Positions 1 through 64,000 of a stretch of 64,000 nt of DNA are shown piece by piece. The stretch covers positions 351,961 through 415,960 of the forward strand of contig JBFWNL010000002.1 in assembly GCA_050251055.1 (NCBI GenBank), read 5' to 3'. Positions within the stretch are counted from its first letter, which is position 1. Each line of letters opens with the position of its first letter. The translations under genes were made by a program, and so were the position numbers. This DNA comes from Bacteriovoracia bacterium (lineage in GTDB: Bacteria; Bdellovibrionota; UBA1018; JBFWNL01). A model generated the notes under the pieces. That model was given only the letters and a program-made list of their open reading frames with translations. It did not search any database and had not been told where the DNA came from.

Positions 1-698
1 AAGGGACGAGCGGCCGCCTCCACGCTCTGCTGGCTTTGTTCTATCGTAATGTTCTGGGCCTGAGCGGCTTCCCTTCCGATGGGCAGGTCCCGCACCTGGG
101 CTTCCAGTAAACGTAACGTGCGCAATTGTTCGGGATCGACCGAGTAAATATAAGCGGGGATGGCTACACCCGAGCGAAGCGTAACGGGGGTCGAGCGGCC
201 AACACAAGTCCGCGCGGGTATCTGCGGAAGCAGGTCGAGGTTCACGGTGCGTTCGAGATACGCGCGCGCCACCGCCGCCTTGGTTGGGTCAGCGTCCACG
301 ATGTCTCTCATCATCTTTTCAAAGTCGGCCTGGGTCACGGGCGCCCGGCGCATCTCTTCGAGCATCGAGGCTAACGCCGGAAAATCGAGATAGATGGGCT
401 GCGAATCGGCTGGCCAGGATGGCGCCGCCATTCGCGCGCGCAGTCCTGCGATGAACTCTCGCAGCACGCGTTCGCGCAATTCCCGCGTCAGCTCCGTGAC
501 CAAACAACCGCTGCGCGCACTCCCCGCCCGGGAGGGTTCTCCCCAAACTTCCGGTACGGCCACGGCCGACGCGGCGGTAAGCAGGATGAAAATAGATCCC
601 CAAAGTTTCACGCCTTTCGTATCGGCATCGGGAGGGACTTTCAGAAATCTGGCGAAAGTCTGGAGCCGGCCTGTCCCCGACTTTTGTACTTTTTTCAT
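1..698 (-). CDS. Hypothetical secreted protein, partial: start at 698, continues past the window start
   Basis: Open-ended minus-strand ORF read manually (MKKVQKSGTGRLQTFARFLKVPPDADTKGVKLWGSIFILLTAASAVA...). N-terminal signal-peptide-like hydrophobic stretch. Not in the ORF track because there is no stop inside the window. Confidence 0.45.
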   Translation of the reverse strand, partial: MKKVQKSGTGRLQTFARFLKVPPDADTKGVKLWGSIFILLTAASAVAVPEVWGEPSRAGSARSGCLVTELTRELRERVLREFIAGLRARMAAPSWPADSQPIYLDFPALASMLEEMRRAPVTQADFEKMMRDIVDADPTKAAVARAYLERTVNLDLLPQIPARTCVGRSTPVTLRSGVAIPAYIYSVDPEQLRTLRLLEAQVRDLPIGREAAQAQNITIEQSQQSVEAAARP

Positions 699-972
699 GA
701 TTTATCTGACTGAAACACTAAATTATTATTCTTCGGTCATGTTTTTTTCTGCTTTAACTATTTGTATTTATTATATAAAAAATTTTGACACATATGGTCA
801 TTGACAGGCTATATCGTCCATGCGAAAAGTAAGCTCGCATTTAGTACATCATAGCGATTTAGCCCGGAGAGTCCCGCTTTGAGCTGAATCGGTGATGGCG
901 AAGAACAGCAGATGTTAAACCTAAAAACCCCGACCCGAAATGGTTGGTAACGAAGATGGGGAAAAAGTTCGT

Positions 973-1821
973 ATGAAGAAAGTCAGCAGCAGCATCATCG
1001 CAGTAGCCGTGGCAATGCAATGGGTGGCGGGAGCCGCATTTGCCGCCGAGACCTCTACTGCAACCAAGAGCTCGATCTGGTCCAAGTTTTCCGGCGGTTA
1101 CTCCGGCGCCTTCTACGGCCCGTCGCTCGGTAACTTCAGCAGCCCCTATCAGCCGGACGCCGAAGGCAACAGCAACGAAAAGACCGGTAAGCTCCTGCTC
1201 GAAAACTCGGTCTCCATCAATTATCAAATCGACTCGAAGGTCAAAGTTTACGTCAACCCCCGCTTCAATTTTTTCCCGGTAAAGGGCGGCGATTTCGTGA
1301 TCAAGAATACCCGCATGGGTATCAAGATGGCGAACGCGATCGAGCGCGGCAACTTCAAGCTTTCCTCGATCAACTTCACGCTCGAAGTCCCGACCTCCAA
1401 GCTTTCCCTGGATAAGGGCTTGATCGTGGCTCCGGGCTCCTTCTCGATCGTCACTTACAAGCTTGGCGAGAACAGCCGCTGGACGCTCGGCAGCTACAAC
1501 GATTTCCGCTTCTACTTCTGGAGCGCGGCACCGGACTCCGAATACCTGGGCAACACCCGCTCGTTCGCGGGCCTGCTCTCCCCGTTCCTGTCCTACTCCG
1601 TGTCGGATCAGTTCGGCGTGGAATTCCGCATGGCGGCTTCCACCCAATACAATCGCGGCGAAGGCTTCTCGGAGCTCGACCCCAAGAACCTCGCGCTCGC
1701 GCTCAACATCGACGTGATCCCAAAGTGGACGCTCGTGCCGACCCTGACCGTGTTCCCGTGGAACACCGTCACCTGGGATTCCATGCAAGTGGGTCTCGAA
1801 ATCTACGGCAGCTTGTTCTAA
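973..1821 (+). CDS. Outer-membrane beta-barrel protein with signal peptide
   Basis: MKKVSSSIIAVAVAMQWVAGAAFAAE signal peptide. Alternating amphipathic beta-strand pattern and C-terminal ...GSLF aromatic terminus. Strong intrinsic terminator follows. Confidence 0.7.
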   Translation: MKKVSSSIIAVAVAMQWVAGAAFAAETSTATKSSIWSKFSGGYSGAFYGPSLGNFSSPYQPDAEGNSNEKTGKLLLENSVSINYQIDSKVKVYVNPRFNFFPVKGGDFVIKNTRMGIKMANAIERGNFKLSSINFTLEVPTSKLSLDKGLIVAPGSFSIVTYKLGENSRWTLGSYNDFRFYFWSAAPDSEYLGNTRSFAGLLSPFLSYSVSDQFGVEFRMAASTQYNRGEGFSELDPKNLALALNIDVIPKWTLVPTLTVFPWNTVTWDSMQVGLEIYGSLF

Positions 1822-1847
1822 TCACGTAAAACGCTTTGTTTCCAAAA

Positions 1848-1883
1848 CGCCCAAGCCCAAAAGCTTGGGCGTTTTTGTTTTTT
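1848..1883 (+). terminator. Rho-independent terminator
   Basis: Stem cgcccaagc/gcttgggcg with 6-nt loop ccaaaa, followed by tttttgtttttt. Confidence 0.8.
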
Positions 1884-1992
1884 GGCTACTCAGCCCCAAG
1901 ATGCGGGCGCCCAGTGGGCATTTTTTTCCGCGCGGCCGCACCGAAATTCGTTTAGCCAAATTTATATTTAGGATGACCCGCGTCCCCCTGCT

Positions 1993-1998
1993 TATAAT
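1993..1998 (+). promoter_or_regulatory. Candidate -10 box TATAAT 6 nt upstream of the 2005 ATG (possible leaderless transcript)
   Basis: Exact TATAAT, with TG 2 nt upstream. No Shine-Dalgarno between the box and the ATG. No convincing -35. Confidence 0.3.
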
Positions 1999-2004
1999 GG
2001 GAAT

Positions 2005-2883
2005 ATGCAGAAGTGGTGGGTTAAGACCGCCGACGGCAAGGACCTCGGCCCCCTGACACTTGAAGAAATCCAATCGCGACTGGTCGGCGGCGAAATCAGC
2101 AAGGACGATCTACTTTCGCAGGTCCCCGGACAGGGGGGCGTCCGCGTCCAAGAGTTCCTCTTGAGCACGATCAATCCCACGCCTTCCTCCGCTCCCTTGG
2201 TGGAGCCGGAGTTCAAAAAGCTTTCGACCGATTCACTGGTGCAGCTTTTCGACACCTTACAAAAAGCTTCCCACGCCGAACGGCACTCCCGTCACCTGCC
2301 GCCGGCGAGCACCCTGAAGGATCCCGAAACGGTGGAGCCCAAAGTTCGGGTTTTCAATTTGAAGATCGCGACCTACACCGCGATCGTGGTTTTCGCGGGC
2401 TTCAGTGTCTGGGGCCTAGGCAAGATGTTGAGCATGATGAGGGGCAGCCCTACCTCCCCCACGGCGCAGGTCGAAGCGGATCACGGGACGACCGAGACGA
2501 GTAAACCCGCAGTCATCCACACGCCTCCACCGAGCAAACCAAAAGTCGTGGGCTTTCCCCATGCTTCTCCGCCCTCAGCCTTCCGACCTTTGCCCACCGC
2601 GCGTCCTCCCCGGATCAACCGCCCCTCCGGGGCCACAACGCCAAGTCCGGTGGAGAAACCCGCGGATAACCCGTTGGACCCCTTCCCAGAATCACATGAC
2701 GACCCGCCACCGGAAGAACCGATGCATAATGATGCACCGAGTGATACTGGGGGCGAAGACCTCCAACCCATGGACACCGATCCGATCGGAACCCCTCCCG
2801 GAGCCACGGATTCTCCCCACTTGGGCACGCCCCCGGTGCCACCGCCGAATCCTAACGTAGACGATCAACAACCCATTGACTGA
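2005..2883 (+). CDS. Membrane protein with N-terminal GYF-like/DUF4339 domain and a long proline-rich C-terminal tail
   Basis: WWVKTADGKDLGPLTLEEIQSRLVGGEISKDDLL matches the DUF4339/GYF-like pattern. One transmembrane helix (IATYTAIVVFAGFSVWGLG). C-terminal ~150 aa is P/S/T-rich low complexity. Confidence 0.55.
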   Translation: MQKWWVKTADGKDLGPLTLEEIQSRLVGGEISKDDLLSQVPGQGGVRVQEFLLSTINPTPSSAPLVEPEFKKLSTDSLVQLFDTLQKASHAERHSRHLPPASTLKDPETVEPKVRVFNLKIATYTAIVVFAGFSVWGLGKMLSMMRGSPTSPTAQVEADHGTTETSKPAVIHTPPPSKPKVVGFPHASPPSAFRPLPTARPPRINRPSGATTPSPVEKPADNPLDPFPESHDDPPPEEPMHNDAPSDTGGEDLQPMDTDPIGTPPGATDSPHLGTPPVPPPNPNVDDQQPID

Positions 2884-2911
2884 GGCCCCCGCCACGGCAT
2901 AACCCTAAGGA

Positions 2912-3586
2912 GTGGCTGGATTATTTATTACTTTCGAGGGCACCGAAGGCGCCGGTAAATCAACCCTCATTCGGCGATTCGCCGATATCCTAGAGCAAAA
3001 ACAGCATCGGGTGACCATTACCCGGGAGCCGGGTGGCATTACCCTGGCCGAGGAGATTCGCAAAGTCATCCTCAACAACCAGATGGCGCCCCGGACCGAG
3101 CTCTTTCTCTATGAAGCCGCCCGCAGCGAGCACCTGGATAAGGTCGTGGTGCCCGCCCTAGAACGTGGCGATGTGGTGCTTTGCGATCGCTTCACTGATT
3201 CCTCCCTCGCCTATCAAAGTCACGCGCGCGGTTTACCTTGGCAAGACGTGAAGCAGGCCAACCGACTCGCCACGGGGGGAACCCAACCGCAGCTCACAGT
3301 GCTGCTCGACATCGATCCCGAAACGGGGCTGCGCCGGGCCGTTGAGCAAACCCGTTTCGAGGCGGAAGGCGTCGTGTTTCAAACGAAGGTGCGCCAGGGC
3401 TTCCTGAAATCCCGCTCCGAGAATCCGAAACGCTGGCTGGTGCTTAAGGTGGAGGGACGTACACCGGACGAGCTTGCCGACCAGGTTTGGCGCGCCGTCG
3501 AAAAACGATTTTTCTCCGCGAAGGCAAAGACGAAACGAATCAAAAAAATGCGAAAGACCCATGGCCAGAAAAAAAACCGCCGCTAA
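2912..3586 (+). CDS. tmk: Thymidylate kinase
   Basis: FITFEGTEGAGKST P-loop and the DRF lid motif. tmk-holB gene order is conserved. Confidence 0.9.
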   Translation: MAGLFITFEGTEGAGKSTLIRRFADILEQKQHRVTITREPGGITLAEEIRKVILNNQMAPRTELFLYEAARSEHLDKVVVPALERGDVVLCDRFTDSSLAYQSHARGLPWQDVKQANRLATGGTQPQLTVLLDIDPETGLRRAVEQTRFEAEGVVFQTKVRQGFLKSRSENPKRWLVLKVEGRTPDELADQVWRAVEKRFFSAKAKTKRIKKMRKTHGQKKNRR

Positions 3587-4736
3587 GACCGTCGCCGAAG
3601 CCGGACTCTTACCGGTACCAGAGCCGATCTGGACTCATCACGCCGAGATCATCGAACCCCTCATGAAGCAGTGGCAGACCCAGAAACGCGCGGCCCCGGT
3701 GATCTTGCTGACCGGTCCCCGGGGCATCGGCAAGCGCCAAATCGTACACGGGCTGGCGCAGTGGTTGCTTTGCGATCGCGCGGGATTCCTGAACGCAGGA
3801 GAAAGCGCGAATGGCGAGGAAGGCCCCGGCCTCTTCGGTGACGCGCTCTTCGCGCCGCCGCCTAGCGCGACTTCCTCCGAACCCAGCCTAAAAGCGTGTG
3901 GCGAGTGCGCAAACTGCAAGCGCGCCCTGGATGGGCAATGGTTGGACTTCACCGAAATCGGCCCCGAAGCCACGACCGAGGGCGCGGCCGGTTCGATCAA
4001 GCTCGATCAATTCGACGATCTGAAACGCTCACAGGGATTCGGCGCTTCCCGGGGAGCCTTCAAAATCACCTTCATTCGCGACGCCGAAGCCATGACCGCC
4101 AGCGCCGCGAACTCCCTGCTGAAGCTGCTGGAGGAACCGCCCCCGGGTTGGATCTTTTTTCTCACGGCGAACGACGCCCAGCTGCTCCTCCCCACCCTGG
4201 TCTCCCGCTGCCAGCGCGTGCGGCTCACGCCGCTACCAAAATTCGCGCTCACGCAGTTACTTCAAACGCAAGGCGTGGACGCCTCCCGCGTCCCGATCTG
4301 CGCGAACCTCGCGCATGGCAGCCTGAGCAAGGCGCTCGCCCTGGCCGAAGACACCGTGTGGGAAAAACGAACGACGCTCTTTCGCTTTCTTGACGATCCT
4401 GGCTCCCAAACCGCCGAGCTGGTGGACTGGGGCGCCGAAAGCGCGGCGAACCTCGCCCTGCTACTCGACCAGTGGGAAGGCGTAGTGAATGATCTGGTCC
4501 AATGGAGCGTGCACACCCAGGCGGGGCAACCCTACGCCTGGATTAACGTCGACGGGCAACGCTCGCTCACCCAATGTGTGACCCGAACGGGCGCGACCAA
4601 CCCCGCCGCTTTTCGCGACTTCTGGCTCGCGCGCGCGCGCGCGGTCGCCCAAACCCGCATGAAAATGCACGCCCCGCTGAACCGCAAGATCCTGGTGCAA
4701 GACCTGCTGCTGCCCCACCTAGGCCCCCGAGGATAG
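3561..4736 (+). CDS. holB: DNA polymerase III delta-prime subunit
   Basis: LLTGPRGIGKRQ Walker-A-like motif. CGECANCKR zinc-module cysteines. Sits immediately after tmk. Start chosen at MARKKTAAK (3561), overlapping the tmk end by 26 nt. Confidence 0.75.
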   Translation: MARKKTAAKTVAEAGLLPVPEPIWTHHAEIIEPLMKQWQTQKRAAPVILLTGPRGIGKRQIVHGLAQWLLCDRAGFLNAGESANGEEGPGLFGDALFAPPPSATSSEPSLKACGECANCKRALDGQWLDFTEIGPEATTEGAAGSIKLDQFDDLKRSQGFGASRGAFKITFIRDAEAMTASAANSLLKLLEEPPPGWIFFLTANDAQLLLPTLVSRCQRVRLTPLPKFALTQLLQTQGVDASRVPICANLAHGSLSKALALAEDTVWEKRTTLFRFLDDPGSQTAELVDWGAESAANLALLLDQWEGVVNDLVQWSVHTQAGQPYAWINVDGQRSLTQCVTRTGATNPAAFRDFWLARARAVAQTRMKMHAPLNRKILVQDLLLPHLGPRG

Positions 4737-4746
4737 TCGACGCGAG

Positions 4747-5496
4747 ATGCCCCACGAAATGCTTAGTGTCCAGGGAGTCGGCAAATGTTTTCAGGAGCGT
4801 TGGATCTTCCGAAACGTGGACCTCCATATCCGCGACGGCGAATCGGTGGCGCTGATCGGTCCCTCGGGAGGAGGCAAGAGCGTCCTGCTCAAGACGATCG
4901 CGGGCCTGTTGACGCCGGACGAAGGGCGGATTGAGATTGGCACCGAGAACGTAGGAATGCTCTTCCAGAAAAACGCCCTTTTTGACTCGATGACGGTGGA
5001 GGAAAACCTTCTGTTCCCGCTGAAAGAACGCCTAGGCATCGTGGGCGAAGAGGCGCGGCGGCGCGCAGCCGATTTTCTAGATCGGGTGAATCTGAGCGGC
5101 AACGAAAGCCTTTATCCCGACGAAATCTCCGGTGGCATGCAGAAGCGCCTGGGCATTGCCCGCGCGCTGATCGTCGAGCCCAAGCTCATTCTCTATGACG
5201 AGCCCACGGCAGGGTTGGACCCGGTCACCTCCCGCGTCATCGCCGAGATGATCCAACACCTCCGCGAGCGCGTGGGTAGCACGCTGCTTACGGTCACGAA
5301 CGACGTGCAGCGGGCCTATCAGCTAGGCGATCGCATCTGCATGCTGGCGTTAGGAGAGCTAAAGGACGGTGGCACCGCCGCCGAGGTAAAACGTTCGCGG
5401 GATCCGGTGATCCGCCAGTTCGTCCACGGACTCAAGCAGGGTCCGCTTTCCCCGGACGCTCGCTTACCCGCGGAAAACGACGGAGCGGAAGCATGA
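4747..5496 (+). CDS. ABC transporter ATP-binding protein, MlaF-like (copy 1)
   Basis: Walker A GPSGGGKS, signature ISGGMQKRLGIARAL, Walker B LILYDEPTAGLD. Confidence 0.85.
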   Translation: MPHEMLSVQGVGKCFQERWIFRNVDLHIRDGESVALIGPSGGGKSVLLKTIAGLLTPDEGRIEIGTENVGMLFQKNALFDSMTVEENLLFPLKERLGIVGEEARRRAADFLDRVNLSGNESLYPDEISGGMQKRLGIARALIVEPKLILYDEPTAGLDPVTSRVIAEMIQHLRERVGSTLLTVTNDVQRAYQLGDRICMLALGELKDGGTAAEVKRSRDPVIRQFVHGLKQGPLSPDARLPAENDGAEA

Positions 5497-6296
5497 GCAT
5501 CCGCTTTGAAGGTGTCAGCAAGAGCTTCGGACCCAAGCACGTCTTAAAAGACGTCAGCTTCGAAGTCGCCAAGGGTGAAATTCTCTTCATTCTGGGTAAG
5601 AGCGGGGTGGGCAAGTCGGTCACCCTTAAGCACATCATTGGCATGCTCAAACCGGACCGTGGCTCGGTGTGGGTCGACGGGGAGAACGTCACCGCGCTAG
5701 ATTACGCCGGCCTCACGGAAATACGTCGCAAATGCGGGATGGTGTTTCAGCATCCGGCGCTGCTGGACTCCCTAACCGTCTACCAAAACGTTTCCTTTGG
5801 CTTGCGCACGCCCCAGTATCGGATGACCTTGGATCGGCCCCAAACCGAGGCGGAAATACGCGCCATCGTGCTCGAGAAGCTGGGACTAGTGAACCTGGGC
5901 GCCGATATCCTGGACTTTTACCCGCCGGAAATTTCCTACGGCATGCAGAAGCGCGTATCGCTCGCCCGCACGCTCGCCCCCGGTCCCGACTTCCTCCTCT
6001 TCGACGAACCCACCACGGGCCTGGATCCGATCAGCACGAACTCCGTAAACGAGCTGATCTTGGATCTATCGCGCAAACTGCAGGTCACCAGCGTGGTGGT
6101 GTCGCACGACATGGGCTGCGCGCTAAAGATCGCCGATCGCATCCTCGTGCTCGACCAAGGGAAGATCCTCGCGGTCGGTACGGTGCCGGAGATCAAAGCC
6201 TCAAAAGAGCCACTGATTCAAGACTTCCTGTCCGAGATCCTCGAGATCATCAATGCCCAGGGCTCGCCCGAACCCGGGGGCGCAAGGAAAAGATGA
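5493..6296 (+). CDS. ABC transporter ATP-binding protein, MlaF-like (copy 2)
   Basis: Walker A GKSGVGKS, signature ISYGMQKRVSLARTL, Walker B LLLFDEPTTGLD. 4-nt overlap with the upstream gene. Confidence 0.85.
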   Translation: MSIRFEGVSKSFGPKHVLKDVSFEVAKGEILFILGKSGVGKSVTLKHIIGMLKPDRGSVWVDGENVTALDYAGLTEIRRKCGMVFQHPALLDSLTVYQNVSFGLRTPQYRMTLDRPQTEAEIRAIVLEKLGLVNLGADILDFYPPEISYGMQKRVSLARTLAPGPDFLLFDEPTTGLDPISTNSVNELILDLSRKLQVTSVVVSHDMGCALKIADRILVLDQGKILAVGTVPEIKASKEPLIQDFLSEILEIINAQGSPEPGGARKR

Positions 6297-7105
6297 CGAC
6301 GGTGATCCAGGCCCTGTTCAATCCGTTCGTGGACTTCATCCGTGAGCTCGGCGCGCTCGCCACCTTCGCGGCGAAGACCCTGCGTACGGCGTTCACGACC
6401 CGAGGAAATCTGCCGGCGGTCCTGGATCAGATCGCCTCGGTATCGTTCCGCTCGCTCTCGACGGTCGCCTTCGCGGGCGTTTTCGTGGGCGCGATCCTCG
6501 TGCTTCAGTACAACGTGATGCTTATCGAGTACGACGCGCAGGCATTCCTGGGCGGACTCAACACGTCATCGATCGTGCGCGAAATAGGGCCGCTCATCAT
6601 TTCCTTCTTGCTCGCCGGAAAAGTCGGGGCCTACACGGCCGCCGAGCTGGGCACCATGCGCGTGACCGAACAAATCGACGCCATCGAATGCCTGGGCACC
6701 AACCCACTACAGTTCCTGGTCGTCCCCCGTTACATCGCCATCCTGGTGTCGAGCGTGATCCTGCTCGCCATCGGCACCATGATCAGCATCCTGGGATCGA
6801 TGGTGATTGCCGACGTGTTCTGCGGAATCAACACCCTGCAGTTCGCCCGCAGCGTGCCCCAGTTCACGTCGGGCTGGACGCTTTTTTCGGGTTTTTTCAA
6901 GTCGGCCGTCTACGGAACGATCGTCGCGACCGTCTCCTGCTACCGTGGCTACACCGCTACCGGCGGCGCCAAGGGCGTGGGTAAAGCGGTGACGCTTTCG
7001 GCCGTTTACATCAACTTCCTCATCGTCTTATCCAATTATGTGGCCAATAGCTTCCTGGAGATGGTAGCCGAGATCGGGCACGGGCTTTTCGGAGGGCTGG
7101 GCTGA
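6293..7105 (+). CDS. ABC transporter permease, MlaE family (copy 1)
   Basis: Polytopic membrane protein with the MlaE-type conserved motif TEQIDAIECLG. Start set at MTTVIQ (6293, ATGA overlap) rather than the extended track ORF 5669. Confidence 0.8.
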   Translation: MTTVIQALFNPFVDFIRELGALATFAAKTLRTAFTTRGNLPAVLDQIASVSFRSLSTVAFAGVFVGAILVLQYNVMLIEYDAQAFLGGLNTSSIVREIGPLIISFLLAGKVGAYTAAELGTMRVTEQIDAIECLGTNPLQFLVVPRYIAILVSSVILLAIGTMISILGSMVIADVFCGINTLQFARSVPQFTSGWTLFSGFFKSAVYGTIVATVSCYRGYTATGGAKGVGKAVTLSAVYINFLIVLSNYVANSFLEMVAEIGHGLFGGLG

Positions 7106-7938
7106 TGTCGAGAGCTTCCGCGCAGTCCACCTCTACTTCAGCGTATTTAGAAAGATCCGCGCGTTTTTTTCATGCCGTGGGTGCCCCCGTACTGGAGAAT
7201 TTGGAACTCGCCCGTGAACTCGCCCGTCTCCAGGTGGGCGTGCTGCGCATTTTCTTCGGATTCCGCTGGCGGTGGAAGGAAATCATCCAGGCCATGCAGA
7301 ATATCGGCGTCGGCAGCCTCTGGATCGTCACCATCGCCACCGCCTTCGCGGGTCTCGTCGTTACCAACGAGATCGCCTGGCATCTCAACCAAGCCCTCAA
7401 CACGATCGCGATGATGCCAGGATTCACGGGCCAATTCATCATGCGCGAGCTGGCGATCGCCATTCCGGCATTCTTGGTGATCTCTAAAGTGGGAGCCTCG
7501 ATCACCGCCGAAGTAGGCAGCATGAAAGTCACCGAACAGATCGACGCCTTGAAACTCCTGCGTATCGATCCCATCGCCTACCTGGTCTTTCCGCGGTGGC
7601 TCGCCTGCTCCATCTCCCTGGCCTGCCTGACCCTCATCGCGGTCGCCGTGACCCAGTTCTTCGCCATCGTGATGGCGGTGTCCAAGTACGGCTTTAACAC
7701 GTTGGAGTACCTGAATAACTTCCGGCATTTCGTGAAGCTCATCGATCTCGGCGGATGCGTGGTGAAAAGCTTGATTTACGGGGCGGTCATCCCCCTCATT
7801 TCCTGCGCCTACGGTTTCCGATGCAAAGGTGGCGCCCAAGGCGTTGGGAACGCCACCACTAACTCGGTCGTGACGTCCACGATCACGGTCATCGTGCTCG
7901 ACTTTTTCCTGACGTATCTGTTTACGAAGCTATTGTAG
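7105..7938 (+). CDS. ABC transporter permease, MlaE family (copy 2)
   Basis: Second paralog with TEQIDALKLLRIDP motif and the same topology. Overlaps the previous stop by 1 nt. Confidence 0.8.
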   Translation: MSRASAQSTSTSAYLERSARFFHAVGAPVLENLELARELARLQVGVLRIFFGFRWRWKEIIQAMQNIGVGSLWIVTIATAFAGLVVTNEIAWHLNQALNTIAMMPGFTGQFIMRELAIAIPAFLVISKVGASITAEVGSMKVTEQIDALKLLRIDPIAYLVFPRWLACSISLACLTLIAVAVTQFFAIVMAVSKYGFNTLEYLNNFRHFVKLIDLGGCVVKSLIYGAVIPLISCAYGFRCKGGAQGVGNATTNSVVTSTITVIVLDFFLTYLFTKLL

Positions 7939-7962
7939 GTAAAGTATTATGATGAGGCCCCT

Positions 7963-8799
7963 ATGAACCCGACTAAATTGACCAGCGAAGCTAAGGTAGG
8001 AATGCTCGTTTTTGGCGCGGCCGCCTTGGCCGTGCTCTTCGCGTGGATCATCGGGCTCAGCAACCCCTTCAAAAAATCCTTTCAGTTCTACGTGACGTAC
8101 CGCTTCGCCGGCGGCATCGAGGTAGGCTCGCCCGTGCGCCTGTCCGGCATTAAAGTGGGCCGCGTGGAAGAGATCGACTTTTTCACCCCGGCGACCGGCG
8201 CCGCAGTTTCCCAGACGGAACCGGGTAGCGACCCCGGTGGCGCGGGTGAGCAAGTGACCCCCGTGCGGTTGCGGATCTCCATGCTGGAGAAGGCCGCCGT
8301 CGGCGTGCGCAAGGACAGCCGCTTCTACATCAACATGGCGGGGATCATCGGCGAGCGTTACCTGGAAATTACGCCCGGTACCTCGGGTGCCGGGCGCGTG
8401 GAGGCGGGCGACGTGGTGGTGGGCGTGGATCCCCCCCGCATCGATCAGCTGATTTCCCAAAGTTTCGACCTGGCCGGGCGGCTGACCGATCTCGTGGAAA
8501 AGAACAAGGGCGACATCACCCGCTCCATCGACCTGCTCTACAAACTTAGCGTGAACATCAACAACACCGTGACCGCCATCGACAAAAGTCACGTGTTCAA
8601 GTCCGATCTAGGCCAGCTCGTAAATAACCTGATCACGCTCACCGGTGACGTCGGTAAGCTCACCAAGAAGTTCAACAGCCCCGAGCTCGACAAGACCTTG
8701 GACCTCATGCACCAGCTGCTCTGGCGGCTGGAGCCTCTGGACGCGAAGACCATGCGCAAGTTCCTTCAAGAAGAAGGCATTCGTACCAAGATCTTCTAG
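7963..8799 (+). CDS. MCE-domain protein, MlaD-like periplasmic substrate-binding component
   Basis: N-terminal transmembrane anchor followed by an MCE fold pattern (GIEVGSPVRLSGIKVGRVEEIDF). Confidence 0.8.
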   Translation: MNPTKLTSEAKVGMLVFGAAALAVLFAWIIGLSNPFKKSFQFYVTYRFAGGIEVGSPVRLSGIKVGRVEEIDFFTPATGAAVSQTEPGSDPGGAGEQVTPVRLRISMLEKAAVGVRKDSRFYINMAGIIGERYLEITPGTSGAGRVEAGDVVVGVDPPRIDQLISQSFDLAGRLTDLVEKNKGDITRSIDLLYKLSVNINNTVTAIDKSHVFKSDLGQLVNNLITLTGDVGKLTKKFNSPELDKTLDLMHQLLWRLEPLDAKTMRKFLQEEGIRTKIF

Positions 8800-8813
8800 A
8801 AATACCCCGCTCC

Positions 8814-10151
8814 ATGAACACTGCAGAACTCCGCCATATTCTCCGCATCGCGGTCCCGGTAATTTTCGCCCAGGTCGGGCAAATCATGCTGGGCGTGGTG
8901 GATACGTTCATGCTCAAGGAGATCGGCACCATTCCCCAGGGTGGCGTCGGTGCCGGAAATTCCTTTTTTTGGACCACCTGTATCGTGGGTATCGGTATTC
9001 TCTATAGCCTCGACACCTTGATTTCCCAAGCCAAGGGCCGTGGCGATAGCCATGCTTGCCTCGAATACCTAGTGCAAGGGCTTTGGTTAGCGACCATCAT
9101 CAGCGCGATCATGGTGCCGTTCGTGTTCTGGGTCATGCACTACTACGACCTGGTGGGAACCACGCCCGACCTGCTTCCCTACATTAAGGAGTATCTCTCG
9201 ATCACGGCTTGGAGCTGCCCGTTCATCTTTCTCTACATCGTATTCGCGCGCTATTGGCAGGCGCTCGAAAGCGTGATTCCCCTCGCGGTACTCATGCTCG
9301 CGGCGAATGTCTTTCACTATTACGCCAACCGGCTCTGCATGCACGGCTACGATGGATGGTTCACCTTGCCGGCGATGGGGGCCCGGGGCGTCGCGATCGC
9401 GACCCTGGGAACTCGGGTCATGCTTTTGGTGGCCGTCGTAGCTTTCACGTTGTGGAAGTTTCGCGGGCGCTTCGGCGAGTGGAGAAGCGTCTCGTGGCGT
9501 CCTCACGGCTTGCACCTGCGCCGCCTACTGGCGCTGGGCCTTCCCTCGGGAGGACAGGTGGCGCTCGAAGTATATGCTTTCAGTGGAACCACCGCGCTCG
9601 CCACGCGCCTGGGCGCACAGGCAGCGGCTTCGCACCAGATCGTGCTCACGATGGCGAGTTTCGCATTCATGTTCCCCATGGGACTTTCGGCCGCGGCGGC
9701 GATTCGCGTAGGCACGCTGCTCGGGCAGGGAGAACCCCAACGGGCCAAGCGCGCGGGAAGTATCGCGATCTGGCTCTCCGTGCTGGTCATGAGCGTCAGT
9801 AGTCTCGCGATGTTCGGCTTTCCGCGAATTTTACTGGGCTGGTTCACCCAGGACGCCCAAGTGCTTGCGCTCGCTTCCCAGGTACTGATCTTCGCCGCGC
9901 TCTTCCAGATCTTCGACGGCGTCCAGGTCACCACCACCGGAGCGTTGAGAGGATTGGGTGATACGAAAACCGCGCTCTTCGCGAACTTCATCGGCTACTA
10001 TCCCATTGGCCTCGCCGCCGGCGTCTTCCTGTGCTTCGGACGGAACTTTGGACTCGTCGGCCTCTGGATGGGGCTCGCGCTCGGTCTCTGGGTGGTGGCA
10101 AGCCTGCTCACCTGGACCTGGATCCGCCGCCGCCCCCTGTTGATTACATAG
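8814..10151 (+). CDS. MATE family efflux transporter
   Basis: 12-transmembrane architecture with a MATE N-terminal motif (PVIFAQVGQIMLGVVDTFMLKEIG) and a duplicated half. Confidence 0.8.
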   Translation: MNTAELRHILRIAVPVIFAQVGQIMLGVVDTFMLKEIGTIPQGGVGAGNSFFWTTCIVGIGILYSLDTLISQAKGRGDSHACLEYLVQGLWLATIISAIMVPFVFWVMHYYDLVGTTPDLLPYIKEYLSITAWSCPFIFLYIVFARYWQALESVIPLAVLMLAANVFHYYANRLCMHGYDGWFTLPAMGARGVAIATLGTRVMLLVAVVAFTLWKFRGRFGEWRSVSWRPHGLHLRRLLALGLPSGGQVALEVYAFSGTTALATRLGAQAAASHQIVLTMASFAFMFPMGLSAAAAIRVGTLLGQGEPQRAKRAGSIAIWLSVLVMSVSSLAMFGFPRILLGWFTQDAQVLALASQVLIFAALFQIFDGVQVTTTGALRGLGDTKTALFANFIGYYPIGLAAGVFLCFGRNFGLVGLWMGLALGLWVVASLLTWTWIRRRPLLIT

Positions 10152-10235
10152 AGTAAACCAAGTAATAACAATAACTTGAAGATTTCACCCCCCCGGCTTC
10201 GCATTCAGTAACGCTATGTGTTATAGCGTCGAGCG

Positions 10236-11438
10236 ATGGGCAAGCGGGTTCTTCCAATTGGAGCAATCGTATCGAGAATTCTCCTCGCGCCGGCGCTCCT
10301 GATCACGCTCGCTGCGGGTTGCGACGAAGTGAGGACCGATCTCGACGTCACCGCCGCGGGCGCGAGCTTGTTTCAAGTCGCGGAGGGTGTTCACGCGGTG
10401 GAGCTATCGGAGAAGGGCGTGCGTTTTGTAGGGACGCGGCGGAAAATCTCCTTGCCGAAACTAGCCCGGGCAATCGACACCGATCTCGACCAGCCCTTGA
10501 GGCTCACCGCCCAGGAGCTGGGCCAACCCTACGAACTGAATTTTCACCGCGTCGTAGATCCCGATGCAGACTATGTACAAATGAAAGTGTGGTCGGACCA
10601 GAATCAACTGCTCGCCGAAGCTCGCCTGCCGTATACCGGCACGGTCCCGCGCGGAGCCACCCGCTGGGAGCCTTCGCGACTCTCGTCGGGAACGAAAGCG
10701 GTGGCATTGGTCGCCCATGGATTGAACACATCTCCCCAGAAAATGTCGGCGATCACCGACTTCCTCACCGAGCGCGGAGTAAGTTGCCTTCGCGTCAGCC
10801 TTTCTGGTCACCATGGAGACTTCGGTGCCCGTGAAAAAATCAACCGCGACGTGTGGCTCGCTGAAATGCGCGCCGCTTATCGGGAAGCCCGTATCAACGC
10901 CGATGGGCTGCAGGCTCCCCTTTATCTAGTGGGCTTCTCGCTCGGGGCGCTTTTGAACCTAGACTTAATGGAGAACGATCCGGCGGGTACGATCCGTTAC
11001 GACAAGCTGGTGCTCTTCGCGCCAGCGATCCAGAACAAGTCTCCGGATGCCCTCATCGGTTTAGCGCATTTCTTGACGGGCGACGATGGTACCATTCCCA
11101 GCCTGAACCTACCGGAGTACCGAGCCAACTCCAGCACCGGGGTAACCATGTACGCGGCCACGATTGAATCGGAGAAGGCATTGAATAAGACCGGATTTTC
11201 TGCCGCGAACGTCCCCACTTTGGTTTTCATGGATTCCAAAGACGAACTCGTGAGCTACAAGAAAATCAAAAAGCTAGTGGCTTCACCGCAGCTCGACCAA
11301 TGGCGGCTGGTCACGGTCACGAATCAAGGCTCCACTCTGCGAAAAAAATACCATCATCTGATCATCGACGCCGCCACCGTGGGAGACGCCCAATGGCAAG
11401 CGATGAAAGCGGCAATGGAAAATCACCTCGGAATTTAG
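10236..11438 (+). CDS. Lipoprotein with alpha/beta-hydrolase domain
   Basis: Lipobox LAAGC. GFSLG nucleophile elbow (GxSxG). No closer family assignment possible. Confidence 0.55.
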   Translation: MGKRVLPIGAIVSRILLAPALLITLAAGCDEVRTDLDVTAAGASLFQVAEGVHAVELSEKGVRFVGTRRKISLPKLARAIDTDLDQPLRLTAQELGQPYELNFHRVVDPDADYVQMKVWSDQNQLLAEARLPYTGTVPRGATRWEPSRLSSGTKAVALVAHGLNTSPQKMSAITDFLTERGVSCLRVSLSGHHGDFGAREKINRDVWLAEMRAAYREARINADGLQAPLYLVGFSLGALLNLDLMENDPAGTIRYDKLVLFAPAIQNKSPDALIGLAHFLTGDDGTIPSLNLPEYRANSSTGVTMYAATIESEKALNKTGFSAANVPTLVFMDSKDELVSYKKIKKLVASPQLDQWRLVTVTNQGSTLRKKYHHLIIDAATVGDAQWQAMKAAMENHLGI

Positions 11439-11443
11439 TCCGG

Positions 11444-13231
11444 TCAAGGCACGTGGATCTGACGGAGTTCAGCCTCGTCTTGAACTCGGCGTGCTTCCGC
11501 CACCGCCGATCCGGCCGCTAACTCCTGGGCCAGCACCTGCGACAACATCGGCACCCAGGGAGCCCCATGATCTGCCCGCGCTAAAAACAACGGCAGGCGG
11601 CGGAAAAAGAAATCATCGAGATGCATCACCATTCCGTGACGGACAAAGTATCTCAGCTGCCCGGCCAACTTGGGAAAACCGTCCGGGTCCGCGGGCGCGC
11701 TACAACCCGCCGGCAAAGGCTCCTTCGCCAGGCGCGCGACTTCCATCGCTTCTGCGCCAAAACGCTCCCAGAGCTCGGGTTCCACCGAAATAGCCTGGGC
11801 GATCGCCTGGCGTTCCGCGGCGCGCCGCGATTCCGTCAGGGCGCGTGGATTCACCGGAACATCGGTTTTACTTGAACCCAAAGTCGAGGGGACCGGAGCA
11901 CACCTACCGGCCGACTGATCTATGCGCCACGCTTGCAAGGTTTCATCGACGATTTCGGCCGCCATATTCCGATGGGTGGTGTATTTCCCGCCCGCAACGA
12001 CGGTGACCCCACCGGGCCCGATGCCAATATAGTGCTCGCGGCTGACCTTCTGCAAAGACTTGGATCCACCCCCGCCTTTTTGGCCTTCGCTGCCCGAAGT
12101 GCTGGCTTGGGCGCTCATCAGCGGGCGAACCCCAACGTAGGTGCTCACGATGTCTTTCTCGGTGAGCTCCAAGCTCGGAAAGTAGCGCTGCAAGAGCTTC
12201 ATGAGGTAATCGACATCCGCGCGCATCACCTCGGCCTTGTCGGGATTGCTCGAGGTCATGCCATCCGTCGTCCCGACGATGACCACGCCCGCGCCGAAGT
12301 CGGGACGGGGAATGACGAAAGAGATGCGACCATCTTCGGGATGGCTCATTACCATCGCACCCGGAATGGGAATGCGCTTGAGATCGAAAACGAGGTGCAC
12401 GCCCTTGCTGGGATTCAGCCATGGTTTCCACTGCGACGTGAGCAGCGGCCCCACCCGGTCCACCCATGGGCCCACGCAGACGACCGTGCGCGTGGCCCGA
12501 ATGGCGATGTCGCCCTGGCCGGTTTCGTGATCGCGTACTTTGAATCCTTGGATCCGGTCGGCCTCGGGCCCATTCGGCGACGCCCAGATCGGCTCGATGG
12601 CTTCGACGTAATTGGCGATCGCCACTCCCCGTTCCGACGCCGATCGCAGCGTTTCGAGCACGAGGGCATCGTCCCACATGCTGGCGTCATAGTAGCGAAA
12701 TCCGCCGCGCAGTCCTTCCGCTTTCAAGAACGGAATATCGTACAGTATCTTGTCCCGCGAGAGTCGCCGATGGAACCCGGGCGTACGAAAGAGCGCGAGG
12801 AGATCATAAAACCAAAGCCCTAGGGAAATGATGCTGGGGCCGTGCGGATCCCCCCGATAGACCGGCATGTAAAACGGGAGCGGCCGGACCATATGGGGCG
12901 CGGTCTTCAGCAGAAAAGAGCGTTCGGACAACGCTTCGAAGACCAAGCCAAACTCGAGGTTCTCGAGGTAACGAAGTCCCCCGTGAATCAGCTTCGAGCT
13001 ACGGGACGACGTGCCGCCCGCGAAGTCACGCATCTCCACGAGCGCCACTTTCAGGCCGCGCGAAGCCGCGTCGCGCGCGGTCGCCGCGCCCGTGATGCCG
13101 CCGCCAATGACGAGTAGGTCGAATTTTTCGTTTTGGAAACGCTCTAACGACCGCGCTCGGGTGCGGAACGAGAACTCCGCCAAAGGGGGGACGCCCAGCT
13201 GTAGGTCCTGCGATCCCGTGCCCACGGTCAT
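11444..13231 (-). CDS. glpD: FAD-dependent glycerol-3-phosphate dehydrogenase
   Basis: DLLVIGGGITGAATARDAASRG FAD-binding fold. GlpD-family middle and C-terminal regions. Confidence 0.8.
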   Translation of the reverse strand: MTVGTGSQDLQLGVPPLAEFSFRTRARSLERFQNEKFDLLVIGGGITGAATARDAASRGLKVALVEMRDFAGGTSSRSSKLIHGGLRYLENLEFGLVFEALSERSFLLKTAPHMVRPLPFYMPVYRGDPHGPSIISLGLWFYDLLALFRTPGFHRRLSRDKILYDIPFLKAEGLRGGFRYYDASMWDDALVLETLRSASERGVAIANYVEAIEPIWASPNGPEADRIQGFKVRDHETGQGDIAIRATRTVVCVGPWVDRVGPLLTSQWKPWLNPSKGVHLVFDLKRIPIPGAMVMSHPEDGRISFVIPRPDFGAGVVIVGTTDGMTSSNPDKAEVMRADVDYLMKLLQRYFPSLELTEKDIVSTYVGVRPLMSAQASTSGSEGQKGGGGSKSLQKVSREHYIGIGPGGVTVVAGGKYTTHRNMAAEIVDETLQAWRIDQSAGRCAPVPSTLGSSKTDVPVNPRALTESRRAAERQAIAQAISVEPELWERFGAEAMEVARLAKEPLPAGCSAPADPDGFPKLAGQLRYFVRHGMVMHLDDFFFRRLPLFLARADHGAPWVPMLSQVLAQELAAGSAVAEARRVQDEAELRQIHVP

Positions 13232-15087
13232 TCAGCCGTACGGGTTTTTTCCAGGCTCTTCTGCGCGGCCGGGCTCAGGGCCACGCCAAGCTCCTCGAGC
13301 TGCGTCCGCGAAACCTCTGACGGCGACTCCGACATGAGACAAGTCCCCTTCTGCGTCTTCGGGAAGGCCATTACATCGCGAATCGCGTCCACGCCGCAAA
13401 GCACGCCCGTGAGGCGATCCACGCCAAACGCGATGCCTCCATGCGGAGGCGTGCCGTACTGGAGGGCTTCGAGGAAGAAGCCAAACTTATCCTTTGCTTC
13501 CTGCGGCGTAAGACCTAGGACTTTAAACATCGCGTCCTGCACGTCGGAACGGTAAATACGGAGGCTGCCGCCCGCGATCTCCTGTCCGTTGAGCACCAAA
13601 TCGTAGGCTGCCGCCTCGATGCCGTCGAGGTTCTTGTGCTTCATGAAGTCATCGAAGAACTCCGGCCTTGGAGACGTAAACGGATGGTGGCACGCGAAGT
13701 AACGGTTTTCCTTGTCGTCGAACTCGACGAGCGGAAAGCGATTGACCCAGAGGAATGCGAACTTGTCGTGCGGGATTTGCTTCAAATGCTCGCCCATCCA
13801 GAGGCGCACGGCGCCCAAGGCGGAAAAAACGTGCTTATCCTTTGCGTCGGCCACGCAAAGGACGAGGTCGCCCGCCTTGAGCTTGAGCTTCGCGGCCAGC
13901 TGTTTTTTCTCGTCGTCGCTGAAGAACTTGGCCGCGGGCGACTGCAACTCGCCGCCGGCTTGCACCTTCATCCAAAGCAAACCCTTGGCGCCGTGGCGCG
14001 TAGCATGCGCCGAAAGATCGTCGAGATCCTTGCGCGAGAACTTCTCGGCTTCCCCGGGCACGACGATGCAGCGGATGGAGCCGGCCACGCCGCGCGCGTT
14101 TTTCTTCAAGGCTTGCTGGAAAACCTGGAAGCCGCTTTGGGCGAATATCGAAGTGATATCCTGCAGCTCAAGCCCGAAGCGCACATCGGGCTTGTCGCTG
14201 CCGAATCGGTTCATGGCTTCCGAATAAGGCATGATCGGAAACGGACACGGGATGTCCACCCCGAGCACGCCCTTCCAGACCTTGGCCACCATGCCCTCCA
14301 TCATCGGGAAAAGCACCTCTTCGTCGATGAACGAAGCCTCGATATCGATCTGCGTGAATTCGGGTTGGCGATCGGCGCGCAAATCTTCGTCGCGGAAGCA
14401 GCGGGCCACTTGATAGTAACGATCCATGCCACTCACCATGAGCAGCTGCTTCAGGGTCTGCGGCGACTGCGGGAGCGCATAGAAGGTTCCTTGGTTTAGG
14501 CGGGACGGCACGATGAAGTCGCGCGCGCCTTCGGGCGTTGATTTATAAAGGATCGGGGTTTCGACCTCGACGAACTTGTTATCCGCCAGGTAGTTGCGCA
14601 CGATCGAGAGCGCTTGGGAGCGCACCAAGAGGTTGCGCTGCAACGAAGGACGGCGCAGGTCGAGGTAGCGGTACTTCAATCGCATCATCTCGGCCACATC
14701 AACATCGTCCTCGATGGCGAACGGCGGCGTCTTCGCTTCGGAGAGAATTTCCACTTCCGTGCACGCGACTTCGATTTCGCCCGTGGGCATTTTCGGGTTC
14801 GTCATGCCCGCCGGACGCGCGCGCACCTTGCCCTTGCACCAGAGCACGAACTCCGAGCGCACGGCATCCGCCACTTTATGCGCATCCGCACCTCCGGCAA
14901 TCGCCGGATCGAAAACAACTTGCGTGAGTCCGTAGCGATCTCGCAGATCCACGAAGATGACGCCGCCGTGGTCTCGGCGTTTGGACGCCCAACCACAGAG
15001 GACCACTTCTTGTCCCAGATCACTCTTTTTTAACTCACCACAGGTATGCGAACGGACCCGTCGCTTCGCGCGCGTTTCAGAAGTCAT
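13228..15087 (-). CDS. aspS: Aspartyl-tRNA synthetase
   Basis: Class II aaRS motifs, N-terminal OB-fold anticodon-binding domain and GAD insertion. ~619 aa. Confidence 0.9.
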   Translation of the reverse strand: MTSETRAKRRVRSHTCGELKKSDLGQEVVLCGWASKRRDHGGVIFVDLRDRYGLTQVVFDPAIAGGADAHKVADAVRSEFVLWCKGKVRARPAGMTNPKMPTGEIEVACTEVEILSEAKTPPFAIEDDVDVAEMMRLKYRYLDLRRPSLQRNLLVRSQALSIVRNYLADNKFVEVETPILYKSTPEGARDFIVPSRLNQGTFYALPQSPQTLKQLLMVSGMDRYYQVARCFRDEDLRADRQPEFTQIDIEASFIDEEVLFPMMEGMVAKVWKGVLGVDIPCPFPIMPYSEAMNRFGSDKPDVRFGLELQDITSIFAQSGFQVFQQALKKNARGVAGSIRCIVVPGEAEKFSRKDLDDLSAHATRHGAKGLLWMKVQAGGELQSPAAKFFSDDEKKQLAAKLKLKAGDLVLCVADAKDKHVFSALGAVRLWMGEHLKQIPHDKFAFLWVNRFPLVEFDDKENRYFACHHPFTSPRPEFFDDFMKHKNLDGIEAAAYDLVLNGQEIAGGSLRIYRSDVQDAMFKVLGLTPQEAKDKFGFFLEALQYGTPPHGGIAFGVDRLTGVLCGVDAIRDVMAFPKTQKGTCLMSESPSEVSRTQLEELGVALSPAAQKSLEKTRTAE

Positions 15088-15148
15088 TTCAGCAAGTTAG
15101 CACACCTCCCCGATGGCGGGAAGGGAGGGGCAAAAAAAGTCATTGTAG

Positions 15149-15175
15149 TTGACTAAATTAGTTTGTTTTTATACA
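15149..15175 (+). promoter_or_regulatory. Candidate sigma70 promoter (TTGACT-N15-TATACA) for the 15222 operon
   Basis: Sequence match in the divergent intergenic region between aspS and the pentapeptide-repeat lipoprotein gene. Confidence 0.3.
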
Positions 15176-15221
15176 TTCGGGGGCGCTGAAGCTGGGAGAA
15201 ATCACGTAGAAAGGGCAGACC

Positions 15222-16505
15222 TTGCAGAACCCCCAAAATTGCCGAGCCTTAAGCATCCTGACCTCCCTGACCCTTCTAGTCGCCTTCACGAGTGGCTGCG
15301 GGAAAGGAAAGCCCGAGTTCACGTATGACCCAGTAACGCAGGGCTGCTACAACGCGAGCGGCAAACGAGGATTTAACAACGGGTACGTGGGTGAATGCGG
15401 TCGTCTAAAGGGAGACCGGTTTAAAGACGAAAAATTCTCCGGCCAGAGCTTCCGGGGTGCTTATCTTTATTCCGTATCTTTCAAGAATTCCGACCTATCG
15501 AACGCCGACTTCGAAGGCGCCACGCTCCGCCACAGCCAATTCGAGAAATCGAACCTCACCGGCGTCAAGATGGCCAAGGCAGAGATCACGACCACGGATT
15601 TCCGTGATTCGGATTTGCGCGACGGCGATCTGCGCGGGCTCGACCTCGACTACTCATCGGTCGACTTGTCGGGAAGCCAGCTCAACACCGGAACCCGCAT
15701 GCATGGCAACGTCAACCGCGCCGTCCAGCTCGGGGCATCCTTGCCAGGCCTGGAAAAAAAGGGGAACTGGCGTTTCGTGAACGAGCAAAGCCACCCGTAC
15801 GCAATTGAGTTCTCCGAAGCGCTCACCGCGGCCGAACAAGCCTGGCTAGGCGCGGATTTCGAGCGCCTTCTCGGTCTTCGCCTTGATGCTAAAGACGTCG
15901 ATGGAGCGGCAAAGTGGTACCCAAAAATTTTTGGCGGCACCCAAGCTTCCGACGTGGTTCGCTACGTCACCGAGCGTACCCGCTATTTTCAAGCCCCCGG
16001 CAATGAGGGGGACAGCAATACCTTGGCCATGAATCCCACGATCACGAACCTCAATCCTTCCGGAAAAGGGCCAACCAGCCCCTACGTTACCTACTTCAAC
16101 GGTCGCCGGATTGAAGCGAAGCTCCCGCGCGAACTAGGCTTGATGGTCCTCGGCCCCGCTTATCTCAATCTTTACTACGGCCAAGTTCGCCGGATGGGCA
16201 CGTTGGTGCACGAACCCCGGCATTCCGACTGCCCGGCTTGGGAGGCAGACAACTGCGGTCACTTCCACGTCAAATGCCCCGCCGACCACAACCTACGTGG
16301 AGAATACGCCTGCGATGGCCGGCCCTGGGGTCCTTATTCCGTCGCCGGGGTCTTCCTCGCCGCGGTTTCGCTCGGCTGCCAAAACTGCAGCGAGCGCGAG
16401 ATCCAGCACGCGATCGTGGAGTCACAAGAATCGCTGAGCCGCGTGCTCGTCCTAGACGAGATGCTAGACGGAAAACTGGGCGACCCCGACATGAGGAGCT
16501 TGTAA
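15222..16505 (+). CDS. Lipoprotein with N-terminal pentapeptide-repeat domain and C-terminal HExxH (putative zinc metallopeptidase-like) domain
   Basis: Lipobox FTSGC. Pentapeptide repeats (NSDLSNADFEGATLRHSQFEKSNLTGVKMAKAEITTTDFRDSDLRDGDLRGLDL). HEPRH motif with cysteine-rich region downstream. Confidence 0.5.
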   Translation: MQNPQNCRALSILTSLTLLVAFTSGCGKGKPEFTYDPVTQGCYNASGKRGFNNGYVGECGRLKGDRFKDEKFSGQSFRGAYLYSVSFKNSDLSNADFEGATLRHSQFEKSNLTGVKMAKAEITTTDFRDSDLRDGDLRGLDLDYSSVDLSGSQLNTGTRMHGNVNRAVQLGASLPGLEKKGNWRFVNEQSHPYAIEFSEALTAAEQAWLGADFERLLGLRLDAKDVDGAAKWYPKIFGGTQASDVVRYVTERTRYFQAPGNEGDSNTLAMNPTITNLNPSGKGPTSPYVTYFNGRRIEAKLPRELGLMVLGPAYLNLYYGQVRRMGTLVHEPRHSDCPAWEADNCGHFHVKCPADHNLRGEYACDGRPWGPYSVAGVFLAAVSLGCQNCSEREIQHAIVESQESLSRVLVLDEMLDGKLGDPDMRSL

Positions 16506-16507
16506 AC

Positions 16508-17131
16508 ATGTCTGCCCGTAAACTCATCGCTTTCTTAGTGCCCGTGATCACCGCGGCGGTAATCTGGAAACTGCTGACCCCGGAACCATCGACGCCAGAC
16601 CCCGCCGAGTCCCAACCAAGCGAAGAGTCCCTGGCTCAGTCCGATACTGGCTCGAAAGAAGCTCCTCTCCCCTTAGCGTCGCCAGCCTATCCGAACCCCG
16701 GCGCGTCCCTCGGGATGCCCACCTCCTCGCCCACGAGCCCCGCTCCGGTGGTCACCCTACAGCTCCCGAAACCGGAGAAAGTTGCCGCCGAACAACGCGC
16801 CGATGCCCACGCCACGCCACCGTCCCTCCACGAATTCGCCGAACAGATGGCCGAGCATATGGAAAAAGCCAAGGCGTCGCCCGAGTACGCCCAAGCGCTG
16901 TTTCCCAAGCTTCGCGAATGCGCTTTGGACGAAGACAGCCCGCTGCGCTCCGTGCAGTCCACCTGCACCGTGAACGCCGCACGCTTAGCCCGTCAATACC
17001 CTGACAAGTTTGACGACGAATTCCAAGAAATGGCTAAAAAACTCAACATCAAGATTAAAAGCCTGGTTCGCGCCTCGGGTTTTGCGCCAAAGGACGGCAA
17101 GCAGCCGCCGAACTCCCCGCCCGAGAAATAA
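16508..17131 (+). CDS. Hypothetical membrane-anchored protein (Pro/Ser-rich linker, basic C-terminal domain)
   Basis: Start MSARKLIAFLVPVITAAVIW (transmembrane/signal-anchor), 3 nt after the upstream stop. The track ORF 16238 is an out-of-context upstream extension. Confidence 0.45.
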   Translation: MSARKLIAFLVPVITAAVIWKLLTPEPSTPDPAESQPSEESLAQSDTGSKEAPLPLASPAYPNPGASLGMPTSSPTSPAPVVTLQLPKPEKVAAEQRADAHATPPSLHEFAEQMAEHMEKAKASPEYAQALFPKLRECALDEDSPLRSVQSTCTVNAARLARQYPDKFDDEFQEMAKKLNIKIKSLVRASGFAPKDGKQPPNSPPEK

Positions 17132-17203
17132 AGCTCCCCGACACCGCCAAAGTTTTGCCGCGTTAGGTACCGCGCGGCATCTGCCGATAAATCATTCAGG
17201 AAC

Positions 17204-18229
17204 ATGCGGATTTCACGGGAAGTTTGGAAATTTACGATCCTCTTCGGCGCGCTCTTCGGCGGTGGTGCGCTCGCGTGGTCCTATCTCGGGCTGGCCACAC
17301 TCCAAGCCGACACATATCGTTCCGCCGCCCAAGGCACCCAAGATTCCGCGCGCCAACTGGCCGCGCACGTCGGAAATTGGTTTAAAGTGTTCGAGCGCGA
17401 CGTGCAGTTTCGTTTCTCCGCTTATCCGGACAACCTGCGCGACGCTGAACGCCGCCGCGGCGAAGCCGGCGAGAAACACCTGCGCGAATACCTCGAGCGC
17501 CAGGTTCGCAAGCTCGCCAAAGACTACCCCGAACTCGTGACGATCACGGCGTTCCGAGATGAAAAACTCGTCGGGCGCTTTATCCTCGATGAGAATCAGA
17601 CGGACGCCGCCAATTTGGCGCTCGCCGATCTGAAGCACCCCTTCGACTTCGAGCCCATTCGCCGAGAAGGCCCTTCCGTGACGTTCGGCCGCATCGACAC
17701 GCGCCAAGCGACGGCCCGCGTGCTGATCACAATCGATAAAAAATATGCGTTAGGCTTCGACCTAGGAATCGGTTTTTTCAAACGAGTTTTGCCGGACAGT
17801 CAGCAGACCGTTCACTTCGTCACCGACGCCCATGGCCGGTTGCTATTTCGCACGAGCGGCAGTCGCTTCGGTGAGGGAGAGGACCTGTCTCATCTTCCGG
17901 TCGTGCAAAGGGCGTTGGAAGAAAACGTCGATGCCGCCCCCGTGGTTTACCGTGAGCTTCCAGGAGAACCCTATCAGATCGGCGCTTTCCATCCCGTGGG
18001 CTACGCCCGGGCGCAGGCGTTTGCGCAGTCGCCCGATCCACGGGGTGAGCAGGGCTTCTTGGATTTCATTGGCCTAGCCGCACGCGCGCACCCTTGGATG
18101 ACATTACTGATCGTTCTTTTACCGATCGCGATTTTTTGGAGCATGCTCGCTTCTCGTCTCGTGTCCGTAACGAACGCGGAAAATGTTGCGTCGGTTACTC
18201 GTGATGAGCACGATCAGCACGCGGCGTAA
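17204..18229 (+). CDS. Hypothetical membrane protein with periplasmic sensor-like domain
   Basis: N-terminal transmembrane helix (FTILFGALFGGGALAW) and a C-terminal transmembrane helix (WMTLLIVLLPIAIFWSML) flanking a ~270-aa soluble domain. Confidence 0.45.
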   Translation: MRISREVWKFTILFGALFGGGALAWSYLGLATLQADTYRSAAQGTQDSARQLAAHVGNWFKVFERDVQFRFSAYPDNLRDAERRRGEAGEKHLREYLERQVRKLAKDYPELVTITAFRDEKLVGRFILDENQTDAANLALADLKHPFDFEPIRREGPSVTFGRIDTRQATARVLITIDKKYALGFDLGIGFFKRVLPDSQQTVHFVTDAHGRLLFRTSGSRFGEGEDLSHLPVVQRALEENVDAAPVVYRELPGEPYQIGAFHPVGYARAQAFAQSPDPRGEQGFLDFIGLAARAHPWMTLLIVLLPIAIFWSMLASRLVSVTNAENVASVTRDEHDQHAA

Positions 18230-18528
18230 GGGTTGGCCTTCACTCCAAAATAAAGAGCAGCATAAAGAGGGCGAACACCATAAAGACAATGATCGCGGAT
18301 AGCGCAAATTGTCGAATCACCTTCTGCATGACCTGGGGCCCCCGGCTTTGCCGGAAAAAAGAGCAAGGTTTAGGCCATTTTTTTGCGACCCTGGGACTGG
18401 AAAACTAGCTTGAATTCCAATTCTTAACGCACCGCAATCTTCTTGGTCCCGAAACGAACCCGCGTCATAGAGGAGCCAAAACGGCAAGCGGTGCCTGTTT
18501 GAACCCGAAAGGGGGCGGATCGCGGAGG

Positions 18529-20667
18529 TTAGAGACCTAAGGAAAGCTGCTTGAGCTGGCGAATTCGATCACGCAGGAGCGCCGCGTTCTCGAATTGCAT
18601 CTGCTCGGCGGCCTTGCGCATCGCCTTTTCCATCTTTGCCACCGACTGCGGAACGTGGTGCATGTCGGTGAAGTATTCGCCGGCGAGCTCCCGAATGCGT
18701 TCGATCTTTTCGGCGCCGTCCATAAAATCCAGGTTTGCCTCGGCCGCGCGCCACACGCTCTGGCCGTGACCGGAACCCGCGCCCGTTCGCAGCGCACGCT
18801 TCGTCTGCGCCGCACGGTCCCTCCACTTCGACTCCAGCTCGGCATCGCTGTCCTCGCCCGTGGAAATAGGCGCGTGAATCGCCTTGCGGATCGTCTGCGG
18901 GGTAATGCCATGTTTTTGGTTGTGCTCTTCTTGAATCTTTCGGCGGCGCGCGGTTTCATCCAGCGCAATGCGCATGCTATCGGTGGTCTTATCGGCGTAT
19001 AAGAGAACAAACCCGTCCGCGTTTCGCGCGGCGCGGCCGATGGTTTGAATGAGGGACCGCGAGCTGCGCAGGAAGCCCTCCTTGTCCGCATCCAAAATCG
19101 CCACGAGCGAAACTTCCGGCAAATCCAGGCCCTCGCGCAGCAAGTTGATCCCCACCAGCACGTCGAAGGTGCCCAGGCGCAGGTCCCGTAGAATCTCGAT
19201 GCGCTCGAGTGTATCAATGTCCGAGTGCAGGTATTTTACCTTGATTCCCTGCTCCTGGTAAAAACGCGTGAGTTCCTCGGCCAAACGTTTAGTGAGCGTC
19301 GTGACCAGCACCCGCTCTTTGCGTTCCACCCGCTTTCGGATTTCGCCCAAGAGATTGTCCACCTGGGTCTGGGCGGAGCGGACTTCCACCAGGGGATCCA
19401 GCAAGCCCGTCGGACGGATTACCTGCTCGACGATCTCGCCTTGGGTTTTTCCCAGCTCGTACTCACCGGGGGTCGCGGAGACAAAAACCGCCTGATGGAC
19501 TATCTTCTCCCACTCCTCGAAATTGAGCGGTCGGTTATCCAGCGCTGACGGCAGCCGGAAACCGTGCTCCACTAGGCTCATCTTACGTGCACGATCCCCG
19601 CGGTACATCCCCCCGATCTGGGGCACGGTCACGTGGCTTTCATCGACGACGAGCAGCCAATCTTTCGGAAAGTATTCCAGCAGAGTCGGCGGTGGGTCGC
19701 CGGGCCGGCGGCCCGTAAGGTGCCGGGAATAGTTCTCGACGCCTTGGCAGTAACCCAGCTCGGAAAGCATCTCGAGATCATACAGCGTACGCTGGGAGAG
19801 TCGCTGGGCCTCGAGCGGTTTTTGCAGCTGCTGATACTCGTCCAAACGCCCCCGCAATTCCTCGCGGATACTCTCGATGGCACGTCGGCGATTTTCAACC
19901 GTCGTCACGTAGTGGCTGCCCGGATAAATCGTCACGCGGGGAAGCTTAGTGAGGCGAACTCCGCGCAGGGGATCCACTTCGGAGATTGCTTCGATCTCGT
20001 CGCCGAAGAATTCCACTCGGATGGCGCGCTCTTCCTCATAGGCGGGATAGATCTCCACCACCTCGCCGCGTACGCGGAACGTCCCACGGTGAAAGTCCAC
20101 GTCGTTGCGCTCGTACTGAATTTCCACAAGTTTGCGCAGTACGTCCTGGCGTTTCATCTCCTTGCCCACCTCCAGGTACAGGATCAAGCCTTCGTACGCC
20201 TCTGGCGATCCCAGACCATAGATGCAAGAGATAGAGGAGACGATGATCACGTCGTTGCGCTCGAGCAGGGAACGGGTGGCGGAATGGCGGAGCTTGTCGA
20301 TCTCCTCGTTGATCTGCGAATCTTTCTCGATGTAGGTGTCCGTGCTCGGAATATAGGCTTCCGGCTGGTAGTAGTCATAATAACTCACAAAATACTCGAC
20401 GGCGTTCTCGGGAAAAAACTCCCGAAACTCGGAGAAGAGTTGCGCGGCGAGTGTCTTGTTATGGCAAAGCACGAGTGTGGGTTTGTTCAGCTTGGCGATA
20501 ACGTTGGCCATGGTGAACGTCTTGCCGGAGCCGGTTACCCCAAGCAGAACCTGAGAGCGCTTGCCGTCTTCCAGATTACGCGCCAAAATATCGATGGCCT
20601 GGGGCTGATCTCCCGTGGGCTGGAATGGCGTCTTCAATGCGAACTTGCGGTCCGTAAAAAGGGGCAT
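18529..20667 (-). CDS. uvrB: Excinuclease ABC subunit B
   Basis: [10 protein letters not shown] Walker A, the beta-hairpin region, and the C-terminal UvrB/UvrC interaction motif. ~712 aa. Confidence 0.92.
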
Positions 20668-20702
20668 GGCTAACGTTTGAGGTTATCATATATAAGGGGA
20701 CA

Positions 20703-22193
20703 ATGACAGGCTGGCCCATCCTAAATTCGCTCGAGCTTGCGGAGTTTTGCCGACTCGCGCAGCCCCTGCTCCGCGGGCGCCGCATCGACAAGGTCTTCAT
20801 TCCCCGCCGAAACACCCAGGTTAACGGCTATTTAAAGGACGAATGGGCGTTACTGGCCGGTTCGCAAGGGGGCGCGGTTACATTGATATTCTGCCTTCGG
20901 CCCCAACGCCCCTACCTCACGCTGAAGTCCGGAAATCCCTTAAAGGCCGCCGGAGCGGACGCGACCTGGTCGCAGTTCGGAACGGTACTCGCCAAATACA
21001 TGGAAGGCGCCCAAATCGATCGCATCGAAACGGTACCGGGAGAACGCGTGCTCCTCCTCTACTTCCACACCGAGGGCTCCGCGTCGTTCTGCCTGGCGCT
21101 CACCTTGATTCCCGCCCGCCCCGAAGCTCGGTTGCTTCAAGGGCGAGACGGCGCCTGGCACACCCTCACGAGTTCGCGCGTGGCCGATGCCTCCCAACAT
21201 GTAGAAGCGTGGTCACTTCCCCCGTCTCGCTCGGTTCCGCCCGAGTTCAAGGTGCGCCCCGAATACCTGCATGACCTCGCCACGCTCGATCACGTCATCG
21301 AGTCTCGGCTGGCGCAGGAGGGATTCTCCTTACGGCAGGCCCGGCTCCAAGCCAAGTGGACAGGAGCATTGAAGCTCGCGCGGAAAGTGGAGAAGCAAAA
21401 CCGAGAGACGCTAGCGCATGCGGAGGGAGAACCCGACTGGCAGAAATTCGGAGATCTCTTCAAGACCGCGATGCACGCGCTACCGCCGCCGGAAAAAAGC
21501 CGCGACGGAAAATTCGTGCGCAGGCTACTCGATTATACTGTCGAACCCGCCGCCGAAGCCCAAGTCCCGTGCGACCCCCAACTGGCGCCCAAAGCGCAGC
21601 TCGAGAAATATTACGCACTCGCCAAGCGCAAAACCAAAAGACTCGAGGAATCCCGGGTCCGCCTGGAAGATGCGCGCGCGGACGCCGCTCGTGCGCAAGC
21701 CAAGCTCGAGACGATCGCTTCGGCCAACGACATGGCGACGCTCGACGCGATTGAAGGTCACTTAGGGACGTCCACCGGCCGCGGTGCCATCCCCGGCCGG
21801 TCCGTCGCGGCCAAATGGAAAGGGAAGCAATTCGTCTCGGAAGACGGCTGGGCGATCCTCGCCGGGCGCAACCTCAAAGAAAACCAGGAACTCACGTTCA
21901 AAATCGCGCGTGGCAACGACTGGTGGCTGCACGTCCGTGGAAAGCCAGGCGCGCATGTCGTGGTACCCGGGGAGGCCGGAAAAAGCGTTCCGCTCTCCAC
22001 CCTGCTCGACGCCGCCGAAGTGGCGATCCATTACAGCGGCGGCAAGGACTGGGGCAAGACCGAGGTCGATTACGTTCTGCGCAAGCACGTCAAGCGCATC
22101 AAAAACTCCTCCGAGGTCAGTTACCGCGGGGAAAAAACCCTGCTGATTTCGCCCGACCCTCTGCGCCGGCAGCGCCTGCTGGGCGGGGAATAG
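20703..22193 (+). CDS. NFACT-family protein (RqcH/FbpA-like) with C-terminal DUF814/NFACT-R domain
   Basis: C-terminal DGWAILAGRNLKENQELTFKIARGNDWWLHVRGKPGAHVVV is a typical DUF814 signature. The coiled-coil middle region is consistent with NFACT architecture. Confidence 0.6.
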   Translation: MTGWPILNSLELAEFCRLAQPLLRGRRIDKVFIPRRNTQVNGYLKDEWALLAGSQGGAVTLIFCLRPQRPYLTLKSGNPLKAAGADATWSQFGTVLAKYMEGAQIDRIETVPGERVLLLYFHTEGSASFCLALTLIPARPEARLLQGRDGAWHTLTSSRVADASQHVEAWSLPPSRSVPPEFKVRPEYLHDLATLDHVIESRLAQEGFSLRQARLQAKWTGALKLARKVEKQNRETLAHAEGEPDWQKFGDLFKTAMHALPPPEKSRDGKFVRRLLDYTVEPAAEAQVPCDPQLAPKAQLEKYYALAKRKTKRLEESRVRLEDARADAARAQAKLETIASANDMATLDAIEGHLGTSTGRGAIPGRSVAAKWKGKQFVSEDGWAILAGRNLKENQELTFKIARGNDWWLHVRGKPGAHVVVPGEAGKSVPLSTLLDAAEVAIHYSGGKDWGKTEVDYVLRKHVKRIKNSSEVSYRGEKTLLISPDPLRRQRLLGGE

Positions 22194-23654
22194 TCATTTC
22201 ACCAGTTTTTGGATGATGTACTCGAGCGCTTCCTGCTTGGAAGAAATCTTCTTCTCGAGCGCCAGGTCCTCGATCGTCTTTAGAATTTTTGCGAAGCCGG
22301 GACCGGGCTCTAGCCCTAGCTGGATCAGGTCCTTGCCGTCGACGAGCTGCACGGGAGACGCGACGTTTTCCACCTCCTGGAGCCGCTGCTGGCAGAATTC
22401 GAAGTAGGCGAGGTTACCGTCGGAAGCGAGCGCGTCCACGTGATGAAGCGCGAGCAGGCGGGGAAAAAGGGGCTCCTGAATCCAGCGCAAAAGCGTCGCT
22501 TCGCGCATGTGAAAAACCTCTTTGAACTTCAGGTGCTCCGAAATCATCCAGCAAACGGCTTCGATATCCACGAGCGACATCTTGAACCGCCGACACACGC
22601 TTTCGGCGATCTTCATGCCGTCGGCCTCGTGGCCGTTATAGTTCTTCAGCTGATTCCGGCGACCGGCCGCGGGCTTACCGCTGTCGTGCAAAAGCACCGC
22701 CCAGCGAAGCGCATAACCTTCCTGCGCCTTCGCGCCGGGTTTGATGGGATAATGTCGATTGAGGAGCTCGATCATCTTGAGCGTGCTCTGCCAAACGTCG
22801 CGCTTGGGATCCTGCACGCTCGGCTGGGGAATTCCCTTTAACGCCTCGAACTCGGGAAAAACGTGGGCTAGGATTCCAGTTTCCGAAAGCAGGCGCAGGC
22901 CCACGTGCGCCATCGGATCGGCCAAGATGAGATTGAACTCGCCACGAATGCGCTCAGAGCTCACCTGCTTAATCAGGCGTGCCTTTTTCTTGAGCGCCTC
23001 CAAGGTCTTGAGTTCCAAGTCGAAGCGCAGCGAAATCGTGAAACGGATCGCACGCATGAGCCGGAGGGCATCCTCCTCGAACCGAACCTCGGGCACGCCA
23101 ATGGCGCGGATACATCGCGCGCGCAGATCCTCGATGCCGTCCACGCTATCGAGCACCCGCATGGTTTTGGGATCATAGAAAAGCGCGTTCACGGTGAAGT
23201 CGCGGCGGCGGGCGTCCTCGAGGGGATTCGAGAAAACGACGCTCTGGGGGTGGCGATGGTCCTTATACTCCTGATCCTCGCGAAAAGTCGTAATTTCTAG
23301 GACGTCGCCCGGGGCCCCCACCACGGGAATCTTGATCACCCCGAAAGCCTTACCGACGGTGATGGCGTTGGGGAAAAGCTCGCATACTCGGTCAGGATGC
23401 GCATCCGTCGCCAGATCGTGATCCTTAGGTTCCCGTTTCAGGAGAAAATCACGCACGCTCCCGCCCACGAGGTAAGCGACGAAGCCCGCCTCGTTAAGCT
23501 TCTGTACGGCGTCCTTTACGTACGGGGGAATCGCGAAAGTCGACTCAATCCGGATCCACTTCGAGCTGCTGGCCGTCGTAGATGTAGTCGCTTTTGATGA
23601 CCGTGTCCGCTTCGAACCGGTTGCGCGCTTTCGTCCCTTCTGCTTGCTTTTCAC
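22194..23654 (-). CDS. cca: CCA-adding enzyme / tRNA nucleotidyltransferase with HD domain
   Basis: AYLVGGSVRDFLL and the DhDLAT nucleotidyltransferase motif. RFTVNALFYD. HD motif LLHDSGK. The K/R-rich first ~40 aa make the true start uncertain. Confidence 0.75.
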   Translation of the reverse strand: MKSKQKGRKRATGSKRTRSSKATTSTTASSSKWIRIESTFAIPPYVKDAVQKLNEAGFVAYLVGGSVRDFLLKREPKDHDLATDAHPDRVCELFPNAITVGKAFGVIKIPVVGAPGDVLEITTFREDQEYKDHRHPQSVVFSNPLEDARRRDFTVNALFYDPKTMRVLDSVDGIEDLRARCIRAIGVPEVRFEEDALRLMRAIRFTISLRFDLELKTLEALKKKARLIKQVSSERIRGEFNLILADPMAHVGLRLLSETGILAHVFPEFEALKGIPQPSVQDPKRDVWQSTLKMIELLNRHYPIKPGAKAQEGYALRWAVLLHDSGKPAAGRRNQLKNYNGHEADGMKIAESVCRRFKMSLVDIEAVCWMISEHLKFKEVFHMREATLLRWIQEPLFPRLLALHHVDALASDGNLAYFEFCQQRLQEVENVASPVQLVDGKDLIQLGLEPGPGFAKILKTIEDLALEKKISSKQEALEYIIQKLVK

Positions 23655-23868
23655 GCCTTTGCCTGCCCTTTTTTACCCGAACCGTCCCACCCGGAGCCGC
23701 CGTCGTGGGCGCCTCCGCCGAGTGCTCCGCGGAATGCAGCGTCGCGGTATCGCCTTCCGTGAAGGCATCGGCGGTGTCGTCCCCGATGGCGGACGACGAG
23801 AGCGCCAGCCCCACCAGCCCCATCCAGATCACTAATCTTCGACCTAAGCTTCGAATGAAATACTCCAT
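23545..23868 (-). CDS. Possible small secreted protein (107 aa); conflicts with the cca 5' end
   Basis: Signal-peptide-like N-terminus MEYFIRSLGRRLVIWMGLVGLALSSSAIG. Overlaps 110 nt of the annotated cca N-terminal extension in another frame. Confidence 0.25.
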   Translation of the reverse strand: MEYFIRSLGRRLVIWMGLVGLALSSSAIGDDTADAFTEGDTATLHSAEHSAEAPTTAAPGGTVRVKKGRQRREKQAEGTKARNRFEADTVIKSDYIYDGQQLEVDPD

Positions 23869-23877
23869 CTCGGCGGA

Positions 23878-26514
23878 TTACCGTATGAGCACTTCCCGCG
23901 GACGAGCGCCGTCCGCCGGTCCGACCATGCCTTTTTCTTCCATGGTCTCGATCATGCGGGCCGCCCGGTTATAGCCGACTTTGAGGTGCCGCTGCAAGAA
24001 GCTCGCGGAGGCCTGTCCCGTGCGTTTCACGAGCTCCACGGCATCCTGGAAAAGCGGATCGGCTTCTTCGTCGCCGCCGCCCTCGGCGTCGGCCTCGTCA
24101 TCGATCAAAATTTCGTCGCGGTAAACCGGCTTGCCCTGTTCCTTCAGGAAGGCGGTGATCTTGTTGATCTCGTCGTCGTCCACGAAAGCGCCATGCAAAC
24201 GGGTCATCTGGGCCGTGCCGGGGGGAATGAAGAGCATGTCTCCTTGTCCCAGCAGTCGCTCGGCGCCGCCCTTGTCGAGAATCGTCTTGGAATCGATGTG
24301 GCTCGCGAGCTGGAAAGATACCCGCGACGGCAGGTTCGCCTTGATCAACCCCGTGATGACGTCCGTGGACGGACGCTGGGTCGCGATTACAAGGTGAATG
24401 CCGGCGGCCCGCGCCTTCTGGGCGATGCGCGCGATAGAGATTTCGACCTCCTTGCGCGCGACCATCATCAAATCGGCCAACTCGTCGATAATGACCACGA
24501 TGTAAGGGAGTTTACCCACCTGCGGGGTTCCCGTTTCATCGGGTTCGAAAGCTTCCAGCCAATCCCCCGCGGGCCCCGTGCTCCCTCCACTACCGGAGGC
24601 TTGGCTGTCCTGGGCGGAAAGCAGGTCGCGCACGACTTCGACCCCCATGTCTTGGACCTTCTGGTTGTAGGCGGCAAGGTTGCGCGCGCCCATGGCGGCC
24701 AAAATCCGGTACCGCCGCTCCATCTCGCGAACGGCCCACTTGAGCGCGATGGACGCATGCTTGGGGTCGTCCACCACCGGCAAGAGCAGATGTGGGATGT
24801 CGGCGTAGGAACGAAACTCGATGAACTTGGGATCCACCAGGATCAAGCGCAGCTCGTCGGGAGTGAAACGATAAAGCAAAGAACAGATCAAGCCGTTCAT
24901 GAACACGGACTTGCCCGAGCCCGTCTGGCCGGCGCTGAGCAGGTGAGGCATGCGCGCCAGATCCGAGATCATGCACTGGCCGCCGATGTCCTTGCCCATG
25001 ACCACGGGAATACTGAACCGTTCACCGCGAAAATCCGGGTGCTGCAGGAACTCGCGCAGGAAAACCTTCTCGCGGTTATCGCTGGGTATCTCGATCCCCA
25101 CTACCGACTTCCCGGGCAAGGGAGCCAAGATACGCACGCTCTCCGCGCTCAGGGCCATTGACAGATCATCGGCCAAGGCGGCAATACGGGAAACCTTGAT
25201 GCCCGGACCGGGCCGGAACTCGTACAGCGTGATCACAGGGCCGGGGCGCACGGCGGTTACCTCGCCTTCGATGCCGAAGTCGGCGAGCTTATCGCGCAGA
25301 ATCGCCGAATTCTGGATCAACCGATCACGGTCAATCGAAGCGTCGATTTTAGGGGGCTTGCTGAGGAATTCGGTCGTAGGCAGCTGCCAAGCCGTCTTCT
25401 TTGCGCCAAGCTTCAGCATCGAGGCGAGCTTGGAAGCTCGTTTGGCGGCGGCCGCTTCGGCGGCAGTGGGTTCCTGCGCGGATTCTTTTTTCCACGGCAA
25501 GATCTCGGGCGCTTTGCCGGACTTCGCTCCCCGCGACGGGATCTCCTCTTCGTCCCACTCGCTCTCCGTGCCATCGGTGTCGTCGAACTCTCCAGCCTCG
25601 GGAATCTCGGAGATCTCCACGGCCTCGGCATCCGTCAGGGCCTCCACCTCCACCCCGTCGGCGCCGGCCGCTTCCAACTCGGCGCCCTCGAGGCCAATCT
25701 CCGGAGACACCGCGCCCTTCGCCTTCCCGGCTTCGCGCTTCATCTCGGCTCCCACGGCGGTGGCGCGCTCGCGCGCCAGGCGAATCACCGCCTGGGCCGC
25801 TTTCTGGATGAATTGATACGCACCCTGCACGAGCTTCAGGCTAAACAGCCCCAAAAGATAGACGAGATAGGCCGCGGCAAGCTTCGCCCCACGGAACGTC
25901 CAGAACGCGGCCGCGCGCAACGCCTTCGACAGGAAAACCGAAACGCTCACCGGCGTGGACGCCACGACGGCGATGAAGAAGACCACGAGCGAGATGATGG
26001 AGGCACCCAGCGGATGCAGGGGCTCTTCCAGGCTTTTGGCGACCCAAGCGCCGAACACGCCGCCCGTAAGGATCGAACCGCCCGCATACGGGATCGTCGG
26101 CCACTGCAAAGTCAGGAACACGCTGAAGGAAACGACGGCGACGCACATTCCACCCATGATGCCGGTGGCCCGCACGAAACCCTCGCGCTGGTGCACGGTG
26201 GTCGCCAGGAAAATCAGCGCCGCCGGAAGCAGGAAGCCCCCCAAGCCGATACTCTGCAAGAGCAACGAGGCGAGGTAAGCCCCGACCCAGCCGCACGCAT
26301 TAGTCGCGGCCTGGTGCGTATTCGTGAAGAAGGAAGGGTCGCGTGGATTATAAGTGACGAGCGCGCAGATCGAGAACACCGCCAACGCCAAGCAAAGCAG
26401 GCTGAGAATCTCGATTGCCATGCGCTTCGGAGGAGCCCCCACGCCGCGGGACGCCGCGACGGAGGTTCGGGGGTAGGGCTTCACGATGTTTCGGGAGATC
26501 GGTTTTCTTTGCAT
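23878..26514 (-). CDS. ftsK: DNA translocase FtsK/SpoIIIE
   Basis: N-terminal polytopic membrane domain, long acidic linker, motor domain with GQTGSGKS Walker A, and a C-terminal gamma winged-helix domain. Start set at MQRKPIS (26514), because the 26733 extension overlaps the divergent ROK kinase gene. Confidence 0.88.
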   Translation of the reverse strand: MQRKPISRNIVKPYPRTSVAASRGVGAPPKRMAIEILSLLCLALAVFSICALVTYNPRDPSFFTNTHQAATNACGWVGAYLASLLLQSIGLGGFLLPAALIFLATTVHQREGFVRATGIMGGMCVAVVSFSVFLTLQWPTIPYAGGSILTGGVFGAWVAKSLEEPLHPLGASIISLVVFFIAVVASTPVSVSVFLSKALRAAAFWTFRGAKLAAAYLVYLLGLFSLKLVQGAYQFIQKAAQAVIRLARERATAVGAEMKREAGKAKGAVSPEIGLEGAELEAAGADGVEVEALTDAEAVEISEIPEAGEFDDTDGTESEWDEEEIPSRGAKSGKAPEILPWKKESAQEPTAAEAAAAKRASKLASMLKLGAKKTAWQLPTTEFLSKPPKIDASIDRDRLIQNSAILRDKLADFGIEGEVTAVRPGPVITLYEFRPGPGIKVSRIAALADDLSMALSAESVRILAPLPGKSVVGIEIPSDNREKVFLREFLQHPDFRGERFSIPVVMGKDIGGQCMISDLARMPHLLSAGQTGSGKSVFMNGLICSLLYRFTPDELRLILVDPKFIEFRSYADIPHLLLPVVDDPKHASIALKWAVREMERRYRILAAMGARNLAAYNQKVQDMGVEVVRDLLSAQDSQASGSGGSTGPAGDWLEAFEPDETGTPQVGKLPYIVVIIDELADLMMVARKEVEISIARIAQKARAAGIHLVIATQRPSTDVITGLIKANLPSRVSFQLASHIDSKTILDKGGAERLLGQGDMLFIPPGTAQMTRLHGAFVDDDEINKITAFLKEQGKPVYRDEILIDDEADAEGGGDEEADPLFQDAVELVKRTGQASASFLQRHLKVGYNRAARMIETMEEKGMVGPADGARPREVLIR

Positions 26515-26574
26515 GCGGCTCTCACACCTGTATTTGACTGCGTATTCATTCATGATAACACGGCTGTTCGAGTT

Positions 26575-27537
26575 ATGAACACTGCAGTACTCGCCTATGA
26601 TTTGGGCGGCACAAAAGTGGCGGTCGGCGTAGTCGATGTGCGCGAAGGCCAGGGCCGATCGGACGGAAAGATCCTCGCGGAAACGCGCGAGCCCATCCAC
26701 GTCGAGCGGGGACGGGCCGACGTCATGAATCATCTCGCCGAGCTGGGAAAAAAATTCCTGCGTGAGTACCCGAAAATCCGCGCGGTGGGCATCGCTTCGG
26801 CGGGCCCCCTGGATCCGGTGAAAGGGGTTTTGCTCGACCCCACCAACCTGGTGACCGAAGGCAAGAGCTGGGGCCAGGTCCCGATCGCCCGCGAGCTTTC
26901 GCGACGTTTAAAACGCAAAGTCTGGCTCGACAACGACGCCGCCGCCGCCATGCTGGCCGAGCAGCGCTGGGGAGCCGCGAAAAAGCGGCAAAATGCCATG
27001 ATTTTGACGCTCGGAACGGGCTTAGGCACCGGCATCATCTGTAACGGCAAGCTGGTACGCAGCGGGCGCATGCTTCATCCCGAAGGCGGACACGTCATCC
27101 TGCGCGCGGATGACGGGGACGCTCCCTGCGGCTGCGGAAATCTGGGCTGCGCCGAAGCCTACCTGTCAGGCCGCAACTTCACACGTCGGTTTCGCCGGTC
27201 ATATGGCGACCCATCCCTTTCGGGATCGCAAATCACGGAACTCGCGCGCGACGGAAACCTCGCGGCCCGAGCGGCTTTTGCGGACTACGCAAAGACGCTC
27301 GCCATCGCGATCCACAACTACGTCGTGCTGTTCTCTCCCGAAGTCGTCGTGCTTACCGGAAGCTTCGCCGAAGCCGCCGATCTTTTTCTGGAACCGGCCC
27401 GCCAACAGCTCGAAGGACTGCTCGCGCGACGGCGCGTGGGCAAGGATCTGATGCCTAAGTTACTGCTCAGTCGCCTAAATAATCGCGCCGGAATTTTGGG
27501 CGGAGCTCTCGTCGCCCACTATCAAGGCAAAATCTAA
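26575..27537 (+). CDS. ROK-family sugar kinase (glucokinase/N-acetylglucosamine kinase-like)
   Basis: DLGGTKVAVGVVD N-terminal ATP-binding motif and the ROK zinc motif CGCGNLGCAEAY. The track ORF 25813 is an upstream read-through of this frame. Confidence 0.8.
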   Translation: MNTAVLAYDLGGTKVAVGVVDVREGQGRSDGKILAETREPIHVERGRADVMNHLAELGKKFLREYPKIRAVGIASAGPLDPVKGVLLDPTNLVTEGKSWGQVPIARELSRRLKRKVWLDNDAAAAMLAEQRWGAAKKRQNAMILTLGTGLGTGIICNGKLVRSGRMLHPEGGHVILRADDGDAPCGCGNLGCAEAYLSGRNFTRRFRRSYGDPSLSGSQITELARDGNLAARAAFADYAKTLAIAIHNYVVLFSPEVVVLTGSFAEAADLFLEPARQQLEGLLARRRVGKDLMPKLLLSRLNNRAGILGGALVAHYQGKI

Positions 27538-27602
27538 CACTTCGCGCAACTCAAACTCCCTTCGCCCGAATTACGCGTCGAGTCTTGCGTACCGTAATTT
27601 CG

Positions 27603-27636
27603 TTGACACTAGGGGTTGGCTATCCGACTGTAAAAT
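27603..27636 (+). promoter_or_regulatory. Candidate promoter elements (TTGACA ... TGTAAAAT) upstream of the outer-membrane-protein gene
   Basis: Perfect TTGACA, but 22-nt spacing to TAAAAT is non-canonical. AAGGAG Shine-Dalgarno 8 nt before the ATG at 27655. Confidence 0.25.
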
Positions 27637-27654
27637 CATAAAGGAGATTCATTC

Positions 27655-28734
27655 ATGCTGGTATCCTCGCTTAAGGAAAGAATCATTATCGTCCTCATGG
27701 CTGGCGCGGCGATCGCGGCCGTTACCCTCAATCCGGCCTACGCCTCTCGCTCGAAGGTGCTCGTATCGGGCGCGGGCGACGGCGGCATGATCCTCGGGGG
27801 CACGGGCTCCAGCGGGAGTCTCTACACCGACAGCGTGTACAACATGTTCTACAACCCGTCTTACATTAACGACTACGGACAATGGGCGATCATCGAAAAG
27901 ACCAACGGCACGGCGCCGGGCGGCGGTGCCGCGGCCGCCGCAGACGGCGGATTCGTGATGGCGTTTGCGAACGTCAACTTCGGATTCTTCTTCAACCGCG
28001 TCGACGGCACTTCCGGCTTCAACGTCGGCTCTTTCAACAACCGCTTCAACTTCCGGCCGTTTGACTTCACGTTGGGCGCCGACATGGGCGGAGTGAAATG
28101 GGGCCTGGGCCTCACTTACGGCGGCTTCAAAGGCGCCACGATCACCGACAAAGACTTGCAGATTCGTCTCGGAGCGCAGTGGGCGGGACTCGATCCGTTC
28201 ATCGGTTTCACGGCCGTGGGCAACGGCAACGTTGGCGGCACCGACACCACGGTGAAGGATTTCACCGCCGGTTTGCGCTATCACTGGGGTGAGTGGCTCC
28301 CTTACTTCGCCTATATGCAAAACAGCACGGGCGGCAACGTCGTGGCGAAAAACTGGGGTATCGGTTTTGGGCGCAACACGCGCATGTCCGACGTCGTGAA
28401 GCTCGATTATAGCGTTGGCTTCTGGCGTGCGACCCAAGCCTCCACGTCGCGCGTGCCCTTCTCTCTCACCGTGGAAGGCAAGCTCACTTCGTGGTGCGCC
28501 TTGCGCGGGGGCGTCCAGTACAACTTCCTGGATCAAACAAACGGGGTTTCGAACGCCGATTCCACCAAAGGGCGCATCGGCGCGAGCTTCTTCACCGACG
28601 GCCTCTCGCTGGACTGGGCGCTCGGCAACATCGCCACCCAGGCGAGTGCTTCCGAAGCGGGACGCATCGATTCGACGGCGTTCGCGCTCGACTCGGCCCT
28701 CTTCACTTCGGCTAGCTTGACCTATAAGTGGTAA
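27655..28734 (+). CDS. Outer-membrane beta-barrel protein, Gly/Asn-rich
   Basis: Signal peptide, alternating beta-strand pattern, and a C-terminal ...SLTYKW aromatic terminus. Strong Shine-Dalgarno. Terminator follows. Confidence 0.7.
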   Translation: MLVSSLKERIIIVLMAGAAIAAVTLNPAYASRSKVLVSGAGDGGMILGGTGSSGSLYTDSVYNMFYNPSYINDYGQWAIIEKTNGTAPGGGAAAAADGGFVMAFANVNFGFFFNRVDGTSGFNVGSFNNRFNFRPFDFTLGADMGGVKWGLGLTYGGFKGATITDKDLQIRLGAQWAGLDPFIGFTAVGNGNVGGTDTTVKDFTAGLRYHWGEWLPYFAYMQNSTGGNVVAKNWGIGFGRNTRMSDVVKLDYSVGFWRATQASTSRVPFSLTVEGKLTSWCALRGGVQYNFLDQTNGVSNADSTKGRIGASFFTDGLSLDWALGNIATQASASEAGRIDSTAFALDSALFTSASLTYKW

Positions 28735-28760
28735 GTTAAACGATCCGACCGATCTCAAAA

Positions 28761-28797
28761 AGGCGGGACGCCCTAAACGTCCCGCCTTTTTTATTTT
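28761..28797 (+). terminator. Rho-independent terminator
   Basis: aggcgggacg / cgtcccgcct stem with ccctaaa loop, followed by tttttatttt. Confidence 0.85.
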
Positions 28798-28902
28798 CTC
28801 CGCAAGCCTTTGATTCCATAAATATAAATCATCTCCATAACTTACAACCCACTCCCGGGTAGGGCTTGCCTGTCCGGCTCCTTTCATCTAATTCCTTCGT
28901 GC

Positions 28903-29682
28903 ATGATCCCTCCCAACTTCGCCCCCGAAACCTGGTCGACGCGCTTTCACGCGAAGGCCGCTGAAATCTGTGCGGCCACGGTCGATCCATCCCATGATCT
29001 CGCACATCTTTCGCGCGTCGTGCGGGTGGCGCGGGAAATCTGCGCGCTCGAAGGCGCCCGCTGGGAAGTCGTTTTGCCCGCCTCATACTTCCACGACTTC
29101 GTCTTGGTAGAAAAAAACGACCCTCGACGGCGAGAGGCCTCGCGTCTTTCCGCCACCGCCGCGACCCAATGGCTGCGCGAGCAAGGTTATCCCGAACCGA
29201 TTTTGCCGGAAGTTGCCCACGCCATCGAAGCGCATAGCTATAGCGCCGGCATCCCCCCGCGCACGCTGGAGGCAAAGATCGTACAGGACGCTGATCGTCT
29301 CGATGCCTTGGGCTCGATCGGCGTCATGCGCGCTTTTTCGATGGGAGGCCGTCTGAACCGGCCCTTCTATTCGGTTCGTGACCCCTTCTGCGTGAATCGC
29401 GCGCCAAACGACGGCGAATTCACGCTCGATCACTTTTACGCGAAACTCTTGAAGTTGGAGGCGTCTCTCCAGACGGATTCCGCGCGCGAGATCGCGGGGA
29501 CCCGCATGCGCTTCATGCGCGACTTTCTCGCCCAACTCGCGCGGGAAGTCGGATCAGAACCGGAAGGTGATCCCGACGAGCGTCAACTCGTGACTAAGCT
29601 CGGCGCGGATCCCCAGGTTGTCCTGGAAGTAGTAAACCGCGCCCGCCCCGAAGCGGGGGTGGAAGCGAAAAATATTTCCTAG
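28903..29682 (+). CDS. HD-domain phosphohydrolase (YedJ-like)
   Basis: H...HD...D metal-binding pattern (SHDLAHLSRV ... QDADRLDALG). The 3' end overlaps a convergent outer-membrane-protein gene by 128 nt. Confidence 0.6.
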   Translation: MIPPNFAPETWSTRFHAKAAEICAATVDPSHDLAHLSRVVRVAREICALEGARWEVVLPASYFHDFVLVEKNDPRRREASRLSATAATQWLREQGYPEPILPEVAHAIEAHSYSAGIPPRTLEAKIVQDADRLDALGSIGVMRAFSMGGRLNRPFYSVRDPFCVNRAPNDGEFTLDHFYAKLLKLEASLQTDSAREIAGTRMRFMRDFLAQLAREVGSEPEGDPDERQLVTKLGADPQVVLEVVNRARPEAGVEAKNIS

Positions 29683-30168
29683 GCTCGACCCACCGGAAAT
29701 CCCCCCAAAGCCGCCCAACGCAAAGACCGTCCAGCGCTCGCTGTGCACGAAATCCCAGCGAAGATGCAGGCTGTACTCAAAGCCCGTCCCACCGTTCAGA
29801 AAAAGCGCACCCAGTTCGCCCTCAACAAATAGCTGGTTATTGATATCGGGGATAAAGCCCCGCTCCATTACCCGCACGGCTCCGGCGAAAATCAGGCCGA
29901 CCCCGGCCTGGCCGTCAACCAAGCCCAACCCGGTCATCGCGCCCACGTTCACGGGGTAAGCAGGTGACATTCCTTTCCAAGCCTCGGCGCTGCCCGAGGT
30001 TTCCGTGACCATCGACTTCATGACGGTGGTCGTAGTGCTCGTTTGCGTGCGGGTCGTACGCGGGGTGTTCGGCTGAGTGACGTGCACCGTGGTCGGCTCT
30101 TCCGCCCGGGTCACGCCCACCCCCATAGAAACCAAAACCAGAAAAATGGAAACTTGCTTTGTCGGCAT
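29554..30168 (-). CDS. Small outer-membrane beta-barrel protein (OmpW/OmpA-like 8-strand barrel)
   Basis: Signal peptide MPTKQVSIFLVLVSMGVGVTRA, a Thr-rich linker, and beta-strand-pattern segments ending ...GITFRF. Confidence 0.6.
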   Translation of the reverse strand: MPTKQVSIFLVLVSMGVGVTRAEEPTTVHVTQPNTPRTTRTQTSTTTTVMKSMVTETSGSAEAWKGMSPAYPVNVGAMTGLGLVDGQAGVGLIFAGAVRVMERGFIPDINNQLFVEGELGALFLNGGTGFEYSLHLRWDFVHSERWTVFALGGFGGISGGSSLGNIFRFHPRFGAGAVYYFQDNLGIRAELSHELTLVGITFRF

Positions 30169-30283
30169 CGCGCCCCCCGAGTTATAACCTGCGTTGATCC
30201 TTCAGGTATCGCGCGACTTCCCGCGCTCGGCAAGCGAATTGATCGCTTAGCACGGAAGGGCAGGCGGTCGTGGTAGCCGCAAG

Positions 30284-30937
30284 CTACTCGACGACCTGTT
30301 GATGGCGATCGAGCAAGTTCTTGAGAATCGCTGCGGTCGCGCCCCAAATGTGAAATTTTTGGTAACGAAACACGTGCGTCGGCAGCCGGATCGTCCCGGT
30401 TTGAAACCACTCCTGCGAGTAAATCTCGCCCCCCGCGAGCTCCGCCCACGGCAACCAAAACACCTCTTCAATCTCGTGACGGCTAATATGCAATGACACT
30501 TCCTCGATCGGACGTTTCAGTCGCGCCAAGTAAGGCGTAATCCAGGTCCCCGTGGCAAGGGTGGCAAGCTTGGGCAGTCTCCCTAAAATTTCCAATTCGG
30601 TGGCAGCGATACCCACCTCTTCCGCGGTCTCACGCAAAGCCGTCGAGGCAAGATCGGTGTCCTCGGGATCCCTCATCCCCCCAGGTAGGGCAACCTGACC
30701 CTTGTGAGACTCCACCGTGTGCGTGCGAAGCGTGAGAAGCAGCCGGGGGGCGCCGGGCGAGACCGCGCTTTCACCAAAAACGACCAGCACGGCCGCTTGG
30801 CCAAACTCCTCCGGAAAATCGGGTTGCGCGCGCTTACGGTGGACGAGCATCTCCCGAAACGAATCCTCTCCCGCGCGATCCAGATAAGGCAGGTCGAGGG
30901 TTAGCGCCGATCGAATTTTTCCAAAGAAATCCGACAT
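30284..30937 (-). CDS. NUDIX hydrolase (CoA pyrophosphatase-like)
   Basis: Nudix box GGMRDPEDTDLASTALRETAEEVGI. Confidence 0.75.
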   Translation of the reverse strand: MSDFFGKIRSALTLDLPYLDRAGEDSFREMLVHRKRAQPDFPEEFGQAAVLVVFGESAVSPGAPRLLLTLRTHTVESHKGQVALPGGMRDPEDTDLASTALRETAEEVGIAATELEILGRLPKLATLATGTWITPYLARLKRPIEEVSLHISRHEIEEVFWLPWAELAGGEIYSQEWFQTGTIRLPTHVFRYQKFHIWGATAAILKNLLDRHQQVVE

Positions 30938-31002
30938 CTGATACCTATACGCCCGCCCGCCCGATTGCGCAATGTGGCCCCCTATGCTACCCCCGGCTCT
31001 CC

Positions 31003-32034
31003 ATGAAGTTTCGTGAAATCGTGCAAAACCCCCGCCGGCAGCATTGTCTCCGCGTCCGAGCCCACGTGGAACAGGCTACCCGCGATTACTTTCGAGAAGC
31101 CGGTTTTTGGGAAACCCGCACGCCGCTCTTGGTGCCGTCGCCCGGCATGGAACCCCACATCCGCCCCTTTCAAGTGACGGGGCACGGACATGGCTTTACC
31201 CGCCCGGTCTTCTTGCCCACTTCGCCCGAGTTCGCGATGAAGCGATTGCTCGCCGGCGGCCTGGAAAAGATCTTTCAGATCGCGCCCGCTTTCCGTGACG
31301 AACCGGTTTCGCCGATACACCACCCCGAGTTCACCATGCTCGAATGGTACCGCGCACGCGCCCCGCTCGATGCTCTGATGGCGGACGTGGAGGCGCTCTT
31401 TCGACGTTGGGCGGGGAAAGATCACTTCACTTACCAAGGTAAGGAAATTTCCCTAGGTGGGCCTTGGCCTCGCCGACGCACGCGGGAGCTCTTTCAAGAA
31501 TATCTGGGCATCGATTTAGGACGCGCGACTTCCGCCGACCTTAGCCACGCCTGCACCGGGCTGGGGCTCCCTCGAAACGAGACCGATACATGGGATGACC
31601 TCTACTTCAAGCTGTGGCTGAACCAGATCGAACCAAAACTGCCGACGGACCGCCCGCTCTTCGTCACGCACTATCCGGAGTCCCAGGCCGCGCTCGCCCG
31701 CGTGGAACCGGACGCCGACGGCACCCGATGGGCGCAGCGCTTCGAAGTTTACGTTGGCGGCTTCGAGCTCGCCAACGCCTTCCATGAGCTCACCGACCCC
31801 CAGGAGCAACGCCGGCGCTTTGCCGCCGACATGGAGCTGCGCGCGCGCATCTACGGGGCGGATTTTCCGAAGACCCCGGTCGATGACGGCTTCTTACAAG
31901 CTCTAGACGAAGGACTGCCCGAATCCAGCGGCATCGCGCTCGGCTTGGACCGGGCAATCCTCCTCCTAGCGGACGAAACAGACATCGACTACGCATGCTG
32001 GCTTCCGCCCTTCCGGCCGGAGTCGGCGACCTAA
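31003..32034 (+). CDS. epmA: Elongation factor P lysyl-transferase (truncated class II LysRS paralog)
   Basis: Class II aaRS catalytic core motifs (FRDE, GGFELANAFHEL, GLDR) without an anticodon-binding domain. ~343 aa, the typical EpmA/PoxA size. Confidence 0.75.
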   Translation: MKFREIVQNPRRQHCLRVRAHVEQATRDYFREAGFWETRTPLLVPSPGMEPHIRPFQVTGHGHGFTRPVFLPTSPEFAMKRLLAGGLEKIFQIAPAFRDEPVSPIHHPEFTMLEWYRARAPLDALMADVEALFRRWAGKDHFTYQGKEISLGGPWPRRRTRELFQEYLGIDLGRATSADLSHACTGLGLPRNETDTWDDLYFKLWLNQIEPKLPTDRPLFVTHYPESQAALARVEPDADGTRWAQRFEVYVGGFELANAFHELTDPQEQRRRFAADMELRARIYGADFPKTPVDDGFLQALDEGLPESSGIALGLDRAILLLADETDIDYACWLPPFRPESAT

Positions 32035-32040
32035 CGCCGC

Positions 32041-32577
32041 TTAGTCGAAAACCATCGCGAATAAAAATCCGTCGAAGATCCTTCCGTCCTTACGGTAATG
32101 CTTACGCAGGCGGCCTTCCTGCATGAAACCGGCCTTCTCGAGCACCCGGGTCGACTTCGGATTGTACTCAAACACGTGCGCGGTGATGCGCACGAGCCCA
32201 AGCTCGCGGTGCGCGAAGGCGGTGAGCGCCTTCACGACCGTGGTCATGGTGCCACGCCCCCAGTGGGGCTTACCCAACCAGTAACCGATCTCGGCCTGGT
32301 GTCCTCCCGGCTCGAAATCAGCAAGACCAATCCCTCCTATCAGCTCACCCGCTCGATTGCGGATGGCCCAATTCACCGGATGCCCCAGCTTCACCTCGCG
32401 CTCACGACAAATCCGCAAGAACGCAAAGGCGTCGTCGGCATGATAGGGAAACGGGATCCGGAGCGTATTCCGGTAGATCTCGTGCTCCTTCAAATACTCG
32501 ACATAGGCCCCACAATCACGTTCACGCGGGACATCCAAATACAACTCCTCATTTACTTCGATCGTTTCGTACTTCAA
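32041..32577 (-). CDS. GNAT family N-acetyltransferase (RimJ/RimL-like)
   Basis: GNAT motifs A and B (IGYWLGKPHWGRGTMT; VFEYNPKSTRVLEKAGF). Confidence 0.75.
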   Translation of the reverse strand: MKYETIEVNEELYLDVPRERDCGAYVEYLKEHEIYRNTLRIPFPYHADDAFAFLRICREREVKLGHPVNWAIRNRAGELIGGIGLADFEPGGHQAEIGYWLGKPHWGRGTMTTVVKALTAFAHRELGLVRITAHVFEYNPKSTRVLEKAGFMQEGRLRKHYRKDGRIFDGFLFAMVFD

Positions 32578-32596
32578 CGGTCCTCCTTTCCATCAA

Positions 32597-32812
32597 CTAG
32601 AACAGCTGCTTTTCCCAAGCTTTGAGCTGCTGCTCCACCTTGATCTTTTCTAACTCCGTCCCGGCCCGAAGCGCGGCGTTCAAAAACTCGAACGGACCGG
32701 GGGGAGGCGGCCATTCCGGCCACCCGCGTTTGCTTTTCCTCGCGATCTGCTTCCGCCAACTCTGTAGAAAGTTTTCCGCGAAAAAATTTTCATTTTTAAT
32801 CCCGAACCACAT
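32597..32812 (-). CDS. Small protein (71 aa), paralogous 5' end to the 35-aa ORF upstream
   Basis: AGGAGG Shine-Dalgarno 6 nt before the ATG. N-terminus MWFGIKN. Coiled-coil-like basic C-terminus. Stop 20 nt before the GNAT start. Confidence 0.4.
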   Translation of the reverse strand: MWFGIKNENFFAENFLQSWRKQIARKSKRGWPEWPPPPGPFEFLNAALRAGTELEKIKVEQQLKAWEKQLF

Positions 32813-32835
32813 ATTGCCTCCTGTTTACGAACACA

Positions 32836-32882
32836 CCGCCGCCTGCACGCACGCGTGCCTCTGCCCGCGCCCGAGGCGGCGG
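32836..32882 (-). other. GC-rich hairpin (8-bp stem ccgccgcc/ggcggcgg, 31-nt loop with internal gcacgcgtgc palindrome) between the two small ORFs
   Basis: Direct inspection. On the minus-strand transcript it is followed by GUGUGUUCGU, a possible leaky terminator or attenuator. Confidence 0.35.
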
Positions 32883-32976
32883 AACTACATATCCGCAGAC
32901 GAAAACGATCGCGAAATGCGAACGAAACCCGCCGTGCGGTTAAAAAATGCTTTGAATTTTAATGATTAAGCCGGGA

Positions 32977-33084
32977 TCAGACGCCCGATTGATCGTGAGA
33001 CGAAGAATCGGAGGTCACGTCCATATCGGTAGTGAGTACCGGGCATTTTGCCTGCTTCTGGATATTTTTAATTCCGTAAATCAT
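32977..33084 (-). CDS. Small ORF (35 aa, MIYGIKNIQKQAKCPVLTTDMDVTSDSSSHDQSGV) with its own promoter and strong Shine-Dalgarno
   Basis: AAAGGAGGAA Shine-Dalgarno 7 nt before the ATG. Upstream TTGTCA-N17-TATTCT promoter. Not in the ORF track (<60 aa). Confidence 0.35.
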   Translation of the reverse strand: MIYGIKNIQKQAKCPVLTTDMDVTSDSSSHDQSGV

Positions 33085-33119
33085 GGTCGCTTCCTCCTTT
33101 CACGAGAAATACTGAAACC

Positions 33120-33148
33120 AGAATAAGCGAAGTGCGCGCGTTTGACAA
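33120..33148 (-). promoter_or_regulatory. Candidate sigma70 promoter (TTGTCA-17-TATTCT) driving the 35-aa ORF
   Basis: Revcomp of plus tgacaa (33143-33148) and agaata (33120-33125) with exactly 17-nt spacing. Confidence 0.4.
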
Positions 33149-33179
33149 TCGCAATTAATAAAAACTGCGAAAAAAAAGC

Positions 33180-35039
33180 CTAAAACAAGGCGGCTTGGTA
33201 CCGGTAAAGCCGCGCGTACAATCCGTCGGACGCGATAAGCTCGGGGTGATTGCCTTTTTCCGTAAGCATTCCCTGATGTAACACCAAAATCACATCCGCA
33301 TTTTTCACCGTCGCCAGCCGGTGCGCGATGATGATTCGAGTGGGCTTGAAGACGACCTCGCTCGTCTTGGGCATCCGCAAGCTGCGCTCCAGGCGAGCCA
33401 TCATCTCGTCCTCCGACTGCGAATCGACGTTCGCGGTGGCTTCATCCAAAACCCAGATGCGGGGATCCACGGCCTCGGCACGCGCGAAGGAAAGCACCTG
33501 GCGCTGTCCGGAAGACAGATTTGTTCCGCGCTCGTTCAAGGATTGATCGGGATTCTCCAAATCCGCGAGGGCGGCGGCGGCGCACGGAACCTCCGCTTCC
33601 TCACGAAAAAGCAGAAGGTTCTCACGAACGGTTCCGGAAAACAGGAACACGTCTTGTTGAACCAATCCGAAGCTCGCGCGCAAACGGCGCTTATCGTACT
33701 CGCGGATGTCCTTTCCGTCGATCAAGATACGCCCTCGTTGAGGCTCGTAAAACCTCATCAGCAACGAGATCAGCGTCGTCTTGCCCGATCCGGTCGGGCC
33801 CACCACGCCCACGGCGGACCCTGCGGGGATTTTTAGTGAAAAATCACGTAGCACCCAGTGCTCGCCCAGGTAGGCGAACCAAACCCCGTCGAATTCAATT
33901 TCTCCCCGCAGGTCAGGCAGCGGCAACGCGCGGGCGGCTGCCCCATCGGAATCGGGTTCCCGGGTCCACCGGAAAATGGAAAAGGTACGCTCCGCCGAAG
34001 CCATGCCCGACAAAAAGACATTCCACTTGTCCACCAGGTCGTTCACCGGCTCGAAAAGCGCGAGCACGTAAGAAAAGAACGCAACCAAGACCCCGAGCGG
34101 GATTTCTTTCTGCAGGGCCATGCCACCGCCGTACCAAACCATCAACGCCATGGTTCCGCCCATGCACACGGTAATGGAAGGGCGAAACAACGCCATGATT
34201 CGCACCGAACCGAACTGGGCATCGGCGTAACGCTGATTCAGGCGCCCGAAGGCGGCGAATCGCGCCGCCTGTCGGTTAAAGAGATGAATGACCCGCATGC
34301 CCTGAAAAGTCTCAGCTAAAAACGAGTTTAGCGCGGATAACTTCGCGCGGGACTCGCGATAAGCGACCTTCAACTTCAAGCTGAAATAAACCGTCATCAC
34401 CAGCAAGAGCGCGAAGGTGAACCAAGCGATCACCCCCAGTCGGAAATGCAAAGCCGCCATGCTGCCCAAAATACCGAGCACGACGAAAATGTTGCCGGCG
34501 GCGGTAACGAATCCGGAAGTGAACAAATCCGCGATCGACGAGATGTCGTTCGTCACCCGCGTAACGAGGCGTCCCCCGGGAACCCGGTCATAGGTGGAAT
34601 TGGGTAGCTTCTGAAGATGCGAAAACAGATCCGTCCGCAGCGTGTGCATGATCTTCTGCCCCAGGACCGCGAAGAGATACGTGCTCACGATCGTGGCGGT
34701 CACCCGGGTCACCTCAAACGCAAGGTACCAACGAATGATCTGCCGCAGGCGTGCTCCGTTTTTTGGGACCAGGCCTTCGTCGATCGCGTATCCCAACCAA
34801 CGCGGCAGCGACAGCGCGCAGAAAGTGGACACGAGGACCGCCGCGATCGCCGCGAAGAAAACCCACTTGAATCGAGCACCATACGAAAGCAAACCCTTAA
34901 CCGCGCGCCGCCAGCTCGCGTCCAAGCCTCGCGCCGAGCCGGTCTCCGCCTCGTCGTCATCGCCGTTCAAAAACCGATCCAGGTCAGCGCTCAAGCGGCG
35001 CCTCCCCGGGGTTTCCCGACGTTCCCGATTGGGAAGCAA
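33180..35039 (-). CDS. ABC transporter, fused permease/ATP-binding subunit (heterodimeric exporter partner B)
   Basis: 6-transmembrane domain plus nucleotide-binding domain with Walker A GPTGSGKTT, signature LSSGQRQVLSFARA, Walker B VLDEATANVD. The annotated start overlaps the upstream gene by 56 nt, so the true start may be an internal TTG (34970). Confidence 0.8.
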   Translation of the reverse strand: MLPNRERRETPGRRRLSADLDRFLNGDDDEAETGSARGLDASWRRAVKGLLSYGARFKWVFFAAIAAVLVSTFCALSLPRWLGYAIDEGLVPKNGARLRQIIRWYLAFEVTRVTATIVSTYLFAVLGQKIMHTLRTDLFSHLQKLPNSTYDRVPGGRLVTRVTNDISSIADLFTSGFVTAAGNIFVVLGILGSMAALHFRLGVIAWFTFALLLVMTVYFSLKLKVAYRESRAKLSALNSFLAETFQGMRVIHLFNRQAARFAAFGRLNQRYADAQFGSVRIMALFRPSITVCMGGTMALMVWYGGGMALQKEIPLGVLVAFFSYVLALFEPVNDLVDKWNVFLSGMASAERTFSIFRWTREPDSDGAAARALPLPDLRGEIEFDGVWFAYLGEHWVLRDFSLKIPAGSAVGVVGPTGSGKTTLISLLMRFYEPQRGRILIDGKDIREYDKRRLRASFGLVQQDVFLFSGTVRENLLLFREEAEVPCAAAALADLENPDQSLNERGTNLSSGQRQVLSFARAEAVDPRIWVLDEATANVDSQSEDEMMARLERSLRMPKTSEVVFKPTRIIIAHRLATVKNADVILVLHQGMLTEKGNHPELIASDGLYARLYRYQAALF

Positions 35040-36873
35040 GCTGCTCCGTGTAGCTCTCGAGTTCCGCCGCTAAGCGCTGTTGATCGTAAAAGCGGCGATA
35101 GAGACCCGCACGTTCCCGCAAGAGCGCGGCGTGCCGGCCCGCTTGAACCACCTCGCCGCCATCGAGCACGTAGATCTGATCGGCGTCTTGAATGGTAGAG
35201 ATCCGGTGCGCGGCTACGATCTGCGCCATTGCTCCCGCTCCATCACCCGCGCGCAGGGAACCCAAGATCTTCGATTCTGTCTCCACGTCGACCGCCGACA
35301 ATGCGTCGTCGAGTACCAGCACCGGTGGCCGGCGCGCCCACGCCCGCGCCAGCGTGATCCGTTGCTTTTGGCCCCCCGAGAGATTCACACCCCGCTCACC
35401 GAGCATCGTCTGGTAGCCATTGGGTAAGCGCGCGATGTCGCCGTCGACCGCCGCCAACCGCGCAAACCGTTCCGCCCATGCCAACCGGCCCGTGGGATCG
35501 TCTAATCCGGCTAGGCCTAGCGCGATGTTCTCGGCGACGCTATCGCTAAAGAGAAAAACATCCTGGGAAACAAATCCGATCTGTGCGCGCAGCTCCGCGA
35601 GCGGCCAACGGTTTACGTCTACGCCGTCCAGAAAGACCTGCCCATCCGCCACCGGGTAAAGACGCGGGAGCGTGGAGAGAAGCGCTGTTTTTCCCGAGCC
35701 GATCCGGCCCAGGAGCGCGACGCGCTGACCGGGCTCCACCGTAATGGATACGTCCTTCAAAACCGGGCGGCCGCCTCCCGATTCGCGCGGGCCCGCCGGA
35801 AACGCGAAATTCAAGCGGCGCCACTCTACGCGACCCTTGGCGCGCCCACCGGATACCCAGCGGGTGGGCAGACTCGGGGTCGCGTCTTCCGGCACATCCG
35901 TCCGTTCGGCCATCACCTCGGCCACGCGTTTGCCGCTCGCCACTGCGCGCTGGTAAATCGTGACTGTGACGCCGATGGCGGCCATGGGCCAGATCATCTT
36001 TTGTATGTAACGCTGGAACGCGACGAAGGTTCCGATCGTCACCACGTCGCCGATCACCAGTGGGCCGCCGAATGCGAGTAGGCAAACCAACCCCAGGCTC
36101 ATGATGAAATCAAGACTGGGGTCGAACGCGCTCTGCACGCGTGCCAGGCGGAGGCTTTTGGCCGCATAGTCACGTCCCGCGCGGGCGAACCGTCCCAGCT
36201 GAGCATCCTCGTTCGCAAACGCGCGCACCAAACGGATGCCCATGATGTTCTCTTGAGCGAGCGCGGCCACCTGCGCGAAGGATTCCTGAACTGCGCCAAA
36301 GCGCGCGTGGATCTGGCGCTCGAACCAATAAACGATGAAAGGAATAAACGGCAACGGCAGGAATGCGATCAGGGTAAGCTTCGGTGAAAGCCAAAGCATC
36401 GCCGCCGTGATGGTCACGAGGTAAAAAACCGCATCGGCTAGTACGATCACGCCCGCCCCGATGGCCATGCGAATCGCTTCGGTATCGTTCGTGGCGAGCG
36501 ACATGAGATCGCCGATACGACGTCGATCGTAGAAGCTTGGGGAAAGGTCCACCAAGTGCCGCGCGAAAGAGGCGCGGATATCCCTCCCCGAAAGCATGCT
36601 CGTACGCACCAAGGTCATGCGCCAAAAGTACCGACAAACCGCCTGGACCAAGACTACGCCCAAGTAAATCAGGGAAAAAACCGCGAGCTTGGCGAATAGC
36701 CCCGCCGATTCGGGAAGTATCACCAGATCGACGGTTTCCTTAAGGAGAAGCGGAGGAATGATCTCGAGCGTATCGACCACGATCAGCGCAAATAATCCCG
36801 CGGCGACGAATCCCTTATACTTCCAAAGGTAGTGGCGAATGAGGCGGCTCTCGTCCAAGAAACGGCGAATCAC
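34984..36873 (-). CDS. ABC transporter, fused permease/ATP-binding subunit (heterodimeric exporter partner A)
   Basis: Transmembrane domain plus nucleotide-binding domain with Walker A GRIGSGKTAL, signature LSGGQKQRITLARA, Walker B VLDDALSAVD. No C39 peptidase domain. ATGA overlap with the rluA-family gene. Confidence 0.8.
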   Translation of the reverse strand: MIRRFLDESRLIRHYLWKYKGFVAAGLFALIVVDTLEIIPPLLLKETVDLVILPESAGLFAKLAVFSLIYLGVVLVQAVCRYFWRMTLVRTSMLSGRDIRASFARHLVDLSPSFYDRRRIGDLMSLATNDTEAIRMAIGAGVIVLADAVFYLVTITAAMLWLSPKLTLIAFLPLPFIPFIVYWFERQIHARFGAVQESFAQVAALAQENIMGIRLVRAFANEDAQLGRFARAGRDYAAKSLRLARVQSAFDPSLDFIMSLGLVCLLAFGGPLVIGDVVTIGTFVAFQRYIQKMIWPMAAIGVTVTIYQRAVASGKRVAEVMAERTDVPEDATPSLPTRWVSGGRAKGRVEWRRLNFAFPAGPRESGGGRPVLKDVSITVEPGQRVALLGRIGSGKTALLSTLPRLYPVADGQVFLDGVDVNRWPLAELRAQIGFVSQDVFLFSDSVAENIALGLAGLDDPTGRLAWAERFARLAAVDGDIARLPNGYQTMLGERGVNLSGGQKQRITLARAWARRPPVLVLDDALSAVDVETESKILGSLRAGDGAGAMAQIVAAHRISTIQDADQIYVLDGGEVVQAGRHAALLRERAGLYRRFYDQQRLAAELESYTEQLASQSGTSGNPGEAPLER

Positions 36874-37841
36874 GGCGAGGCCCCCTCGATGATCTCGGCG
36901 AAGTCCTTCGGTACAGGACTTTCGATCGCCATTCTTTCACCCTTCAGCGGATGCGCGAACTCCAAACGCGCGGCGTGCAGCAGGATGCGTGGGACCGCAG
37001 GCTGGGCGGGCGCCCCATACAGGCGATCCCCTAAAATAGGGAGCCCGTGCTCGGCGAGATGCACACGAATCTGATGCATGCGGCCCGTTCGCGGCTGCGC
37101 TTCGATGAGATAGACCCGAGCATCCCCTAGTTTCAGCGCACGGAGGCAATGAAACGAAGTTTCGGCGTAGTCGCCGCCCGACTTCACGCCGGACATCTTA
37201 GCTGGCCGCTTAGAGGTGCCCTTGGATTTCTTCAAATGATTCTTTAGCACCCAACGGCCGGGATCGCGACCCCGGGCGGACCCCATCCGGGTGTCCACGC
37301 AAAGCGCGACGTAAGTCTTCTGCAACGTATGGCTTGCGAACTGATCGGCGATCGAGGAGTTCGCCGCCTTGTCTCGGGTGAAAAGAATTACCCCCGAGGT
37401 ATCTCGATCCAACCGGTGATGAAGCCCCACGTAGGCGCCCGCTCCCCACGTAGCTTCGCAGTAACGCTGGACTTCCCGATACAGATTCGACCGGGCGTCG
37501 TCCAGAGTGGGCTGGGTCGGCACCCCCGCCGGCTTATCTACTATAATGATGGCGTCGTCGACGAAGAGCACGCGCTCGGGCGTAAGTTTGAACTCCACCC
37601 GCGCGGGCGTCTTGAGCTTCTGCTCATCGAGGTAAACTTGGAGCTTGGCGCCGGGAAGCAGGGGCTTGGAGGCGATCCGCACTCGCTTGCCGTTGAGATA
37701 GACGGCGCCGGCCACGATCAGCTTACGCACGGAAGACTTGGAAAACTCGCGCCCCAATTCGGCGGGCAGCCAGGTAGCCAGAGCCTGGTCAAGCCGCGAG
37801 CCGCGGAGAGATTCGGGGACGGAGAATTCGAGGCGCTTCAC
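36870..37841 (-). CDS. RluA-family pseudouridine synthase with N-terminal S4 domain
   Basis: HRLDRDTSGVILF catalytic-Asp motif. S4-like N-terminus. Confidence 0.75.
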   Translation of the reverse strand: MKRLEFSVPESLRGSRLDQALATWLPAELGREFSKSSVRKLIVAGAVYLNGKRVRIASKPLLPGAKLQVYLDEQKLKTPARVEFKLTPERVLFVDDAIIIVDKPAGVPTQPTLDDARSNLYREVQRYCEATWGAGAYVGLHHRLDRDTSGVILFTRDKAANSSIADQFASHTLQKTYVALCVDTRMGSARGRDPGRWVLKNHLKKSKGTSKRPAKMSGVKSGGDYAETSFHCLRALKLGDARVYLIEAQPRTGRMHQIRVHLAEHGLPILGDRLYGAPAQPAVPRILLHAARLEFAHPLKGERMAIESPVPKDFAEIIEGASP

Positions 37842-37977
37842 CAGAGCGGTTTACTCCAAATAGTGGGGGTTTTCCAGCTGGAAGCCCGCGCGGGCTGGGC
37901 GGGATTTGCCTACCTCGGGCCCTCCGAGTCCGCGATTTTCCAATACGGATCGGTATGTTACACTCAAGTCATCAGCC

Positions 37978-39270
37978 ATGGCGTGGGAATCTTACAAAGA
38001 GAAAGTCAAACACCTCTCCGTCCGCATCGTAAACGCCCAGCGCCCCATTCGCATCCTCGATTCGATTAAATGGGATCCGACCGTGGAGGCCGCCTTCAAG
38101 GCCTCCAAAGGCAAGGAGCTCCCGGAAATCGACGCCGACTATTACTCCCGCATGTCGCCGGGATTCGACCTCCAAAAGAAGAACGACGAATTCAACGAGA
38201 TACTCACGGACATCCGCACCGTGCTTGGCCCCGAGGACGAAATCGGCAAGCTCCTCACGAAAATCACCGAGCAATACCTATTAGTGACAAAGCTGATCGA
38301 GAGCCGGGGTAAGCGCGCGTTTTGGGAGTACAGCAAGCAGCTTTACGGATCGCCGAAAGATACCTTTCCGGAAGACACCAACACCATCATCTCGCTGGGC
38401 AACCTGCTCTACTCCATCCTGACCAAGGTCAAGGATGAACGGCTGGGCCCCACCTATCCCAAGAACCTCAACGCCGAAGACGTCGTGAAGGCGCTTTCCG
38501 CCAATCTGGGCGCGTACTTCGCGCAGGATCCGCTCACCGTAAAAATTTCCGACGGTATCGTGGCCGACGCCTCGGCCGGTGGCGACAGCATCAAGATCCG
38601 CAAGGAAGCGAGCTTTTCATCCCGTGACATCTCGATCTTGGAGGTACACGAGGGCTGGGTCCACATCGGCACGACGCTGAACGGCCGCCACCAACACGTG
38701 GCGACCTGGCTGTCGGTGGGTCCGCCGCGTGTCACCTCGGTGCAGGAAGGCCTTGCCGTACTGATGGAAATCATCACCTTCAATTCGTATCCGAGGCGCG
38801 CCCGGCGCATCAACGACCGCCTGCTCGCCGTCGACAAGGCCGAGGACGGCGCGAACTTTCTCGATATTTACGACTTCTTCCAAACCGAGGGCTACCCCGA
38901 GAACGAGTGCTACGTGAACACGATGCGAATTTTCCGTGGCGGCGTGGTAGGCGGCGGGGCGCCTTTCACGAAGGATATCTCTTATTGCAAAGGTTTCGTG
39001 GAGGACTACAATTTCATCCGCGCCGCGATTCGCGCGGGGAAACCGGAGATTCTGCCCTTCCTGTTCGTCGGAAAACTGCACGTCGACGACATCCCGCTGC
39101 TGTACCAAAGATACCAGGAAGGCATCATCGACTTCCCCACCTACCTGCCCCCGCAATTTCGTGACCTCAACGGGCTCTTCGTTTGGATGAGCTTCTCGAG
39201 CTTCTTCAACCGGGTCGATCTCCAGCGCATTCAGAGCCGCTTCGATCGGCTCTTCAAGCAATATTTGTAG
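37978..39270 (+). CDS. DUF1704 / QEGLA-motif protein (flavohemoglobin expression-modulating family)
   Basis: Contains the family-defining SVQEGLAVLMEI (QEGLA) motif and HEGWVHIGTT. Start chosen at MAWESY (37978). Confidence 0.6.
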   Translation: MAWESYKEKVKHLSVRIVNAQRPIRILDSIKWDPTVEAAFKASKGKELPEIDADYYSRMSPGFDLQKKNDEFNEILTDIRTVLGPEDEIGKLLTKITEQYLLVTKLIESRGKRAFWEYSKQLYGSPKDTFPEDTNTIISLGNLLYSILTKVKDERLGPTYPKNLNAEDVVKALSANLGAYFAQDPLTVKISDGIVADASAGGDSIKIRKEASFSSRDISILEVHEGWVHIGTTLNGRHQHVATWLSVGPPRVTSVQEGLAVLMEIITFNSYPRRARRINDRLLAVDKAEDGANFLDIYDFFQTEGYPENECYVNTMRIFRGGVVGGGAPFTKDISYCKGFVEDYNFIRAAIRAGKPEILPFLFVGKLHVDDIPLLYQRYQEGIIDFPTYLPPQFRDLNGLFVWMSFSSFFNRVDLQRIQSRFDRLFKQYL

Positions 39271-39274
39271 GCGC

Positions 39275-42200
39275 CTACGGAACGGACACGGAAATCGTCA
39301 TCCCCGTGCTATTGTTCCAATAGCTCCCGCTGGCTGACACCGTCTTCACCAACGCCCGTACCTGATAGCGATAACTGCCGGCGACGACCGCTGACTGCAC
39401 ATATGACGTCGCGATGGTCTGGCCGATACGCTGAAAGGCGCCGCCGGACGCGGAAGCCCGGTAGACGTGATAGATCACGCCCGCCGCTGCCGATGGCTCC
39501 CAGCTCAAGGTGACTGTACGAGCCCCCGTGGAACCGCTGACCGCCGCTGCGACCCCGGAAGGGCCCGGGACCATTTGGGTGCGAAGGGTCGGATCACCCA
39601 TCAATGGAACCGCAAAGGGAGCGGAGTCCAGGCTGGGGCAAGCCAATGTGCCCTCATAGAGTGGAGGAGTCGCCGAAAAACAGTATCCCGACGAAGGAGA
39701 AGCAGCCGCCCAGCTGTTGTTAATCGAGCGAAGCGAAGCATAGCCGAGATTGAAACCCATCGGCAGGTGTTGGCCAAAAAAATTCACCAGTCGTCCCTGA
39801 GTGGAAGCCAGACCGTAGCCTTCGGCGGCCAGAGGCGCGCGGAGGAAGTTCTCCTGTACGTCCCAGTCGCCGAAATAGCTACCAATCAAGGTATAAAACA
39901 CGCCGTACGTAGATTGCGATGCATACTCGTCGGTGCTAGCACCGTTGAATCCTTGGAAAGCCCCGGCCCCCGCTCCATGCACCCATAGGTACGGAGATTG
40001 GTTCAGCACCGGCACCAATCCACGCTGGGTTGGCGGCAGGGAGTATATATTCGCGGGGCCTACGGCGGGGCTCGCATTTCGCCAACCGTCGGTCGCCGGC
40101 CAGTTTTCGTAGGCTCCCAACCGATCGGAGATCAGCGCCCGTGAAGGCACCTGGAAGGTCGCTATTCGGTAGGCGTGGTTTTTATCGAGATAGCGTCGCA
40201 GCAAGCGGATCTCGAGCTGGGCGTCGGTTTCGCCGGCGCGCCGGAACGCCAGGCCCTGGCTCTCTGGCCGAGCCATGTTCGACAGATCCACCCGCCCGAC
40301 CTGAAGCTGGGCGCGAAAGCCGGGAATTTCGTTCTGATCGAACTTGCCGTCTCCCGGTACGTTCCGCAGCCGATCCGGAACCGGCGGAGGCAGCGTCACC
40401 ACGGTTGACTGATTCGCTTGGCAATCCGTCCAAGCGCGTTCGCGCACGTAAGTATAAACACTCATGCCGGCGGGAATTTGCGCACAATTCAAATCGACGG
40501 GCTTGAGCATTTCGCCATAAAACCAATCCGAAGGATGGGCGCCGTAAGTGTCGTGCGTGATTGGCTTGGTACCGGCGTAAGGAACCGGAACCCGGCCCAG
40601 CAGGAAAACCGCTTTCGTATTGATCGTGTCTTGCTGATACGCCCTCTGGATGGCGGCACGCACTCGCACGACCTGGCGGCCGCAATGACTTTGACCAGCG
40701 ATCGTTTCGCAGCTGTCGGGATTCCCGTCGACGTGGCGATCGACATCGAGGCGCACGACTTGCCAGCCGTCACCCTCTACGTCCGCAGTAAGTCGGGCGA
40801 TCTCGGGGCCTAGGATCGGCGCCAACGTTCGCTCCACCACGAGAACAAGCTTGCCGCGCGAATCCACGCGTGGAAGCTCAATTCCCGTATAGAGGTAACC
40901 GCGCCGGACGATGCCGGTCCCCGATGGATTGCGGCCGATCACGGCGTATTCGTAGCCTTGTCCCACGGTGATCCCGGTATCCACGAATCCCACCGCGGAT
41001 TGATATTCTGGAAAGAAAGGATCCGCGTGCATGATCCACTGGGGTTGGGATATGGGCGTCCATTGTGCGTCGTTCAGGCTTTTGCGGTAAACCTGGTACT
41101 GATTACTGCGGCTCATTTGTGGCCACTTCACGGTGATCCGTGCCGGCGAGGCGCTCACCTCGGCCTCCAGTTGCACGGTCGTGTCGACGGCGTGGGCGTC
41201 TTCGTGCGCGTCGATGTAGAAAGCGGGCAAGACCGCTTCCGTGACCCGGCCCGACGGTTCGCGTAACTGTACGCTCAACCGATGAACGGAGGTAAACCAT
41301 GCACCGACGACTTGCCGAGACGTGCCGATTTCCGCCCGAACATTACTGAAACTGAGCACGCGATCACGTGAACCCCGGACGTGTTCGCCAATGGGAGGAA
41401 CCGACTCATCCACGAGCAGGCGTCCGTCCAAGTACCATTGGTAAGTTAACCCGACCGGAACGGGAGCGTCGATCGCGACCTCGAAAAAAGCGTTCTGGTG
41501 CCGGTGAAAAGTAATCGCTCCGCCCACCGGGGGTTCAGGGTATAGCCTTACTGGCAGACCGCTCGAAGCTTCCGGCGTGACCTGCACCTGCGCGGTCTGG
41601 GTGTCAACCGACCGGCTGTCGATCCCGACCCGCACGCTGTATTCGCCGGCATCCGAGAACTCGACCGATTCGACTGTCAACGTGCTGGAGTCAAATTCAC
41701 GGGTGATGCCCACGCGCTCGCTCGCCATGAGAGGGGCTCCGTCCTTCAGCCACTGCACCGGGGTACCGGCGACGGCGTAGAATCTCGCGCTCAAAGTCAG
41801 CCGTGCCCCTGCCACCAGGGTCACTCCCGCAGGCGCCTCCGCTATACGGGGGCTGAGCTCCGCCACGGCCGGCGCCCGCCCCCAGTTACCGAGAAGAATG
41901 GGAAGGTCACGCGAGTCCACGCGTCCATCGCCGTTGAGATCGGCCGCGCCCCCGGTCGTGCCCCAACTGGCGAGAAAAGTCGCGTTGTCGGTGGCATCCA
42001 CCTGCCCATCGCGGTTAATATCTCCCGGAACCGGCGACACGGTAATCACGGCCGGCGAGCTAGTGGTGGTTCCGTGAGCGTTCGAAACCACCGCCTCGTA
42101 GCTACCCGCGAAGTCCGGATGACCGAAGAGAACGAGCTCTGGTCCAGCTTCACCCACCAGTGGCAGACCGTTGCGACGCCAGGCCACGCTCGCGCTAGAC

Positions 42201-42430
42201 TCAGAATCGAAATCTACGTGTAGGCGCTCGACCCCTCCCAAAAAAACCGTGCGGGAAAATGGAGAAGCCGTGATGACCGGAGCCCCGGCGACGGAAGCAA
42301 TGGAGCCCAGGTTTTGCTCGACCCAAGCGGATTGCGCTTCACGCGCCGAAGGCCGGGCTCCCAAATCCAAGCAACCCGTTTGTGCAATTAAAGACAAACT
42401 CACTAGTGAACGTACCGCGAATAACCGCAT
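39275..42430 (-). CDS. Large secreted multidomain protein (Ig-like/FN3-like modules plus one dockerin-like repeat pair)
   Basis: Signal peptide and lipobox-like LIAQTGC. GDINRDGQVDATDNATFLASWGTT...DLNGDGRVDSRDLPILLGNWG dockerin-type double Ca-binding repeat. >1000 aa of beta-rich domains. Confidence 0.6.
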   Translation of the reverse strand: MRLFAVRSLVSLSLIAQTGCLDLGARPSAREAQSAWVEQNLGSIASVAGAPVITASPFSRTVFLGGVERLHVDFDSESSASVAWRRNGLPLVGEAGPELVLFGHPDFAGSYEAVVSNAHGTTTSSPAVITVSPVPGDINRDGQVDATDNATFLASWGTTGGAADLNGDGRVDSRDLPILLGNWGRAPAVAELSPRIAEAPAGVTLVAGARLTLSARFYAVAGTPVQWLKDGAPLMASERVGITREFDSSTLTVESVEFSDAGEYSVRVGIDSRSVDTQTAQVQVTPEASSGLPVRLYPEPPVGGAITFHRHQNAFFEVAIDAPVPVGLTYQWYLDGRLLVDESVPPIGEHVRGSRDRVLSFSNVRAEIGTSRQVVGAWFTSVHRLSVQLREPSGRVTEAVLPAFYIDAHEDAHAVDTTVQLEAEVSASPARITVKWPQMSRSNQYQVYRKSLNDAQWTPISQPQWIMHADPFFPEYQSAVGFVDTGITVGQGYEYAVIGRNPSGTGIVRRGYLYTGIELPRVDSRGKLVLVVERTLAPILGPEIARLTADVEGDGWQVVRLDVDRHVDGNPDSCETIAGQSHCGRQVVRVRAAIQRAYQQDTINTKAVFLLGRVPVPYAGTKPITHDTYGAHPSDWFYGEMLKPVDLNCAQIPAGMSVYTYVRERAWTDCQANQSTVVTLPPPVPDRLRNVPGDGKFDQNEIPGFRAQLQVGRVDLSNMARPESQGLAFRRAGETDAQLEIRLLRRYLDKNHAYRIATFQVPSRALISDRLGAYENWPATDGWRNASPAVGPANIYSLPPTQRGLVPVLNQSPYLWVHGAGAGAFQGFNGASTDEYASQSTYGVFYTLIGSYFGDWDVQENFLRAPLAAEGYGLASTQGRLVNFFGQHLPMGFNLGYASLRSINNSWAAASPSSGYCFSATPPLYEGTLACPSLDSAPFAVPLMGDPTLRTQMVPGPSGVAAAVSGSTGARTVTLSWEPSAAAGVIYHVYRASASGGAFQRIGQTIATSYVQSAVVAGSYRYQVRALVKTVSASGSYWNNSTGMTISVSVP

Positions 42431-42540
42431 GTGATTCCCCCGTTTTGACTTAAAACCACCCGAGACTCCATCATCGGAAATTTTTGGTCGGCGGCGGATG
42501 TGTCAAACGGGATGAGGGAGTTATATGTATTCCGGCGTAT

Positions 42541-43650
42541 TCAAGGCAGCGGCTGGAGCACGTAGTTCCCGCCCAAGGTCGCTACGCTGCCGTTGGTTTC
42601 GATCGTACCGGTTTCGGTCAATACCCCATTCCCGGACACCGAGTAGGAACGGATCTTCTGCAGGGCGGGTTCGCTAATATAGAGAAATTTACCGCTCCTT
42701 GATAAAGCTAACACCCGATCCGGCCGCGAAGTAAGGGGCACCGTCTGGACGATTGTCGGTGCATAGGTCGTGGAATCGAAGGTGATCGCGTAGAGAGAAG
42801 CATCTTCGTCGACCGAGAAAAGAATGCCGTCGGCGCCAAACGCTCCACTCTGAAGGCCTAGGTCCGCAGTAGAAGAAACCAATCGGATGGTTTCCGAAGC
42901 ATAATCGATCGCGTAAACCTGCGTGGCCGGGACGCCCCCGTTTAAACGCACGACCAAGAAGCTCTCGTCATGCGCCATGAAGAGCGCTGAAATGCCCGCC
43001 GTGGCGGTGATCGTGGATGTAATGGATAAAGCCGGCGCGGAAGCATCGACCCGAACCATATGAAGCGAGGCGGGAGTGCCGACGACGACGAACGCGTAAC
43101 GGCCCCGCTGGGAATAGGCGGAGAGTGCGCTCGCGCCCTGGCCACCCAAGTCACCTGTGTACGCCAGTAGCGTATTGCTTGATCCGTCCGCCGCGATCTC
43201 CGAGAGATAGAGGTAAGAAGCCAAACCGGCGCCCAGCAAAGAAATGACTTTAGAGGTATCGGGAATCCAGTAGGCTCCCCGCCAACGGTGGGTGCCGTTC
43301 CCAAGGCTTTCACTGAAGACCGATTGCAGGCTCGCGGTCGCCGGGGTGAGCTGAAAAATAGTGGTAGTCGCGGCCGGACCCACGGCCCAGCCGAACGTGC
43401 CGGTGGAATCGAAAACCAGTTGGCTATTTCCGGTTCCGGTCGACGTTCCGGCGAGCGTCAACGCCCCCGATGACGGATCGATCGTGAAAACTCGATGTAG
43501 GTAGGCACCGGAGCTCAACACCGCAGCAATCAAGAACTCCTTCGCCAGTACTGGACGTTGGAAATTTGCCGAGCACCCGCTGACTAAAACCAGCAGTGCA
43601 CCGCCGAATCCTTGGATCAGTCGAACCCGTGAAGAAAAGTAGGTCCCCAT
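42541..43650 (-). CDS. Lipoprotein, 7-bladed beta-propeller (lactonase-like) fold
   Basis: Lipobox LVSGC. Repeated ~45-aa blade-like segments. Start chosen at M16 (43650) to avoid overlap with the upstream gene; the track start is 43695. Confidence 0.5.
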   Translation of the reverse strand: MGTYFSSRVRLIQGFGGALLVLVSGCSANFQRPVLAKEFLIAAVLSSGAYLHRVFTIDPSSGALTLAGTSTGTGNSQLVFDSTGTFGWAVGPAATTTIFQLTPATASLQSVFSESLGNGTHRWRGAYWIPDTSKVISLLGAGLASYLYLSEIAADGSSNTLLAYTGDLGGQGASALSAYSQRGRYAFVVVGTPASLHMVRVDASAPALSITSTITATAGISALFMAHDESFLVVRLNGGVPATQVYAIDYASETIRLVSSTADLGLQSGAFGADGILFSVDEDASLYAITFDSTTYAPTIVQTVPLTSRPDRVLALSRSGKFLYISEPALQKIRSYSVSGNGVLTETGTIETNGSVATLGGNYVLQPLP

Positions 43651-43676
43651 AGAGTATCGAAAGCATACGCCAAGTG

Positions 43677-45365
43677 TCATGACCGTGGAACGCAAATCGC
43701 CGTTGCTCTGGGTGGAGTGTCACAAGCACCTACCGCGTGTACATAAATCTCCCATAGTGCGCCGGCGGAAGTTCCGTTCGGCTTCACGAATCCCCAGGCT
43801 CCGGTGTCACATCCTCCCGTATGCATCCCGTTCAAAGTGCAACTATAGTTCGCCAAAGTCATTCCGGAGAGCGTGCAGGTAGTGCCGCCTGGAGTGGACG
43901 TAGTGTCCGTGCAGGTGTGCTCCGCCCAGGTGATGTTCGGAGTTGGCTGGACCGGTCGGCACTTAGGGCGGGTCAGACCACTCGTACCATCCAGCCCTTC
44001 CATCACCTGTCCGGCCGGGCACACGTAATGGAGCGGTACAAAATAAGAATGGCCGTTATTATCTTTTGTAAGGAATTTTTCAGAAGGCACGGGCGTATTC
44101 GATCCCACCGGTGATTTAAAATTAAATCCCGTATTGAAAACACAACCTGCTGGGGTCGACAAGTATCCCGGTTGCCCCACCCGACATTGCCCGCCACCGT
44201 GAGCCGGGACTTCGACCGAGTCTGCGACTAGTTTCTGACTAACGGTAACGTTGCCTTGAATGGAAACTCCACGAAAGTTACCGATGCCGAGATTTGTGAT
44301 CCCCCAGCTATAACCGCCACCAGAGTAGTAGCCGCCTCGTAGATTGCCGCCAATACTTAAACCTTGATCGTCGACATTGTAAGCCGTACCCGGACCCACG
44401 TTGGTTCCTGCGCTCGCGATGGCAAGCCTCGGAAAGACGCACCCCACGCCGGTTTGCCAGCTCCCGGTCAAAGCCTGGCAAACCGCTTCCCCGTCGGGAG
44501 CACCCGGCGCGCTCGGGGGCACCCCGGCCGGTGAGCGGCCAGAGAAAAGCTCGCAACCGGTAATCTGGCTACCGTTGGTTTGGACGGAAAGCAGGAACTC
44601 GTCTTGATACTCGGAGCCCCCCAGCGCGGCGAGATGACGCCCGGACGGATCCCCGGCGGCCGCCATTTGAAAGCGCGAAATGAACTCGTTCGTGGCTCCG
44701 GGTACTGGCACCGCATCGGCTAATCGCAACGTGGTTAGAACCAAGCCCGGCGTAAGCGGCCGTCCCCGACGAACGCTCACAGACCCGACTCGAAGCTCCT
44801 CGAAATCCACGGGGGAAAATGTTCCGCCACCTCCTCCCGAACTGCCGGATCCGGACGACGTTCCTCCCGGGCTCGTCGGCACGCGATTCCAGTTTCCTAG
44901 TAAGACCGCGAGGTCAGGGGATCCGACTCGCCCATCGTGATTCAAGTCGGCCGGAAGCGAAGGGCCGGTCGCGTTCCAAGCGCCGAGCATTAGGGCAAGA
45001 TCTGGAGAGCCGACTAACCCGTCGCCGTTGATGTCGCCTTCGGCAGCTGTTCCCGGTACGGGAGGAGCCGTCCCGGAAGCGCCTGCGAAAGATGTACCGC
45101 CTAAATTGGCCGTACAAGCTTTAGCTAGGATGAGTTTTACTGAGTTCGCGGTGTCCTGGAACTCCGCCACCTGGGTGACCTTCTTCGATCCGCGCAGGCT
45201 CTGGGTGGTGATCTGGGTTTGGGTGGCAAGCAAGATTCCCATCAAGCCCATCGCAACCAGCACCGAGATCAAGGATTGGCCATTGGACGAAAAGAAATTA
45301 GACTTCAATTTTTCCCCCGTAGAAACGAAAAAGCAAGGCGGCACGGAGCGAGGATTCTGGGGCAT
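43677..45365 (-). CDS. Pilin-like N-terminal helix fused to dockerin-like repeats and a large Gly/Ser-rich beta domain
   Basis: N-terminus NGQSLISVLVAMGLMGILLA resembles a type IV pilin/pseudopilin hydrophobic helix (Q and S replace F1 and E5). GDINGDGLVGSPDLALMLGAWN...DLNHDGRVGSPDLAVLLGNWN dockerin-type repeats. Confidence 0.5.
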   Translation of the reverse strand: MPQNPRSVPPCFFVSTGEKLKSNFFSSNGQSLISVLVAMGLMGILLATQTQITTQSLRGSKKVTQVAEFQDTANSVKLILAKACTANLGGTSFAGASGTAPPVPGTAAEGDINGDGLVGSPDLALMLGAWNATGPSLPADLNHDGRVGSPDLAVLLGNWNRVPTSPGGTSSGSGSSGGGGGTFSPVDFEELRVGSVSVRRGRPLTPGLVLTTLRLADAVPVPGATNEFISRFQMAAAGDPSGRHLAALGGSEYQDEFLLSVQTNGSQITGCELFSGRSPAGVPPSAPGAPDGEAVCQALTGSWQTGVGCVFPRLAIASAGTNVGPGTAYNVDDQGLSIGGNLRGGYYSGGGYSWGITNLGIGNFRGVSIQGNVTVSQKLVADSVEVPAHGGGQCRVGQPGYLSTPAGCVFNTGFNFKSPVGSNTPVPSEKFLTKDNNGHSYFVPLHYVCPAGQVMEGLDGTSGLTRPKCRPVQPTPNITWAEHTCTDTTSTPGGTTCTLSGMTLANYSCTLNGMHTGGCDTGAWGFVKPNGTSAGALWEIYVHAVGACDTPPRATAICVPRS

Positions 45366-45517
45366 ATCCCGGGGGCCTCCGGGATCAAAGGAACGTCCGC
45401 ACCGCCCTGCTCTTTCTTCTCCTACTAACTTGCTACGATTCGTTTCCCTTTTCGATTATTTCTGATCAAAAAAATCCACTTTTGTATTCCTACGTATTCC
45501 ACGTCCATTTTCCCTAT

Positions 45518-45748
45518 TCAAACCGGGTCGTTCCGTACAAAATAGCTGAGGCATTGAGCCGTGTCCGTAATTCTCGGAGCTTCCGGAAGCAATGCCTCCA
45601 ATATCGCCGCGATTTCCTTGACCGGAGTTTCCTCAAACTCAGATGACCCGTTTTCGGCGCGGCTGGTGGTGGCCACCCATACCACCAGCCAACTGCAGAC
45701 CGCTATCCGCCTCAATCTATGTCGACTCATGCTAGATCTTTCTTTCAT
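45518..45748 (-). CDS. Possible small secreted protein (76 aa)
   Basis: ORF with basic N-region plus hydrophobic stretch. Lies inside the GTATTCC repeat region. An alternative plus-strand ORF (45561-45752) covers the same DNA. Confidence 0.2.
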   Translation of the reverse strand: MKERSSMSRHRLRRIAVCSWLVVWVATTSRAENGSSEFEETPVKEIAAILEALLPEAPRITDTAQCLSYFVRNDPV

Positions 45749-45834
45749 TTAACTACCTTTATCTCAGATAACCGCGGCTATACTTACGATCAGCTAGGTC
45801 GCGGACTCGTCTCGAAACGTGACTTCTATTCCTT

Positions 45835-46209
45835 TCACCACCAGTGACAGTGGTAGGTATGCGCGGGCTGGACCTCGCACCCATATGCGCGCGCCATACA
45901 AAACGTGTGTCGAAGTATCAAACGCAGGTTGATACAGGCGTTGGGATTGACTTGGTACTCCGTCAAGTCGAGGCAATTATTGAACTCGCAAAACCCAGCT
46001 TGCGCTTCCAATGCGGCCTCGATGGCCTCACAGTTTGTTGTCCAATCCGGCGTGAAGTCCCGACATAGTCCATCCTCCTGATCTGCGAAAGGATCCATGA
46101 ACTGTTCGGGCTCGGGGGGGCCTACAAAACCGGGATCTGGATCTCCCGCCGCCGAGTGGGCCACCAAAAAAACGATTAGCGCCAAGAACAATGCACGAAC
46201 TCGGTTCAT
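45835..46209 (-). CDS. Small secreted cysteine-rich protein (8 Cys, 124 aa)
   Basis: Signal peptide MNRVRALFLALIVFLVAHSAAG. Acidic mature region with 8 cysteines. Ends ...HCHWW. Confidence 0.5.
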   Translation of the reverse strand: MNRVRALFLALIVFLVAHSAAGDPDPGFVGPPEPEQFMDPFADQEDGLCRDFTPDWTTNCEAIEAALEAQAGFCEFNNCLDLTEYQVNPNACINLRLILRHTFCMARAYGCEVQPAHTYHCHWW

Positions 46210-46456
46210 CTCGCCTCCTCCTTCATGAGTGATTCACAAAACGATAAGGCCCGGGGAGAGAAAAATCCTTCAACTTGCCAGGGCTACGGACGTATCCGTA
46301 TTCGGCGGTATTCCAAACGACGACGAGCGCCTGTATTCCGAAACCCGACGGAAAACCCCCCCTCAATACAACGACTTGGCAGGGGAAATCCCCGCTGGAA
46401 TACAGGCCAAATTCGACACATTCCGCACACCCCTTTGTTTCTGGTAACTTAGGCAT

Positions 46457-47341
46457 ATGACCACTCGTAGTACGTTAGAGCGGCCATGCATCTTTGAATA
46501 CAACGACTACCGCCGCTACTTGAAGGACTTCTACGCCCATAAAAAGAGCCAGAAAGGCGCGGGGTTTTCCTTTCGCTCGCTCGCGAAAGCCGCGGGCTAT
46601 AGCTCGCCGAACTTCTTCAAGCTCGTGATGGACGGACAGCGTAATATGTCCGACGAGAGCATCACCCGCATCGCGCTGGTGCTCAAACTCAGCAAGCAAG
46701 AAGCCGTATTTTTCTTTAGCCTAGTTCACATGAACCAGGCGCAGACGAGCGAGGAGCGCGAGCGTTTCGCGGCGGAACTGATGAACAGTGCCGGATTCCG
46801 CAAGATCCACCCGCTCAAGGAGGCCCAATATAACTTTTACGCGAAGTGGTACATCGCCCCGATCCGTGAGCTCATCGCCACGGCTGACTTCCAAGAAGAC
46901 CCGGAATGGATCGCGAAGCAGATGACCCCGCCGATCACCGCGCGGGAGGCGAAAGTCGCGCTCGACGAGCTCCAAACCCTGGGTATGGTCCGCCGTGACG
47001 AGTCCGGCCGGTTGCTCCAGGTGAACAACCTCGTGAACACGTCGGACGAAGTGATGTCGACTTCCTTGAGCCGCTACCACAAACAAATGATCCGCCTAGC
47101 CGGCGAATCGATCGACCGTTTTTCCCGCTACGAGCGGGAGATTTCCAGCGCGACTCTGTCCGTTTCCGAGGATTGCGCTAAGAAGGTGAAACAGCTCATC
47201 CAAGAGTTTCGCGAACAGATCTTGCAGCTCGCCGCCGAGGACACCTCGACTTGCGAGCGGGTGTACCAAGTCAACTTCCAGTTGTTTCCCATGTCCGGGA
47301 AACCAGGGGGAACCGGGGGGACGAGCAATGGAGCCGTTTGA
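46457..47341 (+). CDS. Putative DNA-binding protein with XRE-like HTH (TIGR02147-like family)
   Basis: FSFRSLAKAAGYSSPNFFKLVMDGQRNMS fits a helix-turn-helix. Family-typical N-terminus YNDYRRYLKDFY. Family name recalled from memory, not searched. Confidence 0.5.
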   Translation: MTTRSTLERPCIFEYNDYRRYLKDFYAHKKSQKGAGFSFRSLAKAAGYSSPNFFKLVMDGQRNMSDESITRIALVLKLSKQEAVFFFSLVHMNQAQTSEERERFAAELMNSAGFRKIHPLKEAQYNFYAKWYIAPIRELIATADFQEDPEWIAKQMTPPITAREAKVALDELQTLGMVRRDESGRLLQVNNLVNTSDEVMSTSLSRYHKQMIRLAGESIDRFSRYEREISSATLSVSEDCAKKVKQLIQEFREQILQLAAEDTSTCERVYQVNFQLFPMSGKPGGTGGTSNGAV

Positions 47342-47894
47342 TTCACGCTTTTTCCGCGGCAGCGCGGTACTGACCTTGCTGATCACATCCGCTTGCTCCG
47401 TGGGAGGTGGCGGCGGCGGAACTTCCGCCAGCAGCGCCGACTTCGGCGGTTCCGGCGCCGGAAACCCTATTACATTTTCTGAAAACTTCGCCGTGCGGCT
47501 CTGTGAAAGCACCGCCGGGATCCCGATTGATGGCTTGGACGCCCGCGACTGTGCTAACTCGGCGATGGACCATGTCGACATCACGCCCGCCTTGGGATTG
47601 CCCACGGTCATCGACACCCTTCGCCTCGCTAAACGGCTCGAGCTAGAAGGACGCTTGCGGCCCGGTCCCGACGCCGGAGCTTGCTTGGCTCAGATGAGCG
47701 GAGAGAGTTTCTGCAACATCGACATCGCGGTCGAAAGTTCCGGTGGCGGCGCGTACTCGTCGAACAGCTTCGAGCTGCCGGTGGAAACTCCCGTCGTGTC
47801 CTGCTACATCCCTCCGGTATGCCGGCAGGTCTTCAAACGGGTTCGCGGAATGGATTCCATCGACGCGCTCACGCCTCCTGCCTTATCGCCTTAG
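47328..47894 (+). CDS. Putative cysteine-rich lipoprotein
   Basis: Signal peptide with LITSAC, followed by a Gly-rich linker. 8 cysteines. Confidence 0.45.
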   Translation: MEPFDSRFFRGSAVLTLLITSACSVGGGGGGTSASSADFGGSGAGNPITFSENFAVRLCESTAGIPIDGLDARDCANSAMDHVDITPALGLPTVIDTLRLAKRLELEGRLRPGPDAGACLAQMSGESFCNIDIAVESSGGGAYSSNSFELPVETPVVSCYIPPVCRQVFKRVRGMDSIDALTPPALSP

Positions 47895-48006
47895 TAGTTT
47901 CGGACAGGATACGCCGGAATACGTTTCCCATTCGCGCGCGATCGGCATCGTTGAGCCAAAGCCAAAAACCGCGCATCCTACCTAAGATAGCATCAAGGGG
48001 GGATTC

Positions 48007-50769
48007 ATGCACACGTATGCAGATGGACGGGCGGGCAGCTCGACCTTGACTCTACTCGTGCTTTTCGCGGCGGCTGGCGCGACGGCCTGGACATATATCG
48101 GCTCTGCGCATTGGCAGCTGGCCGCGTTCTCGCACCGGACTCTAGAAACCTCGCGCATCGAGAACGACCTACGCAATTTTGCGAACCGAGTCATGCCGCT
48201 CGTAAAGAACTCCGCCTGCGGCGCTCCCGGAGACTGGCGCGAGCTTCGTTTCTTGCCTTCGGCGGGCACGCCCATCCCCCCACCCCTCGAGGGAGATGTC
48301 AATGACGACAATCGGGTCGACTCGGCGGACCTTGGAATCGTATTGGCCACTTGGGGGCAAGTACCAGGATATGTTCCGGGACAGCCTTCCATTCGCTCCG
48401 ATTTCAACCGGGATGGACTGGTGAACTCCGTCGATCTAACGGTGATCCTCTCGCATTGGGGTGATCGGCGCGATCCACCGGCGGACGACGAAAATAGCGT
48501 ACCCGTGGTCGGCCCGGCCGGCGTCCGCGCCTGGTGCCAACTGCCCGCGAACGGGGGGGCCCAGGACAAAGTCGCGAAGTTCTCCCGCTTCCAACCTTCC
48601 ACTTCTACTCAGAACGCATTAATTACGATTCACGTCGCCTGGCAGGAAGTTCCCGCCGCCTATCCAGGAGTTGGCGGATGGAACGACTACATTCGCGTCA
48701 CGGAACCGACCCGACCCATTTATCAACAAACCAGCGCGACCTCCGACTGCACGGTCAATGGTAATCAAAGTGCGAGCATCTGCGTCCATGCCGGGGAGCT
48801 ACGCCGATTTGTTTTTCGCCACCACCGCACCTGTGGGGATATCCGTATCGAAGACGCATTAAACGCATTCCGATGGGAATGCCAGGATCAGGACGGATTC
48901 GTAACCGCGTACTCACTAGGACTGCGGCCCGGACGCGGACTTAAGGACTTAGTCGACCTCGGGGGCTGGAAGCAAAATTCCGTCCGCCTCGTTAGTCGTC
49001 TTCACGCGACCCTGGTGGCGGAAACCGCCCGTTCCGCTTGGTGGAGAAATCCCGTGCGGAATATTCCCGCTTCCGAACCCGATGCCGTTTCTCCCGTCCA
49101 ACTCGGAGGGGAAGTGGGAACGATCTGGATCGCCGAGCGTCATTCCACCGCACCGGGATACCGCGTTACCGCCGATCGAGCGGCGGTGGTCACCCTGCCC
49201 GGCGCATCCTTGGGTTACCGATCGCGGGATCCGAATGCAACTCCTTGCCATGATTCAACCGTCGGGACCAATTTCCGTTGCGTAATCTTCACCGACGAAG
49301 GGATGGGCGAACGGCGTCATCTTTGGATCGAAGCCGACATCGTATCCTCCAACAACGATGGTCACGCCTGGTTCGCCCTGGTACCGACGGCCCACGCCAG
49401 CTCCGGCTCCTCAGCTTCGATCGGCGTGTTTCTGCAGAATACCCATCTCTCGCGGATTCACCAACTAAGGGTAGTCGGCGTCTCCGGGCAAGACGGAGAT
49501 TCTTGCCGTGGAGGGGACGGACTGCGGCTGTCGGGGTCCCACGGCAACCGGGTGACGGAAGTCGAGCTAGCGACGAATTCTTGCTACGGCATGAATCTCT
49601 CGGCCTCGAACGGGAACTATATTCATCGGCTGCGCGTCGCAAACAACGGCGCGGGAGTCCGGCTGTGGAACTCGCGGCAAAACAGGTTCACTCACCTGAT
49701 AGTCTCGAATCACGGCAATATACTCGATCCTCAGGCCGGCGTGGGACTGCGCATCGGCGGAGCCACTCCGGCCGAAGGCGGGGAGAACGTCGTCCAGCAA
49801 GCGACAATTTTCTCCAACTCGGGCGACGGCATTCGATTGGAGTCCGCGCGCAATTACTTGGTGGCCGTGACCACGGCGCAAAATCGCAATGGCGTTATGG
49901 TCACGGGGGCCGAAAACGTAATTCACAATCTAACGGCCCATCGCAACCTCGACGCCGGAGTTCGTTTCTTTGGCGGTGGAGGCCGGACGATCAGTCACGT
50001 AGTGAGTAGTCGAAACCGCAATATGGGAGTTTCCGTCGCGGCCACCGACGCAGCCTACGGGGTGGACATTTTTCGCGGGCTCCTAGTATTGGGCCAAAAC
50101 GGCCAGAATTGCCTGGGCTTTCCGGAGGACCCACGCGCGCCCATACAAACCGGCGAAAGCTGCCTGCTTCGGGACGCCACGGGTATAGTACAACTGGGTG
50201 CGGACACGGAAGCAAGTTTTCTAGGCCCATTGATGGAAGACGATTCCGTAAACTCGTCGGATCTGGCGGGCGGTGCCGTCGTCGGTATCGCGCCGCCCGA
50301 CTTTGACTGGTTCGGCTTCGCTTCCGCCAGACGGGCGTGGGGCCAAGCGGACCCTCACCGCGCCGAACTCTGTGGCAGCTGTCGCATTTGGGACTGGGAC
50401 CTCAGCCCCCTACCGGCTTCTCCCCTTTACCGGCACACTGCCCGGGGAATCGCCGGGATCCAAAGCGAATTTCCCTCGCTTCCGGACCAGGCCTGCCCGC
50501 CGGAGTTAAGTTCTCCGGAAAATGTCACACACCACGGAAGTGTCGGTTATCTTACCGTCGCGATCGAAGTGTCTGGGGACGTCGGCATATCCATGGGAAA
50601 CGACAACGGTATATGCGAAACTTCGGAGCGCTGCATCTACACGCCCAACTTCGGATCCGACCAGAACGACGGTCGACCGAACTCGATCGAGCAAACTTGC
50701 CAGCTCGAAGATCTGCCCGAGTTCAGAAATATGCGAGTTCACGGCTTCACGTGGGGAAATCAGCTATGA
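48007..50769 (+). CDS. Giant secreted protein: pilin-like N-terminal helix, dockerin-like repeats, right-handed parallel beta-helix (PbH1-like) repeats
   Basis: N-terminus GRAGSSTLTLLVLFAAAGATAW. GDVNDDNRVDSADLGIVLATWG...DFNRDGLVNSVDLTVILSHWG dockerin-type repeats. Tandem ~22-aa repeats (NNGAGVRLWNSRQN / SNSGDGIRLESARN / QNRNGVMVTGAEN / HRNLDAGVRFFGG) typical of pectate-lyase-like beta-helices. Cysteine-rich C-terminus. Confidence 0.6.
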   Translation: MHTYADGRAGSSTLTLLVLFAAAGATAWTYIGSAHWQLAAFSHRTLETSRIENDLRNFANRVMPLVKNSACGAPGDWRELRFLPSAGTPIPPPLEGDVNDDNRVDSADLGIVLATWGQVPGYVPGQPSIRSDFNRDGLVNSVDLTVILSHWGDRRDPPADDENSVPVVGPAGVRAWCQLPANGGAQDKVAKFSRFQPSTSTQNALITIHVAWQEVPAAYPGVGGWNDYIRVTEPTRPIYQQTSATSDCTVNGNQSASICVHAGELRRFVFRHHRTCGDIRIEDALNAFRWECQDQDGFVTAYSLGLRPGRGLKDLVDLGGWKQNSVRLVSRLHATLVAETARSAWWRNPVRNIPASEPDAVSPVQLGGEVGTIWIAERHSTAPGYRVTADRAAVVTLPGASLGYRSRDPNATPCHDSTVGTNFRCVIFTDEGMGERRHLWIEADIVSSNNDGHAWFALVPTAHASSGSSASIGVFLQNTHLSRIHQLRVVGVSGQDGDSCRGGDGLRLSGSHGNRVTEVELATNSCYGMNLSASNGNYIHRLRVANNGAGVRLWNSRQNRFTHLIVSNHGNILDPQAGVGLRIGGATPAEGGENVVQQATIFSNSGDGIRLESARNYLVAVTTAQNRNGVMVTGAENVIHNLTAHRNLDAGVRFFGGGGRTISHVVSSRNRNMGVSVAATDAAYGVDIFRGLLVLGQNGQNCLGFPEDPRAPIQTGESCLLRDATGIVQLGADTEASFLGPLMEDDSVNSSDLAGGAVVGIAPPDFDWFGFASARRAWGQADPHRAELCGSCRIWDWDLSPLPASPLYRHTARGIAGIQSEFPSLPDQACPPELSSPENVTHHGSVGYLTVAIEVSGDVGISMGNDNGICETSERCIYTPNFGSDQNDGRPNSIEQTCQLEDLPEFRNMRVHGFTWGNQL

Positions 50770-51266
50770 AGACGCACGGCCAGCACCCACAGATAGGGGG
50801 GTTCACGTTGATCGAAACCACCATCACGCTGGCGATCCTGATGTCGGCCATCTGGGCTCATGCAAGCATGGAATCCCAATCGCGACGCTGGCGTGAAAAC
50901 GTGGCTCGCCGCTGGCAGGCGCAAAACACGGCGGAGAATATCGCCGACATGATCGGGACACTGGATGCGGAAGGATTTAAAGCACTGATCCTGACTCGTG
51001 CTACGGGTTTGAGCTACCTCGAACCGATGCGGTCACCGGATCACCCTTGGTTGTCGGCTTGGCTCCACCGTCCGGACCAGGAAGCCATAGAGGTTTCCGT
51101 CGCCCTCTACTATCCGACCCACCCGTCGGTGCGCCTAGACACCCTTCCCGTCTCGCTTGCCGATTTCAATCCGTTCTCCTTTGAACGCGAAATCACGGTG
51201 ACCGTGTCTTATCTTAACCCTTCGTCAAGGACATATGTATGGACCACGCGCCTTTCCCACGATTGA
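50766..51266 (+). CDS. Type IV pilin/pseudopilin-like protein (prepilin N-terminal cleavage/methylation motif)
   Basis: MKTHGQHPQIGG|FTLIETTITLAILMSAI, the canonical G/FTLIE prepilin motif. ATGA overlap with the giant gene stop. Confidence 0.7.
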   Translation: MKTHGQHPQIGGFTLIETTITLAILMSAIWAHASMESQSRRWRENVARRWQAQNTAENIADMIGTLDAEGFKALILTRATGLSYLEPMRSPDHPWLSAWLHRPDQEAIEVSVALYYPTHPSVRLDTLPVSLADFNPFSFEREITVTVSYLNPSSRTYVWTTRLSHD

Positions 51267-51874
51267 ACGATGGCCAGGGTTTCGGACTCCTTGAATTGAT
51301 GGCGTTTCTCGCGGTGAGCACGACTCTGGGTCTGGCTGTGCTCAACTTTTCCACCTCGGGTTTCCAGATGCGACTTGGCGTCACTCGTGGGTCGGAAATA
51401 CACCGCGATGCCCTACTCGCGGCGGAGACTCTTCGCAAGGACGTCCGGCGCGCCGACACTATCCGCTTGGTTGGTGCCCGGCTCGAACTAGGGGTTCGTG
51501 AGTTCGAATCCGACTCGGGTCAGACTCTGACCGGTGAAATCATTTACGAAATACAACCCGCCCCGTGCATGAATCCGGGCAGGCGCGCTTGCGTGAGCTT
51601 GCGCCGAACCCGGGTGCTTCCCAATTCCGAATTCACCCAAACCCTAGCGAACTTGCAAAACCTGGAGTGGTGCGTGCCGTCGGCTAGCTCCGCCTGCATA
51701 ATTACTAGCCTGGAACACGCCCTGCCCACCCGCTTAACTTCTCGAAAGCTGGAAGCCGCGTTTCACTTTTCCACGATTTCACCACCCATCACGCTCATCG
51801 TAGACCTTCAGAATCGTATAAATTCGAATAGCCAAGGACTTAAGAGTACAACCGTCGTGATCGGCGCCAACTAA
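51263..51874 (+). CDS. Type IV pilin/pseudopilin-like protein (second copy)
   Basis: GQG|FGLLELMAFLAVSTTLG prepilin motif with E5. Start chosen at TTG 51263 (TTGA overlap with the previous stop), giving a 6-aa leader MNDGQG. The track ATG at 51239 gives a 14-aa leader. Confidence 0.6.
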   Translation: MNDGQGFGLLELMAFLAVSTTLGLAVLNFSTSGFQMRLGVTRGSEIHRDALLAAETLRKDVRRADTIRLVGARLELGVREFESDSGQTLTGEIIYEIQPAPCMNPGRRACVSLRRTRVLPNSEFTQTLANLQNLEWCVPSASSACIITSLEHALPTRLTSRKLEAAFHFSTISPPITLIVDLQNRINSNSQGLKSTTVVIGAN

Positions 51875-51968
51875 CGCACCACCGCATCCGGAAATACCGC
51901 TGGAGAAGCATACAGATTATCCACACCCTTCGATTGCCGGGTCGAACTATTCCAGATAGAACCACGGA

Positions 51969-52241
51969 ATGAAAAGCTACTTCCGCATCACCGGCTTCGC
52001 CACGCTGTTTTGCACGGTCTTGGTGGGCTGGTTCTCGCCCCATGTAATCGGTTGGTACTTCACGCCCCCCGTGGACCTCTCCGTGAGCTGCGGGCCGGCG
52101 GTCGCCTGGGGAATCGACACCTACCGAAAAGTGATGGCTTGGGGGGCGCTAGGTGGGTTCGTCCTCGCGACGGCGCTCTTTATCTTGGTGAAGATGCGCA
52201 AGGGCGGCGGCGCCCAGTCCGGCAAACTGAACACGCCCTAA
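51969..52241 (+). CDS. Small membrane protein (2 transmembrane helices, 90 aa)
   Basis: Two hydrophobic helices and a basic C-terminus. Confidence 0.4.
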   Translation: MKSYFRITGFATLFCTVLVGWFSPHVIGWYFTPPVDLSVSCGPAVAWGIDTYRKVMAWGALGGFVLATALFILVKMRKGGGAQSGKLNTP

Positions 52242-52262
52242 CCCGTGCATCCTCCATTTTGA

Positions 52263-52874
52263 TTACTTCGCGAACACTTGGCTCAAAAGCTTGACGTACG
52301 AGCCGTCGGTAAAAAAGTCGAGCGCCATGCGGTTATGCGGCATCCCGCTGCCTTGGCTCGGCACACGCTTGCCAACGGTAATTCCGCGGTGGCTGCCATC
52401 CGCACGATGCACGTCCGTCAAGCCGACGAGCCAAGAATCTACGTTCTGGTAGTAAGTGTAATTCAACTCGACGTTCTCCGGGATGACTTCGGGCAAACGT
52501 TCGCGGAAAAACTTCGGCACAATATCCAACGTGATCATTAATGGAATGCGAATCGTCGCCGTGGCGGGATCCGCTTCCAAGCACTCGGCGATCTCCAGCG
52601 CGGCGACCGCTCCCCAACTGTGGCCCGTCAGCACGAGCGTGCCCAGCGTTCCTTCGAGATACTCCTCCTTGATCTCCAAGCAAGCTTCTTCCCACTCGCT
52701 GTTATGCATAATGGTGAACCGAGGCGCCGCTCCGAACGCGCGCACCTGCTTCGCCACCTCGTCGGCGGCATTGCGAAAGCGTTCGCTTTGATAATCCACG
52801 GGTCCGCCCGTGAAGTAGAATACTCGGTCACCCGCCAGTGCCTGGCTGAGAAACAACAATAAAAATGTAAACAT
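52263..52874 (-). CDS. Secreted lipase/esterase (alpha/beta hydrolase, GHSWG nucleophile motif)
   Basis: Signal peptide MFTFLLLFLSQALAG. LTGHSWGAVAALE (GxSxG). Confidence 0.6.
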   Translation of the reverse strand: MFTFLLLFLSQALAGDRVFYFTGGPVDYQSERFRNAADEVAKQVRAFGAAPRFTIMHNSEWEEACLEIKEEYLEGTLGTLVLTGHSWGAVAALEIAECLEADPATATIRIPLMITLDIVPKFFRERLPEVIPENVELNYTYYQNVDSWLVGLTDVHRADGSHRGITVGKRVPSQGSGMPHNRMALDFFTDGSYVKLLSQVFAK

Positions 52875-52991
52875 GCCCGGTCCCCCCGAAATCTCATCTC
52901 ACCCGTGGTGGCCCAGACGTACCAAACCCATGCGCGACTTGCCTAGGTTTTTCCTGGGCATTTGGGTTTTTCCTAAGTAAAAGTAATTTCT

Positions 52992-53693
52992 ATGAAAAAA
53001 GACTCAAAACGGATCGCATTAGTCACCGGCGGAAACCGGGGGATCGGGCTGGAGATCTGCCGCTCTTTGTCGGCCAAGGGCTACCACGTGCTGCTCGCCG
53101 CCCGTTCAGCGGAAAAAGGCAAACCCGCCGCCGACGAGATCGGCGCCCATTTTCTACGACTCGATGTCGCCGATGAAGACAGCGTCAGAGAAGCTTACGC
53201 TCATGTCGCCAAGGAATTCGGCCGCCTGGACGTACTGGTAAACAACGCGGGCGTGATGCTGGATTCCCGCCAGGATCCCACCGCTTTTGAAGCCGATCCC
53301 GAAACCATCACGGAAACTTTCCAAACCAACACCTTGGGCCCTTTCCTAATGTGCCAAGCCTTCATTCCCCTCATGAAGAAAAACGGTTACGGCCGCGTGG
53401 TGAATATTTCCAGCGGCATGGGCCAGCTCTCCCAGATGAACGGCGGCTATCCCGCCTACCGCATTTCCAAGACCGCGCTCAACACCGTCACCCGCATTTT
53501 CGCCGACGAGCTGCGCGACACGAACGTGCTCGTAAATTCCGTTTGCCCGGGCTGGGTGAAAACCGAGATGGGTGGCGAGGGCGCGAACCGTTCGCTCGCG
53601 GAAGGCGCCGACACGCCGGTTTGGCTGGCAACGCTCCCGGACGGGAGCCCCAGCGGCCGCTTCTTCCGCGACCGCAAGGAAATCGACTGGTAG
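52992..53693 (+). CDS. Short-chain dehydrogenase/reductase (SDR)
   Basis: TGGNRGIG cofactor motif, NNAG, YxxxK (YRISK). Confidence 0.8.
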   Translation: MKKDSKRIALVTGGNRGIGLEICRSLSAKGYHVLLAARSAEKGKPAADEIGAHFLRLDVADEDSVREAYAHVAKEFGRLDVLVNNAGVMLDSRQDPTAFEADPETITETFQTNTLGPFLMCQAFIPLMKKNGYGRVVNISSGMGQLSQMNGGYPAYRISKTALNTVTRIFADELRDTNVLVNSVCPGWVKTEMGGEGANRSLAEGADTPVWLATLPDGSPSGRFFRDRKEIDW

Positions 53694-53700
53694 TTCCCAA

Positions 53701-54438
53701 ATGGGAATTGCCGTTCACATCCTGGCGGCGCTCGGCGATCACGCCAATTACATCTATATCCTGCGAGACGAAGCTGAGGATTATACGGTTGCCGTGGATC
53801 CCGGCGAAGCAAGACCCGTGCTGGAGTTCCTTCAACCGCGCGGATGGAAGCTTTCGGCGATCTGGAATACACACCACCACTGGGATCACAAAGATGGCAA
53901 CTTGCCGCTGAAGAGCGCGACCGGTTGCCGAATTTACGGCCCCGCGAAGGAGCGCGACCGAATTCCCGGGCTGGACGAAGCACTCCAGGAAGGTGACGAG
54001 GTCCCCCTGGGAACCGCGCGCGCACGTGCGCTGGAAATACCCGGACACACCCTAGGGCACATGGCCTATTGGTTGGAATCAGAAAGCGCGCTTTTTCCGG
54101 GCGATACGCTCTTTGCGTTGGGTTGCGGCCGCCTCTTCGAGGGCACGCCGGAAATGATGCGCCAGTCGCTCGCACGCTTGGCTCAACTTCCGCCCCATAC
54201 GCGAATTTATTGCGGGCACGAATACACCGAAACCAACTTGCGATTCGCGCTCGCGCAGGCGCCCGGGCGGCCCGACCTGCTGGAGTATAAAAAAGAAATC
54301 TCCGCCCTACGCGCTCAAGGCGAGCCCACGCTTCCCACGCTCCTTTCACGCGAACTCGCGCTCAACCCGTTTTTACAAGCACGGGAAGCTCCCGCCGAGT
54401 TCGCGCGTCTGCGCGGGCTGCGCGATCGTTTTCGCTGA
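53701..54438 (+). CDS. gloB: Hydroxyacylglutathione hydrolase (glyoxalase II), metallo-beta-lactamase fold
   Basis: THHHWDH metal-binding motif, GHT, CGHEY. ~245 aa. Confidence 0.8.
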   Translation: MGIAVHILAALGDHANYIYILRDEAEDYTVAVDPGEARPVLEFLQPRGWKLSAIWNTHHHWDHKDGNLPLKSATGCRIYGPAKERDRIPGLDEALQEGDEVPLGTARARALEIPGHTLGHMAYWLESESALFPGDTLFALGCGRLFEGTPEMMRQSLARLAQLPPHTRIYCGHEYTETNLRFALAQAPGRPDLLEYKKEISALRAQGEPTLPTLLSRELALNPFLQAREAPAEFARLRGLRDRFR

Positions 54439-54565
54439 AAACCACGCAAAATCGGGCTTTTTTGTCAGTATTTTCGCCGAACTATCTGGTTGATTCGTAA
54501 TTTCCAATGTGGAATAGTGTTGATCCGTAACGTTCAATAAATCCTAAAAACGAAAGGAACCTCGC

Positions 54566-55828
54566 GTGGGACGCCTTGATTTCGGCAGGCACGCATCCAT
54601 CTGGATCGGCGCGGTCCTCGTTGGCCTCGCCGCGGTCCTCTACGCGAGCTTGGTTAACGTCGCCCAGGAAACCTTCTTCCGTTGGTTTGGAGCTCACTCC
54701 ATTCTTACCTCGGCGGCGGCGCCCTTCGCCTTCCTTATCGCCACCTGGATCGTGCGCCACTTTGCGCCGCACGCCAAAGGCAGTGGGATCCCGCAGGTGC
54801 TCGAAGCGGTTGAGGCCGGACGCCGACCGGGAGAGGAACATCTCGCGTGGGCTTCTCCCCTGGTTTCCCTGAAAACCGCGGTTTTCAAGGTTTTGTCCTC
54901 CGCGGTGGGCATCCTTGGCGGAGCCTCCATCGGGCGCGAGGGCCCAACCGTCCAAATCGCGGCATCGGTTTTCGCATGGGTAGGGAGGCGCACGCGCCGG
55001 TTTGTTCCCCACGTCGAGTTACCTTCTTACTTGATGGCGGGAGCGGCGGCCGGCGTCGCGGCGGCGTTCAACACCCCGCTGGCCGGGATCACCTTCGCGA
55101 TCGAAGAGGTCGCCGACGGAGTGATCGGACCGTTCCGCCAACCCATGATCCTCGCCGTGATCATCTCCGGCATCACCGCCCAAGCGCTCATCGGAAACTA
55201 CCTCTACTTCGGCCGTCCGGCCGTATCTTCGCCGGACTTGCACGTCGCCTACCAAGCCATCATCATCGGTCTGGCGGGAGGCCTCGGAGGCGGCGTGTTT
55301 TCACGTTTGCTTGCCTTCCCCAAGGTCGTTCGGCTACCCACCCATTGGGCCATTCGCGCCTTCGTCTGCGGGGCCATCTGTGCGCTCATCGCGTATCTCA
55401 GCGATGGGGCCACGGCCGGGTCGGGCTACGAAGCGACCCAGCGCGCGCTGAACTCGTCGTCGGTCGAAGACGCGAGCGTCCTGGCTCCGGTTTGGAAAAT
55501 GACCACCACGGTGTTGTCCTATTTAGCCGGCATGGCGGGCGGGATTTTCTCCCCTAGCCTTTCCATCGGCGCAGGAATTGGGATTTCCATCGCGAAGCTC
55601 CTGCACTTCGTGAATTTTCGCACGTGCGCGCTGATGGGCATGGTCGCTTTTTTTTCCGGCGTGGTCCAGGCCCCCCTCTCCTCGGTGGTCATCGTAATGG
55701 AGATGACGGATCGCCACAGCCTGATCCTCCCCTTTCTCGTGGCGGCGTTTATCGGCCAGGCCGTCGGCAGGCTGCTCATGCCGGTTCCGCTTTACCACTT
55801 TTTAGCGAAACGAAACGACGAAGCTTGA
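54566..55828 (+). CDS. ClC-family voltage-gated chloride channel/antiporter
   Basis: GSGIPQV and GREGPTVQ selectivity-filter motifs. Multi-transmembrane. GTG start. Confidence 0.8.
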   Translation: MGRLDFGRHASIWIGAVLVGLAAVLYASLVNVAQETFFRWFGAHSILTSAAAPFAFLIATWIVRHFAPHAKGSGIPQVLEAVEAGRRPGEEHLAWASPLVSLKTAVFKVLSSAVGILGGASIGREGPTVQIAASVFAWVGRRTRRFVPHVELPSYLMAGAAAGVAAAFNTPLAGITFAIEEVADGVIGPFRQPMILAVIISGITAQALIGNYLYFGRPAVSSPDLHVAYQAIIIGLAGGLGGGVFSRLLAFPKVVRLPTHWAIRAFVCGAICALIAYLSDGATAGSGYEATQRALNSSSVEDASVLAPVWKMTTTVLSYLAGMAGGIFSPSLSIGAGIGISIAKLLHFVNFRTCALMGMVAFFSGVVQAPLSSVVIVMEMTDRHSLILPFLVAAFIGQAVGRLLMPVPLYHFLAKRNDEA

Positions 55829-55876
55829 TGAAACCCCTTAGCAAAAGCGCGGTTTCTGCGCTAAGGTCCGGGCTCC

Positions 55877-56956
55877 ATGGATAATCCAATGATGAAATGG
55901 CTGGGCGCAAGCGCGGATAAAGCCCCCCTTGCTTGGCTCATCATTTTTGCGACTTCCCTGCTCGTAACCCTGATTCTGAAGCTCGTCCTCCGGATCGTCT
56001 CCGGCCGACTCAGAAAACTCGCCGGAAGGGCGCCTACCATCTGGGCATCGGTCGGGTTGGACCTCGTGGACGGGCTGCGCGGATGGGTTCTTCATATCGG
56101 GACCTTCTACGTCTTGTCGCGGCCGCTGCCAGGAGAGGCCATTATTCACCGCGCGCTTTGGACGCTCACCGTTTTCGCGTCGTCTTTCCAGCTAGCGCTT
56201 TGGGGACTTCATCTGATTCGAAACTGGCGAAAAGCTTTCCTGGAAAGACGCGTGGAAAGCGACCCTTCTTCCTCCGCCGCCATCGGATTGATCTACAAAG
56301 CCATGCAGGCGGCTTTTCTCCTGCTGATTCTCATGATCGCCATGAGCAATCTGGGGATCGACATCAGCGCGCTGATCGCGAGCTTAGGCGTCGGCGGCAT
56401 CGCCGTCGCGCTCGCGGCCCAAAACGTACTGGGAGATTTATTGGCTTCCTTGTCCATCGTCTTCGACAAGCCCTTCGTAGTAGGCGACTTCATCGTTGCG
56501 GGTGACGCGCGCGGAACCGTCCTGCAGATCGGGATCAAGACCACGCGCCTGCGCAGCCTTTCCGGCGAAGAACTCGTGCTATCAAACAAGGATCTTCTCG
56601 AGAGCCGCATCCAGAACTTCAAACGAATGCAGGAACGGCGAGTGGTCCAGAAATTCGGGATCCTCTACTCCACGCCGGCCGAGAAAATCGAACAGGTCTC
56701 CGGGTGGGTACGCCAAATCATCGAGGCCCGGCCGAAGCTCCGTTTCGACCGCTGCCACTTCGCCGCCTACGGCGACTCATCGCTCGACTTTGAGTTCGTT
56801 TTTTACGTGCTCAATCCGGATTACAACGCTTTCATGGATCTCCAGCAGGAAGTACTGCTCGCCATGTTCCGGAAGTTTCGCGAAGAAGGCGTGGATTTCG
56901 CCTTCCCGACCCGCACGCTCTTTATCGAAAAGTCGGCAACGCCCACCGCGACGTGA
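55877..56956 (+). CDS. Mechanosensitive ion channel, MscS family
   Basis: Transmembrane helices followed by the MscS beta-domain pattern (GDFIVAGDARGTVLQIGIKTTRLRSLSGEELVLSN). Confidence 0.75.
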   Translation: MDNPMMKWLGASADKAPLAWLIIFATSLLVTLILKLVLRIVSGRLRKLAGRAPTIWASVGLDLVDGLRGWVLHIGTFYVLSRPLPGEAIIHRALWTLTVFASSFQLALWGLHLIRNWRKAFLERRVESDPSSSAAIGLIYKAMQAAFLLLILMIAMSNLGIDISALIASLGVGGIAVALAAQNVLGDLLASLSIVFDKPFVVGDFIVAGDARGTVLQIGIKTTRLRSLSGEELVLSNKDLLESRIQNFKRMQERRVVQKFGILYSTPAEKIEQVSGWVRQIIEARPKLRFDRCHFAAYGDSSLDFEFVFYVLNPDYNAFMDLQQEVLLAMFRKFREEGVDFAFPTRTLFIEKSATPTAT

Positions 56957-56978
56957 TCCCGCGACCTAAAGGTTCGCC

Positions 56979-57440
56979 TTAGCGCGCGCGCTCTAGCGCC
57001 TGCCGAGCGAATGCCTCATCCTCGGCGGCCGTGGCGCCACCGACGCCGATGCCGCCGATTTTCGGGCCCTTGCCCTCCACGGGCAGGCCACCGGCCACCG
57101 CCATCACGCCCGCGGCGGTGACGATCCCCAGATTTCCCCCACTCACCGCCTCGGCAAAGGCAGAAGTGGGCCGACGAAACGCGTTCGCGGACCGCGCTTT
57201 CTGGATCGCCGTCTCGATGCTGCCCAGATGGGCGCAAGCGTCGCGCTCAAAATAAAAAAGGTGTCCCCCTTCGTCCACGATCGCCACCGAAACGCACTTC
57301 CCCGCTTTGCGGGCGGCGCCGATCGCCTCACGGGCGAGGGTCGACGCGCTCTGGGCGGGATCGGGATTACCGGCAGACCAGGCCGGCGCGGTGGACAAAA
57401 CCAACCCCATCACTAAAACCAACGCGTAGATCATTTTCAT
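56979..57440 (-). CDS. Secreted GlcG/DUF336 (heme-binding-like) protein
   Basis: Signal peptide. DUF336 pattern (VAIVDEGGHLFYFERDA ... GGLPV..GK.IGGIGVGG). Confidence 0.6.
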   Translation of the reverse strand: MKMIYALVLVMGLVLSTAPAWSAGNPDPAQSASTLAREAIGAARKAGKCVSVAIVDEGGHLFYFERDACAHLGSIETAIQKARSANAFRRPTSAFAEAVSGGNLGIVTAAGVMAVAGGLPVEGKGPKIGGIGVGGATAAEDEAFARQALERAR

Positions 57441-57482
57441 GCTTCGTTACCTCGGGGGACAAAGTACGCTTTGTGGTTAAAT

Positions 57483-57497
57483 TAGTAAAATTTACTA
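57483..57497. promoter_or_regulatory. LysR-type operator-like palindrome TAGTAAA-A-TTTACTA (T-N11-A box) in the divergent intergenic region
   Basis: Perfect 7-bp inverted repeat in the AT-rich region between the glcG-like gene and lysR. Confidence 0.45.
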
Positions 57498-57531
57498 TTT
57501 TTATTTTAATAAGTAGTTATACTAATTATAA

Positions 57532-58380
57532 GTGAACCTGCACCGGCTCCGCTACTTTTACGATTCGGCTCGCCTGGGCTCGACCACCGAGGCCGCGCGC
57601 GCGAACTTCATCACCCAGTCGGCGGTCAGCCAGGCCATCCGGGCTTTGGAAGACGACCTAAACGGCCAGCTCATTTACCACCGAAAGAACTCCTTCGAAC
57701 TCACGCCTACCGGTCAGGTCGCCTATCGCGAATGTCAATCCATCTTCGGCGCCATCGACAACTTCCGCGCTACGCTTTCCAAAACCGCCGAAAAAGTTTC
57801 AGGACAGCTGGCCATCGCCGCCACCAACAGCATCGCCCTTACGGCGCTGGCCACGCCGCTCGCGAAGCTAACCCAGAGACACCCGGAGCTATCCTTGCAG
57901 CTAAAGCTAGGGAACTCGGATCAAGTGAAAGATCATCTTCGCCGACGCGAAGCCGAACTAGGCTTCCTGCTCGAAGACGACGACCTATCGGAGTTCGACG
58001 CCACGGCGATTCGCGAGGGCCGCTTCCAGATCGTGGCGTCGCCAAAGTTCAAGGCGAGGCGCCCCCTTGAAGGCGTGATCATCACGCGGCCCCATAAGGT
58101 CGAAGTGCGCCACTTGCAGAAGCAGTTCGAAAAGGCGTTTGGCAAGCCACTCGTTTTTCCGATGGAAGTGTTCAGCTGGGAACTCATCCGCCAACTTTGT
58201 TTGGATGGTGCGGGGCCCGGCTATTTGCCCGATTACCTGATTCGCCAGGAGCTGGCGTCCGGGAAGCTCAAAGTCCTCCACCCTGAGCTAAAACCCTGGA
58301 AGTACAAGCTCCTGGCGATTCGGTTGAAAGGGCGCGTGCCGAGTCGCAACGCCGGGGCACTGCTAGACGCCGTCAGGTAA
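57532..58380 (+). CDS. LysR-family transcriptional regulator
   Basis: N-terminal HTH LHRLRYFYDSARLGSTTEAARANFITQSAVSQAIRALE. LysR substrate-binding domain. GTG start. Confidence 0.8.
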   Translation: MNLHRLRYFYDSARLGSTTEAARANFITQSAVSQAIRALEDDLNGQLIYHRKNSFELTPTGQVAYRECQSIFGAIDNFRATLSKTAEKVSGQLAIAATNSIALTALATPLAKLTQRHPELSLQLKLGNSDQVKDHLRRREAELGFLLEDDDLSEFDATAIREGRFQIVASPKFKARRPLEGVIITRPHKVEVRHLQKQFEKAFGKPLVFPMEVFSWELIRQLCLDGAGPGYLPDYLIRQELASGKLKVLHPELKPWKYKLLAIRLKGRVPSRNAGALLDAVR

Positions 58381-58445
58381 ATTGGGGATTCGTCCACCGC
58401 CTCGACAGTCATGGCACTTTTCGAAACTACAAAGAATCTATCGTC

Positions 58446-58766
58446 ATGGCGGGGCCCCGCTACAACCCCACCCACCGTGGTCTGCTCGGTCCCTTCATCG
58501 CGCTGAAGGCGGGCTATGGCTACGCATCCGGTAACCGCGGCAGCTTCTTCGGGGAAGGAGAGCTCTACACCTGCCAAGAGCTAGTGCTCCAGCCCGAGGG
58601 GGGATACACCTTCCTCCTCGGAAGAAACATCAGTGCAACCGCGGGCGCCGGCTTCATGGCCGTCGTTCCGCTAGCTACCGAAAACCCCGTGGAGTGGAGC
58701 ACGTTGGGCATTCTCGTTCACCGCTTCGTCCCCGTGGTAAACTTCTCGCTCAGTCTAGCGCTCTAA
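58446..58766 (+). CDS. Hypothetical small protein (106 aa)
   Basis: ORF only. Gly-rich. Downstream of lysR. Confidence 0.25.
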   Translation: MAGPRYNPTHRGLLGPFIALKAGYGYASGNRGSFFGEGELYTCQELVLQPEGGYTFLLGRNISATAGAGFMAVVPLATENPVEWSTLGILVHRFVPVVNFSLSLAL

Positions 58767-58897
58767 CTCCGAAACACGCTTCGGCACTTCATGCGCCTAC
58801 GCCGTCCCGCAGATAAGGCGCGCACCCTGCCTACTCCACCGTAAATTCCCCGGCGGCGAACGCGTGGTCGAACTCGAGGCTCTCTTCGCGCCAGCGG

Positions 58898-59110
58898 AGG
58901 AGCCACCACTTCTCAACCCGCCCGCAGAGAACTTCCTGCCCCACCGCCCATCCTGAAAAGTATCTTCGTACGAGGGGGCGTCCCCGGGCCAGGATGGCGC
59001 TGAGGGGTCGAGCGCATGGATGCGCGTCCCCCTCGTACGAAGATACTTTTCAGGATGGGTGGTGGGATGAAAGATTGTTTGTGCGCGGGTTGAGAAGTGG
59101 TGGCTCCTCC
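58898..59110. repeat. Imperfect long inverted repeat (two conserved blocks of ~26 and ~36 nt per arm, ~45-nt central spacer) whose right arm includes the tRNA-Leu 3' end
   Basis: Block 1 plus-strand copy 58898-58923 ggaggagccaccacttctcaacccgc vs revcomp of the second copy ggaggagccccacttctcaacccgc. Block 2 cccatcctgaaaagtatcttcgtacgaggggg (plus-strand copy 58948-58979) vs gtccccctcgtacgaagatacttttcaggatggg (plus 59026-59059, reverse-complement orientation). Confidence 0.75.
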
Positions 59111-59183
59111 GAGACTCGAACTCGGACACCCGTGAGGATACTGGATTTTGAGTCCAGCGCGTCTACCAATTCCACCAAGGAGC
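59100..59183 (-). tRNA. tRNA-Leu (anticodon CAA), type II with long variable arm; CCA not encoded
   Basis: Manually folded: acceptor GGCTCCT/AGGAGCC, D-loop GAATTGGTAGA, anticodon stem CTGGA/TCCAG, loop CTCAAAA, 15-nt variable arm, T-arm CCGAG-TTCGAGT-CTCGG. Confidence 0.85.
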
Positions 59184-59223
59184 CACGACGGATTGCGTCG
59201 AAAATATACTGACTGGATCTTTT

Positions 59224-60252
59224 CTAGCTTAGCCAGCTCCAGCTGAGAAGCTCAAATTTACCGGAAGCGCTCAATTTATAGTCCGCCTGGAGCGGGAGCG
59301 GCGTGTAATTGGGACCATGACCGGCGGGCAATCCTACCGCGACCGGGATACCGAGCCGATCCCCCAAAGCCCCGAAGATTTCCTGAAAAGCCTTGGCCTG
59401 AGCAAACTTCGCCCGGAGGGGCTTGAGCTCGGCCGGCTTGGGATTCTTCAAAGCTCCTTCCACACGCGCCGGTTTCGGTGCCTTAGCGAGGAACATCGGG
59501 CTGCTGTCCCCACAGTCGAGAAAGTCCCCCAGCACGATTGCCCGCACATTGCGGAATCCACGCGCCTGCTCGAGCTGCTGGATCATGCGGTCGATTCGGC
59601 TCACGCTCTCGGCGATGTCTTCCAGAAACAAGATCTTGCCCCGACCGCCTTCGGGCTCATAAACCGGAGCGTACGGCGTACCTAACAGCGAATTCCAAAC
59701 CGCGAGATTGCCACCCACCAGCAGTCCGTCCACGTCCGTCTTGGGTTTTGCGCCGATAAACTTCAGACGCTTGCCTTGCCACGTCGCGGTCTGCGCGCGT
59801 CTTTGTACCCACTCGAGCGCGCACTTCCAGTCGGGCTTTTTCATTAACAGGAAAGATTTCGACGCCGGCATCGGGGCGTGCAAGCAATCCCACCCCCACC
59901 GATCGGCCACGAACGCGTGCAACACCGTTACGTCGGAATAACCCACCAGCAGCTTCCGCCGCGGCTTCCCTTCTTCGGCCGTCCAGCGGTCGAGATACGG
60001 TAGCAGGTGGTTCGCGCCATACCCGCCGCGCGCCGACCAGATCACGTCGAAACGCGAGTCGTGGGCGTAATCAAAAAACGCGCGCGCGCGCTCCTCCGTC
60101 GAGCCGGCGAAAACAAAGTCCCGCTTCTTCACCGCAGGGTGTACGACGGGTTCCACTCCGGAAGCGCGCAGGCGTTCGAGCGCGATCTGGAACTCGACTT
60201 GGGGTACGATCGAAGACGGCGCCACGACGCCGATGGGAAACGGGCGTTTCAA
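59224..60252 (-). CDS. ldcA: LD-carboxypeptidase (peptidase S66, LdcA/MccF-like)
   Basis: N-terminal IGVVAPSS motif, GGYG, and a C-terminal S66 domain. Start chosen at TTG 60252 (TTGA overlap with the engB stop). The track start at 60330 would overlap engB by 82 nt. Confidence 0.65.
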   Translation of the reverse strand: MKRPFPIGVVAPSSIVPQVEFQIALERLRASGVEPVVHPAVKKRDFVFAGSTEERARAFFDYAHDSRFDVIWSARGGYGANHLLPYLDRWTAEEGKPRRKLLVGYSDVTVLHAFVADRWGWDCLHAPMPASKSFLLMKKPDWKCALEWVQRRAQTATWQGKRLKFIGAKPKTDVDGLLVGGNLAVWNSLLGTPYAPVYEPEGGRGKILFLEDIAESVSRIDRMIQQLEQARGFRNVRAIVLGDFLDCGDSSPMFLAKAPKPARVEGALKNPKPAELKPLRAKFAQAKAFQEIFGALGDRLGIPVAVGLPAGHGPNYTPLPLQADYKLSASGKFELLSWSWLS

Positions 60253-60887
60253 ACGGGTTGCTCCAATTCCTTGGATAACAAAAACTGCACGAGATCCCGA
60301 ACTCCCTGCTTCTTTTCGACCGAAATCCAAAAAGTGCGGTGATCCGGGAACCCCAACTTTGCCAACTCGGCGGGCGCCTCCCGAAAGCGCCGCGCGCGTT
60401 CGGATTGCGTTTTCACTTCGTCAAGCTTGGTGAATACAAAAGTAACCTGCGAGGGGCTAAAGTTCAAGGAGCCCAGGAACTCGAGCGCTTCTGCGTCGAG
60501 CTTCGTGGGGCCGTGGCGCGCATCGAGCAGCACCAAAAGCTGCGCCAGCCGGGTATCGGCGCGCAAATACGCTTCGATCAGCTTCGCCCATTCTTCGCGA
60601 TCGGAGGCTTTGCCCTTGGCGAAACCGTAGCCGGGCATGTCCGAAAGAATGCGATTGGCTCCCGTCGCGGTGTCCTTCCACTCGAAGAAATGAATCGCCC
60701 GCGTGCGCCCCGGCGTCTTACTCACCCGCGCGTCGCGACGTCCAAGGAGCGCATTCAACAGCGAACTCTTACCCACGTTCGAGCGGCCCACAAAAGCGAT
60801 GCGCGGAAAACCCAATCCTTGCAGGTACTCGCCCTTGAAAAGCTTGGGCAGCTGCTTGGGATCCGCCAGGGTAATGATGAAAGACAT
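60249..60887 (-). CDS. engB: Ribosome biogenesis GTP-binding protein EngB/YsxC
   Basis: G1 AFVGRSNVGKSS, G3 DMPGYG, G4 TKLD. Start chosen at MSFIITLADP (60887). Confidence 0.8.
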   Translation of the reverse strand: MSFIITLADPKQLPKLFKGEYLQGLGFPRIAFVGRSNVGKSSLLNALLGRRDARVSKTPGRTRAIHFFEWKDTATGANRILSDMPGYGFAKGKASDREEWAKLIEAYLRADTRLAQLLVLLDARHGPTKLDAEALEFLGSLNFSPSQVTFVFTKLDEVKTQSERARRFREAPAELAKLGFPDHRTFWISVEKKQGVRDLVQFLLSKELEQPV

Positions 60888-61026
60888 TCTTCGTTTGTAC
60901 CCTCCCCCGCCCAACGGCGCAACGATTGGATCGGTATTGAACCCGTCGCCCCCGTGAAACCCGTCCTATTTCCCGCCAACCCTGGCGCGTGCCTTGCTCT
61001 AGCGGCCGTCCAGGAGGAATCAAAAC

Positions 61027-62337
61027 ATGTGGAATCTATCGATCTTGGACCCGTCTGGTGAAACCCGTACCGTAAAACTGCCGACCGAAGGCGAAACCGA
61101 AGTCAGCGGTGTACGCCCGAATGGCGAGCGCCCGGCCGGGCACGTGGAGCTGCGCGATCCCACCGCTCGGGCCGTATTGAACCTGCGCATGGAAGAAAAC
61201 GCGGTTTTTTTCCGGGTGGATCCGACATTCCCTCCTGTGAGGGTAGGAGGCCTCGAAGTGTTTCATGGCCGCTGGCCCGAGGAAATTACGCTTCAGCTCG
61301 GGGAAACCAAACTCGTGCTTCAACGCCCCCGTGCGGACCATACCCTCCCCAAACAACCATCGCACCTCGTTCCCTGGCTCACCGACGGCGAGGCCGGCCG
61401 TCAGGTGCTATGGACTTTGAAGAAGACCGCACCCACTTCCCTTTCTATCTACTTCGAGGGCGAGACGGGCACCGGTAAGGAGATCCTCGCCCAGCTCGCG
61501 CATGCCTGGAGCGAGCGCGCCACCGGGCCATTCGTTCCTCTGAACTGCGGGGCGCTCTCCGTTTCGCTCGCCGAAAGCGAGCTTTTCGGCCACGTAAAAG
61601 GAGCCTTCACCGGTGCCGATCGGCAACGCCCGGGCGCGCTGATGCAAGCGCACGGGGGCACGCTCTTTCTAGACGAAGTCGGGGATCTTTCGCCGGAAAT
61701 TCAAGTGAAGCTGCTCCGCTTTTTGGAAAACGGCGAAATTCGGCCCGTCGGCTCCGACAGCTCGCACCGGGCGGATGTGCGGGTCGTATGCGCGACCCAC
61801 AAGCCGCTCGAAAGCTTAGTCGCCGAAGGGAAGTTTCGCCGCGACCTGTACTTTCGCCTAGCCTCTATCACCATAGCGATCCCGGCGCTGCGAGACCGCC
61901 CGGAGGACGTGGAGCTGCTCGCGCGTCGCTTCGCCGATTCGCTCCAACGTGGCATCGCGACGGCGGCGATCTCGCGCCTCCAGGCGCATGCTTGGCCCGG
62001 AAACGTACGCGAACTTCGTCACGCCGTGGAGCGCGCCTGCGGAATGGCCGGCCCTTTCCAGAGCATCTTGCAGGATGCGGATTTTCAGTTCCTGCTCACG
62101 CCACGTAACGTGGCCGCCCGCCCGGAGGTGGAGCTCGGCGCCGCCGTGCTCACCTTGAAGGAGATGGAGAGGGTGATGCTGCTCAAAGCCCTCCGCATCA
62201 GTCGCGGCAACCGAGCCAAAGCGGCGCGGACCCTCGGGATCGCGCGCAGCACGCTCTTCGAAATGCTCAAGCGGCACCGGATCATGGGACCGAAATACGA
62301 AGAGCTGCAAGCCGCGGGAATGCGGGGAGTGGCCTAA
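61027..62337 (+). CDS. Sigma-54-dependent transcriptional activator with N-terminal FHA-like domain and C-terminal Fis-type HTH
   Basis: AAA+ sigma54-activation domain (GETGTGKE Walker A, GAFTGA-like GAFTGADRQRPG, DEVGDL, arginine finger RRDLYFRL). C-terminal HTH RAKAARTLGIARSTLFEMLKRH. Confidence 0.8.
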   Translation: MWNLSILDPSGETRTVKLPTEGETEVSGVRPNGERPAGHVELRDPTARAVLNLRMEENAVFFRVDPTFPPVRVGGLEVFHGRWPEEITLQLGETKLVLQRPRADHTLPKQPSHLVPWLTDGEAGRQVLWTLKKTAPTSLSIYFEGETGTGKEILAQLAHAWSERATGPFVPLNCGALSVSLAESELFGHVKGAFTGADRQRPGALMQAHGGTLFLDEVGDLSPEIQVKLLRFLENGEIRPVGSDSSHRADVRVVCATHKPLESLVAEGKFRRDLYFRLASITIAIPALRDRPEDVELLARRFADSLQRGIATAAISRLQAHAWPGNVRELRHAVERACGMAGPFQSILQDADFQFLLTPRNVAARPEVELGAAVLTLKEMERVMLLKALRISRGNRAKAARTLGIARSTLFEMLKRHRIMGPKYEELQAAGMRGVA

Positions 62338-62347
62338 CGGGGGGCCC

Positions 62348-62956
62348 TTACCCAATGATGACGTTGGAGAAATACACGCGACGGATCTTCCCACCGGGCA
62401 GCCAGGAGTTCAGCTTCTGCAGAATCTTCGCTTTGAGCTTCTGCTTGCCTAAGATGGTCATCAGGTCCGCCTGCTCAAGCGCGGTGAATGCGGTAGCGAC
62501 CTGGTCGCGGGCCTGGGTCAAGTGATTCTCGACGTAAGTGCAAGCGGACTTTTCTTCGCACTCGATCACGATCACGATCTCCGCCATGTTGACGATGCCG
62601 GGAGCGGGCCTACCCGCCCCTTCCGGCGGCGTCACTTCCACCAGAAACTTCCCCATCTCGAAAGTGTGGATGCGATGCTCGGCAGCTTCTTTTTGCTTGT
62701 TGAGGAATTTTCCGAGCTGCTCGCCGTGCTTTTCGCCCTTGGAACGACTCAGAATTAAGTGCGTCGCCACCGCCGTCGTCGCCAGAGCACCCACGAGGCT
62801 TAACACAAAAAAAACCGACATTTTTCGGGTAGCGCGATCCTTCGAGCCTAATCCCTTAAAGAGATCAGTGACGGTTTCCCGAATGCTTCCGAGCCTTTTC
62901 TTCAAATTTCCGCCGCCGGACGGTGCGGCGGGAGGGGTGTCTTTTTTCTCGGACAT
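62348..62956 (-). CDS. fliL: FliL-like flagellar basal-body-associated protein
   Basis: Single transmembrane helix, then the FliL pattern ending ILGKQKLKAKILQKLNSWLPGGKIRRVYFSNVIIG. Confidence 0.55.
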   Translation of the reverse strand: MSEKKDTPPAAPSGGGNLKKRLGSIRETVTDLFKGLGSKDRATRKMSVFFVLSLVGALATTAVATHLILSRSKGEKHGEQLGKFLNKQKEAAEHRIHTFEMGKFLVEVTPPEGAGRPAPGIVNMAEIVIVIECEEKSACTYVENHLTQARDQVATAFTALEQADLMTILGKQKLKAKILQKLNSWLPGGKIRRVYFSNVIIG

Positions 62957-63008
62957 AGGCCTACATATAGACTAACCAAAAAGCCGCCGCGCTGCTACAG
63001 TAGAAAAA

Positions 63009-64000
63009 TGCTTCGCTCCCCTATATCGACCGTTTGGCTCCTGAGCCTGGCCTGCGCCTCCGTGGCGATGACGACGGGCGCTTGGGCCGATTCGGTCACC
63101 CGTTGCGCATTGGATATCGGTTCGGGCGAAACGAAGGCCGCCGCCGCGACCGTCCGCACGGAAGGCGACAAAGTCGTCGTGGAAAAAGCGATCTTCTCCA
63201 AAGTGGCCATCGTCCCCATTCGGGATGAGATCGACAAGCAGGGCACGCTCTCGGATAAGGCCATCCGCCAGCTGATGAAGCAGGTACAGGCGTATAAGCA
63301 GGAGTGCATTGCCGCCGGAGCGACCCAATTCGCCGGCGTCGCCACGGCGGGGTTTCGGGCGGCGACGAAGAACGGAGCCAAGGCCCTCGCCCAAATTGCC
63401 AAAAAAACCGGATTCCAATTGCGCATTTTGGACGGCGCCGAAGAGGCCCAACTGGGCCTGCTTACCGCCACCACGGCCTTAGGCCAAACGGATAGCCCCA
63501 TGGTCGTTTGGGATCTGGGCGGCGGCAGCATGCAATTCGCAACTAAGGCCGCCGTGATCTCCATTCCGGTCGGCGGCGGAGCTTTCCGTGACGAGATGCT
63601 CGAACGCTTTCGCCGGAAACCGGGCAAATCGCTCAATCCGCTTTCGAGCGGGGAAATGAAGCAAGCGGTGGACACCGCCCGACACCACGCGGCCGGCGTG
63701 CCCGAGAGCATTCGCAATACCATCAAGCTTCCCAATGCGATGGTCGTCGGAATCGGCGGAATCCATATCGAGTCGATCGGCAAACAGGCCAAAGCCGTCG
63801 ACGACGGTAAACACACGAGCTACACGCTGGCGGCCGCCCAGGCCGCGCGGGCCAGTGTCGTGGGTAAGGACGACGCCTGGTTTAAGAGCACTTACCCCGG
63901 CAATAAGTACCCACAGAATCAAGCAAGCAACCTGGCGATGGTTACCGGTGTGATGGAAGCCTTGGGCATCCAACGAGTGACGCTGGTTCGCATGAACCTG
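63009..64000 (+). CDS. Ppx/GppA-family phosphatase-like protein with signal peptide, partial: runs past the window end
   Basis: Open-ended ORF read manually. ALDIGSGETKAAAATV and WDLGGGSMQF resemble the ASKHA/Ppx-GppA phosphate-binding motifs. N-terminal signal peptide MLRSPISTVWLLSLACASVAMTTGAWA. Confidence 0.45.

Follow-up and report, generated by a model that had tools for sequence, protein, structure and literature searches.

A lineage-specific cluster of exported, dockerin-bearing proteins in a Bacteriovoracia genome, possibly encoding modular minor pilins

In a genome of the Bacteriovoracia, a predatory lineage, a cluster of genes encodes lineage-specific exported proteins with a common calcium-binding dockerin module. 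The cluster lies at positions 39275-52241 of the window, the 64,000-nt stretch of contig JBFWNL010000002.1 (Bacteriovoracia bacterium, MAG assembly GCA_050251055.1) that was analysed. It consists of two divergent operons, and a TIGR02147-type regulator is the first gene of the one on the plus strand. Domain content, gene overlaps, family relationships and lineage restriction are direct observations. We tentatively favour reading the whole as a lineage-specific surface-protein cluster that encodes modular minor pilins in the style of PilX and GspK, a real possibility that falls somewhat short of being probable. Homologues could not be detected for most of the proteins, and the flanks of the region hold no repeats, tRNA gene or integrase. 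The sequence-only reading had looked to neighbourhood conservation in relatives; when 80 related genomes were checked, the cluster was not found next to MATCAP, the gene that flanks it here. It is known from one population only, so conservation lends no support to the pilin reading.

Each of the three large proteins carries the dockerin-like repeat that had been claimed for it. Pfam Dockerin_1 (PF00404, gathering score 22.9) gives 38.2 bits for the 1051-aa protein, 23.9 for the 562-aa ORF (543 aa in its shorter form) and 27.7 for the 920-aa protein, all of which pass. The first module is at 41882..42028 on the minus strand (residues ~135-183, with two DxNxDGxVDxxD loops), the second at 44886..45047 on the same strand (residues ~88-141 of the 543-aa form, from Dockerin_1 and a motif scan), and the third at 48283..48462 on the plus strand (residues ~93-152, from Dockerin_1, PDB matches and the motif scan). 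The calcium-ligand positions D1, N3, D5 and D12 are intact in all three. Solved cellulosomal dockerins (2y3n_B, 4fl4_A and 1daq_A) align with these proteins in phmmer, the 920-aa module matching PDB 2y3n_B and 4fl4_A at E 2e-4. When the strict dockerin-loop motif is scanned in six frames, its matches in the 64-kb window are the three large ORFs only, and 1.9 Mb of comparison loci contain none (0 in 1.2 Mb of related Bdellovibrionota/Myxococcota loci, 0 in 0.71 Mb of loci with homologues of the beta-helix protein). The presence of three dockerins within 13 kb is not due to chance. Through this common module the three proteins probably bind, with calcium, either a shared partner or one another.

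On the minus strand, the central gene encodes the 543-aa protein (43677..45308). The ORF list starts it at an ATG at 45365, giving 562 aa, but translation most likely begins with the TTG at 45308. A GGGGGA ribosome-binding site lies ahead of this codon, which PGAP also takes as the start (model P0002). The protein begins with a pilin-like, class-III-type N-terminus, followed by a Cys, the dockerin, a Gly/Ser linker and a Cys-rich orphan C-terminal region; it has no homologues beyond its dockerin. From the TTG, the N-terminus reads MKSNFFSSNG|QSLISVLVAMGLMGILL: a 9-residue leader that closes with Gly is followed by L3, I4 and G14, Phe1 and Glu5 are lacking, and about 53 residues separate the cleavage Gly from the first Cys. 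The putative leader and alpha1-like helix (residues 1-63; 45120..45308, minus strand) include an uncharged stretch of 36 residues. Against N_methyl this N-terminus scores 19.0 bits (E 0.001), below the cut-off of 21.2 yet above both canonical prepilins of the cluster. Residues 7-63, a segment as long as a pilin alpha1 helix, weakly match PRK10557 (E 0.026) and TIGR02599 (E 0.066), a prepilin-peptidase-dependent protein model being among the matches. Judged by these N-terminal features and matches, the 543-aa protein is credibly pilin-like.

The ATG of the next gene overlaps its TGA (ATGA, 43677-43680). That gene (42541..43680, minus strand; gene model from Logan) encodes a 379-aa lipoprotein (LLVLVSGC|S), which had been described as a beta-propeller; a weak Pfam Lactonase match (24.9 bits, cut-off 21.7) agrees with this, and the protein is probably seven-bladed. 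Downstream lies the gene of the 1051-aa exported protein (39275..42430, minus strand; 1040 aa in the PGAP model), with a GGGGGA ribosome-binding site ahead of its ATG. The signal peptide of this protein is possibly of the lipoprotein type. Its domain order is Ig, dockerin, I-set Ig, further Ig/Fn3-like regions, an unknown domain of ~430 aa and a C-terminal Fn3 (Pfam Ig_3 52.6 bits, I-set 46.6 bits). Its PDB sequence matches are titin and phage Ig-domain proteins, and over residues 408-1049 it shares 32% identity with the N-terminal part of P0006 (E 1e-82). At the head of the minus-strand run are a 124-aa Cys-rich secreted protein (45835..46209), with no Pfam or NCBIfam match, and a 76-aa small secreted protein (45518..45748), with a signal-peptide-like N-terminus and no family match. 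With sizes of 543 to 1051 aa, the label "giant" given to the large proteins was overstated.

The plus-strand operon opens with the helix-turn-helix regulator (46457..47341), correctly recognised as one and divergent from the minus-strand genes: it scores 262.8 bits against TIGR02147 (cut-off 50) and 141 bits against DUF4423. Its gene overlaps by 14 nt that of a 188-aa Cys-containing lipoprotein (47328..47894; lipobox LLITSAC; no family match). The 920-aa gene follows (48007..50769), with a GGGGGGA ribosome-binding site ahead of its ATG, and its TGA overlaps the ATG of a 166-aa prepilin gene (50766..51266) at 50766-50769. The product of the latter reads MKTHGQHPQIGG|FTLIE (cleavage motif GG|FTLIE), is weakly PilV/GspI-like (TIGR02523 PilV E 0.019, gspI E 0.058) and scores 16.5 bits on N_methyl. 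After a 28-nt overlap comes a 211-aa prepilin (51239..51874; ...NDGQG|FGLLE), with 13.6 N_methyl bits and PRK10557 at E 0.15, possibly PilW/GspJ-like. The run ends with a 90-aa protein that has two hydrophobic segments and no family match (51969..52241). The translational coupling reported for the 920-aa gene and the prepilin genes holds, and the two "bona fide" prepilins are canonical by motif, with N_methyl scores that stay below threshold. The HMM results on which the sequence-only reading had staked its case are split: dockerin is significant in all three large proteins, and all four candidates (543, 920, 166 and 211 aa) stay below the curated threshold of every pilin HMM.

The 920-aa protein is composed of a hydrophobic helix (G10|SSTLTLLVLF...), Cys71, the dockerin, a short beta-rich spacer and a beta-helix family module of ~690 aa. 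Pilin-like N-termini had been proposed for two large proteins; this stands for the 543-aa protein, at a sub-threshold score, but the 920-aa N-terminus has no pilin-family HMM match whatsoever. A paralogy between the two N-termini was also considered and rejected, as the dockerin accounts for the E 3e-11 between their N-terminal parts; comparing just the helices yields E 2.4, and the observed score is reached in 306 of 2000 shuffles. What the two proteins have in common is a Gly at position 10, then 35-36 uncharged residues, and a Cys ~55-60 residues beyond the Gly. The loose pattern of a Gly plus a hydrophobic run is common: 1.2 Mb of sequence yields 16 matches, and the window itself contains one false positive. 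For the 920-aa protein, layout and translational coupling to two prepilin genes are what suggests pilin status. No pilin-type globular domain is demonstrated, AF2 confidence being <50 across residues 1-205, and the N-terminus may possibly be an ordinary Sec signal (candidate cleavage AGA|T or GSA|H) or a signal anchor.

The beta-helix family module (48646..50706, plus strand; residues ~214-900) is made of PbH1 repeats between N- and C-terminal Cys-rich subdomains. It falls in a large uncharacterised family (2064 cluster representatives), whose consensus starts with V.P.YP.NGA.WNDYV and ends with GNDNGLCES.E.C.Y.PN.GAYQGEGD. Residues 214-900 align with this family end to end at ~30% identity, with 20 invariant columns that include Cys pairs. 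The difference lies upstream: 86 of the top 147 homologues have a lipobox, in place of which the 920-aa protein has its hydrophobic helix and dockerin. Members of the family are mostly lipoproteins, and none of these 147 carries a prepilin signal or a dockerin, which indicates that a lipid anchor was swapped for helix plus dockerin in the 920-aa protein. Pilin genes occur near beta-helix homologues in 2 of 80 loci, about the chance expectation, with no clear association. Its core is similar to right-handed beta-helix proteins that act on polysaccharide (AlgE4/AlgG epimerases, K1/K5 capsule lyases, phage tailspike depolymerases) and to the PfbA adhesin, at 8-15% sequence identity. It differs from these in that the family's invariant residues lie mostly in the flanking Cys-rich subdomains and not in the helix, and no catalytic motif of such polysaccharide-active proteins was identified in the module.

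From these elements a model can be proposed. The plus-strand operon would encode a minimal minor-pilin set, in which a large first subunit without Glu5 (920 aa), like PilX or GspK, is followed by translationally coupled PilV/GspI-like and PilW/GspJ-like prepilins. A prepilin peptidase encoded elsewhere would cleave the 920-, 166- and 211-aa proteins, and the three subunits would assemble into a complex that primes a type IV pilus or pseudopilus or sits at its tip, so exposing at the filament tip the calcium-binding dockerin of the 920-aa protein and its polysaccharide-binding or -cleaving beta-helix. The minus-strand operon would contribute a second Glu5-less modular pilin-like protein (helix, dockerin and Cys-rich head), its gene coupled to that of the beta-propeller lipoprotein and followed by that of the dockerin-bearing Ig/Fn3 protein. 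What we infer here is peptidase processing and assembly into a filament, as well as a dockerin partner, a ligand and any role in recognising prey or surfaces; for a Bacteriovoracia genome, a putative role in predation or adhesion is plausible.

A serious competitor, which we hold to be quite possible, is an ordinary island of exported and surface proteins. The 920- and 543-aa N-termini would then be Sec signals or uncleaved anchors and not prepilin signals, the products would be periplasmic, membrane-tethered or at the cell surface like their lipoprotein relatives, and the small prepilins would be unrelated or loosely linked, sharing a transcript. The sub-threshold N_methyl scores, the unmatched 920-aa N-terminus, the non-significant helix similarity and the frequency of the loose motif all fit, as does a beta-helix family that is usually lipid-anchored and without a pilin link. 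The neighbouring genes have three plain lipoprotein and two signal-peptidase-I-type signals, and no PilD, PilB/C/Q, Gsp machinery or major pilin was seen among the window proteins scanned. However, the ATGA overlap that couples the 920-aa gene to that of a canonical prepilin points to co-function. On N_methyl the 543-aa N-terminus scores above the canonical prepilins, and its alignment with prepilin-dependent models covers 57 residues. With 35-36 residues, the uncharged stretch is also roughly twice as long as in the cluster's Sec and lipoprotein signals (17-21).

It is unlikely that the cluster instead serves a cellulosome-like surface assembly independent of any pilus, in which a cohesin-type scaffold encoded elsewhere recruits the three dockerin proteins into a calcium-dependent complex that binds or degrades polysaccharide on the cell surface. 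The concentration of dockerins with intact ligands and the resemblance of the beta-helix to polysaccharide lyases, epimerases and depolymerases would suit such an assembly, and attachment has been proposed for dockerin-rich proteins beside T2SS-like loci in putatively predatory Omnitrophota (bioRxiv 10.1101/2023.11.21.568195). Cohesin (PF00963), however, has no match in the cluster or the other window proteins scanned, nor was any catalytic signature of glycoside hydrolases or lyases identified. Dockerins are also widespread outside cellulosomes and mostly have no known cohesin partner there. The assembly is compatible with the minor-pilin reading, as the two are not mutually exclusive. Chance co-location of unrelated, fast-evolving secreted proteins without shared function in a variable region is very improbable: the scarcity of homologues, the absence beside MATCAP and the unmarked flanks agree with it, but three dockerins in 13 kb against none in 1.9 Mb, the operon organisation given by two ATGA overlaps and one of 28 nt, and the confinement of all four pilin-like N-termini of the window to this region speak against it.

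Compared with known systems, the dockerins resemble cellulosomal type I dockerins (Clostridium thermocellum and others) in their two 22-residue EF-hand-like repeats, their D1/N3/D5/D12 ligands and the helix that follows. They differ in being internal and near the N-terminus instead of C-terminal, in their DLxxLLxxWG signature of the non-cellulosomal type, and in that no cohesin, scaffoldin or CAZyme catalytic domain was found to go with them. PilX- and GspK-type tip pilins normally have no Glu5 and cap the filament (PMC7541494). As in PilX/GspK complexes with PilV-PilW or GspI-GspJ, a larger Glu5-less subunit is co-encoded with two small Glu5-bearing ones, one weakly PilV/GspI-like and the other weakly like a prepilin-peptidase-dependent protein. 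Unlike in those complexes, the large-subunit gene comes first, PilX_N and T2SSK HMMs do not match, and there are three subunits only, with FimU/GspH, PilY1 and machinery genes not nearby. A tip location of this kind would leave the extra module exposed (PMC7541494).

Modular pilins are widespread; examples are the PilB (vWA) and PilC (lectin) pilins of Streptococcus sanguinis, ComZ of Thermus (beta-solenoid) and ETEC CofB, and the InterPro catalogue holds 1219 proteins in 264 architectures (PMC8179133). It already lists N_methyl with dockerin in 3 proteins and with Beta_helix/NosD in 5 (PMC8179133 Dataset S1), and the earlier claim of an architecture outside known pilus biology finds no support. 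Dockerin and beta-helix in one protein are absent from this catalogue (PMC8179133). The large proteins also depart from modular pilins in their N-termini, without Phe1 and Glu5 and sub-threshold on N_methyl, and in a dockerin set directly behind the long helix and not behind a recognisable pilin globular domain; their pilin fold is putative. As in modular type IV (minor) pilins, a class-III-type helix bears a bulky functional module and small minor pilins are encoded next to it. Two small pilin genes, together with one or two large pilin-like proteins, suggest, short of proof, that a type IV filament displays a sugar-binding beta-helix, which would be a rare variation on the modular-pilin theme already known.

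The cluster is bounded by a MATCAP-domain gene that ends at 39270 and an SDR gene that starts at 52992, and its genes are arranged in two divergent runs. The minus-strand run encodes a 124-aa Cys-rich secreted protein, a 76-aa secreted protein, a large "562-aa" protein (from 43677), a 379-aa propeller lipoprotein and a 1051-aa Ig/Fn3 protein (39275-42430). The plus-strand run encodes a TIGR02147 regulator, a 188-aa lipoprotein, a 920-aa protein (48007-50769), two small prepilins of 166 aa (50766-51266) and 211 aa (51239-51874), and a 90-aa membrane protein. The start of the "562-aa" gene is almost certainly the TTG at 45308, since GGGGGA lies upstream of it and the PGAP model uses this TTG, giving a protein of 543 aa. 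Several of the genes are tightly packed: the 920-aa stop overlaps the 166-aa start in an ATGA at 50766-50769, the 166- and 211-aa genes overlap by 28 nt, and the 543-aa stop overlaps the start of the propeller gene, again in the ATGA manner. All three large-protein genes, including the 543-aa gene with its TTG, have a G-rich ribosome binding site (GGGGGA or GGGGGGA) 4-6 nt upstream, within 42431-42445, 45309-45322 and 47993-48006. The regulator is a clear member of the TIGR02147/DUF4423 group (262.8 bits against an NCBIfam cut-off of 50; DUF4423, 141.2 bits), and support for the propeller is weak (a Lactonase match of 24.9 bits, cut-off 21.7). The 90-aa protein, encoded by the last plus-strand gene (51969-52241), begins like a prepilin but without Glu5 (MKSYFRITG/FATLFCTVLVGW), has a further hydrophobic segment towards its C-terminus, and matches no family. 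A promoter and terminator scan gave nothing above the shuffled expectation. The source genome, that of an uncultured member of the Bacteriovoracia (Bdellovibrionota), has about 60% GC, and the locus is also found on two Logan contigs.

The sequence-only reading had described the N-termini of the 543- and 920-aa proteins as pilin-like, and the two small coupled genes as bona fide prepilins. A Gly-ending hydrophilic leader followed by about 20 hydrophobic residues is present in all four proteins (166-aa, MKTHGQHPQIGG/; 211-aa, ...NDGQG/; 543-aa from its TTG start, MKSNFFSSNG/QSLISVLVAMGLMGILLATQ...; 920-aa, MHTYADGRAG/SSTLTLLVLFAAAGATAW...). These are the only window N-termini of the loose "Gly plus hydrophobic run" type that start an ORF, and all lie inside the cluster; the loose leader pattern is itself unspecific, with 16 matches in 1.2 Mb, and ordinary membrane and signal sequences often contain it. 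Phe or Met at +1 and Glu at +5 are present in the 166-aa (FTLIE) and 211-aa (FGLLE) proteins and absent from the 543-aa (QSLIS) and 920-aa (SSTLT) proteins. Against the curated N_methyl threshold (PF07963, 21.2 bits) every score is too low: 19.0 bits (E 0.001) for the 543-aa N-terminal fragment, which outscores both of its motif-canonical neighbours, 16.5 for the 166-aa protein, and 13.6 for the 211-aa protein. TIGR02532 (cut-off 16.3 bits) matches the 166-aa protein alone, at 13.3 bits, and profile searches with the 920-aa N-terminus return no pilin family. Two models weakly match residues 7-63 of the 543-aa protein: PRK10557, a prepilin-peptidase-dependent protein (E 0.026), and Verru_Chthon cassette protein C (E 0.066), itself encoded in a prepilin-type gene cassette. 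PRK10557 is matched by the 211-aa protein too, at E 0.15. Judged from these profiles, three of the proteins are sub-threshold members of the pilin family at best, and membership of the 920-aa protein is not established. The prepilin claim holds for the motif of the two small proteins and not for the N_methyl threshold. The claim for the large ones is borne out in part for the 543-aa protein; for the 920-aa protein its basis is gene context and layout.

The two large proteins also have a common layout, in which Gly10 is followed by a long uncharged stretch, an amphipathic continuation, a Cys some 55-60 residues past the Gly, a linker, and the dockerin. Because the loose leader pattern is so frequent in membrane and signal sequences, this layout alone is weak evidence for pilin status. 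The whole-protein BLAST similarity between the two (E 3e-11) is due to the dockerin; paralogy of their helices was considered and rejected, since a comparison restricted to the helices gives E 2.4, with a score that is also reached by 306 of 2000 shuffles (15%). In AlphaFold2 models of the 920-aa protein, residues 1-205 have a pLDDT below 50, and the predicted helices at 11-33 and 48-67 are unreliable. A PDB sequence search returned nothing for the 166- and 211-aa pilins or for the C-terminal part of the 543-aa protein.

PilX and GspK, both tip subunits, normally have no Glu5 (PMC7541494). The overlapping 920-, 166- and 211-aa frames form a co-encoded set with a larger Glu5-less subunit, which counts as such only if the 920-aa protein is a pilin. 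Membership of the PilV/GspI, PilW/GspJ or PilX/GspK families is reached by none of the three: the 166-aa protein scores below both cut-offs (PilV, 15.4 bits against 52.2; gspI, 13.9 bits against 44.35), the 211-aa protein matches only PRK10557, and the 920-aa protein has no match. Among the window proteins scanned, which represent part of the window ORFs, there is no PilD, no pilus or type II secretion machinery, and no major pilin. We give slightly less than an even chance to the best-supported model, which sees in the large proteins PilX/GspK-like modular minor pilins. The two small prepilins would then assemble with the 920-aa protein, to whose gene theirs are coupled, into a minimal priming or tip complex displaying the dockerin and the beta-helix, and the 543-aa protein would be a second such subunit, coupled to the propeller lipoprotein. 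Prepilin processing, filament incorporation, a dockerin partner and a ligand are all things we infer in this model. In the main rival, export of the large proteins depends on ordinary Sec signals or signal anchors, and the prepilins are linked to them by nothing more than a common transcript. The unspecific leader pattern and the absent 920-aa profile match are compatible with it; the uncharged stretch of the 543- and 920-aa proteins is 35-36 residues long, versus 17-21 for the Sec and lipoprotein signals of neighbouring genes. We regard this rival as plausible, if on balance doubtful.

That all three large proteins carry a dockerin, as had been proposed, is confirmed. Dockerin_1 (PF00404, gathering threshold 22.9) is matched at 38.2 bits by the 1051-aa protein, 23.9 by the 543-aa protein, and 27.7 by the 920-aa protein, and phmmer aligns solved cellulosomal dockerins to each. 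Every protein has two Ca-binding loop-helix repeats, and the ligand positions D1/N3/D5/D12 are kept in all six loops. In a six-frame search of the 64-kb window, the strict dockerin motif occurs only in these three proteins, and it is found neither in 1.2 Mb of related genomes nor in 0.71 Mb of metagenome loci, so that chance does not explain why the repeats cluster here. Two further readings of the cluster are less likely than the Sec-signal rival. Intact dockerins could serve a dockerin-cohesin assembly independent of any pilus, but no Cohesin match was found among the roughly 28 window proteins scanned, and we consider this unlikely. Chance co-location of the cluster genes is very unlikely, because the strict motif is limited to three clustered proteins and is missing from the comparison sequence.

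The beta-helix of the sequence-only reading is borne out in the 920-aa protein (Beta_helix, 42 bits; NosD, 36.8 bits), which has both the PbH1-type repeats and the fold. A HMMER scan of 1.84 billion cluster representatives yielded 2064 relatives (E<1e-30 for 250 of these), which align to residues ~214-900 at about 30% identity. With the family alignment, AlphaFold2 gives a pLDDT of about 90 for residues 210-900; the single-sequence run of the 920-aa protein (pLDDT 34) was useless. In an alignment of 38 members, 20 columns are invariant, many of them Cys, with characteristic motifs at the ends; few of the invariant columns fall within the repeat core, and identity to solved beta-helix enzymes is 8-15%. 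A PROSITE-type lipobox was found in the first 60 residues of 86 of the 147 top homologues, and a prepilin motif or dockerin in none of the 147, so that the family's usual lipid anchor is replaced in the 920-aa protein by the helix-plus-dockerin module.

This family (window 48646-50706; P0015-P0163 among database homologues) is large and uncharacterised, most of its members are lipoproteins, and, apart from the generic Beta_helix and NosD, no Pfam or NCBIfam model describes it. The flanking subdomains are rich in Cys and strongly conserved, with the motifs V.P.YP.NGA.WNDYV and GNDNGLCES.E.C.Y.PN.GAYQGEGD. One homologue, the 7030-aa JGI protein P0015, is matched in seven stretches and may contain repeated copies of the module. 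A family-wide link to pilin genes was rejected, as a prepilin is adjacent in 2 of 80 metagenome loci (L089 and L091), about the chance rate. In L089 (5611-8829, plus strand), a gene for a PilA-like type IV pilin (NF041775, E 2.8e-12; TIGR02532, 22.6 bits, above the cut-off) lies 7 nt downstream of a family lipoprotein gene. In L091, a protein of at least 675 aa (3020-5044, plus strand), encoded beside a family member, has the canonical class III signal MSIKNQKG/LSLVEVLV (PilV-like, E 1e-4). The C-terminal end of this further large modular pilin, as far as it is visible, looks like the beginning of a Hint/intein-type domain (CLPADSKISLADGS...). TIGR02147 regulators beside family members were also sought, with no tblastn match; L089 has a short in-frame HTH segment, weakly HigA-like, upstream of the family gene.

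The 920- and 543-aa proteins have no detectable homologues apart from those of the dockerin and of the beta-helix module, and a word-indexed search returned only themselves or dockerin-only matches. Residues 408-1049 of the 1051-aa protein (39275-41209, minus strand) have one clear relative, the 1688-aa Ig-repeat protein P0006 from a Logan assembly (32% identity, E 1e-82). A domain of about 430 aa, of unknown type and flanked by Fn3-like domains, is common to the 1051-aa protein and the N-terminal part of P0006, and no Pfam model covers it. Conservation of the neighbourhood, suggested earlier as a check, was assessed in 80 GTDB genomes with the flanking MATCAP gene (best 62% identity), mostly Oligoflexia, Bacteriovoracaceae or Myxococcota MAGs. 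None has a cluster gene within 10 kb of MATCAP, which makes this comparison uninformative either way. The gene for a 203-aa secreted protein (52263-52874, minus strand) is also missing from the MATCAP loci of related genomes; its product contains the nucleophile-elbow motif GHSWG and weakly matches alpha/beta-hydrolases, thioesterases and lipases (E 0.01-0.2). The 13.6-kb segment (39271-52991) is lineage-specific. A mobile-element origin is unsupported: no repeats flank the segment, neither an integrase nor a tRNA gene lies at its borders, and its GC content is unremarkable. It looks like a variable region confined to this lineage and not like any mobile element that can be recognised. Rfam finds only a tRNA-Leu(CAA) in the window (59098-59184, minus strand), about 6 kb from the segment; near it are a sigma-54-dependent activator gene (61027-62337, plus strand) and a FliL-domain gene (62348-62956, minus strand), apparently unrelated to the cluster.

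What makes type IV filaments specific for one surface or another is not settled, and prey recognition by Bdellovibrio-like predators is only partly understood. In a bolder and quite unlikely extension of the minor-pilin model, Glu5-less modular pilins with the dockerin directly after alpha1 would form, in a predatory Bacteriovoracia lineage, a type IV filament tip that recruits interchangeable surface modules through the shared dockerin in a Ca-dependent way. These modules would be a beta-helix glycan binder or depolymerase, a Cys-rich head and the Ig/Fn3 protein, and the pilus would bear a cellulosome-like docking system with which the prey surface is recognised or breached. If the minor-pilin reading is right, the cluster would provide a pilus or pseudopilus tip with a polysaccharide-active beta-helix and a Ca-switchable dockerin, a new effector combination for the modular-pilin repertoire, and a first functional context both for non-cellulosomal dockerins and for a beta-helix family of more than 2000 cluster representatives, mostly lipoproteins. 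If the N-termini are ordinary signals, the cluster would be a lineage-specific surface-protein island of local interest.

Overall, the features named in the sequence-only reading are largely real and their interpretation is partly supported. The accessions IPR002105, IPR039448 and IPR007742 denote the dockerin repeat, the right-handed beta-helix and the NosD beta-helix. Modular pilins are a described and widespread class, numbering over 1200 proteins of 264 architectures, and include ComZ, a pilin with a beta-solenoid (PMC8179133). Dataset S1 of that study lists three proteins combining IPR012902 with IPR002105, five combining IPR012902 with IPR039448, with or without IPR007742, and no architecture combining both sets. 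In putatively predatory Omnitrophota, dockerin-rich proteins have been noted beside T2SS-like loci with small class-III-signal genes (bioRxiv 10.1101/2023.11.21.568195). The idea that the architecture falls outside known pilus biology is therefore not upheld: modular pilins, including dockerin and beta-helix types, are already catalogued, and the cluster is not a new category. None of the modular pilins in that catalogue joins a dockerin to a beta-helix, as the 920-aa protein does (PMC8179133).

Follow-up and report, generated by a model that had tools for sequence, protein, structure and literature searches.

How does a chromosomal tRNA gene come to face an inverted copy of its own 3′ end, and does the long palindrome that results belong to a mobile element, to an integration site, to a functional RNA or to none of these? 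This question is raised by a tRNA-Leu(CAA) gene of a Bacteriovoracia bacterium represented by metagenome-assembled genomes (MAGs). We analyzed the gene within the 64-kb stretch of contig JBFWNL010000002.1 that contains it (64,000 nt, hereinafter the window) and compared it with the orthologous loci of related bacteria.

Architecture of the palindrome and its tRNA gene

In the window, the repeat finder detected a single inverted repeat whose arms measure 30 nt or more, the palindrome adjoining tRNA-Leu(CAA). Its arms are 84 nt long and 86% complementary, and are separated by a spacer of 49 nt (Table 1). A preliminary description of this DNA, made from the letters alone, had pointed to an inverted repeat beside the tRNA gene and to an inverted copy of the tRNA end some 190 bp away; both are real, and the perfectly matching outer part of the copy measures 14 nt of tRNA plus 13 nt of trailer. 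The distance between the CCA and the inverted CCA is 190 nt, as measured in a second contig, L002, which is identical here save for the single SNP described below. The arrangement is tail-to-tail, that is, the inverted copy lies downstream of the 3′ end of tRNA-Leu(CAA).

Table 1. Coordinates of the palindrome, its parts and the adjacent genes in the window
Feature	Position	Strand	Description
106-aa ORF, no Pfam match	58446..58766	+	Convergent with the tRNA; also called as a gene in L236
Distal arm	58895..58978	+	Inverted copy; reads CGGAGGAGCCACCA, then trailer
Outer perfect block	58895..58921		27/27 matches; pairs with 59085-59111
Diverged patch	58922..58939		18 nt, 11 mismatches (9 transitions); pairs with 59067-59084
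Inner block	58940..58978		39 nt, 38/39 matches; pairs with 59028-59066
Spacer	58979..59027		49 nt, asymmetric, with a small local hairpin
Proximal arm	59028..59111	-	14 nt of tRNA 3′ end (59098-59111), then 70 nt of 3′ trailer
tRNA-Leu(CAA) gene, intact	59098..59184	-	ARAGORN; Rfam RF00005, 54.6 bits, E = 1.7e-10
LD-carboxypeptidase (LdcA) gene	59224..60252	-	Directly upstream of the tRNA; anchors the conserved synteny

The tRNA-Leu(CAA) gene, the only tRNA gene that ARAGORN predicts in the window, encodes both the discriminator A and the CCA, its own 3′ end reading ...GGAGGAGCC-A-CCA (also given as ...GAGTCTCGGAGGAGCC-A-CCA). The preliminary description had assigned to this gene a defective end, AGGAGCC-C-CAC, and to the distal copy the better CCA, but both statements go back to a misread strand. 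The gene lies on the minus strand and encodes a normal A-CCA, what stands at 59178-59189 of the plus strand, AGGAGCCACGAC, complements the 5′ acceptor strand of the tRNA together with its leader, and the two copies of the tRNA end are identical. The possibility that remains of a second, degenerate tRNA precede the distal arm was rejected as well, since the similarity ends at 14 nt.

The two arms align without gaps and in register over all 84 nt, and their alignment falls into three parts. The outer block joins the 14 terminal nucleotides of the tRNA, CGGAGGAGCCACCA, to 13 nt of the 3′ trailer, CTTCTCAACCCGC, and is followed by the diverged patch and the inner block. A second conserved block within the arms had been recognized previously, at 34 of 35 matching positions; the block exists, and its size had been understated. 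The perfect run of 32 nt that it contains occurs twice in the window, against zero occurrences expected. The arms differ at 12 positions in all, of which 10 are transitions, and 11 of the 12 differences are confined to the single 18-nt patch, a degree of clustering that was encountered in none of 200,000 random placements (p<5e-6). Within the patch, 9 of 11 differences are transitions, compared with the one-third expected for unrelated sequence (P(>=9 of 11) = 0.0014). Given that the arms are in register and that transitions dominate their differences, they appear to represent one duplicated segment rather than two unrelated sites, and are, judging from this alignment, homologous along their full length, the diverged patch included. 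The tRNA-side version of the patch is A/T-rich. On either RNA strand, the mismatches would yield G.U and A.C pairs in about equal numbers, so that the differences between the arms do not preserve pairing. The spacer lacks symmetry about the centre of the palindrome, and inspection of its sequence at that centre revealed no obvious seed hairpin. Because the tRNA part of the proximal arm is under selection, this arm is probably the source from which the distal arm was copied.

The palindrome sits between two convergent transcription units, the 106-aa ORF on the plus strand and tRNA-Leu on the minus strand. The genes that precede it encode a CLC channel, MscS, an HbpS-like protein and a LysR regulator, followed by the 106-aa ORF; those beyond it are tRNA-Leu, LdcA, an MMR_HSR1-domain GTPase that is taken to be EngB, a sigma-54 activator and FliL. 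The neighbours of the palindrome are ordinary chromosomal genes. Two ORFs that run over the palindrome itself, 58797-59129 on the minus strand and 58994-59212 on the plus strand, were dismissed because both overlap the tRNA.

Palindromes are a known class of artefact, and several contigs of short-read (Logan) assemblies break in or near the region: L236, assembled from run SRR27751816, ends exactly at 58978, the inner end of the distal arm, and L001 and L003 stop at 59148, inside the tRNA. Nevertheless, a fold-back chimera created during assembly or amplification appears extremely improbable. The palindrome is imperfect and internal to the window, and it is carried by three assemblies of this MAG lineage, which the LdcA protein assigns to Bacteriovoracia. 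The separate NCBI MAG contig L002 (GCA_050185745.1) contains the whole palindrome with a single SNP, an A->C change at 58916 that falls in the outer block of the distal arm only, and L236, which is 100% identical to 54532-58978, covers the distal arm. With regard to an invertible DNA switch (inverton), L002 alone among the independent assemblies extends across the spacer, and the segment flanked by the inverted repeat is oriented there as in the window; L236 ends at the edge of the spacer. The ends of the Logan contigs appear to be repeat-induced breaks of the assembly graph, with L236 seemingly breaking, at 58978, where the 32-nt perfect repeat ends, and the break at 59148 plausibly caused by tRNA sequence common to other members of the community.

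The tRNA-Leu(CAA) locus in related lineages

The comparison set consisted of 19 distinct lineages, that of the window and 18 others in which LdcA is followed by tRNA-Leu(CAA). In the relatives, the tRNA gene terminates a conserved block, ACCA-x-FliL-sigma54 activator-GTPase-LdcA-tRNA-Leu(CAA), with LdcA about 45-55% identical; the nearest LdcA homologue is 55% identical. In every relative, the tRNA gene marks the break of synteny, and the genes beyond it are different each time. The inverted copy of the tRNA end is missing in 17 of the 18 other lineages, L004 being the sole exception. The preliminary description had proposed this comparison and had held that the same inverted repeat at all related tRNA-Leu(CAA) loci, as a conserved terminator-like structure, would count against its own reading; such conservation was not observed. 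Across the 19 lineages, the trailers have no sequence in common, with the exception of the sub-clade pair L006 and L232. The end of a common insertion sequence (IS) after the tRNA was considered for this pair and rejected, since what the two have in common is an ancestral trailer, over about 140 nt and with 88% identity.

The arms in L004 (JGI 3300037471, positions 5182-5231 and 5324-5373) are 50 nt long and 98% identical, with a 92-nt spacer. They comprise 12 nt of the tRNA end, GGGGAGCCACCA, and 38 nt of an AT-rich trailer that is unrelated to the trailer in the window, and differ by a single mismatch, a G->A change in the distal copy. The distance between the CCA and the inverted CCA is 168 nt, as against 190 nt in the lineage of the window. 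None of the nearest relatives of L004 (L008, L233, L231, L232 and L006, with LdcA identity of 77-86%) has an inverted copy. The unrelated trailer, the near identity of the arms and the absence of the copy in the closest relatives together indicate that the event in L004 was independent and recent.

Less extensive structures are found after the tRNA in several of the other lineages. In L233, L012 and L235, plain short terminator hairpins come right after the CCA, and in L009, a two-block quasi-palindrome of 45 nt starts 10 nt past the CCA and stops short of the tRNA. Two suggestions concerning L009 did not hold: that its palindrome reaches its own tRNA was rejected in view of this starting point, and a kinship between it and the inner block of the window, noticed by eye, was not supported by blastn. 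Long local inverted repeats are rare in this material: three were found in approximately 0.4 Mb of unbiased sequence (the estimated unbiased share of the 1.49 Mb scanned), and two of the three are the tRNA-Leu trailers described here.

Possible links to mobile elements, attachment sites and RNA elements

The tRNA-Leu(CAA) gene is used by integrative elements in this clade. In L034, a tyrosine integrase (PF00589, E = 1.1e-22) is encoded 222 nt downstream of a tRNA-Leu(CAA) gene whose last 12 nt are identical to those of the window tRNA. In L040, 21 nt of the tRNA 3′ end and 32 nt of trailer form a 53-nt direct repeat (89% identical, 174 nt from start to start) that spans the tRNA end and the terminator and resembles a scar of integration, and in L232, an ISL3 transposase adjoins the tRNA. 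These observations, along with the gene content past the tRNA that differs in every lineage and with the similar boundaries of the inverted repeats inside the tRNA (14 nt in the window and 12 nt in L004), are compatible with the palindrome being the scar of site-specific recombination at a tRNA attachment (att) site. Under this scenario, an integrase would nick or recombine the 3′ end of tRNA-Leu(CAA), and a secondary rearrangement or fold-back repair would leave behind an inverted copy of the core and its flank. The palindrome indeed resembles the att sites of tyrosine integrases in that it joins a tRNA 3′ end with the adjacent flank, and its block of 27-50 nt is of the size of an att identity segment.

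Overall, however, the evidence makes an origin of this kind unlikely. Integration of circular elements gives rise to direct rather than inverted repeats, whereas the arms of the palindrome are inverted, with the two copies only about 190 bp apart; a direct repeat of the tRNA 3′ segment was not found in the window, where its sole other copy is the inverted one. An additional inversion would not keep the arms in register through the 39-nt inner block, and they remain in register far past any core. Moreover, 50 large ORFs distributed over the window were compared with Pfam and gave housekeeping or other non-mobile families, or no match, and no integrase, transposase or recombinase domain; the GC content exhibits no island-like shift over 44-64 kb of the window. 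Searches with sequences of the palindrome were equally negative: the 23-nt motifs of the inner and outer blocks have no exact match in 2.9 million viral contigs, and the 241-nt palindrome used as a blastn query has none in phage or plasmid records.

The attP hairpin of CTX-phi and the attC sites of integrons provide another comparison, since they too contain two inverted copies of a recombination-target-like sequence, separated by about 100-200 nt and enclosing an unpaired bubble, as does the palindrome. The likeness is one of analogy only: the palindrome has no adjacent phage or integron genes and no recombinase, and in place of dif or attI the putative target is the end of a tRNA.

The same searches bear on the suggestion, made in the preliminary description, of an element akin to miniature inverted-repeat transposable elements (MITEs). 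The arms do resemble long terminal inverted repeats, the palindrome, like REPINs and MITEs, is intergenic and a long inverted repeat able to form a hairpin, and the inner block with its spacer (131 nt) is REPIN-like in size and shape; in addition, two Flavihumibacter loci that were fetched, L122 and L131, have MITE-like inverted ends in common. We nonetheless regard the insertion of a non-autonomous mobile palindrome, MITE or REPIN-like, beside the tRNA as very unlikely. Pattern searches with the inner- and outer-block motifs located no second locus in the 64-kb window, and a scan of 185,579 species genomes with the 23-nt motif of the inner block yielded no exact match, which, together with the viral contigs already mentioned, leaves the palindrome single-copy where searched. 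No target-site duplication is present, the flanks 58885-58894 (TTCGCGCCAG) and 59112-59121 (AGACTCGAAC) being unrelated, and no transposase is encoded nearby. The right end of the palindrome lies within an intact, functional and essential tRNA gene, and the arms in L004 are unrelated in sequence to those in the window.

A generic pattern, GAGCCACCA-N160-190-TGGTGGCTC, was also searched in viral contigs and in genomes. The 20 viral matches were due to chance or, in the case of L108, to an unrelated inverted repeat, and none of them is located beside a tRNA; in this noisy scan of genomes, no further tail-to-tail case appeared among the matches listed (at least 120, nearly all by chance). A different geometry was encountered in the same scan at L143, where a tRNA-Thr gene has an inverted copy of its own 3′ half on its 5′ side. 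In the literature, the only case of an inverted copy of a tRNA end that we found is a distant inversion in Thermococcus (PMC9897764).

The preliminary description also offered a structured RNA as an explanation. As RNA, the palindrome region is predicted to fold at -192 kcal/mol (z = -13.7 relative to shuffled sequences), and the L004 region at -150 kcal/mol (z = -11.6). These extremely stable predicted folds, the location of the palindrome between convergent transcription units and the emergence of the same architecture twice, in the window and in L004, can be cited in favour of a selected RNA element, carried either by the primary transcript of tRNA-Leu or by the 3′ UTR of the ORF that converges on it. 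Such an element could act as a giant terminator or processing hairpin in which the 3′ end of the tRNA would stay masked by the distal strand up to endonuclease cleavage in the A/U-rich patch. The patch leaves the tRNA-proximal strand A/U-rich and unpaired, which would suit an entry site of the RNase E type, and such sites are known in E. coli tRNA trailers (PMC2811032).

Still, a selected RNA element is improbable in light of the remaining evidence. Any long inverted repeat must fold into a very stable RNA. In Rfam, only the tRNA is significant, the other matches (E of about 0.8-1) being far under the gathering thresholds; the trailer sequence is not conserved over the 19 lineages, and the architecture is present in only two of these. 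The pairing is not kept by the mismatches, as described above, and compensatory changes are lacking: the changes in the distal arm, namely the SNP at 58916 in L002 and the G->A change in L004, are uncompensated. No terminator-like site with a U-tract was detected in 58300-59600, although canonical terminators occur elsewhere in the genome, for example at 28757-28791 of the window. In L004, a GC stem and a U-tract precede the distal tRNA-complementary segment, which accordingly may not be transcribed from the tRNA promoter. Like the Rho-independent terminators of tRNA genes, the palindrome is a trailer hairpin at the end of a transcription unit, and E. coli leuX, the orthologous tRNA-Leu(CAA) gene, is followed by a 7-bp stem and then a U-tract (PMC2811032). 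However, the stems of E. coli tRNA terminators are 7-13 nt long and come with U-tracts (PMC2811032), whereas the palindrome has 84-nt arms, a 49-nt spacer and no U-tract, and its stem includes the 3′ strand of the tRNA acceptor and the CCA.

A proposed local inverted duplication at the tRNA 3′ flank

The explanation that we favour, with a confidence only somewhat above even, is that the palindrome arose by local inverted duplication, or by expansion of existing arms, through template switching. Of the origins suggested in the preliminary description, the remnant of a rearrangement fits best, given that the arms are homologous throughout, the structure is lineage-specific and the tRNA gene coincides with the break of synteny. 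Several lines of evidence converge on a local duplication: the homology of the arms in register, the lineage specificity, a gradation of arm sizes among the relatives, the restriction of the changes to the distal arm, and the lack of any hallmark of a mobile element.

The first of these lines of evidence is what a quasi-palindrome displays, with ungapped arms in register, the proximal one of which holds the functional tRNA end. The state in the window is derived, the relatives having no copy, short hairpins or a shorter quasi-palindrome. These structures form a graded series, from hairpins after the CCA, through the palindrome of L009 that stops short of the tRNA, to arms that enter the tRNA by 12 nt in L004 and by 14 nt in the window. 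Finally, the two changes recorded in the tRNA-derived outer block, the SNP at 58916 in L002 and the G->A change in L004, both fall in the distal arm, as expected for a drifting copy.

Under the proposed mechanism, a nascent strand would switch template across the hairpin-prone trailer during replication or repair, such that the tRNA-proximal side is copied in reverse complement onto the distal side, with the copied tract running 14 nt into the acceptor/CCA end of the tRNA. Thereafter, the tRNA-side arm, the presumed source, would stay under selection, and the distal arm would drift as an unselected copy. That template switching was responsible, and that the trailer part was copied in this direction, is inferred. 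In bacteria and yeast, template switching is known to homogenise and extend the arms of inverted repeats and is favoured where DNA is highly transcribed (PMC5941160, PMC8604942, PMC13100816, PMC3820800).

A single duplication followed by uniform drift does not account for 11 of the 12 mismatches lying within 18 nt, and the clustering of transitions therefore calls for a second process, one that would have left the patch heavily diverged at a later stage. It may have been a patchy re-homogenisation that acted on an older quasi-palindrome, or else error-prone synthesis induced by the structure itself.

In its reverse-complement register and its perfect tracts next to diverged ones, the palindrome resembles the products of quasi-palindrome template switching under the Ripley model (PMC5941160, PMC8604942, PMC13100816). 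The likeness extends to the location in a highly transcribed, hairpin-prone region and to the lineage specificity with smaller-arm intermediates in relatives. The differences are that arms of 84 nt far exceed the short inverted repeats that are usually studied, that the copied tract enters the 3′ end of a tRNA gene, and that the event is reconstructed here from its outcome. The palindrome is a further example of a kind of event that is already known, and not a new genetic system. It probably has no dedicated function; at most, and speculatively, it might serve as a hairpin for transcript ends or processing between the tRNA and the 106-aa ORF that converge on it.

The 3′ flank of tRNA-Leu(CAA) is a rearrangement hot spot in this clade, which would explain the similar independent event in L004. 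The end points of the two events are alike, both being located inside the tRNA, 12 nt in L004 and 14 nt in the window, at the junction of the acceptor and T stems, and this similarity could be a sign of site specificity instead of a random switch. If, in Bdellovibrionota, inverted copies of the tRNA-Leu(CAA) 3′ end were made or kept by a specific process, this would explain why two unrelated lineages have copies that end 12-14 nt into the tRNA, at distances of 168 and 190 nt. Possible forms of such a process include a folded single-strand att site, the break-repair footprint of a recombinase that cuts the acceptor/T-stem junction, and a cis-antisense segment that masks the 3′ end of the precursor. 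We consider the existence of a process of this kind decidedly unlikely.

For annotation, the palindrome calls for caution, because the distal arm is a tRNA fragment that could be mistaken for an att site. What distinguishes the palindrome is mainly that it incorporates a tRNA 3′ end and that such an arrangement has arisen independently at this tRNA in two distant lineages. Should this recurrence reflect a site-specific process, be it a recombinase footprint or a precursor-masking RNA, it would bear on the targeting and processing of tRNA genes. If local inverted duplication by template switching is the right reading, the locus is a natural example of a quasi-palindrome that has grown into the end of a functional gene without damaging it, and would provide a case study for short-range template switching and for tRNA 3′ flanks as hot spots of rearrangement.

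Diverged patch and inverted tRNA-end copies

The two arms of the palindrome beside tRNA-Leu(CAA) are nearly identical except in one patch, where window positions 58922-58939 and 59067-59084 differ by 11 mismatches clustered within 18 nt, nine of them transitions. The tRNA-proximal version of this patch is A/T-rich, with a GC content of 33% against 61%. The palindrome of the related locus L009 has a comparable layout, with a diverged patch flanked by two perfect blocks.

In the relative L004, the palindrome consists of 12 nt of the tRNA-Leu(CAA) 3' end and a 38-nt AT-rich trailer, which together form 50-nt arms that are 98% identical; the 92-nt spacer is GC-rich, in sharp contrast to the base composition of the arms, and contains two local hairpins. 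A further inverted copy, recovered by the pattern scan at locus L143, is a perfect 50-nt match to the 3' part of tRNA-Thr(CGT) along with 12 nt of its 3' flank and is located about 90 nt upstream of the 5' end of this tRNA; this head-to-head arrangement is unlike the geometry of the window palindrome. Two loci from one Flavihumibacter petaseus genome (L122:7650-7878 and L131:1560-1810) have in common MITE-like inverted ends (...CTGAGTGAAATGAGCCACCA...) located ~160-190 nt apart and probably represent a small mobile-element family without relation to tRNAs.

Coordinates and database matches of the features discussed
Locus	Feature	Coordinates	Strand	Remarks
L004	palindrome	5182-5373		JGI 3300037471, Ga0395905_0001324; distant relative
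L143	inverted copy region	3016-3242		Anaerolineales MAG CHLO-4, JASNZH010000011.1
L143	tRNA-Thr(CGT)	3028-3101	-
L040	direct repeat	1473-1699		53 nt, 89% identical, 174-nt period
L034	tyrosine integrase	3803-4816	-	PF00589, E = 1.1e-22
L232	ISL3-family transposase gene	4245-5390	-	~55 nt after tRNA-Leu(CAA)
Window	dockerin type I proteins	39275-42430; 43677-45365; 48007-50769		predicted

Sequence variation and other features of the window

The NCBI MAG contig L002, which carries the whole palindrome, stops inside the 106-aa ORF (region compared: window 58566-58618), and its last ~70 nt contain five mismatches to the window; L237, another contig from this MAG, is 100% identical to window 55817-58744. 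Together, these observations suggest either that strains differ within this ORF or that the assembly formed a bubble there.

Elsewhere in the window, a textbook bidirectional intrinsic terminator (28757-28791; A5-GGCGGGACG-loop-CGTCCCGCC-T5...) shows that canonical terminators are in use in the source genome. The region 39275-50769 encodes three large predicted proteins in which dockerin type I domains are combined with Ig or beta-helix domains; such surface or secreted machinery looks unusual in a Bdellovibrionota MAG. The ORF at 37906-39270 (+) strongly matches the Pfam family MATCAP (E = 2.9e-124), the microtubule-associated tyrosine carboxypeptidases, an unexpected name on a bacterial protein.

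Direct repeats and mobile elements at tRNA-Leu(CAA)

In the related locus L040, the repeat is direct, its unit encompassing 21 nt of the tRNA-Leu(CAA) 3' end, the trailer and a terminator hairpin; the two hairpins differ from each other, yet both still fold into stems. An att-like scar is one possible origin of this repeat, a small tandem duplication another.

Genes of mobile elements adjoin tRNA-Leu(CAA) in two other relatives. The loci L232 and L006 have in common ~140 nt of trailer (88% identity), so the insertion sequence of L232 lies inside or beyond the conserved trailer. In L034, where the last 12 nt of the tRNA are the same as in the window, a tyrosine integrase gene is located 222 nt downstream of the tRNA and is convergent with it, which shows that integrative elements use tRNA-Leu(CAA) in this clade.
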